A stretch of 64,000 nt of DNA from Cetorhinus maximus (lineage: Eukaryota), in contig NC_135911.1 in assembly GCF_964194155.1 (NCBI RefSeq), forward strand, positions 11,222,001 through 11,286,000. Direction: 5' to 3'. The notes beneath the pieces are model-generated. The model was not told the origin of the DNA. It did no database searches and was given only the letters and a program-made list of their open reading frames with translations. This document shows, one piece after another, positions 1 through 64,000 of this stretch (the stretch's first letter is position 1; the number at the start of each line of letters is the position of its first letter). Both the position numbers and the translations under genes were made by a program.

Positions 1-965
1 CCCTATATCTGTAACATCCTCCAGCCCCTACAACCATCCCCATCTCTGTAACCTCCTCCAGCAGCTCAAGCCTCCCCATCTCTGAGACCTCCTCTAGCGC
101 CTACAACCCTCCCTATTGCTATAAACTCGACCAGCCCCTTCAACCTTCCCTATCTCTGTAACGTCATCCAGCCCCTACAACCCTCCCTATCTCTGTAACC
201 TCCTACAGCCCCTACAACACTCCCTATCTCTGTAACCTACTCCAGCCCCTACAACCCTCCCTATCTCTGTAACATCCTCCAGCACCTACAAATCTCCCTA
301 TCTCTGTAACCTCCTCCAGCCCCTACAGCCCTCCCTATCTCTGTAACATCCTCCAGCCTCTACAACCCTCCCCATCTCTGTAAGCTCCTCCAGCAGTTAC
401 AACCCTCCCCATCTCTGTGAACACATCTAGCCCCTATAACCCTCTACTTCTCTGTGACCTCCTCCAGCCCCTACTGCCCTCCCTATCTCTGTAACCTCCA
501 CCAGTCCCTACAACACTCCCTATCTCTGTAACCTTCTCCAGCCCGTACAACACTGCCAAAATCTGTAACCTTCTCCAGCACCTACAAACCTCCCTATCAC
601 TTCAACCTCCTCCAGCCCCTACAACGCTCCCCATCTCTGTGAACACCTCCAGCCCCTACAACCCTCCCCATTTCTGTGACCTCCTCTATCACCTGCAACC
701 CTCCCTATCTCTGTAGCGTTCTCCAGGCCTTACAACAATCCCTATCTGTTTAAACTCTTCCAGCGCCGACAAACCTCCACATCTCTGTAACATCCTCCAG
801 CCCCTCCAACCCTCCCTATCTCTGTAACATCCTCCAGCCCCTACAACACTCCCTAACTCTGTAACCTCCTCCAGCCCCAACAAAGCACACTAACTTTGTA
901 ACCTCCTGCAGCCCCTACAACCCTCCCCAAATCTGTGACCTCCTCCAGCCCCTACAACCCTCCCC
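1..965. repeat. 37-bp minisatellite (CCCTACAACCCTCCCTATCTCTGTAACCTCCTCCAGC)n
   Basis: Direct tandem units, period 37. Confidence 0.9.
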
Positions 966-1166
966 GTTTCCCCAGTACTGGAGCCAGAGCCCATGAATAG
1001 ACACTCACGGTATATGTGTCACACAGGGACCCTCCATCTCTTGTGGGCTGCATCTTTTGCCTCATCACATCCCCAAGAAGGACCTCGGTGTTGGGGGACA
1101 TTTTACTTTGTCCAAGGCGCTATCAGAATTCAGGTTTTTGTCGTAATTGGTGTGCAGGGTTCACGT

Positions 1167-1502
1167 GTCCAGTAATGGAGATTGATTGTCCAGTAATGGT
1201 GATTGATTGTCCAGTAATGGTGATTGATTGTCCAGTAATGGTGATTGATTGTCCAGTAATGGTGATTGATTGTCCAGTAATGGTGATTGATTGTCCAGTA
1301 ATGGTGATTGATTGTCCAGTAATGGTGACTGATTGTCCAGTAATGGTGATTGATTGTCCAGTAATGGAGATTGATTGTCCAGTAATGGAGATTGATTGTC
1401 CAGTAATGGTGATTGATTGTACAGCAATGGTGATTGATTGTCCAGTAATGGTGATTGATTGTCCAGTAATGGTGATTGATTGTCCAGTAATGGTGATTGA
1501 TT
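1167..1502. repeat. 21-bp VNTR (GTCCAGTAATGGTGATTGATT)x16
   Basis: Tandem 21-mers; translate as CPVMVID. Confidence 0.92.
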
Positions 1503-1709
1503 CAGGGTTTGTGCCTGGACAACGTATCAATACAGACCTGAGGTCAACAGCTACAAGCGTCTCTCCTTCCAGAATTCGCTTCTCAAAAGAGGTCTTGCAG
1601 CTCATTAATGATTAGCCACGTCCAATTGCTGGGACTGTCACTTTAAGCCACATATATAAAGGACAGGGGCTTCACTGGGATCATTCCCTGCGCTGGGATA
1701 AGCTGTAAG

Positions 1710-1749
1710 ATGCAGGCTTTCCTCTTCACCCTGCTCCTGGGAGCAGCAG
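1710..1749 (+). pseudogene. Orphan exon 1 of the protease with intact promoter and splice donor; no exons 2-5 before the next promoter
   Basis: [14 protein letters not shown]|GT, TATATAAA at 1653-1660. Followed by L2 and the 37-bp array, then the upstream module of copy A. Confidence 0.8.
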
Positions 1750-2107
1750 GTATGATCACAGTTATACTGAAATGTGTGTGTGGGGGTCCACATGTTTGAC
1801 CCCCAGATTTGCTCACTGTCAAACCATTCCTATTTCCCCCTCCGCAACATTGTCCAGCTTCACCCCGACCCCGTCTCGTCTCATCTCATCTACTGCTGAA
1901 ACCCTCATCAAATCCAGCATTGCCCCCAGATGCGACTATTCTGACAAATCCCTGACTGTTCTCCCACTTTCCACCCTCCATAAACTTGAGGTCATTCGTA
2001 CCTCTGCTGCCTGTGTCTTAACTCGCACTGAGTCACACTCACCTATCACCTCTGGTGCTCACAGTCCAGCATTGGCTCCTGGTTAGCAACATATTGATTT
2101 TAAAATT

Positions 2108-4125
2108 CCACCAGCCCCTACAAACCTCCCTATCTCTGTAACCTCCTCCAGCCCCTGCAACCCTCCCTATCTCTGTAACCTCCTCCAGACCCTACAACAC
2201 TCCCTATCTCTGTAACCTCCTCCAGCCCCTACAACCCTCCCTATCTCTGTAACCTCCTCCAGACCCTACAACCCTCCCTATCTCTGTAACCTCCTCCAGC
2301 CCCTACAACCCTCCCTATCTCTGTAACCTCCTCCAGCCCCTACAACCCTCCCTATCTCTGTAACCTCCTCCAGCCCCTACAACCCTCCCTATCTCTGTAA
2401 CCTCCTCCAGCCCCTACAACCCTCCCTATCTCTGTAACCTCCTCCAGCCCCTACAACCCTCCCTATCTCTGTAACCTCCTCCAGTCCCTACAACACTCCC
2501 TATATCTATAAACTTCTCCAGCCCCTACAACACTGCCAAACTCTGTAACCTTCTCCAGCCCCTACAACACTCACTATCGCTGTAACCTCCTCTGCCCCTA
2601 CAGCACTCCCTATCTCTGCAACCTCCTCCACCACCTACAAACTTCCCTATCTCTTCAACCTCCTCCAGCCCCTAAAACCCTCCCCATCTCTGTTAACACC
2701 TCCAGCCCCTAAAACGCTCCCCATCTCTGTAACCTCCTCCAGACCCTACACCCCTCCCTATCTCTGTAACCTCCTCCAGCCCTACGAACCTCCCTATCTC
2801 TGTAAACTCCTCCAGCCCCTACAACACTCCCCATCTCTGTAACCTCTTCCAGCATTTACAATTCTCCTTATCTTTGTAACCGCCTCCAGACATTACAACC
2901 CTCCATATCTCGATGACCCCCTACAGTCCCTACAGCACTGCCTTTCACTGCAACCTACTCCAGCCCAAACAACCCACCGTATCTCTGTAACCTCCTCCAG
3001 CACCTACAACACTCACAAACAGCCAAATTCCCCCCGCCCCTGCAACCCAACCTATCTCAATAACCTCCTCCAGCCCCTACAACCCTCCCCATCTGTAACC
3101 TCCTCTAGCCCCTGCAACCCTCCCTATCTCTGTAACCTCATCCAGCGCCTACAAACCTCCCTATCTCTGTAACCTCATCCAGCGCCTACAAACCTCCCTA
3201 TCTCTTCAACCTCCTGCAGCCCCTACAACACTCCCCATCTCCGCAAATTCCTCCAAACCCCACAACTCACTCTATGTCTGTAACCTCCTGCAGCCCATAC
3301 AAACCTCCGTATCTCTGTAACCTCCTCCAGCACCTACAACACTCCCTATCTCTGTAACCTCCTCCAGCCCCTACAACCCTCCCTATGTCTATAACATCCT
3401 CCATCCCCCACAACACTCCCCATCTCTGTAACCTCCTCCAGCAGTTACAAACCTCCCCATCTCTGTGAACACCTCTAGCCCCTACAACCCTCCACATCTC
3501 TGTGAACTCCTCCAGCCCCTACAACCCTGCCTAGCACTGTAACCTCCTCCAGCCCCTACAACACTCCCTATCTCTGTAACCTTCTCCAGCCCCTACAACC
3601 CTCCCTATCACTGTAACCTCCTCCAGCCCCTACAACACTCCCTGTCTCTGTAACCTTCTCCAGCCCCTACAACACTGCCTATCTCTGTAACCTTCTCCAG
3701 CCCCTACAACACTGCCAAATTCTGCAACCTTCTCCAGCCCCTACAACACTCCCTATCTCTGTAAACTCCTCCAGCCCCTACAACACTCACTATCTCTGTA
3801 ACCTCCTCTGGCCCCTTCAACACTCCCTATCTCTGTAACCTCCTCCAGCCCCTACAACCCTCCCCATCTCTGTGAACACCTCCAGCCCCTAAAACGCTCC
3901 CCATCTTTGTGACCTCCTGAAGCCCCTACAACCCCCCCTATCTCTGTAGCCTGCTCCAGGCCTTACAACAATCCCTACCTCTGTAACCTCCTCCAGCCCC
4001 TACAACACTCCATATCTCTGTAACCTCTTCCAGCCCCTACAACACTCACTAACTTTGTAACCTCGTCCAGCCCTTACAACCACCCCCATCTCTGTGACCT
4101 CCTACAGCCCCTACAACCCTCCCCG
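2108..4125. repeat. 37-bp minisatellite array
   Basis: Near-perfect units around 2281-2480 (period 37), diverged distally. Confidence 0.92.
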
Positions 4126-4629
4126 TTTCGCCAGTACTGGTGCCAGACCCCATGAATAGAAACCCAATTCTCCCACACAAATCTTACAGCCACACAGTCA
4201 TACAAACATACTGACATAAGTACAATCAGAGGACTCCAGCCTAAGGGCTGTGAGCGCCTCTGGGGACAACACAATCCAGGTGCCCACACCTCTCCACCTC
4301 CTGCACCCTAGATGCATCGCAGAGTCCAAAGCCCGGACTCCAGCTCATTAGTCTCTGAGCTGGAGTTCCTCGAGCTGCGGACACTCACGGTAGATGTGTC
4401 ACACAGGGACCCTCCATCCCTTGTGGGCAGCAACTTTTTGCCTCATCACATCCCCGCGAAGCACCTCAGTGGTGGGGGGACGTTTTACTTTGTCCAAGAC
4501 GCTATCGGAATGCAAGTTTCTGTCGTAATTGGCGTGTAGGGTGGACGTGTCCAGTAATGGTGATTGATTGTCCAGTAATGGTGATTGATTGTCCAGTAAT
4601 GGTGATTGATTGTCCAGTAATGGTGATTG

Positions 4630-4837
4630 ATTCAGGGTTTGTGCCTGGACAACGTATCAATACAGACCTGAGGTCAACAGCTAAGGCGTCTCTCCTCTAG
4701 AATTCGCTTCTCAAATGATGTCTTGAAGCTGATTCATGATTAGCCACGTCCGATTGCTGGGACTGTCACTTTAAGCCACATATATAAAGGACAGGAGCTT
4801 CACTGGGATCATTCCCTGCGCTGGGATAAGCTGTAAG
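4630..4837 (+). promoter_or_regulatory. Proximal promoter/5'UTR of copy A, TATA box 4781-4788
   Basis: TATATAAA 57 nt upstream of the ATG; a ~205-nt block conserved in all eight modules. Confidence 0.75.
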
Positions 4838-7800
4838 ATGCAAGCTTTCCTCTTCACCCTGCTCCTGGGAGCAGCAGGTATGATCACAGATATACTGAAA
4901 TGTGTGTGTGGGGGTCCACAAGCGTGGCTGTTTGTCTGGCAATGTCTGCTCTCCCTGGCTACCCATCCCCATTCCTTTCCCTGGCAACAGGCTGAGACTG
5001 AACCTGTCAGCTTGTAACCTCGGGGTCACATTTGAGCCCCAGATTTGCTCACTGTCAAACCATTCCTATTTCCCCCTCCGCAACATTGCCCAGCTTCACC
5101 CCGACCCCGTCTCCTCTCATCTCATCTACTGCTGAAACCCTCATCCAATCCAGCATTGCCCCCAGATGCGACTATTCTGACAAATCCCTGACTGTTCTCC
5201 CACGTTCCACCCTCCGTAAACTTGAGGTCATCCGAACCTCTGCTGCCCGTGCCTTAACTCGCACTGAGTCCCACTCAACTATCATCTCTGGTGCTCGCTG
5301 ACCAGCATTGGCTCCTGGTTAGCAACATATTGATTTTAAAATTCCACCAGCCCCTACAACCCTCCCTATCTCTGTAACCTCCTCCAGCCCCTACAACCCT
5401 CCCTATCTCTGTAACCACCTCCAGCGCATACAATCCTCCCTATCTCTGTAACCACCTCCAGCCCCTACAACCCTCCCTATCTCTGTAACCTCCTCCAGCC
5501 CCTACAACCCTCCCTATCTCTGTAACCACCTCCAGCGCATACAATCCTCCCTATCTCTGTAACCACCTCCAGCGCCTACAACCCTCACTATCCCTGTAAC
5601 CTCCTCCAGCCCCTACAACGCTCCCTATCTCTGTAACCTCCTCCAGCCCCTACAACCCTCCCTATCTCTGTAACCTCCTCCAGCACCTAGAACACTCCCT
5701 ATCTCTGTAACGTCCTCCAGCCCCTACAATTGTCCCTACCTCTGTAACCTCCTCCTGCCTCTACAACTCTCCCTACCTCTGTAACCTCCTCCAGCGCCTA
5801 CAACCCTCCCTATCCCTCTCACCTTCTCCAGCCCCTACAAACCTCCCTATTTCTGTAACCTCCTCCAGTCCCTACAACCCTCTGAGATCTCTGCTCTCCT
5901 CCAATTCCGGCCTCTTGACCATCCCCCGATTCCCATCGCTGCACCATTGGCAGCCGTGCCATCAGCTGCCTGGGGCCCTGAGCCCTGAAAATCCCTCCCT
6001 AAACCTCTCCACCTCTCTCTGTCTCTCTTTCTCACTCTCTCCTTCCCCCTTTAAAACGCTCCTAAAATCCAATCGTTTTGACTAAACCTTTGGCTGCCTG
6101 TCCCTGATGTCTCTTTATGTGACTCAGCGAGATACTTTGTTTGATAATCAACCCTGTGAAGCTGTTTCATTATGTTAAAGGCACTATAGAAACGTAAGAT
6201 TTTGTTGTTGCTAAGTGTCTGAGTGTGTGCAAATGCAAGCGTGTGTATGTGTTTGAGTGAAAGTTTTTGTGTGTGTGTGTCTGAGTGTGTATGTGTACAT
6301 GTACAGGTGTGGGAGTGTGTATTTGTGTGTGTGTGTGATTGTGTGGCTGAGTGTAAGTGTGTTTTTGTGTGTGGGTGTGTGTGACTGTGGGTGTGTGTGA
6401 CTGTGTGTATTTGTGTGCGTGTGTATTTCTGTGCGCGTGTATTTGTGTGCATATGTATTTGGGTGCGTGTGTGTGTAAGTAAGTGTGTGTGTTTGTGTGT
6501 GTGTGAATGTGTGTAAGCGTGTATGTGTGTGTGACTGCGGAAGTGTGTGTGTGATTTTGTGTAAGCGTGTATGAGTGTGTGACTGCGTAAGTGTGTGTGT
6601 GGTTGTGTGTGATTGTGTGTAAGTGTGTGTGTGTGACTGTGGGTGCGTGTGTCAAATCAGACGATGACCCTCACTCTCTGTATTTTTCTTTACTCAGCTG
6701 CTGCTCCTGCGAATGTGAAGATCATTAACGGCCAGAATTGTTATCCTCACTCTATGCCCTGGCAGGTTTTTCTGACCTATAATGGGAATCGCTGGTGTGG
6801 GGGCTCCCTGATAAACCACCACTGGATAGTGTCAGCTGCTCATTGTTACCAACCGTAAGTCCAGAGATGATCACAGCAACAAGCAAACATAAAAACATAC
6901 ACAAACATACAAACATACACAAACATACAAACATACACAAACATACACAAACATACATACAAACATACACAAACATACAAATGTCCACAAACATACATAC
7001 AAACATACACAAACATACATAAACATACAAACACTCACAAACATACATACAAACATACACAAACATGCATAAACATACCAACACTCACAAACATACATAC
7101 ATTCATACACAGACATACATAAACATACAATGACCCACAAACATACACAAGCATGCTTACATGCAAACATACACAAACATACACACACTCAAACATACAT
7201 ACAAGCGTACACAAACATACAAACATACATACAAACATACACAAACATACATACAAACATACACAAATATACACAAACATACATACAAAAACACACGAAT
7301 ACACACAAACATACATACAAGCATACACAAACATACGAACACTCACAAACACACAAACACACACAAACATACAAACATAGACAAACATACATACAAACAT
7401 ATACAATCATACACAGATCAACACTGAATGATACAGAGACAAAAACATGAACATACAGATGTCCAAGCATACAATCTTACAGCGCACACATATAAACAAT
7501 GATGGAGTAATAAGGGTTCTCTTGCAGACATTTCTCATACTTTCTGTATCACAATATGTGCACTCACCCTCCAAAAACGCTATATAGAAACTTCATCATC
7601 CCCCAAAAACCTCCAGAAAAAGGCTAAACTCCAGATGACTAATGCCCGGGTAGTGAGGGGGCAGTTTGACACTGGCCTCCTCTACATTCTTTTCTTATTC
7701 TTGTTGGCAAGAAGGACCCAAAATTAATGATTAAAACAGGGGTCAAACTGAAAGGAAGGAGCAAGCCAAAGAGGAGCAGCAGATACAAAACACGGGCTTC

Positions 7801-10800
7801 AGCCTCAGCTGGAGGATTGTGTCCAGCTCTGGGCACCACACTTTAGGAAGGATGTGAAGGCATTAGAGAGAGAGCAGTAAGGATTCATGAGAATGGATCC
7901 AGGGATGAGGAACAACAGTTAATGTGGAGAGAGTGGAGGAGCTGGGACTGTTCTCCTTGGGGAATATGTATGTTTGTGTATGTTTGTATGTTTGTGTATG
8001 TTTGTATGTTTGTGTATGTTTGTGTATGTTTGTGTATGTTTGTATGTTTGTGTATGTTTGTATGTTTGTGTATGTTTGTATGTTTGTGTATGTTTGTATG
8101 TTTGTGTATGTTTGTATGTTGGTGTATGTTTGTATGTTGGTGTATGTTTGTATGTTTGTGTATGTTTGTATGTATGTCTCTCCTTGAAGAAGAGAAGGTC
8201 GAGAGGAGGTTTGATAGAGGGGTTCAAAATCACGAGGGGTCTGGACTGGGTAGAGAGGGAGAAACCGTTCCCATTGGGGGGAAGGATCGAGAACCAGAGG
8301 GGCACAGATTTAAGGGGATTAGTAAAAGAAGCAACGGAGACATGAGGAGAAACTTTTTCACCCTGCGAGTGGCTAGGATCTGGAATGCACTGCCCGAGAG
8401 TTTGAGGGAGGCAGGTTCAATCGAGGCTTTCGAAAGGGAATCAGGTTGTTATCCGAAGGGGAAACATTTGCAGGGTTACGGGTAAAGGACAGGGGGAATG
8501 GGTTTAGGTGAGTTGCTCTTTCAGAGAGCAGACAGGGACACGACAGGCTGAATGGCCTCAAGCTGCGCGATAACCATTCGGCGGCTTCCGGGAAACAGGA
8601 AGTGGGGAAATGACAGTGTTGAGCACTTCTCCTCTGATTGCCCAGGGCCAGCATCCTCGTGGCGCATCTGGGCGAACACAACCTCTCTCACCCCGAGGGG
8701 ACGGAGCAGCGAATCCAAGTGGCCTCGGCCATCGTGCACCCCAGGTTCGACCACATGAACTTCAACAACGACATCATGCTGCTCAAACTCGCCTGGCCCG
8801 CCAAATTCGACCGGTACGTCAGACCCATCCCTCTGCCCAGCCAGTGTGCCACAGCCGGGACTGGATGCATCACCTCTGGCTGGGGGAATCTCGTGATTAA
8901 CGGAGGTAAGGAGGGCCGGGGTGGTGAGGGGTTGGTGGAGGGGGGAGCAGGAAGGCGAGTTGGGGTTGGGGGCTGTTGGTTAGAACCTGAATGAATACTG
9001 CGCTGGTTTGAGGGGATGGTGGGTGGGAGGGCAGTGGGGGGTGTTGGAATGTGCGATCAAGCAATAATACTTCACTTTCCAGGCATAACTGAAATGTAGA
9101 CATCACTGCTCCCTGGAGACCTGTCCCAGCTTTGGAGACAATTGCAGAGATTTACTAGAAATGTGCCGGCTCTTTGAAGGATCTATCTAATGAGTCCCCA
9201 CTCTCCCCCTGCTCTTTCCCACATAGCCCTATAATTTCCCTCCCTTCAAGTATTTCTCCAATTCCCCCTTTTGGAAGTTCCTATTGAATCTGCTTCCACC
9301 GCCCTTTCAGGCAGCGCCTTCCAGATCACAACAACTCGCTGTGTCCAAAAAAATAATTCTCCTCATCTCCCCCTCTGGTTCTTTTCCCGATTCTCTTCAA
9401 TCTGTGTCCCTCTGGTTACCGACCCTCCTGCCGCTGGAAACACTTTCTCCTTATTGACTCTATCCAAACCCCTCATGGTTTTGAACATCTCGATTCAATC
9501 TCCCCCTTAACCTTCTCTGCTCTAAGGAGAACAATCCCAGCTTCTCCAGTCTCTCCACATTAGTCCCAAAACCTGTGCTCACAGCCCCACACCCAGACCC
9601 AATTAAGCTTGATTTTAGCAATAACACCTTTGTTTTAAAATCCCTCCATGCCTTTTCCCTCCCTATCTTTGTAACCTCCTCCAGCCCCTACAACCATCCT
9701 GATCTCTGTAACCTCCTCAAACCCTACAACCCTATCTCTGTAACCTCCTCCAGCCCCTACAACCACATCTCTGTAACCTCCTCAAGCCCCTACAACCCCA
9801 TCCCTGTAACCTCCTCAAGCCCCTACAACCATCCTGATTTCTGTAAACTCCTCAAGCCCTACAACCCTATCGCTGTAACCTCCTCCAGCCCCAACAAGCC
9901 CATCTCTATAACCACCTCCAGCCCCTACAACCCTGCCGATCTCTGTAACCTCCTCCAACCCCTACCACAATCCCTATCTCTGTAACCTACTCCAGCCCCT
10001 CCAAATAATCCTATCTCTGTAACCTCCTCCAGCTCCTACAACCCTCCCTATCTCTGTAAACTCCTCGAGCCCCAACAACCCTGCTTTTCTCTGTAACCTC
10101 CTCCAGCCCCAACAACCCTCCTGATCTCTGTAACCTCCTCAAGCCCTACAACCACATCTCTGTAACCTCCTCAAGCCACTACAAACATCATGATCTCTGT
10201 AACCTCCTCGAGCCCTACAACCCTATCTCTGTTACCTCCTCCAGTCCCTACAACCCCATCTCTATAACCTCCTCCAGCCCCTACAACCCTCCATATCTCT
10301 GTAACGTCCTCCAACCCCTACCACACTCCCTATCTCTGTAACCTACTCCAGCCCCTACAACCCTGCCAATCTCTGTAAACTCCTCCCACCCCTACAACCC
10401 TCCCTTTCTCTGTAACCTACTCGAAACCCTACAATCCTCCGAGATCTCTGCGCTCCTCCAATTCCAGCCTCATGAGCATCCCCCGATTCCCATCGCTCCA
10501 CCCTTGGCGGCCGTGCCTTCAGCTGCCTGGGGCCCTACGCTCTGGAATTCCCTCCCTAAACCTCTCCACCTCTCTCTCTTTCTCCCCCTTTAAAATACTC
10601 CTTAAAACGTCCCCTTTAACTGAGCTTTGGGTCATCTGTCCCTAATATCTCCTTATGTAGCCCGATGCCAAATTTAGCTTGTTCATGCTCTTATGAAGCA
10701 GCTTGGGATGTTTTATAAAGTTAACAGTTCTATATAAATTCAAGTATGCTGTTGTTATTAAGGTGGTGTTAATAGCAGTCTACGCGTGGGCACAATGAGT

Positions 10801-12491
10801 TATTCTGCTGCTGATTAAGTTGGCCTGTCCCTTTAACAGGGCAACCTCTCATTGATCGAAATGCTGAGCTCATTCACAGTTCAATTGCCGATTGGCAAAT
10901 GCCTGTCAATTTAATCCCTTCTACCTCAAGGGATGTTCCTCTGCCAATTGAACATTGTCAGTTCTCTAGACGGCCACCAGTGTTTCATATTGAGCTCTCC
11001 TTCTCCTGGCCACGAGGTTCTTCACCACCCTGACTACAGGAACCCAACATCTCTTTGTGTCTTGGCGAGCAGACCTGGATTCAATGCCCAGTGTATGCTT
11101 TAACCAGAGCTCTGTACACAACACTCAGTAAGCAAGACTATTGATTAAGTCGCTTGCACGTGGGAGGAGGAGACTCACGTTTGGATCGGACTGTGCTGAC
11201 TCATTTCTTTCCCCATCAGTACAATATCCCGAAGTCCTACAGTGCCTGAATCAGCCCATCCTGCCTGATGCTGATTGCCGCAAAGCTTATCCACCCTACT
11301 TCACGGACAACATGTTCTGCTCAGGATACCTGGAGGGAGGACAGAGCACATGCCAGGTAAGAGTGGCCCGACAGGGTGAGACCGAATGAATCAAACCATG
11401 AGCGATAGGAAGTGTCTCAAGCTGAGAGACAGAGGTTACCTCTCCCTGAGGGATGGGGAATGACTGAATTTGATGGTGCGTAGGAGCAGGCAATTTGGCC
11501 CCTTTATCCCTCTGACAGTGCAGCGCTCCCTCAGTATGACCATCTGACAGTGCAGCACTCCCTCGGTACTGACCATCCGACAGTGCAGCGCTCCCTCAGT
11601 ATGACCCTACGACAGTGCACCGCTCCCTCAGTACATACCCTCTGACAGTGCAGCACTCCCTAAGTATTACCCTCCGACAGAGCAGCGTTCCCTCAGTATG
11701 ATCCTACGACAGTGCAGCACTCCCTAAGTATGACCCTCTGACAGTGCAGCACTCCGTCGGTATGATCCTACGACAGTGCATCTCTACCACATTACTGATC
11801 CTTTGGCACTGCAGCGCACCCTCAGTACAGACGCTCCGACAGTGCAGTGCTCCCTCAGTACTGACCCTCCGACAGTGCAGCACTCCCTTAGTAAGGAACC
11901 TCTGACAATGCAGCACTCCCTCAGTACTGACCCTCTGACAGTGCAGCACTCCCTCAGCACTGACCCTCCGACAGTGCTGCGCTCCCTCAGCACTGACCCT
12001 CCGACAGTGCAGCGCTCCCTCAGCACTGACCCTCCGACAGTGCAGCACTCCCTCAGTACTGACCCTCCGACAGTGCAGCACTCCCTCAGTACTGACCCTC
12101 CGACAGTGCAGCGCTCCCTCAGCACTGACCCTCCGACAGTGCAACGCTCCCTCAGCACTGAGCCTTGTCCTTTGGGTCTCTGGACTGGTACTCAGACCCG
12201 TAACCTCCTGATTGTGCGGACAGAGTACCACCCAGCGAGCTCGGGTCCCACACCGGGATCCCGGGGGAGCTACGGATGACCATCCGATTATCACTTTGTC
12301 TATCTCACTCCGAATTACACTCCATGTCTTTTTTGCTGCAGGGAGACTCAGGGGGACCTGTGGTCTGTAATGGGGAGCTACAAGGCATTACTTCCTGGGG
12401 ATACGACTGTGCTATGGAGGATCATCCCAGCGTCTTTGTGAAAGTTTGTAACTACAACAACTGGATCCAAAGGGTCATGGCTGAAAACTGA
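4838..12491 (+). CDS. Trypsin-family (S1A) serine protease zymogen, copy A; join(4838..4877,6698..6854,8646..8905,11220..11356,12342..12491), 247 aa
   Basis: GT-AG introns, exons 40/157/260/137/150 nt, phases 1,2,1,0 as in vertebrate trypsinogen. Signal peptide [15 protein letters not shown], mature N-terminus IING, motifs [26 protein letters not shown], 12 Cys. TATA upstream and AATAAA downstream. Confidence 0.95.
4935..6212 (+). mobile_element. L2-type LINE 3' part in intron 1 with an internal 37-bp expansion (also in copies B, C, D; 5' half only in the orphans)
   Basis: Degenerate ORF2 C-terminus (LRNIAQL, AETLI, CDYS, SAAR, HWL...DFKI) and tail AAAGGCACTATAGAAACGTAAG-TTGTTGTTG. Confidence 0.75.
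6215..6652. repeat. Compound (TG)n-rich microsatellite before exon 2 of A (longer homologs 17515-18610, 39668-40848, 49417-50512)
   Basis: Interrupted TG dinucleotide tract. Confidence 0.9.
6880..7415. repeat. (ACAAACATAC)-type CA-rich microsatellite after exon 2 of A (homologs 18840-19510, 41078-41500, 50740-51415)
   Basis: Tandem 8/10-bp units. Confidence 0.9.
7805..8565 (+). mobile_element. CR1 3' fragment in intron 2 split by a TATGTTTG microsatellite (homologs about 19900-20525, 41890-42500, 51800-52430)
   Basis: [11 protein letters not shown]...[32 protein letters not shown]; 3' end GGCTGAATGGCCT. Confidence 0.8.
9150..9562 (-). mobile_element. CR1 3' fragment in intron 3 (homologs about 21110-21520, 43085-43495, 53010-53425)
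   Basis: Minus-strand [20 protein letters not shown] seen in the copy-B homolog ORF 21421..21681. Confidence 0.7.
9600..10757 (+). mobile_element. L2-type LINE 3' fragment in intron 3 with a 37-bp expansion (homologs about 21565-22365, 43540-44495, 53465-54855)
   Basis: KSLH...[37-mer array]...[22 protein letters not shown] remnants and TATATAAATTCAAGTATGCTGTTGTT tail. Confidence 0.7.
11510..12240 (-). mobile_element. Degenerate tRNA-derived SINE in intron 4 with an expanded 33-bp internal unit
   Basis: Reverse complement of 12160-12240 has A/B-box-like head GCTCGCTGGGTGGTACTCT...GGTTACGGGTCTGAGTACC leading into TGAGGGAGTGCTGCACTGTCGGAGG units. Confidence 0.55.
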
Positions 12492-12552
12492 GCGGAGAAT
12501 CCTAACCCTGAAACTACCTGCAATGAGGGAAAGGAAAATGTTGCAAGTTCCC

Positions 12553-12558
12553 AATAAA
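12553..12558 (+). terminator. Polyadenylation signal, copy A
   Basis: AATAAA 62 nt after the stop, followed by a GT/T-rich downstream element. Confidence 0.75.
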
Positions 12559-12704
12559 GATTGATTGTCAAGTTGTGTTGCATTTGGATTCTTTTTTTGC
12601 TACATCTCTTTTGGAACGTGCAGAATCCCACATCCATCCCCTCACTGTCTCCAGACTGTAACTATTCCAACATTCCTCTCGGCAATCTGCTTTCCTCACA
12701 GGGA

Positions 12705-12905
12705 TGTCAGAAATAGGAGCAGGAGGAGGCCATTCAGCCCCTCGAGTCTCCTTCCCCCATTCTATACGATCATGGCTGATACTCGACCTCGACTCCGCTT
12801 TCCCTCCTTATCGCTTAGCGCCCAAACATCTATCCATCTCCGTCTTGAATGGATTCAGCGATGGAGCATCCACAGCTCTCAGGGGGAGAGAATTCCAAAG
12901 ATTTC
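12705..12905 (-). mobile_element. CR1/CR1-dependent SINE 3' end downstream of each full gene (also about 24297, 46452, 56913)
   Basis: AGAAATAGGAGCAGGAGGAGGCCATTCAGCCCCTCGAG...ATCATGGCTGA matches the CR1 3' end at 26045-26110. Confidence 0.65.
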
Positions 12906-13079
12906 TCCTTCCGTAAACTTAAACACATCCAAAAATCTGCTGTCCCCGTGTCTTAACACACACAAAGTCTCGTGTACCCAGCAGCCCCTGTTGCTCGCTG
13001 ATCTACATTGGCTCCTGGTCGGGCAACACATCGATTTTATAATCCCCATCCTGGTTTTCAAATCCTTCCATGGCCTCCT

Positions 13080-13685
13080 CACCTCCTCCGTATCTCTGAA
13101 ACCTCCTCCAACCCCTACAACCCTCCCTATCTCTGAAACCACCTCCAGCCTCTACAACACTCCCTACCTCTGAAACGTTCTCCTGCCCCTACAGCCCTTC
13201 CTAACTCTGTAATAACCGACAACCCATACAACCCTCCCAATGTCTGTAACATCCTCCAGACCCCTACAAACAACCCTATATCTATAACCTCCCCCAGACT
13301 CCAAAAACCCTCCCCATCTCTGTAACCTCCTCCAGCCCCGACAGCTCTCCCCATCTCTGTAACCTCGTACAGCACCTACAAAACTCCCTATCGCTGTAAC
13401 CTCCTCCAGCGCACACAACCCTCACTATGTCTGTAACCGCCTCCAGCACCTACAACCATCCCCATCTCTGTAACATCCTCCAGCCCCTACAACACTCCCT
13501 ATCTCTGTACGCTCCTCCAGCCCCCATAACACTCCCTGTCTCTGTTACCTCCTCCAGCCCCTACAACACTCCCTATCTCTGTAACCTCCTCCAGCCCCTA
13601 CAACCCTCCCTATCTCTGTAACCTCCTCCAGCAGCTACAACACTCCCTATCTCTATGACATCCTCCAGCCCCTACAACCCTCCCC
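13080..13685. repeat. 37-bp minisatellite array, A-B intergenic (homolog 46825-47432)
   Basis: Tandem units following an L2 HWLLV...FKSFHGL remnant. Confidence 0.85.
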
Positions 13686-14113
13686 GTTTCCCCAGTACTG
13701 GTGCCAGACAACATGAATAGAAACCCAATTCTCCCACACAAATCTGACAGCCACACAGTCATACAAACATACTGACATAAGTACAATCAGAGGACTCCAG
13801 CCTAAGGGCTGTGACCACCTCTGGGGACAACGCAATCCAGGTGACCACACCTCTCCACCTCCTGCACCCTAGATGCATCGCAGAGTCCAAAGCCCGGACT
13901 CCAGCTCATTAGTCTCTGAGCTGGAGTTCCTCGAGCTGCGGACACTCACGGTAGATGTGTCACACAGGGACCCTCCATCCCTTGTGGGCTGCACCTTTTT
14001 GCCTCATCACATCCCCGCCAAGCACCTCGGTGGCGTGGGGGGGGGACGTTTTACTTTGTCCAAGGCGCTATCAGAATGCAAGTTACTGTCGTAATTGGCG
14101 TGTGGGGTGGCCG

Positions 14114-14282
14114 TGTCCAGTAATGGAGATTGATTGTCCAGTAATGGTGATTGATTGTCCAGTAATGGTGATTGATTGTCCAGTAATGGTGATTGATTGT
14201 CCAGTAATGGAAATTGATTGTCCAGTAATGGTGATTGATTGTCCAGTAATGGAGATTGATTGTCCAGTAATGGAGATTGATT
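14114..14282. repeat. 21-bp VNTR x8
   Basis: Tandem 21-mers. Confidence 0.9.
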
Positions 14283-14489
14283 CAGGGTTTGTGCCTGGAC
14301 AACGTATCAATACAGACCTGAGGTCAACAGCTACAAGCGTCTCTCCTTCCAGAATTCGCTTCTCAAATGAGGTCTTGAAGCTGATTAATGATTAGCCACG
14401 TCCGATTGCTGGGACTGTCACTTTAAGCCACATATATAAAGAACAGGAGCTTCACTGGGATCATTCCCTGCGCTGGGATAAGCTGTAAG
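14282..14489 (+). promoter_or_regulatory. Proximal promoter of copy B, TATA 14433-14440
   Basis: Same conserved block and spacing as copy A. Confidence 0.7.
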
Positions 14490-17400
14490 ATGCAGGCTTT
14501 CCTCTTCACCCTGCTCCTGGGAGCAGCAGGTATGATCACAGTTATACTGAAATGTGTGTGTGGGGGTCCACAAGCGTGGCTGTTTGTCTGGCAATGTCTC
14601 CTCTCCCTGGCTACCCATCCCCATTCCTTTCCCTGGCAACAGGCTGAGACTGACAGGCAGGGCTGTCCTCTCTCGCCTGTCCTTTTCGTGTGCTGCATAG
14701 AACCCTTTGCCGAGTCCATCAGGAAGGATCCGGGCATAAGAGGAGTGACGATCCCAGGCAGCGGAGGCACTCAGGTAAAAGCCTCCCTGTACATGGACGA
14801 CGTCGCCGTCTTCTGCTCGGATCCTCTGTCGGTGCGCAGACTGATGCACGTCTGCGACCAGTTCGAACTGGCCTCGGGAGCCAAGGTAAATCGTGGGAAG
14901 AGCGAGGCCATGTTCTTTGGGAACTGGGCTGACCGATCCTTTGTCCCCTTCACTGTCAGGGCTGACGGCCTGAAGGTGCTGGGGATATGGTTCGGAGGGA
15001 CTGGCGTTAGAAACTGGAAGGAGCGAGTGGCTATGGTGAAAAGGAAACTGGGCATGTGGGAGCGACGCTCCCTCTCCATTGCGGGTAAGAACCTGGTCAT
15101 CAGGTGTGAGGTACTCTCGCTGTTGCTGTACGTGGCGCAGGTCTGGCCCATTCCACACTCCTGCGCGATGGCGATCACTCGAGCCATCTTCCGCTTTATC
15201 TGGAGGTCGAAAATGGATCGTGTCTGCAGGGACGCGATGTACAAGCCTCTAGATAAAGGGGGAAAAAACGTGCCCAACATCGCCCTCATACTGATGGCCA
15301 CCTTTGTGTGTGGCTGCATCAAGCGGTGCGTAGACCCTCAGTACGCAAACACCAAGTGTCACTACGTGCTGAGGTTCTACCTGTCCCCGGTGTTGCGAAG
15401 GATGGGTCTGGCCACGCTGCCGCGGAACGCTCCAAGTAGTTGGACCGTGCCGTACCACCTGTCCCTGGTGGAAAAATTTATGCAGAAAAACACCTTTGAC
15501 CACAAGTCCATCAGGCAGTGGTCAGCACGTAACGTCCTAGAGGCCCTGAGGGATAAGGAGAGGGTGGACCCTGTGGGATGGTTCCCCGAGCAGACTGTCA
15601 AAGTCATTTGGCAGAATGCCTCATCGCCAGAACTTTCCAACAAGCACCAAGACGTAGCTTGGCTGGTGGTGAGAAAGGCCCTCCCCGTCAGATCCTTCCT
15701 ACACGCCAGGAGTCTCACCCCCTCTGCACGATGCCCTCGAGGTGGCTGTGGTGGGGAAGAGACCGTTGTTCACCTCCTTGTGGATTGTGCCTTTGCAAAG
15801 AAAGTCTGGAGAGAGATGCAGTGGTTGCTGTCGAGGTTCATCCTGAGCAGTTCTGTGACACAGGACTCTGTGCTCTACGGGCTGTTCCCAGGGACACACA
15901 CCGAGACAAACATCGACTGCAGCTGGAGGATCATCAACTCGGTGAAAGACGCGCTTTGGTCTGCCCGAAACTTGTTGGTCTTCCAGCACAAAGAGTTGTC
16001 CCCGACCGATTGTTGCGGACTGGCACAATCCAAAGTCCAGGACTACGTGCTGAGGGACACACTAAAGCTTGGGGCAGCTGCCGCAAAGGCGCAATGGGGA
16101 AGGGTCGCTGTCTAAGACCTTTCTACCACAGCGCACCGAGAGACTGGGAACTGTTTAGAGCCCCTCGGGCTGTACAGATCAAAATGAAAGGCTGTAAATG
16201 ATTGTAATATTGTTTGTACTGATGCACCTGGTGATACATTTTGTAAAAGTTTAACCTGGATTGTACCCTTGTAATGTTGTTTTTGAAATGGTTTTGAATG
16301 TGATTGAAGATTTTTTATGAATAAAGTATATTTTTACAAAAAAAAAACAGGCTGAGACTGAACCTGTCAGCTTGTAACCTCGGGGTCACATTTGACCCCC
16401 AGATTTGCTCACTGTCAAACCATTCCTATTTCCACCTCCGCAACATTGCCCAGCTTCACCCCGACCCCGTCTCCTCTCATCTCATCTACTGCTGAAACCC
16501 TCATCCAATCCAGCATTGCCCCCAGATGCGGCTATACCGACAAATCCCTGACTGTTCTCCCACGTTCCACCCTCCGTAAACTTGAGGTCATCCGAACCTC
16601 TGCTGCCCGTTTCTTAACTCGTACTGAGTCCCACTCACCTATCATCTCTGGTGCTCGCTGACCAGCATTGGCTCCTGGTTAGCATCATATTGACTTTTAA
16701 ATTCCTCCAGCCCCTACAACCCTCCCTATCTCTGTAACCTCCTCCAGCCCCTACAACCCTCCCTATCTCTGTAACCTCCACCAGCCCCCTCAACCCTCCC
16801 TTTCTCTGTAACCTCCTCCAGCCCCTACAACACTCCCTATCTCTGTAACCTCCTCCAGCACCTACAACCCTCCCTATCTCTGTAACCTCCTCCAGCCGCT
16901 ACAACCCTCCCTTTCATTGTAACCTCCTTCAGCGCCTACAACCCTCCCTATCCCTGTAACCTCCTCCAGCCCCTACAACACTCCCTATCTCTGTAACCTC
17001 CTCCAGCACCTACAACCCTCCCTATCTCTGTAACCTCCTCCAGCCGCTACAACCCTCCCTTTCATTGTAACCTCCTTCAGCGCCTACAACCCTCCCTATC
17101 CCTGTAACCTCCTCCAGGCCCTAAAAACCTCCCTATCTCACCTCCCTATCTCTGTAACCTCCTCCAGTCCCTACGACCCTCTGAGATCTCTGCTCTCCTC
17201 CAATTCCGGCCTCTTGACCATCCCCCGAATCCCATCGCTCCACCATTGGCGGCCGTGCCTTCAGCTTTCTGGGGCCCTAAGCTCTGAAAATCCCTCCCTA
17301 AACCTCTCCACCTCTCTCTCTCTCTCTTTCTCACTCTCTCCCTCCTCCTTTAAAACGCTCTTAAAATCCAATCATTATGACTAAACATTTGGCTGCCTGT

Positions 17401-20400
17401 CCCTGATGTCTCTTTATGTGACTCAGCGAGATACTTTGTTTGATAATCAACCCTGTGAAGCTGTTTCATTATGTTAAAGGCACTATAGAAACGTAAGATG
17501 TTGTTGTTGCTAAGTGTCTGTGTGTGTGCATATGCGAGCGTGTGTATGTGTGTGAGTGTATGTATTTATGTGTGTGTGTCTGTGTATGTGTACATGTACA
17601 GGTGTGGATGTGTGTATTTGTGTGTGTGTATGAGATTGTGTGTATGTGTTTGTGAGAGAATGGATGTGTGTTTGTGTGTGCGTGTACATTTGTGAGTGTG
17701 TGTGTGTTTGTGTGCGTGTGTCTGAATGTAAGTATGTATGTGTGTGTATGAGTGAGTGTCCATGTGTCTATGTGTATGAGTGTGTGTATATGTGTGTGTG
17801 TCCGTGTATGTGCCTGCACGTGTGAGACTGGGTGTGTGCGTTTGTGTGTGAGTGTGATTGTGTCATTATTTGTGTGTGACTGTCACTCTGTGTGTGTAAG
17901 TGTGTGTATTTGTGTGTTTGTGACTGTGTGTAACTGTGTGTATTTGTGTGTGTGTGACAGTGTGTAAGTGTATGTATTGTGAGTGGGTGTGTCTCAGAGT
18001 GTGTATGTGAGTGTGACTGTGTGTGTGCGTGTGTGTGTGTTAACTTATGTGTGAGTGTGACTGTGTGTGTTTGTCTGTGTGTAAGTGTGTGTATTTGCAC
18101 GTGTGTGTGACTGCGTGCATGTGTGTATGTAGTTGTGTGTGTTTGTGTCTTTGTGTGAATGTGTCTGTGTGACTGTGTGTGTGCGACTGTGTGTGAGTGT
18201 GAGTATTTGTGTGTACGTGATTGCGTGCCTGTGCGTGTGTGTGTGACTGTGTGTATGTGTGTGACTGTGTGTATGTGTGTGACTGTCTGTGTGACTGTGT
18301 GTGTGTGTGACTGTGTGTGTGTGTGACTGTGGGTGTGTGCGTATTTGTGTGTCTGTGCGTATTTGTGTGTCTGTGCGTATTTGTGTGACTGTGCGTATTT
18401 GTGTGAGTGTGTGTATTTGTGTGACTGCGTGCATGTGTGTGACTGTGTGTATGTGTGTGTGTGTAAGTATGTGTGTGATTTTGTAAGTGTGTGTATTTGT
18501 GTTTGTGTGATTGTGTGTAAGCGTGTATGTGTGTGTGACTGCGTAAGTGTGTGTGTGTTTGTGTGTGATTGTGTGTAAGTGTGTGTGTGTGACTGTGGGT
18601 GCGTGTGTGCAATCAGATGATGACCCTCACTCTCTGTATTTTTCTTTACTCAGCTGCTGCTCCTGCGAATGTGAAGATCATTAACGGCCAGAATTGTTAT
18701 CCTCACTCTATGCCCAGGCAGGTTTTTCTTACCTATAATGGGAATCGCTGGTGTGGGGGCTCCCTGATAAACGACCGGTGGATAGTGTCAGCTGCTCATT
18801 GTTACCAACCGTAAGTCCAGAGATGATCACAGCAACAAGCAAACATAAAAACATACACAAACATACAAACATACACAAACATGCAAATGTCCACAAACAT
18901 AAATACAAACATACACAAACAAACATACATAAACATACAGACACTCACAAACATACACACAAACATACATAAACATACAAACACTCACAAACATACATAC
19001 ATACATACACAGACATACAATCACAAACATACACAAGCATCCATACATGCAAACAAAGACAAACATACAAACATACATACATAAACACACAGACACTCAC
19101 AAACATACATACAAACATACATAAACATACAAACACTCACAAACTTACATACATACACAGACATACACCCACAAACATACACAAGCATGCATACATGCAT
19201 AGACAAACATACAAACATACTCAAACATACATACAAGCGTACACAAACATACAAACATACATACAAGCATGCACAAACATGCAAACATGCACAAACGTAC
19301 GAACACTCACAAACATGCACAAATATAGAAAAATAGACAAACATACATAAAAACATACACAAATGTACACAAACATACAAACACACACAAATATAGACAA
19401 ACATACATACAAGCATACACAAACATACGAACACTCACAAACACACACAAACACACACAAACATACAAACATAGACAAACATACATACAAACATATACAT
19501 TCATACACAGATCAACACTGAATGATACAGAGACAAAAACATGAACATACAGATGTCCAAGCATACAATCTTACAGCGCACACATATAAACAATGATGGA
19601 GAAATAAGGGTTCTCTTGCAGACATTTCTCATACTTTCTGTATCACAATATGTGCACTCACCCTCCAAAAACGCTATATAGAAACTTCATCATCCCCCAA
19701 AAACCTCCAGAAAAAGGCTAAACTCCAGATGACTAATGCCCGGGTAGTGTGGGGGCAGTTTGACACTGGCCTCCTCTACATTCTTTTCTTATTCTTGTTG
19801 GCAAGAAGGACCCAAAATTAATGATTAAAACAGGGGTCAAAGTGAAAGGAAGGAGCAAGCCAAAGAGGAGCAGCAGATACAAAACACGGGCTTCAGCCTC
19901 AGCTGGAGGATTGTGTCCAGCTCTGGGCACCACACTTTAGGAAGGATGTGAAGGCATTAGAGAGAGAGCAGTAAGGATTCATGAGAATGGATCCAGGGAT
20001 GAGGAACATCAGTTAATGTGGAGAGAGTGGAGGAGCTGGGACTGTTCTCCTTGGGGAATATGTATGTTTGTATGTATGTTTGTGTATGTTTGTATGTTTG
20101 TGTATGTTTGTATGTTTGTGTATGTTTGTATGTATGTCTCTCCTTGGAGAAGAGAAGGTCGAGAGGAGGTTTGACAGAGGGGTTCAAAATCACGAGGGTT
20201 CTGGACTGGGTAGAGAGGGAGAAACCGTTCCCATTGGGGGGAAGGATCGAGAACCAGAGGGGCACAGATTTAAGGGGATTAGTAAAAGAAGCAACGGAGA
20301 CATGAGGAGAAACTTTTTCACCCTGCGAGTGGCTAGGATCTGGAATGCACTGCCCGAGAGTTTGAGGGAGGCAGGTTCAATCGAGGCTTTCGAAAGGGAA

Positions 20401-23400
20401 TCAGGTTGTTATCCGAAGGGGAAACATTTGCAGGGTTACGGGGAAAGGACAGGGGGGATGGGTTTAGGTGAGTTGCTCTTTCAGAGAGCAGACAGGGACA
20501 CGACGGGCTGAATGGCCTCCAGCTGCGCGATAACCATTCGGCGGCTTCCGGGAAACAGGAAGTGGGGAAATGACAGTGTTGAGCACTTCTCCTCTGATTG
20601 CCCAGGGCCAGCATCCTCGTGGCGCATCTGGGCGAACACAACCTCTCTCACCCCGAGGGGACGGAGCAGCGAATCCAAGTGGCCTCGGCCATCGTGCACC
20701 CCAGGTTCGACCACATGAACTTCAACAACGACATCATGCTGCTCAAACTCGCCTGGCCCGCCAAATTCGACCGGTACGTCAGGCCCATCCCTCTGCCCAG
20801 CCAGTGTGCAACAGCCGGGACTGGATGCATCACCTCTGGCTGGGGGACACTCGTGATTAACGGAGGTAAGGAGGGCCGGGGTGGTGAGGGGTTGGTGGAG
20901 GGGGGAGTGGGAAGGCGAGTTGGGGTTAGGGGGCTGTTGGTTAGAACCTGAATGAATACTGCGCTGGTTTGAGGGGATGGTGGGTGGGAGGGCAGTGGGG
21001 GGTGTTGGAATGTGCGATCAAGCAATAATACTTCACTTTCCAGGCATAACTGAAATGTAGTCATCACTGCTCCCTGGAGACCTGTCCCAGCTTTGGAGAC
21101 AATTGCAGAGATTTACTAGAAATGTGCCGGCTCTTTGAAGGATCTATCTAATGAGTCCCCACTCTCCCCCTGCTCTTTCCCACATAGCCCTATAATTTCC
21201 CTCCCTTCAAGTATTTCTCCAATTCCCCCTTTTGGAAGTTCCTATTGAATCTGCTTCCACCGCCCTTTCAGGCAGCGCCTTCCAGATCACAACAACTCGC
21301 TGTGTCCAAAAAAATAATTCTCCTCATCTCCCCCTCTGGTTCTTTTCCCGATTCTCTTCAATCTGTGTCCCTCTGGTTACCGACCCTCCTGCCGCTGGAA
21401 ACAATTTCTCCTTATTGACTCTATCCAAACCCCTCATGATTTTGAACATCTCGATTCAATCTCCCCCTTAACCTTCTCTGCTCTAAGGAGAACAATCCCA
21501 GCTTCTCCAGTCTCTCCACATTAGTCCCAAAACCTGTGCTCGCAGCCCCACACCCATTCCAAACTAAGCTTGATTTTAGCAATAACACCTTTGTTTTTAA
21601 ATCCCTCCATGGCTTTTCCCTCCCTACCTTTGTAACCTCCTCCAGCCCCGACAAACATCCTGATCTCTGTAACCTCCTCAAGCCCTACAACCCTATCTCT
21701 GTAACTTCCTCCAGCCCCTACAACCACATCTCTGTAACCTCCTGAAGCCCCTACAACCATCGTGATCTCTGCAACCTCCTCGAGCCCTAAAACCCTATCT
21801 CTGTAACCTCCTCCGGCCCCTACAACCCCATCTCTATAACGTCCTCCAGCCCCTACAACCATTGCTATCTCTGTAACCTCCGCCAGCCCCTACCACACTC
21901 CCTATCTCTGTAACCTCCTCCAGCCCCTACAACCACCCTATCACTGTAACCTCCTCCAGCTACTACAACCCTCCCTATCTCTGTAAACTCCTCCCGCCCC
22001 TACAACCCTCACTTTCTCTGTAACCTCCTCCAAACCCTACAATCCTCCAAGATCTCTGCGCTCCTCCAATTCAGGCCTCTTGAGCATCCCCGATTCCCAT
22101 CGCTCCACCATTGGCGGCCGTGCCTTCAGCTGCCTGGTGCCCTAAGCTCTGGAATTCCCTCTCTAAACCTCTCCACCTCTCTTTCTTTCTCTTCCTTTAA
22201 AATACTCCTTAAAACGGACCCCTTTAACTGAGCTTTGGGTCATCTGTCCCTAATATCTCCTTATGTAGCCCGATGCCAAATTTAGCTTGTTCATGCTCTT
22301 ATGAAGCAGCTTGGGATGTTTTATAAAGTTAACAGTTCTATATAAATTCAAGTATGCTGTTGTTATTAAGGTGGTGTTAATAGCAGTCTACACATGGGCA
22401 CAATGAGTTATTCTGCTGCTGATTAAGTTGGCCTGTCCCTTTAACGGGGCAACCTCTCATTGATCGAAATGCTGAGCTCATTCAGAGTTCAATTGCCGAT
22501 TGGCAAATGCCTGTCAATTCAATCCCTTCTACCGCAAGGGATGTCAGCTGTGGCTCAGTTCATAGCACCCTCGCCGTTGAATCAGAGGGTTGTGGGTTCA
22601 TGTCCCACTCCCGGAAAACCAAGAACTGTGATTGTACTCGAAAGAGTTGCAATCTGTGACTGTTGGTAACTGGAAAGAGTTTCCACTGCCAATTGCACAT
22701 TGTCAGTTCTCTAGACGGCCACCAGTGTTTCATATTGAGCTCTCCTTCTCCTGGCCACGAGGTTCTTCGCCACCCTGACTACAGTAACCCAACATCTCTT
22801 TGTGTCTTGGCGAGCAGACCTGGATTCAATGCCCAGTGTATGCTTTAACCAGAGCTCTGTACACAACACTCAGTAAGCAAGACTATTGATTAAGTCGCTT
22901 GCACGTGGGAGGAGGAGACTCACGTTTGGATCGGACTGTGCTGACTCATTTCTTTCCCCTTCAGTACAATATCCCGAAGTCCTACAGTGCCTGAATCAGC
23001 CCATCCTGCCTGATGCTGATTGCCGCAAAGCTTATCCACCCTACTTCAAGGACAACATGTTCTGCTCAGGATACCTGGAGGGAGGACAGAGCACATGCCA
23101 GGTAAGAGTGGCCCGACAGGGTGAGACCGAATGCATCAAACCATGAGCAATAGGAAGTGTCTCAAGCTGAGAGACAGGGGTTACCTCTCCCTGAGGGATG
23201 GGGAATGTCTGAATTTGAGGGAGCGTAGGAGCAGGAGGAGGATATTTGGCCACTTTATCCCTCTGACAGTGCAGTACTCCCTCAGTATGACCCTCTGACA
23301 GTGCAGCGCTCCCTCAGTACTGACCCTCCAACAGTGCAGTGCTCCCTCAGTACTGACCCACCGACAGTTTACAGCTTCCTCAGTACTGACCCACCGACAG

Positions 23401-24082
23401 TGTACAGCTCCCTCAGTACTGACCCTCTGACAGAGCAGCACTCGCTCAATACTGACCCTCCGACAGTGCAGCGCTCCCTCAATACTGACCATCCGACAGT
23501 GCAGTTCTCCCTCAGTACTGACCCCCCGACAGTGCAGCGCTCCCTCAGTACTGACCCTCTGACAGTGCAGCACTCCCTCAGTACTGACCCTCTGACAGTG
23601 CAGCACTCTCTCAGTACTGACCCTCCGACAGTGCAGCACTACCTCTGTGCTGACCCTCCAACAGTGCAGCGCTCCCTCAGTACTGACCCTCTGATAGTGC
23701 AGCACTCCCTCAGTACTGACCCTACGACAGTGCAACGCTCCCTCAGCACTGAGCCTTGTCCTTTGGTTCTCTGGACAGAAACTCAGACCCGCAACCTCCT
23801 GATTGTGCGGACAGAGTACCACCCAGCGAGCTCGGGTCCCACACCGGGATCCCGGGGGAGCTAAGGATGACCATCCGATTATCACTTTGTCTACCTCACT
23901 CCGAATTACACTCCATGTCTTTTTTGCTGCAGGGAGACTCAGGGGGACCTGTGGTCTGTAATGGGGAGCTACAAGGCATTACTTCCTGGGGATACGACTG
24001 TGCTATGGAGGATCATCCCAGCGTCTTTGTGAAAGTTTGTAACTACAACAACTGGATCCAAAGGGTCATGGCTGAAAACTGA
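14490..24082 (+). CDS. Trypsin-family serine protease, copy B; join(14490..14529,18654..18810,20606..20865,22965..23101,23933..24082); W29R and a Tx1 insertion in intron 1
   Basis: Same exon sizes and splice sites as copy A, open frame, catalytic triad intact. PWQV changed to PRQV (AGG at 18716-18718). T>K in exon 4. Confidence 0.9.
14654..16345 (+). mobile_element. 5'-truncated Tx1/L1-group non-LTR retrotransposon (RT C-terminal half + CCHC zinc finger)
   Basis: RQGCPLSP and YMDD RT motifs, [19 protein letters not shown] knuckle, stop at 16115, AATAAA 16320-16325, oligo-A tail. 16-bp TSD AACAGGCTGAGACTGA at 14638-14653 and 16346-16361. Empty site in paralogs. Confidence 0.95.
22541..22612 (+). 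mobile_element. tRNA-SINE head fragment present only in copy B intron 3
   Basis: GTCAGCTGTGGCTCAGTT...GAATCAGAGGGTTGTGGGTTCATGTCCCACTCC with Pol III A/B-box-like motifs. Confidence 0.6.
23260..23751. repeat. 33-bp minisatellite (CAGTACTGACCCTCCGACAGTGCAGCACTCCCT)n, intron 4 of B
   Basis: Period 33; translates as [11 protein letters not shown]. Confidence 0.9.
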
Positions 24083-24143
24083 GCGGAGAATCCTAACCCT
24101 GAAACTACCTGCAATGAGGGAAAGGAAAATGTTGCAAGTTCCC

Positions 24144-24149
24144 AATAAA
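24144..24149 (+). terminator. Polyadenylation signal, copy B
   Basis: AATAAA at the homologous position. Confidence 0.75.
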
Positions 24150-24671
24150 GATTGATTGTCAAGTTGTGTTGCATTTGGATTCTTATTTTGTGACATCTCT
24201 TTTGGAACGTGCAGAATCCCACATCCATCCCCTCGCTGCCTCCAGACTGTAACTATTCCAACATTCCTCTCGGCAATCTGCCTTCCTCAGAGGGATGTCA
24301 GAAATAGGAGCAGGAGGAGGCCATTCAGCCCCTCGAGCCTCCTTCCCCCATTCTATACGATCATGGCTGATACTCGACCTCGACTCCGCTTTCCCTCCTT
24401 ATCACTTAGCGCCCAAAAATCTATCCATCTCCGTCTTGAATGGATTCAGTGATGGAGCATCCACAGCTCTCTGGGGGAGAGAATTCCAAAGATTTCTCCT
24501 TCCGTAAACTTAAACATGTCCAAAAATCTGCTGTCCCCATGTCTTAACACACACACAGTCTCGTGTACCCAGCAGCCCCTGTTGCTCGCTGATCTACATT
24601 GGCTCCTGGTCGGGCAACACATCGATTTTATAATCCCCATCCTGCTTTTCAAATCCTTCCATGGCTTCCTC

Positions 24672-25940
24672 ACCTCCTCCCTATCTCTGTAACCTTCCTC
24701 CAGCCCCAACAACACTCCCTATCTCTGAAACCTCCTCCAGCCTCTACAACACTCCCTATCTCTGAAACCTCCTCCAGCCCCTATAACTCTCCCTATCTCT
24801 GTAACCTTCCTCCAGACCCTACAACACTCCCTATCTCTGTAACCTCCTCCAGCCCCTACAAAACACCCTATCTCTGAAACCACCTCCAGCCTCTACAACA
24901 CTCCCTATCTCTGAAACCTCCTCCAGCACCTACAGCCCACCCTATCTCTGTAATAACCTCCAACCCATACAACCCTCGTGATATCTGTAACCTCCTCAAG
25001 CCCCTACAACTCTCCCAATCTCTGTAACATCCTACAGACCTCTACAAACAACCCTATCTATATAACCACCCCCAGACTCCAAAAGCCCTCCCTATCTCTG
25101 TAACCTACTCCAGCACCTACAACTCTCCCTAACTCTGTAACCTCCTCAAGCACCTATCACCCTCCCGATCTCTGTAACCTCCTTGAGCACCTACAACCCA
25201 CCCCATCTCTGTAACCTACTCCAGCCCCTAAAACACTCCCTATCTCTGTAACCTCCTCCAACACCTACAACACTCCCTATCTCTCTAACTTCCTCCCGCC
25301 CCTACAATCATCCCTATCTCTATAACCTCCTCCAGCCCCAACAACACTTCCTATCTCGGTATCTCGTACATCACCTAAAAACCTCCCAATCTCTGTAACC
25401 TCCTCCAGCCCTTACAACACTCCCTATCTCTGTAAACTCCTCCAGACCCTAAAATCCTCCCTATCTCTGTAACCTCCTCCAGCCCACAGAACCCTCCCCA
25501 TCTCTGTAACCTCCTCCAGCACCTACAACCGTCCCTATCTCACCAACTTACTCCAGCACCTACAACCCACCTATCTCTATAACCTCCTCCATCCCCTACA
25601 ACCCTCCCCAACTCTGTGACCTCCTCCAGCCCCTACAACCCTCACTATCTCTGTAACTTCCTGCAACCCCTACAACACTCCCTATTTCTGTAACCTACTC
25701 CAGCCCCTACAATGCTCCCTATCTCTGTAACCTCCTCCAGCCCCTACAAACCTCCCCACCTCTGTGAACTCCTCCAGTCCCTACAACCCTCCCCAGCCCT
25801 GTAACCTCATCCAGCCCCTACAACCCTATCTCTGTAACCTTCTCCAGCACCAAAAACCCTCCCTATCTCTGTATCCTCCTCCAGGCCCTACAACCATCCC
25901 TATCTCTGTAACGTACTCCAGCCCCTACAACCCTCCCCGT
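24672..25940. repeat. 37-bp minisatellite array
   Basis: Tandem diverged units. Confidence 0.9.
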
Positions 25941-26024
25941 TTCCCCAGTATTGCTGCCAGACCCCATGAATAGAAACCCAATTCTCCCACACAAATCTTA
26001 CAGCCACCCAGTCATACAAACATA

Positions 26025-28590
26025 CTGACATAAGTACATACAATTTAGGAGCAGGAGTAGGCCATTCGGCCCCTCGCGCCTGCTCCATCATTTGATAAGA
26101 TCATGGCTGACCTGTTTGTGGTTCAGCTCCACTTTCCTCTATAGCCCCTGTACCCTTTGACCCCCTCGTCAATCACAAATCTCTCTAACTCAGTCTTGAA
26201 TATATTCAGTGACCCTGTCTCCACTGCTCTCTGAGGAAGAGAATTCCACAGACTGACCACCCTCTGAGAGAAAGAATTCTCCTCACCTCCATCTTGAATG
26301 AGAGACCCCTTTTTTTAAATTGTGCCCCCTAGTTCTAGTCTCTCCCACAAGGGGAAACATCCTCTCAGCATCCAGCCTGTCAAGTCCCCTCAGAATCTTA
26401 TCTGTCGCAATAAGATCACCTCTCATTCTTCTCAACTCCAATGGATACAGGCCCAGCCTGTCCAACCTTTCCTCATAGGATAACCCCCTCATCCCAGGAA
26501 TCAGTCAAGTCACCCTTCTCAGAATTGTTTCTAACACACTTCTATCCTTTCTTAAATAAGGAGACCAAACCTGTACACAGTACTCTAGATGTGCTCTCAA
26601 TAAACACCCTGCACAACTGTAGAAAAACATCCCTACTTTTATATCCCATTCCCATTGCAATAAAGGCCAACATTTCATTTGTCTTCCCAAATAACCTGCT
26701 GTACCTGCAGACTAACATTCTGTCATTCATACACCAGGACAGCCAGATCCCTCTGCACTGCAGAGTTCTGTAATCTCTCTCCATTTACACAATATGCTAC
26801 TTTTCTATTCTTCCTGCCAAAGTAGACAAGTTCACATTTTCCCACATTATACTCCATCTGACAATTTTTTGCCCACTCACCTAACCTGTCTATAACGCTT
26901 TACAGACTCCTTATGTCCTCTTCACAACTTACTTTCCTACCTATCTTTGTGCCATCGGCTAATTTAGCAACCATACCTTTGGTCTCTTCATCCAAGCTAT
27001 TGATATAGATTGTAAGTAGTTGAGGTCCCAGCACTGATGTAAATGTCACTCCGCTAGTTACATCCTGATAACCCAAAAATGAAATAAATTGATTCCTACC
27101 TTTTACTTCCTGTTAGACATCCAATCCTCTATCCATGCCTCCCCCTACACCATCAACTCTTACCTTGTGTAGCAACCTTTGAACTGGCACCTTATCAAAT
27201 GCCTTTTGGAAATCCAAGTACACCACATCTACAGGTTCCCCCTTTGTCCACATTGCTTTTACATCCTCAAAGAACTCCAATAAATTTGTCAAACACAATT
27301 TCCCTTTCACAAAACCATGTTGACTCTGCCTCACATTTTTCCAAGTGCCCTGCAATAACCCCCTTAATAATAGAATCTAACATTTCCTTCTGACAGATGT
27401 TAAGCTAACTGGCCTGCAGTTTCCGGCTCTCTGTCTTCTTCCTTTCCTGAAAAGAGGAGTCACATTTACTATTTTCCAATCTCATGGGACCTTTCCTGAA
27501 TCTAGGGAATTTTGGAAAATTACAACTAATGCGTCACCTATCTCAGCAGCTACTTCTTTTGGGACCCGAGGATGAAGTCTATCAGAACCTGGGAACTTGT
27601 CAGCTTTTAGTATTAATCATTTTCTCAGTTCCCTTTCTCTGGTGACTAAAACTGTGTAAGTTCCTCCCTCCCTTTCACCAATCGATTTACAAGCATTCCT
27701 GGGATGTTAATTGTGTTTTCTACACTGAAGAGAGACACAAAATATCTTTTTAAAGCTTATACCATTTCCGTATTCCCCATTATTTTCTCATTGTTTCTAT
27801 TATTATTATTATCATGAATAATAAACTCCCTGACCTTATTTGCCCCATGCCAATTTGATCGCGGCTCAGATAGTATCCCAGAGACTAGTGCCTTTTTGGT
27901 TCTGCTTTTAAGTTTAACCCACAGCTGCTCATACTCCTTCAAACGTCCTGCCGATGCCATTGGTACCCACGCGGACCACGACCACTGGGTCCTTCCTCGC
28001 CCACTCCAGGTTCCTCTCCAGACCCGAGGAGCTGTCCTTAAGCCTGGAACCGAGCAGGCAACACAACCGTTCGCAGAGAACTGTCTTTATTCTCCGCACC
28101 AAACAGTCCCCCCACGATCATTACATTCCTATTTACACCCCACCTCCCTCCACTTGAATGGCGTCCTGCAGCATGATGCCTTGGTCAGCTCGCTTGTCCA
28201 CACTGCAGCCCCCACTTTCATCCAGACCAGCTGCAAGGGCCTCAAGCCTGTTGGACAAGTGCAAAGGGCTGAGGGCCCCCCAACTTCTACCTCCTCGTCC
28301 CCCAAGCCTGCATCACCCGCAGTCACGCCCTCCAGTCCCTGAGCACTGACCCAATCAGAGGACTCCAGCCTAAGGGCTGTGACCGCCTCTGGGGACAACA
28401 CAATCCAGGTGACCACACCTCTCCACCTCCTGCACCCTAGATGCATCGCAGAGTCCAAAGCCCGGACTCCAGCTCATTAGTCTCTGAGCTGGAGTTCCTC
28501 GAGCTGCGGACACTCACGGTAGATGTGTCACACAGGGACCATCCATCCCTTGAGGGATGCACCTTTTTGCCTCATCACATCCCAGCAAAG
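26025..28590 (-). mobile_element. Degenerate, internally deleted CR1 LINE (ORF1 zinc-finger/esterase remnant, RT remnant, 3' tail)
   Basis: Minus-strand peptides SQHGFVKGKLCLTNLLEFFE, VYLDFQKAFDKVP, LEYCVQVWSPYLRKD, LSYEERLDRLGLYPLE. ORF1 SGNH-like DPVVVVRVGTNGIGR at about 27950-27992. Tail near 26030. Confidence 0.9.
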
Positions 28591-28675
28591 GATCTCGGTG
28601 CGGGGGGACGTTTTACTTTGTCCAAGGCGCTATCAGAATTCAAGTTTCTGTCGTAATTGGCGTATAGGGTGGACG

Positions 28676-29495
28676 TGTCCAGTAATGATTATTGAGTGTC
28701 CTGTAATGGTGATTTATTGTCCAGTAATGATGATTGATTGTCCAGTAATGTAGATAGATTGACCAGTAATGGTGATTGATTGTCCAGTAATGGAGATGGA
28801 TTGTCCAGTAATGGAGATTGATTGTCCAGTAATGGAGATTGATTGTCCAGTAATGGAGATTGATTGTCCAGTAATGGAGATTGATTGTCCAGTAATGGAG
28901 ATTGATTGTCCAGTAATGGTGATTGATTGTCCAGTAATGGTGATTGATTGTCCAGTAATAATGATTGATTGTCCAGTAATGGAGATTGATTGTCCAGTAA
29001 TGGAGATTGATTGTCCAGTAATGGTGATTGATTGTCCAGTAATGGAGATTGATTGTCCAGTAATGGTGATTGATTGTCCAGTAATGGAGATTGATTGTCC
29101 AGTAATGGTGATTGATTGTCCAGAAATAATGATTGATTGTCCAGTAATGGTGATTGATTGTCCAGTAATGGTGATTGATTGTCCAGTAATGATGATTGAT
29201 TGTCCAGTAATGGTGATTGATTGTCCAGTAATGATGATTGATTGTCCAGTAATGGTGATTGATTGTCCAGAAATGATGATTGATTGTCCAGTAATGGAGA
29301 TTGATTGTCCAGAAATGGTGATTGATTGTCCAGTAATGGAGATTGATTGTGCAGTAATGGTGATTGATTGTCCAGTAATAATGATTGATTGTCCAGTAAT
29401 GGTGATTGATTGTCCATTAATGGTGATTGATTGTCCAGTAATGATGATTGATTGTCCAGTAATGGTGATTGATTGTCCAGTAATGGTGATTGATT
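28676..29495. repeat. 21-bp VNTR x~39
   Basis: Tandem 21-mers. Confidence 0.92.
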
Positions 29496-29702
29496 CAGGG
29501 TTTGTGCCTGGACAACGTATTAATACAGACCTGAGGTCACCAGCTACAAGCGTCTCTCCTTCCAGAATTCGCTTCTCAAATGAGGTCATGAAGCTGATTA
29601 ATGATTAGCCACGTCCGATTGCTGGGACTGTCACTTTAAGCCACATATATAAAGGACAGGGGCTTCACTGGGATCATTCCCTGCGCTGGGATAAGCTGTA
29701 AG

Positions 29703-29742
29703 ATGCAGGCTTTCCTCTTCACACTGCTCCTGGGAGCGGCAG
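29703..29742 (+). pseudogene. Orphan exon 1 of the protease with intact promoter and donor
   Basis: ATG 29703, GT donor 29743, TATATAAA 29646-29653. Intron 1 is truncated at about 30150, where it joins a CR1. Confidence 0.8.
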
Positions 29743-30149
29743 GTATGATCACAGATATACTGAAATGCGTGTGTGGGGATGCACATGTTTGACCTCCAGG
29801 TTTGCTCACTGTCAAACCATTCCTATTTCCACCGCCGCAACATTGCCCAGCTTCACCCCGACCCCGTCTCCTCTCATCTCATCTACTGCTGAAACCCTCA
29901 TCCAATCCAGCATTGCCCCCAGATGCGACTATTCCGACAAATCCCTGACTGTTCTCCCACGTTCCGCCCTCCGTAAACTTGAGGTCACCCGAACCTCTGC
30001 TGCCCGTGTCTTAACTCGCACTGAGTCCCACTCACCTATCATCTCTGGTGCTCACTGACCAGCATTGGCTCCTGGTTAGCAACATATTGATTTTAAAATT
30101 CCTCCAGCCCCTACAACCCTCCCTATCCCTGTAACCTCCTCCAGCCCCT

Positions 30150-33100
30150 AGTTGTGCCCCCTAGTTCTAGTCTCTCGCACAAGGGGAAACATCCTCTCAG
30201 CATCCACCCTGTCAAGTCCCCTCAGAATCTTATCTGTCGCAATAAGATCACCTCTCATTCTTCTAAACTCCAATGGATACAGGCCCAGCCTGTCCAACCT
30301 TTCCTCATAGGATAACCCCCTCATCCCAGGAATCAGTCAAGTCACCCTTCTCTGAATTGCATCTAACACACTTATATCCTTTCTTAAATAAGGAGACCAA
30401 ACCTGTACACAATACTCCAGATGTGCTATCACCAACACACTGCACAATTGTAGAAAAACATCCCTACTTTTATATCCCATTCCCCTTCCAATAAAGGCCA
30501 ACATTTCATTTGCCTTCCCAATCACCTGCTGTACCTGCAGACTAACATTCTGTCATTCATACACCAGGACACCCAGATCCCTCTGCACTGCAGAGTTCCG
30601 TCATCTCTCTCCATTTACACAATATGCTACTTTTCTATTCTTCCTGCCAAAGTAGACAAGTTCACATTTTCCCATATTATACTCCATCTGGCAATATTTT
30701 GCCCACGCACTTAACCTGTCTATAACGCTTTTCAGTCTCCTTATGTCCTCTTCACAACTTACTTTCCTACCTATCTTTGTGCCATCGGCAAATTTAGCAA
30801 CCATACCTTTGGTCTTTTCATCCAAGCTGTTGATATAGAATATATATACACATCAGTAGTAGGTAAATTGTTGGAAGGTGTTCTGAGAGATTGGATATAT
30901 AATTATTTGGACAGCCGAGGGCTGATGCAGGATAGTCAGCATGGCTTTGTGCGTGTTAGGTAGTGTTTAATGAACCTTGTAGAGTTATTCGAGGAGGTTA
31001 CCAAGAAAGTAGATGAAGGAAAGGCTGTGGGTGTTGTCTACATGGACGTTAGTAAGATCTTTGACAAGGTCCCACATGGGAGGTTAGTTCAGAAGGTTCA
31101 GACACTTGGTATCCATGGGGAGGTTGTAAACTGGATTTGAAATTGGCTGTGTGGGAGAAGACAGAGAGTGGTAGTGGATGATTGCTTCTCAGGTTGGAGG
31201 TCTGTGACTAGTGGTGTGCCTCAGGGATCTGTGCTGGGACCATTGTTGTTTGTTGTCTATATTAATGACTTGGCTGATAATGTGGTGAATTGGATCAACC
31301 AGTTTGCTGATGACACTAAGATTGGAGGCGTTGTGGACAGCGAGGAAGGCTTTCAAAGCTTGCAGAGAGATCTGGACCAACTGGAAAAATGGGCCAGAAA
31401 ATGGCAGATGGAATTTAATGCGGAAAAGTGTGAGGTGTTACATTTTGGAAGGTCAAACCAAGGTAGGACATACACAGTAAATGGTAGGGTAATGAGGAGT
31501 GCGGAGGAACAAAGGGATCTGGGAGTTCAGATACATAATTCCCTGAAAGTGGCGTCACAGGTAGACAAGGTTGTAAAGAAAGCTTTTGGCATACTGGCCT
31601 TCATAAATCAAAATATTGAGTATAGGAGTTGGGATGTTATGGTGAGGTTGTATAGCACATTGGTGAGGCCAACTTTGGAGCATTGTGTGCAGTTCTGGTC
31701 ACCTAACTACAGGAAGGATATCAGTAACATTGAGAGAGTGCAGAGAAGATTTACTAGGATGTTGCCGGGTCTTAAGGAGTTGAGTTACAGGGAAAGATTA
31801 AATAAGTTAGGCCTTTATTCCTTGGAGCGTAGAAGAATGAGGGGAGATTTCATAGAAGTTTACAAAATTGTGAGGGGTATAGACAGAGTAAATGTGAGTT
31901 GGTTCTTTCCACTTAGATTAGGAGAGATAAACACGAGAGGACATGGCTTTAGGGTGAAAGGGGAAAGGTTTGGGGGGAACATTAGGGGGAACTTCTTCAC
32001 TCAGTGAGTGGTGAGAGTGTGGAACGAGCTACCATCTGCCGCGTTAACTGCGGGCTCACTCTTAAGTTTTAAGAATAAATTAGATAGATACGTGGATGGG
32101 AGAGGTCTGTAGGGTTATGGACTAGGTGCAGGTCAATGGGACTAGCGGAATAATATTTCAGCAAAGACTAGAAGGGACGAATGGCCTGTTTTCTGCGCTG
32201 CAGTGTTCTATGGTTCTATTGTAAGTAGTTGAGGTCCCAGCACTGATGTCAATGTCACTCCGCTAGTTACATCCTGATAACCCAAAAATGAAAAAAATTG
32301 ATCCCTACCTTTTACTTCCTGTTAGCCATCCAATCCTCTATCCATACCTCCCCCTACACCATCAACTCTTACCTTGTGTAGCAACCTTTGAACTGGAACC
32401 TTATCAAATGCCTTTTGGAAATCCAAGTACACCACATCTACAGGTTCCTCCTTTGTCCACATTGCTTATTTCATCCTCAAAGATTTCCAATAAATTTGTC
32501 AAACACAATTTCCCTTGCACAAAACCATGTTGACTCTGCCTCACATTTTTACAAGTGCCCTGCAATAACCCCCTTAATAAGAGATTCTAAAATTTCCTTC
32601 TGACAGAAGTTAAGCTAACTGGCCTGCAGTTTCCGGCTCTCTGTCTCCTTCCTTTCCTGAATAGAGGAGTCACATTTACTATTTTCCAATCTCATGGGAC
32701 CTTTCCTGAATCTAGGGAAATTTGGAAAATTACAACCAATGCGTCACCTATCTCAGCAGCTACTTCTTTTGGGACCCGAGGATGAAGTCTATCAGAACCT
32801 GGGAACTTGTCAGCTTTTAGTTTTAATCATTTTCTCAGTTCCCTTTCTCTGGTGAATAAAACTGTGTAAGTTCCTCCCTCCCTTTCACCACTCGATTTAC
32901 AAGCATTCCTGGGATGTTATTTGTGTTTTCTACACTGAACAGAGACACAAAATATCTGCTTAAAGCTTCTACCATTTCCGTATTCCCCATTATTTTCTCA
33001 TTGTTGCTATTATTATTATTATCATGAATAATAAACTCCCTGACCTTATTTGCCCCATTCCAACGTGCTCGTGGCTCAGATAGTAATCCAGAGATTAGTG

Positions 33101-33800
33101 CCTTTTTGGGTCTGCTTTTAAGTTTAACCCACAGCTGCTCATACTCCCTCAGAAGTCCTGCCAATGCCATTGGTACCCACGCGGACCACGACCACTGGGT
33201 CCTTCCTCTCCGACTCCAGGTTCCTCTCCAGACCCGAGGAGCTGTCCTTAAGCCTGGAACTGAGCAGGCAACACAACCGTTCACAGAGAACTGTCTTTAT
33301 TCTCTTCACCAAACAGTCCCCCCACGAACATTACATTCCTATTTACACCCCACCTCCCTCCACTTGAATGGCGTCCTGCAGCATGATGCCTTGGTCAGTT
33401 CGCTTGTCCACACTGCAGCCCCCACTTTCATCCAGACCAGCTGCAAGGGCCTCGAGCCTGTTGGACAAGTGCAAAGGGCTGAGGGCCCCCCACATCTACC
33501 TCCTCGGCCCCCAAACCTGCCTCACCCGCAGTCACTCCCTCCAGTCCCTGAGCACTGACCCAATCAGAGGACTCCAGCCTAAGGGCTTTGACCGCCTCTG
33601 GGGACAACACAATCCAGGTGACCACACCTCTCCACCTCCTGCACCCTAGATGCATCGCAGAGTCCAAAGCCCGGACTCCAGCTCATTAGTCTCTGAGCTG
33701 GAGTTCCTCGAGCTGCGGACACTGACGGTAGATGTGTCACACAGGGACCCTCCATCCCTTGTGGGCTGCACCTTTTTGCCTCATCACATCCCCGCCAAGC
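30150..33800 (-). mobile_element. Second (duplicated) copy of the same minus-strand CR1, 3'-clipped and interrupted by a nested CR1
   Basis: Colinear and highly similar to 26320-28590; KFADGTKIG RT motif in ORF 30601..30825. Confidence 0.9.
30840..32218 (+). mobile_element. Nested 5'-truncated CR1 LINE (RT and 3' end)
   Basis: ORF 31168..32007 with GVPQGSVLGP, FADDTKIG, WQMEFNAEKC, LEHCVQFWSP. In-frame stops upstream; GTTCTATGGTTCTA tail. Flanks rejoin to the sequence seen uninterrupted near 27000-27020. Confidence 0.92.
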
Positions 33801-34188
33801 ACCTCGGTGGAGGGGACGTTTTACTTTGTCCAGGGCGCTATCGGAATTCAAGTTTTTGTCACAACTTTCCTACACTTCAGCTGTGGGACATTTAACATCT
33901 GGCGTTTGGGGTGGACGTGTCCAGTAATGGTGATTGATTTTCCAGTAATGGAGGTTAATTCTCCTGTAATGGTGATTGATTCAGGGTTTGTGCCTGGACA
34001 ACGTATCAATACAGACCTGAGGTCAACAGCTACAAGCGTCTCTCCTTCCAGAATTCGCTTCTCAAATGAGTTCTTGCAGCTGATTAATGATTAGCCACGT
34101 CCGATTGCTGGGACTGTCACTTTAAGCGACATATATAATGGACAGGGGCTTCACTGGGATCATTCCCTGCGCTGGGATAAGCTGTAAG

Positions 34189-34228
34189 ATGCAGGCTTTC
34201 CTCTTCACCCTGCTCCTGGGAGCGGCAG
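34189..34228 (+). pseudogene. Orphan exon 1 with mutated splice donor (GT>AT)
   Basis: GCGGCAG|ATATGA at 34229; TATA changed to TATATAAT; degenerate 21-bp VNTR; no downstream exons before the promoter of copy C. Confidence 0.85.
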
Positions 34229-34694
34229 ATATGATCACAGATATACTGAAATGTGTGTGTGGGGGTCCACAAGCGTGGCTGCTTGTCTGGCAATGTCTCA
34301 TCTCCCTGGCTACCCATCCCCATTCCTTTCCCAGGCAACAGTCTGAGACTGAACCTGTCAGCTTGTAACCTCGGGGTCACATTTGACCCCCAGATTTGCT
34401 AACTGTCAAACCATTCCTATTTCCACCTCCGCAACATTGCCCAGCTTCACCCCGATCCCGTCTCGTCTCATCTCATCTACTGCTGAAACCCTCATCCAAT
34501 CCAGCATTGACCCCAGATGCGACTATTCCGACAAATCCCTGACTGTTCTCCCACGTTCTACCCTCCGAAAACTTAATGTTATCCGAACCTCTGCTGCCCG
34601 TGTCTTAACTCGCACTGAGTCCCACTCACCTATCATCTCTGGTGCTCGCTGACCAGCGTTGGCTCCTGGTTAGAATCATATTGATTTTAAAATT

Positions 34695-37600
34695 CCTCCA
34701 GCCACTACAACCCTCCCTATCTCTGTAACCTCCTCCAGCCCCTACAACCATCCCCATTTCTGTGAACACCTCCAGCCCCTACAACCCTCCCTATCTCTGT
34801 AACCTCCTCCAGACCCTACACCCCTCCCTATCTCTGTAACCTCCTCCAGCCCCTACAAACTTCCCTATCTCTATATCCTCCTCCAGCCCCTACAACCCTC
34901 CCTATCTCTCTAACCTCCTCGAGCCCCTACAACCCTCCCTTATCTCTGTAACCTCCTCCAGCACCTACAACTCTCCCTATCTCTGTAACCTCCAGCCCCA
35001 ACTACCCTCTCTATCTCTGGAACTTCCTCCAGCCTCTACAACCCTCCCTATCTCTGTAACCTCCTCCTGCCCGTACAACACTCCCTATCTCTATAACCTC
35101 CTCCAGCCCCTACCACCCTCCCTATCTCTGAAACCTCCTCCAGCCCCTACAACCCTCCCTATCCCTGTAACCTCCTGAAGCACCAACAACCCTCCCTATC
35201 ACTGTAACCTCCTCCAGCGCCTATAGCTGTCCCTATCTCTGTAACCACCTACAGGAAGTACAACCCTGCCTATCTCAGGGAACTATTCTTACCCCTACAA
35301 ACCGCACTATCTCTTTAACCTCCTCCAATCCCTTAAGACCTCCCTATCTCTGTAACCGCCGGCAACACCTACAAACCTCTGTATCTCTGTAACATCCTCC
35401 AGCCCCTACAAACCTCCCTATCTCTGTAACATCCTCCAGCCCCAACAACTCTCCGCATCTCTGTAACCTCCTCCAGCAGTTGCAAACCTCCCCATCTCTG
35501 TGAACACCTCAAGCCCCTACAACCCTCCCCATTTCTGTGAACACCTCCAGCCCCTACAACCCTCCCTATCGCTGTAACCTCCTCCAGCCCCTACAACCTG
35601 CCTTATCTCTGTAACCTCCTCCAGCACCTTCAAACCTCCCTATCTCTGTAACCTCCTCCAGCACCTACATCCCTCCGTATCTCTGTAACCTCCTCTAGCC
35701 CCAACATCCCTCCGCATCTCTGTAACTTCCTCCAGCCACTACAAATCTCCTTATCTTTGTAACATCCTCCAGACCCTACAACCCTCCCTATCTCTGTAAC
35801 CTCCTCCAACCAATACAACTCAACCTATCTCTATAACGTCCTCCAGCACCTACAACAAACCCCATCTCTGTAACCGCCTGCAGCCCCTACAACACTCCCC
35901 ATCTCTGTAACTTCCTCCAAACCCCACAACTCACTCTATCTCTGTAACCTCCTCAAGCCCATACAACCCTCCGTATCTCTGCAACATCCTCCACCACCTA
36001 CAAATCTCCCTAGCTCTGTAAACTCCTCCAGCACCTACAACCCTCCCAATCTCTGTGACCTCCCCCAGCCCCTACGACCTTCCCGATCTCTGTAGACTCC
36101 TAGAGGCCTTACAACAATCCCTATCTCTGTAACCTCTTCCAGCCCCGACAACCGTCCGCATCTCTGTAACCTCCTCCAGACCCTACACCCCTCCCTATCT
36201 CTGTAACCACCTCCAGACCCTACAACCCTCCATATCTCGATAACCCCCTACAGCCCCTACAACACTGCCTTTCACTGCAACCTACTCCAGCCCAAACAAC
36301 CCACCGTATCTCTGTAACCTCCTCCATCACCTACAACACTCACTAACACCCAAATTCCACCCGCCCCTAGAACCAAACCTATCTCTAGAACCTCCTCCAG
36401 CCCCTACAACACTCCCCATCTGTAAACTCCACTAGCCCCTACAACCCTCCCTATCTCTGTAACCTCCAGCCGCCACTAAAACACTCCATATCTCTGTAAA
36501 CTCCTGCAGCCGCTACAACCCTCCCTATCTCTGTAACCTCATCCAGCACCTACAAACCTCCCTATCTCTTCAACCTTCACCAGCCCCTACAACACTCCCC
36601 ATCTCTGTAACCTCCTCGAAACCCCACAACCCTCCCTATCTCTGTAACCTACCCCAGCCCGTACAACCGTCCGTATCATTGGAACATCCTCCAGCACATA
36701 CAACCCACCCTATCTCTGTAACCTCTTTCCAGCACCTGCAACCCTCCCTATCTCTGTAACATGCTCGAGCCCCTACAACCATCCCCATCTCTGTAACCTC
36801 CTCCAGCAGCTCAAGCCTCCCCATCTCTGTGAACACCTCCAGCCTCTACAACCCTCCCAATCTCTGTGACCTCCTCTAGTCCTTACAACCCTCCCTATCG
36901 CTGTAACCTCCTCCAGACCCTACATCCCTCCATATCTCAGTAACCTCCTCTAGCCCCAACTACCATCCCCATCTTTGTAACCTCCTCCAGCTACTATAAT
37001 TCTCTCTATCTCTGAAACCTCCTCCAGCCCCTACAATCTTCGCTATCTCTGTAAACTCCTCCAGCTCCTACAACCCTCCTTATTTCTGTAACCTCCTGCA
37101 GCCCCTACAACACTCCCCATCTCTGTAACTACCTCCAAACCCCACAACTCCTTCTATCTCTGTAACTTCCTCCAGCCCATACAACCCTCCGTATCTCTGT
37201 AATATCCTCCACTACCTCCAAATCTCCCTATCTCTGTAAACTCCTCCAGCCCCTACAAGCCTCCCCATCTCTGTAACCTCCTCCAGTAGTTACAACCCTC
37301 CCCATTTCTGTGAACACCTCTAGCCCCTACAACCCTCCCCATCTCTGTGAACTCCTCCAGCCCCAAAAACCCTGCTTATCACTGTAACCTCCTCCAGCAC
37401 CTACAACACTCCCTATCTCTGTAACCATCTCCAGCCCCTACAACACTGCCAAACTCTGTAACCTTCTCCAGCCCCTACATCACTCCCTATCTCTGTAAAC
37501 TCCTCCAACCCCTACAAAACTCCCTATCTCTTCAACTTTCTCCAGCACCTACAACCCTCCGCATGTCTGTGACCTCCTCCAGCCGCAAAAACGCTCCCCA

Positions 37601-37745
37601 TCTCTGTAACCTCCTGCAGTCCCTACAACACTCCATATCTCTGTAACCTACTCCAGCCCCTACAACACTCACTAACTTTGTAACCTCATCCGGCCCCTAC
37701 AACCCTCCTCATCTCTGTGACCTCCTACAGCCCCTACAACCCACC
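34695..37745. repeat. 37-bp minisatellite array (~3 kb)
   Basis: Tandem diverged units. Confidence 0.92.
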
Positions 37746-38255
37746 CCGTTTCCCCAGTACTGGTGCCAGACCCCATGAATAGAAACCCAATTCTCCCAAC
37801 ACAAATCTTACAGCCACACGGTCATACAAACATACTGACATAAGTACAATCAGAGGACTCCAGCCTAAGGGCTGTGACCGCCTCTGGGGACAACACAATC
37901 CAGGTGACCACACCTCTCCACCTCCTGCACCCTAGATGCATCGCAGAGTCCAAAGCCCGGACTCCAGCTCATTAGTCTCTGAGCTGGAGTTCCTCGAGCT
38001 GCGGACACTCACGGTAGATGTGTCACACAGGGACCCTCCATCCCTTGTGGGCTGCACCTTTTTGCCTCAACACATCCCCGCGAACCACCTCGGTGGTGGG
38101 GGGAGGTTTTAATTTGTCCAAGGCGCTATCGGAATGCAAGTTTTTATCGTAATTTGCGTGCAGGGTGGACGTGTCGAGTAATGGTGATTGATTGTCCAGT
38201 AATGGTGATTGATTGTCCAGTAATGGTGATTGATTGTCCAGTAATGGTGATTGAT

Positions 38256-38463
38256 TCAGGGTTTGTGCCTGGACAACGTATCAATACAGACCTGAGGTCA
38301 ACAGATGCAAGCGTCTCTCCGTCCAGAATTTGCTTCTCAAACGAGGTCTTGAAGCTGATTCATGATTAGCCACGTCCGATTGCTGGGACTGTCACTTTAA
38401 GCCACATATATAAAGGACAGCAGCTTCACTGGGATCATTACCAGCGCCGGGATAAGCTGTAAG
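38256..38463 (+). promoter_or_regulatory. Proximal promoter of copy C, TATA 38407-38414
   Basis: Same conserved block and spacing. Confidence 0.7.
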
Positions 38464-41400
38464 ATGCAGGCTTTCCTCTTCACCCTGCTCCTGGGAGTGG
38501 CAGGTATGATCACAGATATACTGAAATGTGTGTGTGGGGGTCCACAAGCGTGGCTGCTTGTCTGGCAATGTCTCCTCTCCCTGGCTACCCATCCCCATTC
38601 CTTTCCCAGGCAACAGGCTGAGACTGAACCTGTCAGCTTGTAACCTCGGGGTCACATTTGACCCCCAGATTTGCTCACTGTCAAACCATTCCTATTTCCA
38701 CCTCCGCAACATTGCCCAGCTTCACCCCGACCCCGTCTCCTCTCATCTCATCTACTGCTGAAACCCTCATCCAATCCAGCATTGACCCCAGATGCGGCTA
38801 TTCCGACAAATCCCTGACTGTTCTCCCACGTTACACCCTCCGGAAACTTGAGGTCATCCGAACCTCTGCTGCCCGTGTCTTAACTCGCACTGAGTCCCAC
38901 TCACCTATCATCTCTGGTGCTCGCTGACCAGCATTGGCTCCTGGTGAGCAACATATTGATTTTAAAATTCCTCCAGCCCCTACAACCCTCCCTATCTCTG
39001 TAACCTCCTCCAGCGCGTACAACCCTCCCTATCTCTGGAACCTCCTCCAGCCGCTACAACAGTCCCTATCTCTGTAACCTCCTCCAGCCTCTACAACCCT
39101 CCCTATCTCTGTAACCTCCTCCAGCCCTCTCAACCCTCCCTATCTCTGTAACCTCCTCCAGCACCTACAACCCTCTCTATCTCTGTAACCTCCTCCAGCC
39201 CCTACAACCCTCCCTATCCTTGTAACCTCCTCCAGCGCCTACAACCCTCCCTATCCCTGTAACCTCCTCCAGGCCCTAAAAACCTCCCTATCTCACCTCC
39301 CTATCTCTGTAACCTCCTCCAGTCCCTACAACCCTCTGAGATCTCTGCTCTCCTCCAATTCCGGCCTCTTGACCATCCCCCGATTCCCATTGCTCCACCA
39401 TTGGCGGCCGTGCCATCAGCTGCCTGGGGCCCTAAACTCTGAAAATCCCTCCCTAAACCTCTCCACCTCTCTATGTCTCTCTTTCTCACTCTCTCCCTCC
39501 TCCTTTAAAACGCTCTTAAAATCCAATCATTATGACTAAACCTTTGGCTGCCTGTCCCTGATGTCTCTTTATGTGACTCAGCGAGATACTTTGTTTGATA
39601 ATCAACCCTGTGAAGCTGTTTCATTATGTTAAAGGCACTATAGAAACGTAAATGTTGTTTTTGCTAAGTGTCTGAGTGTGTGCATACGTGAGCGTGTGTA
39701 TGTGTGTGAGTGTATGTATTTGTGTGTGTGTATGTCATTATGTGTACATGTACAGGTGTGGGTGTGTGTATTTGTGTGTGTGTATGAGATTGTGTGTATG
39801 TGTTTGTGAGAGAATGGATGTGTGTTTGTGTGTGCGTGTACATTTGTGAGTGTGTGTGTGTTTGTGTGCGTGTGTCTGAATGTAAGTATGTACGTGCGTG
39901 TGTGAGTGAGTCTCCGTGTGTCTATGTGTATGAGTGTGTGTATTTGTGTGTGTGTATATGTGTGTGTGTCCGTGTATGTGCCTGCACGTGTGAGACTGGG
40001 TGTGTGTGTTTGTGTGTGAGTGTGATTGTGTCTTTATTTGTGTGTGACTGTGACTCTGTGTGTGTAAGTGTGTGTATTTGTATGTTTGTTACTGTGAGTA
40101 AATGTGTGTATTTGTGTGTGTGTGACAGTGTGTAAGTGTATGTATTGTGAGTGGGTGTGTCTCAGAGTGTGTATGTGTGTGTGACTGTGTGTGCGTGTGT
40201 GTGTGTTAATTTATGTGTGAGTGTGACTGTGTGTGTTTGTCTGTGTGTAAGTGTGTGTATTTGCACGTGTGTGTGACTGCGTGCATGTGTGTGTGTGTGT
40301 AGTTTGTGTTTGTGTCTTTGTGTGTATGTGTGTATTTATGTGTGTGTGTGACTGTGTGTGTGTGTGACTGTGTGTAAGTGTGAGTATTTGTGCGTATGTG
40401 ATTGCGTGCCTGTGCGTAAGTGTGTGTGTGTGTGTGTGTCACTGTCTGTGTGTGGGTGGGTGTGCGTGACTGAGTGTGTGCGTGACTGTGTGTGTGTGTG
40501 ACTGTGTGTGTGTGTGACTGTGTGTGTGTGTGTGACTGTGGGTGTGTGGGTGACTGTGGGTGTGTGTGTGACTGTGGGTGTGTGCGTATTTGTGTGCCTG
40601 TGCTTATTTGTGTGACTGTGCGTATTTGTGTGTATGTGCATAATTGTGTGACTGTGTGTATTTGTGTGACTGTGTACATGTGTGTATGTGTAGATATGTG
40701 TAAGTATGTGTGTGATTTTGTAAGTGTGTTTATTTGTGTGTGTGTGATTGTGTGTAAGCGTGTGTGTGTGTGTGACTGCGTAAGTGTGTGTGTGTTTGTG
40801 TGTGATTGTGTGTAAGTGTGTGTGTGTGTGACTGTGGGTGCGTGGGTGCAATCAGATGATGAACCTCACTCTCTGTATTTTTCTTTACTCAGCTGCTGCT
40901 CCTGCGAATGTGAAGATCATTAACGGCCAGAATTGTTATCCTCACTCTATGCCCTGGCAGGTTTTTCTGACCTATAATGGGAATCGCTGGTGTGGGGGCT
41001 CCCTGATAAACCACCAGTGGATAGTGTCAGCTGCTCATTGTTACCAACCGTAAGTCCAGAGATTATCTCAGCAACAAGCAAACATAAAAACATACACAAA
41101 CATACAAACATACACAAACATACAAATGTCCACAAACATACATACAAACATACACAAACAAACATACATAAACATACAGACACTCACAAACATACATACA
41201 AACATACATAAACATACAAACACTCACAAACCTACATACATACACATACATACAGTCACAAACATACACAAGCATCCATACATGCAAACATACCCAAACA
41301 TACAAATGTCCACAAATATACATACAAACATACTCAAACATGCATACAAGCATGCACAAACATACATACAAAAACACACGAATACACACAAACATACATA

Positions 41401-44400
41401 CAAGCATACACAAACATATGAACACTCACAAACACACACAAACAAACACAAACATAGAAACATAGACAAACATACATACAAACATATACAATCATACACA
41501 GATCAACACTGAATGATACAGAGACAAAAACATGAACATACAGATGTCCAAGCATACAATCTTACAGCGCACACATATAAACAATGATGGAGTAATAAGG
41601 GTTCTCTTGCAGACATTTCTCATACTTTCTGTATCACAATATGTGCACTCACCCTCCAAAAACGCTATATAGAAACTTCATCATCCCCCAAAAACCTCCA
41701 GAAAAAGGCAAAACTCCAGATGACTAATGCCCGGGTAGTGAGGGGGCAGTTTGACACTGGCCTCCTCTACATTCTTTTCTTATTCTTGTTGGCAAGAAGG
41801 ACCCAAAATTAATGATTAAAACAGGGGTCAAAGTGAAAGGAAGGAGCAAGCCAAAGAGGAGCAGCAGATACAAAACACGGGCTTCAGCCTCAGCTGGAGG
41901 ATTGTGTCCAGCTCTGGGCACCACACTTTAGGAAGGATGTGAAGGCATTAGAGAGAGAGCAGTAAGGATTCATGAGAATGGATCCAGGGATGAGGAACTT
42001 CAGTTAATGTGGAGAGAGTGGAGGAGCTGGGACTGTTCTCCTTGGGGAATATGTATGCTTGTATGTATGTTTGTGTATGTTTGTATGTTGGTGTATGTTT
42101 GTATGTATGTCTCTCCTTGGAGAAGAGAAGGTGGAGAGGAGATTTGATAGAGGGGTTCAAAATCACGAGGGGTCTGGACTGGGTAGAGAGGGAGAAACCG
42201 TTCCCATTGTGGGGAAGGATCGAGAACCAGAGGGGCACAGATTTAAGGGGATTAGTAAAAGAAGCAACGGAGACATGAGGAGAAACTTTTTCACCCTGCG
42301 AGTGGCTAGGATCTGGAATGCACTGCCCGAGAGTTTGAGGGAGGCAGGTTCAATCGAGGCTTTCGAAAGGGAATCAGGTTGTTATCCGAAGGTGAAACAT
42401 TTGCAGGGTTACGGGGAAAGGACAGGGGGGATGGGTTTAGGTGAGTTGCTCTTTCAGAGGGCCAACAGGGACACGACAGGCTGAATGGCCTCCAGCTGCG
42501 CGATAACCATTCGGCGGCTTCCGGGAAACAGGAAGTGGGGAAATGACAGTGTTGAGCACTTCTCCTCTGATTGCCCAGGGCCAGCATCCTCGTGGCGCAT
42601 CTGGGCGAACACAACCTCTCTCACCCCGAGGGGACGGAGCAGCGAATCCAAGTGGCCTCGGCCATCGTGCACCCCAGGTTCGACCACATGAACTTCAACA
42701 ACGACATCATGCTGCTCAAACTCGCCTGGCCCGCCAAATTCGACCGGTACGTCAGGCCCATCCCTCTGCCCAGCCAGTGTGCCACAGCCGGGACTGGATG
42801 CATCACCTCTGGCTGGGGGACACTCGTGATTAACGGAGGTAAGGAGGGCCGGGGTGGTGAGGGGTTGGTGGAGGGGGTAGCGGGAAGGCGAGTTGGGGTT
42901 GGGGGGCTGTTGGTTAGAACCTGAATGAATACTGCGCTGGTTTGAGGGGATGGTGGGTGGGAGGGCAGTGGGGGGTGTTGGAATGTGCGATCAAGCAATA
43001 ATACTTCACTTTCCAGGCATAACTGAAATGTAGTCAACACTGCTCCCTGGAGACCTGTCCCAGCTTTGGAGACAATTGCAGAGATTTACTAGAAATGTGC
43101 CGGCTCTTTGAAGGATCTATCTAATGAGTCCCCACTCTCCCCCCTGCTCTTTCCCACATAGCCCTATAATTTCCCTCCCTTCAAGTATTTCTCCAATTCC
43201 CCCTTTTGAAAGTTCCTATTGAATCTGCTTCCACCGCCCTTTCAGGCAGCGCCTTCCAGATCACAACAACTCGCTGTGTGAAAAAAATAATTCTCCTCAT
43301 CTCCCCCTCTGGTTCTTTTTCCGATTCTCTTCAATCTGAGTCCCTCTGGTTACCGACCCTCCTGCCGCTGGAAACAGTTTCTCCTTATTGACTCTATCCA
43401 AACCCCTCATGGTTTTGAACATCTCGATTCAATCTCCCCCTTAACCTTCTCTGCTCTAAGGTGAACAATCCCAGCTTCTCCAGTCTCTCCACATTCGTCC
43501 CAAAACCTGTGCTCACAGCCCCACACCCAGACCCAATTAAGCTTGATTTTAGCAATAACACCTTTGTTTTTGAATCCCTCCATGGCTTTTCCCTCCCTAT
43601 CTTTGTAATCTCCTCCAGCCCCTACAACCAACCTGAACTCTGTAACCTCCTCCAGCCCCGACAACCCTATCTCTGTAACCTCCTCAAGCCCCTACAACCA
43701 TTGTGATCTCTGTAACCTCCTCGAGCCCCACAACCATATCTCTGTAACCTCCTCCTGCCCCTACAACCCCATCTCTATAACCTCCTCCAGCCCCTACAAC
43801 CCTCCCTATCTCTGTAACCTCCTCCAGCCCCTACCACACTCCCTATCTCTGTAAACTCCTCCAGCCCCTACAAACCACCCTATCTCAGTAACCTCCTCCA
43901 GCTCCTACAACCATCCCTATCTCTGTAAACTCCTCCCACGCCTACAAGCCTCCCTATCTCTTTAAACAACTCCAGCCCCTACAACCCTGCCTATCTCTGT
44001 AACCTCCTCCAGCCCCAACAACCCTCCCTATCTCAGTAACCTCCTCCAGCCCTTACCACCCTCCCTATCTCTCTAACCTCCTCCAGCCCCTACATCCCAC
44101 CCTTTCTCTGTCACCTCCACCAGCTCCTACAACCCTCCCTTTCTCTGTAATTTCCTCCAACCCCAACAATCCTCCGAGATCTTTGCTCTCCTCCAATTCC
44201 GGCCTCTTGACCATCCCCCGATTCCCATCGCTCCACCATTGGCAGCCGTGCCTTCAGCTGCCTGGGTCCCTAAGCTCTGGAATTCCCTCCCTAAACCTCT
44301 CCACCTCTCTCTCTTTCTCCCCCTTTAAAATACTCCTTAAAACGGACCCCTTTAACTGAGCTTTGGGTCATCTGTCCCTAATATCTCCTTATGTAGCCCG

Positions 44401-46237
44401 ATGCCAAATTTAGCTTGTTCATGCTCTTATGAAGCAGCTTGGGATGTTTTATATAGTTAACAGTTCTATATAAATTCAAGTATGCTGTTGTTATTAAGGT
44501 GGTGTTAATAGCCGTCTACGCATGGGCACAATGAGTTATTCTGCTGCTGATTAAGTTGGCCTGTCCCTTTAACAGGGCAACCTCTCATTGATCTAAATGC
44601 TGAGCTCATTCAGAGTTCAATTGCCGATTGGCAAATGCCTGTCAATTTAATCCCTTCTACCTCAAGGGATGTCCCACTGCCAATTGCACATTGTCAGTTC
44701 TCTAGACGGCCACCAGTGTTTCATATTGAGCTCTCCTTCTCCTGGCCACGAGGTTCTTCGCCACCCTGACTACAGTAACCCAACATCTCTTTGTGTCTTG
44801 GCGAGCAGACCTGGATTCAATGCCCAGTGTATGCTTTAACCAGAGCTCTGTACACAACACTCAGTAAGCAAGACTATTGATTAAGTCGCTTGCACGTGGG
44901 AGGAGGAGACTCACGTTTGGATCGGACTGTGCTGACTCATTTCTTTCCCCTTCAGTACAATATCCCGAAGTCCTACAGTGCCTGAATCAGCCCATCCTGC
45001 CTGATGCTGATTGCCGCAAAGCTTATCCACCCTACTTCACCGACAACATGTTCTGCTCAGGATACCTGGAGGGAGGACAGAGCACATGCCAGGTAAGAGT
45101 GGCCCGACAGGGTGAGACCGAATGCATCAAACCATGAGCGATAGGAAGTGTCTCAAGCTGAGAGACAGAGGTTACCTCTCCCTGAGGGATGGGGAATGTC
45201 TGAATTTGAGGGTGCGTAGGAGCAGTAAGAGGCTATTTGGCCCCTTTATCCCTCTGACAGTGCAGTACTCCCTCAGTATGACACTCTGACAGTGCAGCGC
45301 TCCCTCAGTACTGATCCTCCGACGGTGCAGTGCTCCCTCGGTACTGACCCTCCGACAGTGTACAGCTCCCTCAGTACTGACCCTCCGACAGTGCAGCGCT
45401 CCCTCAGAACTGATCCTCCGACAGTGCAGCGCTCCCTCAGTACTGACCTTCCGACAGTGCACCACTCCCTTAGTACTGACCCTCTGACAGTGCAGCACTC
45501 CTTCAATACTGACCCTCCGACAGTGCAGTTCTCCCTCAGTACTGACCCTCCGACAGTGCAGCACTCCCTCTGTGCTGACCCTCCGACAGTGCAGGAATCC
45601 CTCAGTACTGACTCTCCAACATGCAGCACACCCTCAGTACTGACCCTCCGAAAGTGCAGCGCTCCCTTAGTACTGACCATCTGACAGTGCAGCGCTCCCT
45701 CAGTACTGACCCTCCGACAGTGCAGCACTCCCTCAGTACTGACCATCTGACAGTGCAGCACTCCCTCAGTACTGACCCTCCGACAGTGCAGCACTCCCTC
45801 AGCACTGACCCTCTGACAGTGCAGCGCTCCCTCAGCACTGACCATCCGACAGTGCAGCGCTCCCTCAGTACTGACCCTCTGACAGTGCAAAGCTCCCTCA
45901 GCACTGAGCCTTGTCCTTTGGGTCTCTGGACAGATACTCAGACCCGCAACCTCCTGATTGTGCGGACAGAGTACCACCCAGCGAGCTCAGGTCCCACACC
46001 GGGATCCCGGGGGAGCTACGGATGACCATCCGATTATCACTTTGTCTATCTCACTCCGAATTACACTCCATGTCTTTTTTGCTGCAGGGAGACTCAGGGG
46101 GACCTGTGGTCTGTAATGGGGAGCTACAAGGCATTACTTCCTGGGGATACGACTGTGCTATGGAGGATCATCCCAGCGTCTTTGTGAAAGTTTGTAACTA
46201 CAACAACTGGATCCAAAGGGTCATGGCTGAAAACTGA
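38464..46237 (+). CDS. Trypsin-family serine protease, copy C; join(38464..38503,40893..41049,42579..42838,44956..45092,46088..46237)
   Basis: Five exons with canonical splice sites, intact frame and triad. Signal peptide variant LLLGVA; NHQW in exon 2. Confidence 0.95.
45250..45908. repeat. 33-bp minisatellite, intron 4 of C
   Basis: Period 33. Confidence 0.9.
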
Positions 46238-46298
46238 GCGGAGAATCCTAACCCTGAAACTACCTGCAATGAGGGAAAGGAAAATGTTGCAAGTTCCC

Positions 46299-46304
46299 AA
46301 TAAA
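46299..46304 (+). terminator. Polyadenylation signal, copy C
   Basis: AATAAA at the homologous position. Confidence 0.75.
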
Positions 46305-47852
46305 GATTGATTGTCAAGTTGTGTTGCATTTGGATTCTTTTTTTGCTACATCTCTTTTGGAACGTGCAGAATCCCACATCCATCCCCTCGCTGCCTCCAG
46401 ACTGTAACTATTCCAACATTCCTCTCGGCAATCTGCTTTCCTCACAGGGATGTCAGAAATAGGAGCAGGAGGAGGCCATTCAGCCCCTCGAGTCTCCTTC
46501 CCCCATTCTATACGATCATGGCTGATACTCTACCTCGACTCCGCTTTCCCTCCTTATCGCTTAGCGCCCAAAAATCTATCCATCTCCGTCTTGAATGGAT
46601 TCAGCGATGGAGCATCCACAGCTCTCTGGGGGAGAGAATTCCAAAGATTTCTCCTTCCGTAAACTTAAACACATCCAAAAATCTGCTGTCCCCGTGTCTT
46701 AACTCACACAAAGTCTCGTGTACCCAGCAGCCCCTGTTGCTCGCTGATCTACATTGGCTCCTGGTCGGGCAACACATCGATTTTATAATCCCCATCCTGC
46801 TTTTCAAATCCTTCCATGGCTTCCTCACCTCCTCCCTATCTCTGTAACCTCCTCCAGCCCCAACAACACTCCCTATCTCTGAAAACTCCTCCAGCCCCTA
46901 CACCCCTCCCTATCTCTGTAACCTCCTCCAGCCCCTACAACACTCCCTACCTCTGAAACGTTCTCCTGCCCCTACAGCCCTCCCTAACTCTGTAATAACC
47001 GACAACCCATACAACCCTCCCAATGTCTGTAACATCCTCCAGACCCCTACAAACAACCCTATATCTATAACCTCCCCCAGACTCCAAAAACCCTCCCCAT
47101 CTCTGTAACCTCCTCCAGCCCCGACAGCTCTCCCCATCTCTGTAACCTCCTCCAGCCCCAACTACACTCCGAATCTCTGTAACGTCGTACAGCACCTACA
47201 ACACTCCCTATCGCTGTAACCTCCTCCAGCGCACACAACCCTCACTATGTCTGTAACCGCCTCCAGCACCTACAACCATCCCCATCTCTGTAACATCCTC
47301 CAGCCCCTACAACACTCCCTATCTCTGTACGCTCCTCCAGCCCCCATAACACTCCCTGTCTCTGTTACCTCCTCCAGCCCCTACAACACTCCCTATCTCT
47401 GTAACCTCCTCCAGCCCCTACAACCCTCCCCGTTTCCCCAGTAGTGGTGCCAGACCCCATGAATAGAAACCCAATTCTCCCACACAAATCTAACAGCCAC
47501 ACAGTCATACAAACATACTGACATAAGTACAATCAGAGGACTCCAGCCTAAGGGCTGTGACCAACTCTGGGGACAACACAATCCAGGTGACCACACCTCT
47601 CCACCTCCTGCACCCTAGATGCATCGCAGAGTCCAAAGCCCGGACTCCAGCTCATTAGTCTCTGAGCTGGAGTTCCTCGAGCTGCGGACACTCACGGTAG
47701 ATGTGTCACACAGGGACTCTCCATCCCTTGTGGGCTGCACCTTTTTGCCTCATCACATCCCCGCCAAGCACCTCGGTGGGGGGGAACTTATACTGTGTCC
47801 AAGGCGCTATCGGAATGCAAGTTACTGTCGTAATTGGCGTGTGGGGTGGCCG

Positions 47853-48042
47853 TGTCCAGTAATGGAGATTGATTGTCCAGTAATGGTGATTGATTGTCCA
47901 GTAATGGTGATTGATTGTCCAGTAATGGTGATTGATTGTCCAGTAATGGAGATTGATTGTCCAGTAATGGTGATTGATTGTCCAGTAATGGTGATTGATT
48001 GTCCAGTAATGGTGATTGATTGTCCAGTAATGGTGATTGATT
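47853..48042. repeat. 21-bp VNTR x9
   Basis: Tandem 21-mers. Confidence 0.9.
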
Positions 48043-48248
48043 CAGGGTTTGTGCCTGGACAACGTATCAATACAGACCTGAGGTCAACAGCTACAAGCGT
48101 CTCTCCTTCCAGAATTCGCTTCTCAAATGAGGTCTTGAAGCTGATTCATGATTAGCCACGTCCGATTGCTGGGACTGTCACTTTAACCACATGTATAAAG
48201 AACAGGGGCTTCACTGGGATCATTACCTGCGCTGGGATAAGCTGTAAG
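48042..48248 (+). promoter_or_regulatory. Proximal promoter of copy D, TATAAA 48194-48199
   Basis: Same conserved block; TGTATAAA variant. Confidence 0.7.
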
Positions 48249-51200
48249 ATGCAGGCTTTCCTCTTCACCCTGCTCCTTGGAGCGGCAGGTATGATCACAG
48301 ATATACTGAAATGTGTGTGTGGGGGTCCACAAGCGTGGCTGCTTGTCTGGCAATGTCTCCTCTCCCTGGCTACCCATCCCCATTCCTTTCCCTGGCAACA
48401 GGCTGAGACTGAACCTGTCAGCTTGTAACCTCGGGGTCACATTTGACCCCCAGATTTGCTCACTGTCAAACCATTCCTATTTCCACCTCCGCAACATTGC
48501 CCAGCTTCACCCCGACCCCGTCTCCTCTCATCTCATCTACTGCTGAAACCCTCATCCAATCCAGCATTGCCCCCAGATGCGGCTATACCGACAAATCCCT
48601 GACTGTTCTCCCACGTTCCACCCTCCGGAAACTTGAGGTCATCCGAACCTCTGCTGCCCGTGTCTTAACTCGCAATGAGTCCCACTCACCTATCATCTCT
48701 GGTGCTCGCTGACCAGCATTGGCTCCTGGTTAGCATCATATTGACTTTTAAATTCCTCCAGCCCCTACAACCCTCCCTATCTCTGTAACCTCCTCCAGCC
48801 CCTACAACCCTCCCTATCTCTGTAACCTCCACCAGCCCCCTCAACCCTCCCTTTCTCTGTAACCTCCTCCAGCCCCTACAACACTCCCTATCTCTGTAAC
48901 CTCCTCCAGCACCTACAACCCTCCCTATCTCTGTAACCTCCTCCAGCCGCTACAACCCTCCCTTTCATTGTAACCTCCTTCAGCGCCTACAACCCTCCCT
49001 ATCCCTGTAACCTCCTCCAGGCCCTAAAAACCTCCCTATCTCACCTCCCTATCTCTGTAACCTCCTCCAGTCCCTACGACCCTCTGAGATCTCTGCTCTC
49101 CTCCAATTCCGGCCTCTTGACCATCCCCCGAATCCCATCGCTCCACCATTGGCGGCCGTGCCTTCAGCTTTCTGGGGCCCTAAGCTCTGAAAATCCCTCC
49201 CTAAACCTCTCCACCTCTCTCTCTCTCTCTTTCTCACTCTCTCCCTCCTCCTTTAAAACGCTCTTAAAATCCAATCATTATGACTAAACATTTGGCTGCC
49301 TGTCCCTGATGTCTCTTTATGTGACTCAGCGAGATACTTTGTTTGATAATCAACCCTGTGAAGCTGTTTCATTATGTTAAAGGCACTATAGAAACGTAAG
49401 ATGTTGTTGTTGCTAAGTGTCTGTGTGTGTGCATATGCGAGCGTGTGTATGTGTGTGAGTGTGTGTATTTATGTGTGTGTGTCTGTGTATGTGTACATGT
49501 ACAGGTGTGGATGTGTGTATTTGTGTGTGTGTATGAGATTGTGTGTATGTATTTGTGAGAGAATGGATGTGTGTTTGTGTGTGCGTGTACATTTGTGAGT
49601 GTGTGTGTGTTTGTGTGCGTGTGTCTGAATGTAAGTATGTACGTGTGTGTATGAGTGAGTGTCCATGTGTCTATGTGTATGAGTGTGTGTATATGTGTGT
49701 GTGTCCGTGTATGTGCCTGCACGTGTGAGACTGGGTGTGTGTGTTTGTGTGTGAGTGTGATTGTGTCATTATTTGTGTGTGACTGTCACTCTGTGTGTTT
49801 AAGTGTGTGTATTTGTGTGTTTGTGACTGTGTGTAAATGTGTGTACTTGTGTGTGTGTGACAGTGTGTAAGTGTATGTATTGTGAGTGGGTGTGTCTCAG
49901 AGTGTGTATGTGAGTGTGACTGCGTGTGTGCGTGTGTGTGTGTTAACTTATGTGTGAGTGTGACTGTGTGTGTTTGTCTGTGTGTAAGTGTGTGTATTTG
50001 CACGTGTGTGTGACTGCGTGCATGTGTGTATGTAGTTGTGTGTGTTTGTGTCTTTGTGTGAATGTGTCTGTGTGACTGTGTGTGTGCGACTGTGTGTGAG
50101 TGTGAGTATTTGTGTGTACGTGATTGCGTGCCTGTGCGTGTGTGTGTGACTGTGTGTATGTGTGTGACTGTGTGTATGTGTGTGACTGTCTGTGTGACTG
50201 TGTGTGTGTGTGACTGTGTGTGTGTGTGACTGTGGGTGTGTGCGTATTTGTGTGTCTGTGCGTATTTGTGTGTCTGTGCGTATTTGTGTGACTGTGCGTA
50301 TTTGTGTGAGTGTGTGTATTTGTGTGACTGTGTGCATGTGTGTGACTGTGTGTATGTGTGTGTGTGTAAGTATGTGTGTGATTTTGTAAGTGTGTGTATT
50401 TGTGTTTGTGTGATTGTGTGTAAGCGTGTATGTGTGTGTGACTGCGTAAGTGTGTGTGTGTTTGTGTGTGATTGTGTGTAAGTGTGTGTGTGTGACTGTG
50501 GGTGCGTGTGTGCAATCAGATGATGACCCTCACTCTCTGTATTTTTCTTTACTCAGCTGCTGCTCCTGCGAATGTGAAGATCATTAACGGCCAGAATTGT
50601 TATCCTCACTCTATGCCCTGGCAGGTTTTTCTGACCTATAATGGGAATCGCTGGTGTGGGGGCTCCCTGATAAACGACCGGTGGATAGTGTCAGCTGCTC
50701 ATTGTTACCAACCGTAAGTCCAGAGATGATCACAGCAACAAGCAAACATAAAAACATACACAAACATACAAACATACACAAACATGCAAATGTCCACAAA
50801 CATAAATACAAACATACACAAACAAACATACATAAACATACAGACACTCACAAACATACATACAAACATACATAAACATACAAACACTCACAAACATACA
50901 TACATACATACACAGACATACAATCACAAACATACACAAGCATCCATACATGCAAACAAAGACAAACATACAAACATACATACATAAACACACAGACACT
51001 CACAAACATACATACAAACATACATAAACATACAAACACTCACAAACTTACATACATACACAGACATACACCCACAAACATACACAAGCATGCATACATG
51101 CATAGACAAACATACAAACATACTCAAACATACATAAAAGCGTACACAAACATACAAACATACATACAAGCATGCACAAACATGCAAACATGCACAAACG

Positions 51201-54200
51201 TACGAACACTCACAAACATGCACAAATATAGAAACATAGACAAACATACATACAAACATACACAAATGTACACAAACATACAAACACACACGAATATAGA
51301 CAAACATACATACAAGCATACACAAACATACGAACACTCACAAACACACACAAACACACACAAACATACAAACATAGACAAACATACATACAAACATATA
51401 CAATCATACACAGATCAACACTGAATGATACAGAGACAAAAACATGAACATACAGATGACCAAGCATACAATCTTACAGCGCACACATATAAACAATGAT
51501 GGAGTAATAAGGGTTCTCTTGCAGACATTTCTCATACTTTCTGTATCACAATATGTGCACTCACCCTCCAAAAACGCTATATAGAAACTTCATCATCCCC
51601 CAAAAACCTCCAGAAAAAGGCTAAACTCCAGATGACTAATGCCCGGGTAGTGTGGGGGCAGTTTGACACTGGCCTCCTCTACATTCTTTTCTTATTCTTG
51701 TTGGCAAGAAGGACCCAAAATTAATGATTAAAACAGGGGTCAAAGTGAAAGGAAGGAGCAAGCCAAAGAGGAGCAGCAGATACAAAACACGGGCTTCAGC
51801 CTCAGCTGGAGGATTGTGTCCAGCTCTGGGCACCACACTTTAGGAAGGATGTGAAGGCATTAGAGAGAGAGCAGTAAGGATTCATGAGAATGGATCCAGG
51901 GATGAGGAACTTCAGTTAATGTGGAGAGAGTGGAGGAGCTGGGACTGTTCTCCTTAGGGGATATGTATGTTTGTATGTATGTTTGTGTATGTTTGTATGT
52001 TTGTGTATTTTGTATGTTTGTGTATGTTTGTATGTATGTCTTTCCTTGGAGAAGAGAAGGTCGAGAGGAGGTTTGATAGAGGGGTTCAAAATCACGAGGG
52101 TTCTGGACTGGGTAGAGAGGGAGAAACCGTTCCCATTGGGGGGAAGGATCGAGAACCAGAGGGGCACAGATTTAAGGGGATTAGTAAAAGAAGCAACGGA
52201 GACATGAGGAGAAACTTTTTCACCCTGCGAGTGGCTAGGATCTGGAATGCACTGCCCGAGAGTTTGAGGGAGGCAGGTTCAATCGAGGCTTTCGAAAGGG
52301 AATCAGGTTGTTATCCGAAGGGGAAACATTTGCAGGGTTACGGGGAAAGGACAGGGGGGATGGGTTTAGGTGAGTTGCTCTTTCAGAGAGCAGACAGGGA
52401 CACGACGGGCTGAATGGCCTCCAGCTGCGCGATAACCATTCGGCGGCTTCCGGGAAACAGGAAGTGGGGAAATGACAGTGTTGAGCACTTCTCCTCTGAT
52501 TGCCCAGGGCCAGCATCCTCGTGGCGCATCTGGGCGAACACAACCTCTCTCACCCCGAGGGGACGGAGCAGCGAATCCAAGTGGCCTCGGCCATCGTGCA
52601 CCCCAGGTTCGACCACACGAACTTCAACAACGACATCATGCTGCTCAAACTCGCCTGGCCCGCCAAATTCAACCGGTACGTCAGACCCATCCCTCTGCCC
52701 AGCCAGTGTGCAACAGCCGGGACTGGATGCATCACCTCTGGCTGGGGGACACTCGTGATTAACGGAGGTAAGGAGGGCCGGGGTGGTGAGGGGTTGGTGG
52801 AGGGGGGAGTGGGAAGGCGAGTTGGGGTTGGGGGCTGTTGGTTAGAACCTGAATGAATACTGCGCTGGTTTGAGGGGATGGTGGGTGGGAGGGCAGTGGG
52901 GGGTGTTGGAATGTGCGATCAAGCAATAATACTTCACTTTCCAGGCATAACTGAAATGTAGACATCACTGCTCCCTGGAGACCTGTCCCAGCTTTGGAGA
53001 CAATTGCAGACATTTACTAGAAATGTGCCGGCTCTTTGAAGGATCTATCTAATGAGTCCCCACTCTCCCCCTGCTCTTTCCCACATAGCCCTATAATTTC
53101 CCTCCCTTCAAGTATTTCTCCAATTCCCCCTTTGGAAAGTTCCTATTGAATCTGCTTCCACCGCCCTTTCAGGCAGCGCCTTCCAGATCACAACAACTCG
53201 CTGTGTCAAAAAAAATAATTCTCCTCATCTCCCCCTCTGGTTCTTTTCCCGATTCTCTTCAATCTGTGTCCCTCTGGTTACCGACCCTCCTGCCGCTGGA
53301 AACACTTTCTCCTGATTGACTCTATCCAAAGCCCACATGATTTTGAACATCTCAATTCAATCTCCCCCTTAACCTTCTCTGCTCTAAGGAGAACAATCCC
53401 AGCTACTCCAGTCTCTCCACATTTGTCCCAAAACCTGTGCTCACAGCCCAACACCCAGAACCAATTAAGCTTGATTTTAGCAACAACACCTTTGTTTTTA
53501 AATCCCTCCATGGCTTTTCCCTCCCTATCTTTGTAATCTCCTCCAGCCCCTACAACCATCATGATCTCTGTAACCTCCTCCATGCCTACAACCCTATCTC
53601 TGTAATCGCCTCCAGCCCCTACAACACCATCTCTGTAACCTCCTCAAGCCCCTACAACCATCCTGATCTCTGTAACCTCCTCCAGCACCTACCACACTCC
53701 CTATCACCGTAACCTCCTCCAACCCCTACAACCCTCCCTATCTCTGTAATCTCCTCCAGCCCCTACCACCCTCCCTATCTCTGTAACCCCCTCCAGCCAC
53801 TACATCCCCATTTCAATAACCTCCTCAAGCCCCTACAACCCTACCTATTTCTGTAACCTCCTCCAGCCCCTACCACACTCCCTATATCCGTAGCCTCCTC
53901 CAGCCGCTACAACACTCCCAACAACAACTTTGTTTTTGAATCCCTCCATGGCTTTTCCCTCCCTATCTTTGTAACCTCCTCCAGCCCTTACAACCATCCT
54001 GATCTTTTGTAACCTCCTCCAGGCCCTACCACACTCCCTATCTCTGTAACCTCCTCCAGCCCCATCAACCCTCCCTATCTCTGTAACCTCCTCCAGCCCC
54101 TACCACCCTCCCTATCTCTGTAACCTCCTCCAGCCACTACATCCGCATTTCTGTAACCTCCTCCAGCCCGTACAATCCTCCCTATTTCTGTAACCTCCTC

Positions 54201-56698
54201 CAGCCCCTACAACCCTCCCTATCTCTGCAGCCTCCTCCAGCCGCTACAACCCACCCTATCTCTGTAACCTCCTCCAGCCCCTACAACCCTCCCTATCTCT
54301 GTAACCTCCTCCAGCCCCTACAACCCTCCCTATCTCTGCAACCTCCTCCAGCCCTTACAACTTTCTCTTTCTCTGTAACCTCCTCCAGCCCCTACAACCC
54401 TCCCTATCTGTGTAACCTCCTCCAACCCCTACAACCCTCCCTATCCCTGTAACCTCCTCCAGCCCCTACAACCCTCCATTTCTCTGTAACCTCCTCCAAC
54501 CCCTACAACCCTCCCTTTCTCTGTAACCTCCTCCAACCCCAACAATCCGCCGAGATCTCTGCTCTCCTCCAATTCCGCCTTCTCGAGCATCCCCCGATTC
54601 CCATCGCTCCACCATTGGCGGCCGTGCCTTCACCTGCCTGGGGGCCCTAATCTCTGGAATTCCCTCCCTAAACCTCTCCGCCTCTCTCTTGTTCTCCCCC
54701 TTTAAAATACTCCTTAAAACGGACCCCTTCAACTGAGCTTTGGGTCATCTGTCCCTAATATCTCCTTCTGTAGCCCGATGCCAAATTTAGCTTGTTCATG
54801 CTCTTGTTTTATAAAGTTAACAGTTCTATATAAATTCAAGTATGCTGTTGTTATTAAGGTGGTGTTAATAGCAGTCTACACATGGGCACAATGAGTTATT
54901 CTGCTGCTGATTAAGTTGGCCTGTCCCTTTAACAGGGCAACCTCTCATTGATCGAAATGCTGAGCTCATTCAGAGTTCAATTGCCGATTGGCAAATGCCT
55001 GTCAATTTAATCCCTTCTACCTCAAGGGATGTCCCACTGCCAATTGCACATTGTCAGTTCTCTAGACGGCCACCAGTGTTTCATATTGAGCTCTCCTTCT
55101 CCTGGCCACGAGGTTCTTCGCCACCCTGACTACAGTAACCCAACATCTCTTTGTGTCTTGGCGAGCAGACCTGGATTCAATGCCCAGTGTATGCTTTAAC
55201 CAGAGCTCTGTACACAACACTCAGTAAGCAAGACTATTGATTAAGTCGCTTGCACGTGGAGGGAGGAGAGTCACGTTTGGATCGGACTGTGCTGACTCAT
55301 TTCTTTCCCCTTCAGTACAATATCCCGAAGTCCTACAGTGCCTGAATCAGCCCATCCTGCCTGATGCTGATTGCCGCAATGCTTATCCACCCTACTTCAC
55401 CGACAACATGTTCTGCTCAGGATACTGGGAGGGAGGACAGAGCACATGCCAGGTAAGAGTGGCCCGACAGGGTGAGACCGAATGCATCAAACCATGAGCG
55501 ATAGGAAGTGCCTCAAGCTGAGAGACAGGGGTTACCTCTCCCTGAGGGATGGGGAATGTCTGAATTTGAGGGTGCGTAGAAGCAGAAGGATGCTATTTGG
55601 CCCTTTTATCCTTCTGACAGTGCAGCACTCCCTCAGTACTGACCCTCTGACAGTAAAGCACTCCCTCAGTACTGACCCTCCGACAGTGCAGCACTCCCTC
55701 AGTACTGACCCTCTGACAGTAAAGCACTCCCTCAGTACTGAACCTCCGACAGTGCAGCGCTCACTCGGTAATGACCCTCTGACAGTGCAGCACTCCCTCA
55801 GTGCTGACCCTCTGACAGTGCAGCACTCCCTCAGTACTGACTCTCCGACAGTGCAGCGCTCCCTCAGTACTGACCCTCTGACTGTGCATTGCTCCCTCAG
55901 TATTGTCCAGCTAACAGTGCAGCACTAACACAATAATGACTCTCCAACCTTGCAGCACTCCCTCAGTATTGACCCTCCAACAGTGCAGCGCTCCCTCAGT
56001 ACTGACCCTCCGACAGTGCAGCACTCCCTCAGTACTGACCCTCCAACAGTGCAGCACTCCCTCAGCACTGACCCTCCGACAGTGCAGCGCTCCCTCAGCA
56101 CTGACCCTCCGACAGTGCAGCACTCCCTCAGTACTGACCCTCCGACAGTGCAGCACTCCCTCAGCACTGACCCTCCGACAGTGCAGCGCTCCCTCAGCAC
56201 TGACCCTCCGACAGTGCAGCACTCCCTCAGCACTGACCCTCCGACAGTGCAGCGCTCCCTCAGTACTGACCCTCTGACAGTGCAGCACTCCCTCAGTACT
56301 GACCCTCCGACAGTGCAGCACTCCCTCAGTACTGACCCTTCGACAGTGCAGCACTCCCTAAGCACTGAGCCTTGTCCTTTGGGGCTCTGGACTGGTACTC
56401 AGACCCGTAACCTCCTGATTGTGCGGACAGAGTACCACCCAGCGAGCTCGGGTCCCACACCGGGATCCCGGGGGAGCTACGGATGACCATCCGATTATCA
56501 CTTTGTCTATCTCACTCCGAATTACACTCCATGTCTTTTTTGCTGCAGGGAGACTCAGGGGGACCTGTGGTCTGTAATGGGGAGCTACAAGGCATTACTT
56601 CCTGGGGATACGACTGTGCTATGGAGGATCATCCCAGCGTCTTTGTGAAAGTTTGTAACTACAACAACTGGATCCAAAGGGTCATGGCTGAAAACTGA
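48249..56698 (+). CDS. Trypsin-family serine protease, copy D; join(48249..48288,50557..50713,52508..52767,55316..55452,56549..56698)
   Basis: Five exons with canonical splice sites, intact frame and triad. Variants NDRW, DHTN, KFNR, CRNA, GYWEGG. Confidence 0.95.
55612..56368. repeat. 33-bp minisatellite, intron 4 of D
   Basis: Period 33. Confidence 0.9.
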
Positions 56699-56759
56699 GC
56701 GGAGAATCCTAACCCTGAAACTACCTGCAATGAGGGAAAGGAAAATGTTGCAAGTTCCC

Positions 56760-56765
56760 AATAAA
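56760..56765 (+). terminator. Polyadenylation signal, copy D
   Basis: AATAAA at the homologous position. Confidence 0.75.
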
Positions 56766-57289
56766 GATTGATTGTCAAGTTGTGTTGCATTTGGATTCTT
56801 TTTTTGCTACATCTCTTTTGGAACGTGCAGAATCCCACATACATCCCCTCGCTGTCTCCAGACTGTAACTATTCCAACATTCCTCTCGGCAATCTGCTTT
56901 CCTCAGAGGGATGTCAGAAATAGGAGCAGGAGGAGGCCATTCAGCCCCTCGAGCCTCCCTCCCCCATTCTATACGATCATGGCTGATACTCGACCTCGAC
57001 TCCGCTTTCCCTCCTTATCGCTTAGCGCCCAAAAATCTATCCATCTCCGTCTTGAATGGATTCAGCGATGGAGCATCCACAGCTCTCTGGGGGAGAGAAT
57101 TCCAAAGATTTCTCCTTCCGTAAACTTAAACACATCCAAAAATCTGCTGTCCCCGTGTCTTAACACACACAAAGTCTCGTGTACCCAGCAGCCCCTGTTG
57201 CTCGCTGATCTACATTGGCTCCTGGTCGGGCAACACATCGATTTTATAATCCCCATCCTGCTTTTCAAATCCTTCCATGGCCTCCTCAC

Positions 57290-60200
57290 CTCCTCCCTAT
57301 CTCTGAACCTTCCTCCAGCCCCTACAACCCTCCCTATCTCTGAAACCTCCTCCAGCACCTACAACCCTCCCTAACTCTGTAATAACCTCCAACCCATAAA
57401 ACCCTCGTTATATCTGTAACCTCCTCAAGCCCCTACAACTCTCCCAATCTCTGTAACATCCTCCAGACCCCTACAAACAACCCTATCTATATAACAACCC
57501 CCAGACTCCAAAAGCCCTCCCTATCTCTGTAACCTACTCCAGCACCTACAACTCTTCCTAACTCTGTAACCTCCTCAAGCACCTACCACCCTCCCTATCT
57601 CTGTAACCACCTCGAGCACCTACAGCCCTCCCCATCTCTGTAACCTACTCCAGCCTCTAAAACAATCCCTATCTCTGTAACCTCCTCCAACACCTACAAC
57701 ACTCCCGATCTCTCCAACTTCCTCCCGCCCCTACAATCGTCCCTATCTTGGTAACCTCGTACAGCACCTACAACCCTCCCAATCTCTGTAACCTCCTCCA
57801 GCCCCTACAACACTCCCTATCTCCGTAAACACCTCCAGACCCTAAAACCCTCCCTATCTCTGTAACCTCCTCCAGCACCTACAACCATCCCTATCACTCC
57901 AACCTCCTCGAGGCCCAACAAAATTCCCCATCTTTGTAAGCTCCTCCATCCCCTACAACCCGCCCCATCTCTGTAACCTCCTCCAGCCCCTACAACCCTC
58001 CCTATTTCTGTAACCTCCTCCAGCACCTACAAACCTCCCTATGTCACCAACTTACTCCTGCACCTACAACCCTACCTATCTCTATAACCTCCTCCAACCC
58101 TACAACCCTCCCCATCTCTGTGACTTCCTCCAGCCCCTACAATCCTCACTATCTCTGTAACTTCCTGCAGCCCCTACAACACTTCCTATCTCTGTAACCT
58201 CCTCCAGCCCCTACAACCCTCCCTATCTCTGTAACCTCCTTGAGCCCCAACAAAACTCCCCACCTCTGTGAACTCCTCCAGACCCTACAACCCTCCCCAG
58301 CCCTGTAACCTCCTCCATCCCCTACAACCCTCCCTATCTCTGTAATCTCCTCCAGCCCCTACAATACTCCCCGTTTCCCCAGTACTGGTGCCAGACCCCA
58401 TGAATAGAAACCCAATTCTCCCACGCAAATCTTACAGCCACACAGACATACAAACACACTGACATAAGTACAATCAGAATAAACTTCTCCAGCCCTTACA
58501 ACATTCCCTGTCTCTGTAAACTCCTCCAACCTCTACAACACTCCCTATCTCTGTAAATTCCTCCAGCCCCTACAACACTCTCCATCTGTAACCTCCTCAA
58601 CCCCTACAAAACTCCCTATCTCTGTAACCTCCACCCGACACTAAAACACTCCATATCTCTGTAAACTCCTGCAGCCGCTACAACCCTCCCTATCTCTGTA
58701 ACATCATCCAGCACCTACAAACCTCACTATCTCTTCAACCTCCTCCAGCCCCTACAACACTCCCCATCTCTGTAACCTCCTCGAACACCCACAACCATCC
58801 CTATCTCTGTTACTTCCTCCAGCACCTGCAACCCTCCCTATCTCTGTAACATCCTCCAGCCCCTACAACCATCCCCATCTCTGTAACCTCCTCCAGCAGC
58901 TCAAGCATCCCCATCTCTGTGAACACCTCCAGTCCCTACAACCCTCCCAATCTCTGTGACCTCCTCTAGTCCCTACAACCCTCCCTATCGCTGTAACCTC
59001 CTCCAGCCCCTACAACCTGCCTTATCTCTGTCACCTTCTCCAGCCCCTTCAAACCTTCCGATCTCTGTAACCTCCTCCAGCCCCTACATCCGTCCTTATC
59101 TCTGTAACCTCCTCTAGCCCCAACATCCCTCCCCATCTCTGTAACCTCCTCCAGCCACTACAATTCTCCTTATCTTTGTAACATCCTCCAGACACCACAA
59201 CCCTCCCTATCTCTGTAACCTCCTCCAGCACCTACAACAAATCCCATCTCTGTAACCTCCTCCAGCCACGACAATTCTCCCTATCTCTGTAACCACCTCC
59301 AGCACCTACAACCCTCCCCATCTCTGTAAACTCCTCCAGCCCCTACAACCCTTCCTATCGCTGTAACCTCCTCCAGTCCCTACAATCCTCCCTATCTCTG
59401 TAACATCCTCCAGCCCCTACAATCCTCCCTATCTCTGTAACATCCTCCAGCCCCTACAATCCTCCCCATCTCTGTGAACTCCTCCAGCCCGTACAAGCCT
59501 CCCGATCGCTGTAACCTTCTCTAGCCCCTACAACACTCCCTATCTCTGTAAACTCTTCCAGCCCTTACAACACTCACTATCTCTGCAACCTCCTCTGGCC
59601 CCTACAACACTCTCTATCTCTGTAACCTCCTCCAGCTCCTACAACCCTCCCCATCTCTGTGAACACCTCCAGCCCCTAAAACTCTCCCCATATCAGTGAC
59701 CTCCTCCAGCCCCTACAACACTCCCTATCTCTGTAGCCTCCTACAGGCCTTACAACAATCCCTATCTCTGCAACCTCTTCCAGCCCCGACATCCGTCCGC
59801 ATGTCTGTAACCTCATCCAGACCCTGCACCCCTCCCTATCTCTGTAACCTCCTCCAGCCCTATGAACCTCCCTATCTCTGTAAACTCCTCCAGCCCCTAC
59901 AACACTCCCCATCTCTGTAACCTCCTACAGCATTAACAATTCTCCTTATCTTTGTAACCGCCTCCAGACCCTACAACCCTCCATATCTCAATAACCCCCT
60001 ACAGCCTCGACAACACTGCATTTCTCTGCAACCTACTCCAGCCCAAACAACCCGCCGTAACTCTGTAACCTCCTCCAGCACCTACAACACTCACTAACAT
60101 CCAAATTCCACCCGCCCCTAAAACCCAACCTATCTCTATAACCTCCTCCAGCCCCTACAACACTCTCCATCTGTAAACTCCTCTAGCCCCTATAACACTC

Positions 60201-61352
60201 CCTATCTCTGTAACCTCCACCCACCACTAAAACACTCCATATCTCAGTAAACTCCTGCAGCCGCTACAACCCAACCTATCTCTGTAACCTCATCCAGCAC
60301 CTACAAACCTCCCTATCTCTTCAAACTCCTCCAGCCCCTACAAAACTCCCCATCTCTGTAACCTCCTCGAACCCCGAAAACCCACCCTATCTCTGTAACC
60401 TCCTCCAGCAGCTCAAGCTTCCCCATCTCTGTGAACAACTCCAGCCCCTACCACATTCCCAATCTCTGTGACCTCCTCTAGTCCATACAACCCTGCCTAT
60501 TGCTGTAACCTTCTCCAGCCCCTACAACCTGACTTATCTCTGTAACCTCCTCCAGCCCCTTCAAACCTCCCTATCTCTGTAACCTCCTCCAGCCCCTACA
60601 TCCCTCCCCATCTCTGTAACCTCCTCCAGCCACTACAATTCTCCTTATCTTTGTAACATCCTCCAGACCCCACAACCCTCCCTATCTCTGTAACCTCCTC
60701 CAGCCCCTACAACACTCCCTATCTCTGTATCCTACTCCAACCCCAACAACTCAACCTATCTCTATAACCTCCTCCAGCAACTACAACAAGCCCCATCTCT
60801 GTAACCTCCGCCAGCCCCTACAACACTCCCTATCTCTGAACCTTCCTCCAGACCCTACAAAACTCCCTATCTCTGAAACCTCCTACAGCCCCTACAACCC
60901 TCCCTAACTCTGTAATAACCTCCAACCCATGCAACCCTCGTGATATCTGTAACCTCCTCAAGCCCCTACAACTCTCCCAATCTCTGTAACATCCTCCAGA
61001 CCCCTACAAACAACCCTATCTATATAACCACACCCAGACTCCAACAGCCCTCCCTATCTCTGTAGCCTACTCCAGCACCTACAACTGACCCTAACTCTGT
61101 AACCTCCACAAACACCTACCACCCTCCCTATCTCTGTAACCTCCTCGAGCACCTACAACCTTCCCCATCTCTGTAACCTTCTCCAGCCCCTACAACCCTC
61201 CCTATCTCTGTAACCTCCTCCAGCCCCGACAAACGTCCCCACCTTTGTGAACTCCTCCAGTCCCTACAACCCTCCGTAGCCCTGTAACCTCCTCCAGCCC
61301 CTACAACCCTCCCTATCTCTGTAACCTCCTCCAGCCCCTACAACCCTCCCCG
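57290..61352. repeat. 37-bp minisatellite array (~4 kb) with an embedded broken upstream module at 58370-58480
   Basis: Tandem diverged units. Confidence 0.92.
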
Positions 61353-61772
61353 TTTCCCCAGTACTGGTGCCAGACTCCATGAATAGAAACCCAATTCTCC
61401 CACACAAATCTTATGGCCACACAGTCATACAAACATACTGACATAAGTACAATCAGAGGACTCCAGCCTAAGGGCTGTGACCGCCTCTGGGGACAACACA
61501 ATCCAGGTGACCACACCTCTCCACCTCCTGCACCCTAGATGCATCGCAGAGTCCAAAGCCCGGACTCCAGCTCATTAGTCTCTGAGCTGGAGTTCCTCGA
61601 GCTGCGGACACTCACGGTAGATGTGTCACACAGGGACCCTCTATCCCTTGTGGGCTGCACCTATTTGCCTCATCACATCCCCGCCAAGCACCGCGGTGGG
61701 GGGGAACTTATACTGTGTCCAAGGCGCTATCGGAATGCAAGTTTCTGTCGTAATTGGCGTATAGGGTGGACG

Positions 61773-62004
61773 TGTCCAGTAATGGAGATTGATTGTCCAG
61801 TAATGGTGATTGATTGTCCAGTAATGGAGATTGATTGTCCAGTAATGGTGATTGATTGTCCAGTAATGGTGATTGATTGTCCAGTAATGGAGATTGATTG
61901 TCCAGTAATGGAGATTGATTGTCCAGTAATGGTGATTGATTATCCAGTAATGGTGATTGATTGTCCAGTAATGGTGATTGATTGTCCAGTAATGGTGATT
62001 GATT
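61773..62004. repeat. 21-bp VNTR x11
   Basis: Tandem 21-mers. Confidence 0.9.
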
Positions 62005-62210
62005 CAGGGTTTGTGCCTGGACAACGTATCAATACAGACCTGAGGTCAACAGCTACAAGCATCTCTCCTTCTAGAATTCGCTTCTCAATTGAAGTCTTGA
62101 AGCTGATTAATGATTAGACACGTCCAATTGCTGGGACTGTCACTTTAACCACAAATATAAAGGACAGGGGCTTCACTGGGATCATTCCCTGCGCTGGGAT
62201 AAGCTGTAAG

Positions 62211-62250
62211 ATGCAGGCTTTCCTCTTCACCCTGCTCCTGGGAGCGGCAG
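62211..62250 (+). CDS. Exon 1 (signal peptide) of a further protease copy E; the rest of the gene, if present, lies beyond the window
   Basis: ATGCAGGCTTTC...GCGGCAG|GTATGA, TATAAA at 62156-62161, followed by the usual intron-1 L2 and a 37-bp array running to the window end. Confidence 0.7.
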
Positions 62251-62715
62251 GTATGATCACAGATATACTGAAATGTGTGTGTGGGGGTCCACAAGCGTGG
62301 CTGCTTGTCTGGCAATGTCTCCTCTCCCTGGCTACCCATCCCCATTCCTTTCCCTGGCAACAGGCTGAGACTGAACCTGTCAGCTTGTAACCTCGGGGTC
62401 ACATTTGACCCCCAGATTTGCTCACTGTCAAACCATTCCTATTTCCACCTCCGCAACATTGCCCAGCTTCACCCCGACCCCGTCTCCTCTCATCTCATCT
62501 ACTGCTGAAACCCTCATCCAATCCAGCATTGCCCCCAGATGCGACTATTCCGACAAATCCCTGACTCTTCTCCCACGTTCCACCCTCCGTAAACTTGAGG
62601 TCATCCGAACCTCTGCTGCACGTGTCTTAACTCGCACTGAGTCCCACTCACCTATCATCTCTGGTGCTCACGGACCAGCATTGGCTCCTGGTTAGCAACA
62701 TATTGATTTTAAAAT

Positions 62716-64000
62716 TCCTCCAACCCCTACAACCCTCCCTATCTCTGTAACCTCCTCCAGCCCCAATAACCCTCCCTATCTCTGTAACCTCCACCAGCTC
62801 CTGCAACCCTCCCTATCCCTGTAACATCCTCCAGCCCCTACAACTCTCCCTATCTCTGTAACCTCCTCCAGCCCGTACAACCCTCCCTATCTCTGTAACC
62901 ACCACCAGCTCCTTCAACCCTCCCTATCCCTGTAACATCCTCCAGCCCCTACAACCCTCCCTATCTCTGTAACCTCCTCCAGCCCCTACCAACCTCCCTA
63001 TCTCTGTAACCTCCTCCAGCCCCTACAACACTCCCTATCTCTGTAACTTCCACCAGCCCCACAACACTCCCTATCTCTGTAACCTCCTCCAGCCACTACA
63101 ACCCTGCCTATCTCTGTAACTTCCGCCAGCACCTACAACCATCCCTATCTCTGTAAATTCCTCCAGCGCCTATAGCCCTCCCTATCTCTGTAACGTCCAC
63201 CAGCCCCTAGAACCCTCCCTATCACTCTAATCTCCTCCAGCCCCGACAACAACACTCCCTAACGCTGGAACCTTATCCAACCCCTACAACAATCGCTGTC
63301 TCTGTAACCTCCTCCAGCCCCTACAACCCTCCCTATCTCGATAACCTCCTGCAGCCCCTACAAGCCTCCCTATCTCTGTTAGCTCCTCCAGCCCCTACAA
63401 CCCTCCCTATCTCCTTAACCTCCTCCAGCCCCTACAACACTCCCTATCTCTGTAACCTCGTCCAGCTCGTACAACACTCCCTATCTCTGTAACCTCTTCC
63501 AGCCCCTACAACACTCCCTATCTATGTTACCTCCTCCAGCCCATACAACCCTCCCAATCTCTGTAACCTCCTCCAGGCCCTACAACCCTCCCTATCTCTG
63601 TAACTCCTCCAGCGCCTATAGCCCTCCCTATCTCTGTAACCTCCTCCAGCACGTACAACCCTCCCTATCTCAGTGACCTATTCCAACCCCTTCAAACCGC
63701 CCTAGCTCTGTAACCTCCTCCAGCCACTACAACCCTCCCTATCTCTATAACCTCCTCCAGCCCCTACAACACTCCCTATCTCTGTAACCTCCTCAAGCCC
63801 CTACAACAACACTCCCTAATGCTGTAACCTTCTCCAGGCTCCACAACACTCCCTATCTCTGAAATATCCTCCAGTCCCTACAACACTCCCTATCTCCATA
63901 ACCTCCTCCAACCCCTTCAGCTCTCCCTATCTCTGTAACCTCCTCCAGCCACGACAGCCCTCCTTATCTCTGTAACCTCCTCCAGCCACTACAGCCCTCC
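62716..64000. repeat. 37-bp minisatellite array running to the window end
   Basis: Tandem units. Confidence 0.9.

Follow-up and report, generated by a model that had tools for sequence, protein, structure and literature searches.

The conversion of trypsin into chymotrypsin is a classic problem in protein engineering. Trypsinogens have five coding exons and 12 cysteines in the mature chain, and chymotrypsinogen and proelastase are activated by trypsin. Elastase 2 is likewise a digestive zymogen activated by trypsin and has Ser189, the primate-restricted KLK3 has Thr190, Thr213 and Ser226, and D189S trypsin is a poor enzyme. As reported in the portion of PMC12461433 available to us, D189S by itself fails to make trypsin chymotrypsin-like; loop swaps are needed and Tyr172 matters. 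The available portion of PMC3014083 describes KLK3 as a prostate-expressed Ser189 enzyme with the kallikrein 99-loop and chymotryptic activity on Tyr, Phe or Gln at P1, and KLK1 as an enzyme that retains Asp189 and binds Lys/Arg with Thr190 and Ser226, P1 Lys being held mainly through these two residues. Some complement proteases keep basic specificity through charges relocated to position 226 (PMC7914634, partial text).

The protein encoded at the locus studied here shares with vertebrate pancreatic trypsins (PRSS1-3, rat trypsin II, fish trypsin 1/2) about 55% identity, the fold, 12 cysteines, the calcium-loop motif, five exons, Tyr172, Gln192 and loop lengths, but differs from them by Asp189Ser, Ser190Thr, Val213Thr, Gly219Asp, Gly226Ser and Tyr228Phe and by the absence of a DDDK propeptide. 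Like engineered rat trypsin D189S (PDB 1AMH) and the loop-swap chimeras, it places Ser189 on a trypsin scaffold; unlike them, the natural clade to which it belongs has fixed changes at 219 and 226 and mostly Ser183 (25 of 33 clade rows versus none of the Asp189 rows), while Tyr172 and trypsin loop lengths are kept. With KLK3 it has in common trypsin-family membership and Ser189, but there is no kallikrein 99-loop and no KLK ancestry in the tree. PDB 1BRU, which we take to be elastase 2 with a Leu/Met/Phe/Tyr preference, reads SFG...PSVF, and thus has the Gly216, Ser226, Phe228 and PSVF string of the query; pancreatic elastase 2 (CELA2A type) is nevertheless a separate lineage and scaffold, and the likeness is convergent, a functional resemblance only. 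We read the locus, with a probability of roughly two in three, as four intact members of a tandem array of a jawed-vertebrate Ser189/Ser226 trypsin paralog, whose product is likely a secreted digestive protease with predicted cleavage after Leu, Met, Phe or Tyr and not after Lys or Arg.

Four complete genes in the window

The window, that is, the whole stretch of 64,000 nt analysed, comprises positions 11222001-11286000 of contig NC_135911.1 (C34) of the basking shark genome. It holds four complete plus-strand genes, A to D, each with five coding exons of 40/157/260/137/150 nt, GT-AG introns in phases 1, 2, 1 and 0, an open frame of 247 residues, a TATA box and an AATAAA signal. In window coordinates the features are:

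1710..1749 (+), extra promoter and exon 1, 3 kb upstream of copy A exon 1
4838..12491 (+), copy A, complete gene: exons 4838-4877, 6698-6854, 8646-8905, 11220-11356, 12342-12491; TATA at -57, AATAAA 62 nt 3' of the stop
6698..6854 (+), copy A exon 2: non-acidic activation peptide; catalytic His57 at 6841-6843
8646..8905 (+), copy A exon 3: calcium-loop motif with NLS sequon; catalytic Asp102 at 8770-8772
11220..11356 (+), copy A exon 4: Ser189 at 11345-11347 (AGC), Thr190 at 11348-11350, Cys191, Gln192
12342..12491 (+), copy A exon 5: catalytic Ser195 at 12348-12350, Thr213, Gly216, Asp219 at 12405-12407, Ser226 at 12429-12431, Phe228
14490..24082 (+), copy B, complete gene: exons 14490-14529, 18654-18810, 20606-20865, 22965-23101, 23933-24082
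29703..29742 (+), extra promoter and exon 1, without exons 2-5 of its own
34189..34228 (+), extra promoter and exon 1, donor AT in place of GT
38464..46237 (+), copy C, complete gene: exons 38464-38503, 40893-41049, 42579-42838, 44956-45092, 46088-46237
48249..56698 (+), copy D, complete gene: exons 48249-48288, 50557-50713, 52508-52767, 55316-55452, 56549-56698
62211..62250 (+), promoter and exon 1, close to the window end

All four copies read GGQSTCQ followed by GDSGGP (copy D has YWEGG) and carry Ser189, Thr190, Gln192, Thr213, Gly216, Asp219, Ser226 and Phe228, with numbering anchored on a gap-free alignment to rat trypsin over the pocket part. The His57, Asp102 and Ser195 triad is present, as are the signal peptide, Ile16, Gly193, Asp194 and 12 cysteines in the mature chain, among them those of the six disulfides. 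A preliminary description of this DNA had reported the joint occurrence of Ser189, Thr190, Asp219 and Ser226 with an intact triad, 12 cysteines, the calcium loop and trypsinogen exon phases in four copies, and each of these sequence statements checked out. The copy B protein is identical to P0003, labelled 'anionic trypsin-2-like' of Cetorhinus maximus by NCBI (90% cluster, n = 27), and the mature part of copy D is identical to P0131.

The triad, the GDSGG motif and the two-barrel fold place the protein in the S1A chymotrypsin fold. Trypsin descent, as previously proposed, is borne out: the best 60 matches of the PDB sequence search are all trypsins, as are all of the 50 matches listed by the fold search (TM 0.83/0.91), and the gene, with its five coding exons and 12 mature cysteines, nests among trypsins in trees built without chymotrypsin or elastase rows. 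A representative-library search matched mostly unnamed multi-domain proteins and was left out of the comparison. Trypsin as an enzyme (EC 3.4.21.4) fits poorly, since the four copies have Ser189, Gly216 and Ser226 instead of Asp189 with Gly216 and Gly226, and the genome's copies have APANVK instead of an acidic DDDK-type activation peptide. Chymotrypsin (CTRB) is contradicted by Ser226, by Tyr172 in all 33 clade rows and by the trypsin-length loops, and CELA/CTRC orthology by the PDB matches and by the genome's separate elastase-like gene. Nor does the protein belong with the kallikreins: two KLK-like rows, on long branches, fall outside the clade, and there is no insertion near residue 99 relative to rat trypsin. 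PDB 1BRA ('relocating a negative charge in the binding pocket'), presumably the G226D mutant, has Asp at the position of the query's Ser226. The AlphaFold model, which includes the propeptide, is zymogen-like with pLDDT below 50 at residues 193-196 and 219-222, and therefore has no bearing on the shape of the S1 pocket.

Several smaller features of the window were also observed. In exon 2 of copy B (18654-18810), Arg replaces the conserved Trp of the P-W-Q motif at residue 35, a change that is possibly destabilising. The NLS glycosylation sequon of copy A exon 3 (8676-8687) lies inside the calcium-binding loop; it is present in the lamniform rows of the alignment and absent from its other rows. 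A 21-nt unit containing TGATTGATT forms a variable array ahead of each exon 1 examined. Tandem repeats of about 37 nt (C-rich) and of 33 nt form long arrays in introns and spacers across the window, for example at 57282-64000 and 11514-12140, and could act as seeds of unequal crossing-over. In a crude promoter scan over 1.2 kb upstream, TATA was present and no pair of E-box and TC-box stood out clearly. Coverage in one presumed-RNA run was confined to intron repeats, and exon read depth in one run was 197-486, which, without a single-copy control, gives no basis for copy number.

Amplification in the basking shark genome

In the genome, 30 of 58 exon-3 matches reach 88% identity (24 on NC_135911.1, six on contig C702), and 38 of 43 exon-4 matches reach 95% (29 and nine, respectively). 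The array spans about 590 kb of NC_135911.1, with 22 exon-3/exon-4 pairs no more than 4 kb apart; two of the 24 exon-3 matches and seven of the 29 exon-4 matches on this contig are without a partner within 4 kb. Exon-4 residues were read in the best-scoring 30 of the 38 matches, a set skewed to low divergence. All 30 have Ser189 and Thr190, and the sole amino-acid difference within the exon is Leu or Trp (11/19). Where exon 5 was in view, Ser226 is present at 26 of 26 loci and Asp219 at 25, with Asn at the other. Chance or an error in one copy is thereby ruled out as the source of the unusual pocket.

The window copies are 2-4% apart at silent sites, and amplification or homogenisation must therefore be recent, in line with the preliminary description, which had called the family recently amplified. 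Each pair differs by 8-15 coding nucleotides, and pN/pS between copies, resting on these few differences, is 0.22-0.62. Recent unequal crossing-over would have raised the dose to roughly 22-30 genes. There is a minor but real chance that part of this copy number is an assembly artefact, in which C702 is a second haplotype or partial copies have been counted. C702 is a contig of 163 kb that holds six of the 30 exon-3 and nine of the 38 exon-4 matches, and on NC_135911.1 two exon-3 and seven exon-4 matches lack a partner within 4 kb. Against such an artefact stand the coding differences between window copies, exon 4-5 introns that range from 441 to 1162 nt among array copies, the 22 pairs on a single contig and a parallel, similar array in the white shark. 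As C702 may be a second haplotype, 22-30 genes is a fair range; an artefact would lower the count and leave the finding unaffected.

Among the other five exon-4 matches, three belong to ordinary Asp189 trypsins and one to an Asp189 'trypsin-3-like' gene on C270; the fifth is a Glu189/Ala193/Ser226 gene that lies within the array. The genome searches score best candidates only, so the Asp189 trypsin genes number at least four. With about 30 copies against at least four Asp189 trypsins, the array is a candidate for a dosage effect on lamniform digestion. The genome also has its own, separate gene of the elastase family (L050), and the Ser189 enzyme therefore fills no empty niche, a point against our main reading. 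The only CADM-like match in the genome at E <= 1e-6 lies on NC_135911.1, about 1.8 Mb from the array.

Two loci depart from the general pattern. The odd paralog inside the array (L031, NC_135911.1:10932085-10939116) has Glu189/Thr190, Ala193 and Ser/Thr226, and its relatives include the first domain of P0002 and P0147; this type has Val at 193 in Heterodontus, and a residue other than Gly at this position could impair the oxyanion hole. Close to the end of C702, an inverted copy (L052, C702:139500-146500) retains a more ancestral set of residues in exon 3, which is 87-88% identical to that of the other copies, together with the propeptide APANVK that they share. In the white shark array (P0004 cluster, ten members; P0129), Gly189/Gly226 with His or Leu at 219 occurs besides a Ser189 copy with an acidic propeptide. 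The basking and white shark arrays have thus diverged in pocket type.

Distribution and descent of the Ser189 clade

Motif tables over the fetched matches revealed Ser189 together with Ser, Thr or Met at 226 in proteins of six other sharks (five genera), coelacanth, lungfish, bichir and paddlefish; in arapaima, arowana, tarpon, milkfish, herring, anchovy, pike, salmonids, cod and many percomorphs; and in newts, geckos, skinks and a girdled lizard. Database names for these proteins are trypsin, trypsin-like, serine protease 1-like or hypothetical, which confirms the earlier expectation that automatic annotation would call them trypsin. Many fish and reptile 'trypsin' labels would then be wrong (single clusters have 183 and 62 members), and such mislabelling bears on studies of fish digestion and aquaculture that read 'trypsin' expression. 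No Ser189-type member from a frog, turtle, alligator, bird, snake, mammal or carp/catfish was seen among the best 120 of 218 and the best 120 of 1339 matches, which hints weakly at loss of the gene in these groups.

A careful tree of 46 rows was computed under LG+G4, with no mixture model, after 12 chimeric and 17 redundant rows had been omitted and columns 189, 190, 219 and 226 masked; its root rests on one long amphioxus branch. All 18 non-chimeric rows of the Ser189 clade fall on one branch (support 100/98), nested in a 100/99 group with Asp189 'trypsin-3-like' genes and apart from ordinary and lamprey trypsins. These nearest relatives, found in sharks, amphibians, reptiles and ray-fins and as tandem neighbours in shark gene models (P0001), differ from the query in retaining Asp189, Gly219, Gly226 and an acidic propeptide. 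Cartilaginous and bony fishes separated over 400 million years ago. As one clade spans sharks to lizards, the loss of Asp189 likely predates that split. A bichir gene model fuses CADM4 exons to the Ser189 gene, and this adjacency, with the CADM-like match on the shark contig, makes synteny consistent with one shared clade. The pocket had been described as re-engineered; orthologs across jawed vertebrates rule out a recent, lineage-specific origin, and Ser189 with Ser or Thr at 226 is common to the group. The gene is thus an old paralog with a young expansion.

In a quick whole-length tree of 78 rows, the Ser189 rows split in two, with 12 clupeocephalan rows outside the main clade (P0046, P0176, P0178, P0180, P0182, P0183, P0187, P0188, P0195, P0198, P0215, P0224). 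When trees were re-run on halves cut at the exon 3/4 boundary, the front halves of these 12 were nearer ordinary fish trypsin (0.70 versus 0.57) and the back halves nearer the Ser189 clade (0.75 versus 0.62). The exon 4-5 tree, although it has few columns, unites all 33 clade rows on one branch (SH-aLRT 98) in the expected order of bichir, paddlefish, then teleosts. A second origin of Ser189 in clupeocephalans was rejected, as the half-gene trees show a chimera instead. From these trees, the likeliest account of the clupeocephalan genes is a fusion, by recombination within the cluster, of exons 2-3 from an ordinary trypsin with exons 4-5 from the Ser189 clade. The chimera is found in milkfish, herring, salmon, cod and perch-like fish, and suggests that exons 4-5 alone carry the pocket trait.

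The open-access full-text literature, searched also for clade-specific peptide motifs, yielded no description of the clade; older fish biochemistry and most subscription papers were beyond this search, and it is quite possible, if not our expectation, that the clade has already been described. The notothenioid gene tryp3, which adjoins antifreeze genes at the AFGP/TLP locus (PMC9985337 and PMC10256766, both in part), may be the teleost Ser189 gene, and the accessible part of a catshark pancreas transcriptome study lists 'Trypsin 1, 2 and 3' (PMC4362833). We tentatively propose, at somewhat less than even odds, that the clade is an undescribed pancreatic endopeptidase of jawed vertebrates older than the split of sharks and bony fishes: a natural conversion of trypsin to a chymotrypsin- or elastase-like enzyme that left the trypsin scaffold unmodified. 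On this view mammals, birds, frogs and zebrafish lost the gene, which would be why it was overlooked, most teleosts rebuilt it as a trypsin/Ser189 chimera, and in this shark it became the trypsin-family gene with the most copies. A Ser189 trypsin with trypsin loops and Tyr172, apparently kept throughout jawed-vertebrate history, and the teleost chimera would both offer natural test cases for the conversion problem. Interest would grow if the enzyme is efficient on hydrophobic P1 residues and the clade undescribed, and is tempered by the many precedents for specificity switches in S1A.

Predicted pocket, activation and alternative readings

Pocket residues were counted in 33 rows of the Ser189 clade and 42 Asp189 rows. 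Position 189 in the clade is Ser in 31 rows, Gly in one and Asp in one, and Asp in all 42 comparison rows; position 226 is Ser in 24, Thr in six, Met in one and Gly in two, and Gly in all 42. At 219 no clade row has Gly (Asp or Glu in 23; Gln, Asn, Ala, His, Lys or Trp in the other ten), versus Gly in 42 of 42 Asp189 rows. Gly216 (31/33), Tyr172 (33/33), Gln192 (29/33) and trypsin-length loops prevail in the clade. Thr190 is not fixed (Thr 14, Ser 18, Gly 1) and, with Thr213 and Phe228, is a subgroup trait that does not define the clade. Both exceptions at 189, a white-shark Gly189 sub-array and a newt gene with regained Asp189 (P0024), have Gly226. This co-variation of 189 and 226 suggests selection on pocket chemistry and not decay. 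The newt duplicates P0024 and P0025, both in the clade, have Gly192 and a one-residue insertion before Cys220.

The pocket is likely non-tryptic, as the preliminary description had proposed. With no acid at 189 or 226, an open Gly216 and a small Ser226, S1 would be uncharged and slightly narrowed, of the elastase-2/KLK3 type, and would take medium to large hydrophobic P1 residues. The gene, trypsin by descent, thus probably works like elastase 2 or PSA. Individual residues carry less of this argument than first suggested. Thr190 and Ser226, enlisted earlier in the specificity switch, are present, but by themselves make no switch, as KLK1 binds Lys/Arg with both (PMC3014083, available portion); Ser189, the supposed chymotrypsin-type switch, is also there, but D189S alone is not chymotrypsin-like (PMC12461433, available portion). 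Because D189S alone is insufficient and the clade keeps Tyr172, Gln192 and trypsin-length loops, the Phe/Tyr part of the prediction is uncertain.

The protein would be secreted as a zymogen and activated by cleavage between Lys and Ile16, with a pancreatic site suggested by ancestry. Copies in this genome have APANVK as propeptide and most of the white-shark array has ASANLK, whereas other sharks and fish have DEK, DER or EDR. According to the partial sources consulted, the acidic propeptide motif suppresses activation by trypsin, and its loss here therefore suggests downstream activation by trypsin. Ordinary trypsin would probably be the activator, as the amplified lamniform copies have lost the acidic residues before Lys. 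In lizards and newts the activation sites end in Asp (TED before IING, IND before VVNG; P0008, P0148-P0154, P0013, P0025, P0038, P0223), and trypsin or enteropeptidase would not cut them.

An active protease with a narrow or polar P1 preference (Gln, Asn or Tyr as in PSA, or acidic residues), acting on selected substrates or zymogens and not on bulk food protein, seems improbable. The pocket is lined with hydroxyls (Ser189, Thr190, Thr213, Ser226), KLK3 accepts Gln, and the Asp-ending sites of lizards and newts could reflect self-activation. However, to hold an acidic P1 the pocket has neither a basic residue at 226 nor His213, which serve this role in granzyme B and glutamyl endopeptidases; in shark and ray-fin members the activation site retains Lys/Arg; and a 20-30-fold amplification would better suit a bulk enzyme. 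Continued cutting after Lys/Arg, with Asp/Glu219 or backbone carbonyls and hydroxyls replacing Asp189, is still harder to sustain. An acidic 219 in 23 of the 33 rows is a possible compensating charge, KLK1 holds P1 Lys mainly by Thr190 and Ser226, and some complement proteases keep basic specificity by relocated charges, as the partial sources cited above describe. Yet ten rows have other residues at 219, the documented relocations target 226, which is Ser here, and KLK1 still has Asp189. We consider it very improbable that the protein is weakly active or non-catalytic, like the D189S mutant of trypsin, and kept for a binding role; the poor activity of D189S alone and the Arg of copy B in place of a conserved Trp point that way, but from sharks to lizards the clade conserves the triad, Gly193, Asp194, Ile/Val16 and a propeptide that can be cleaved.
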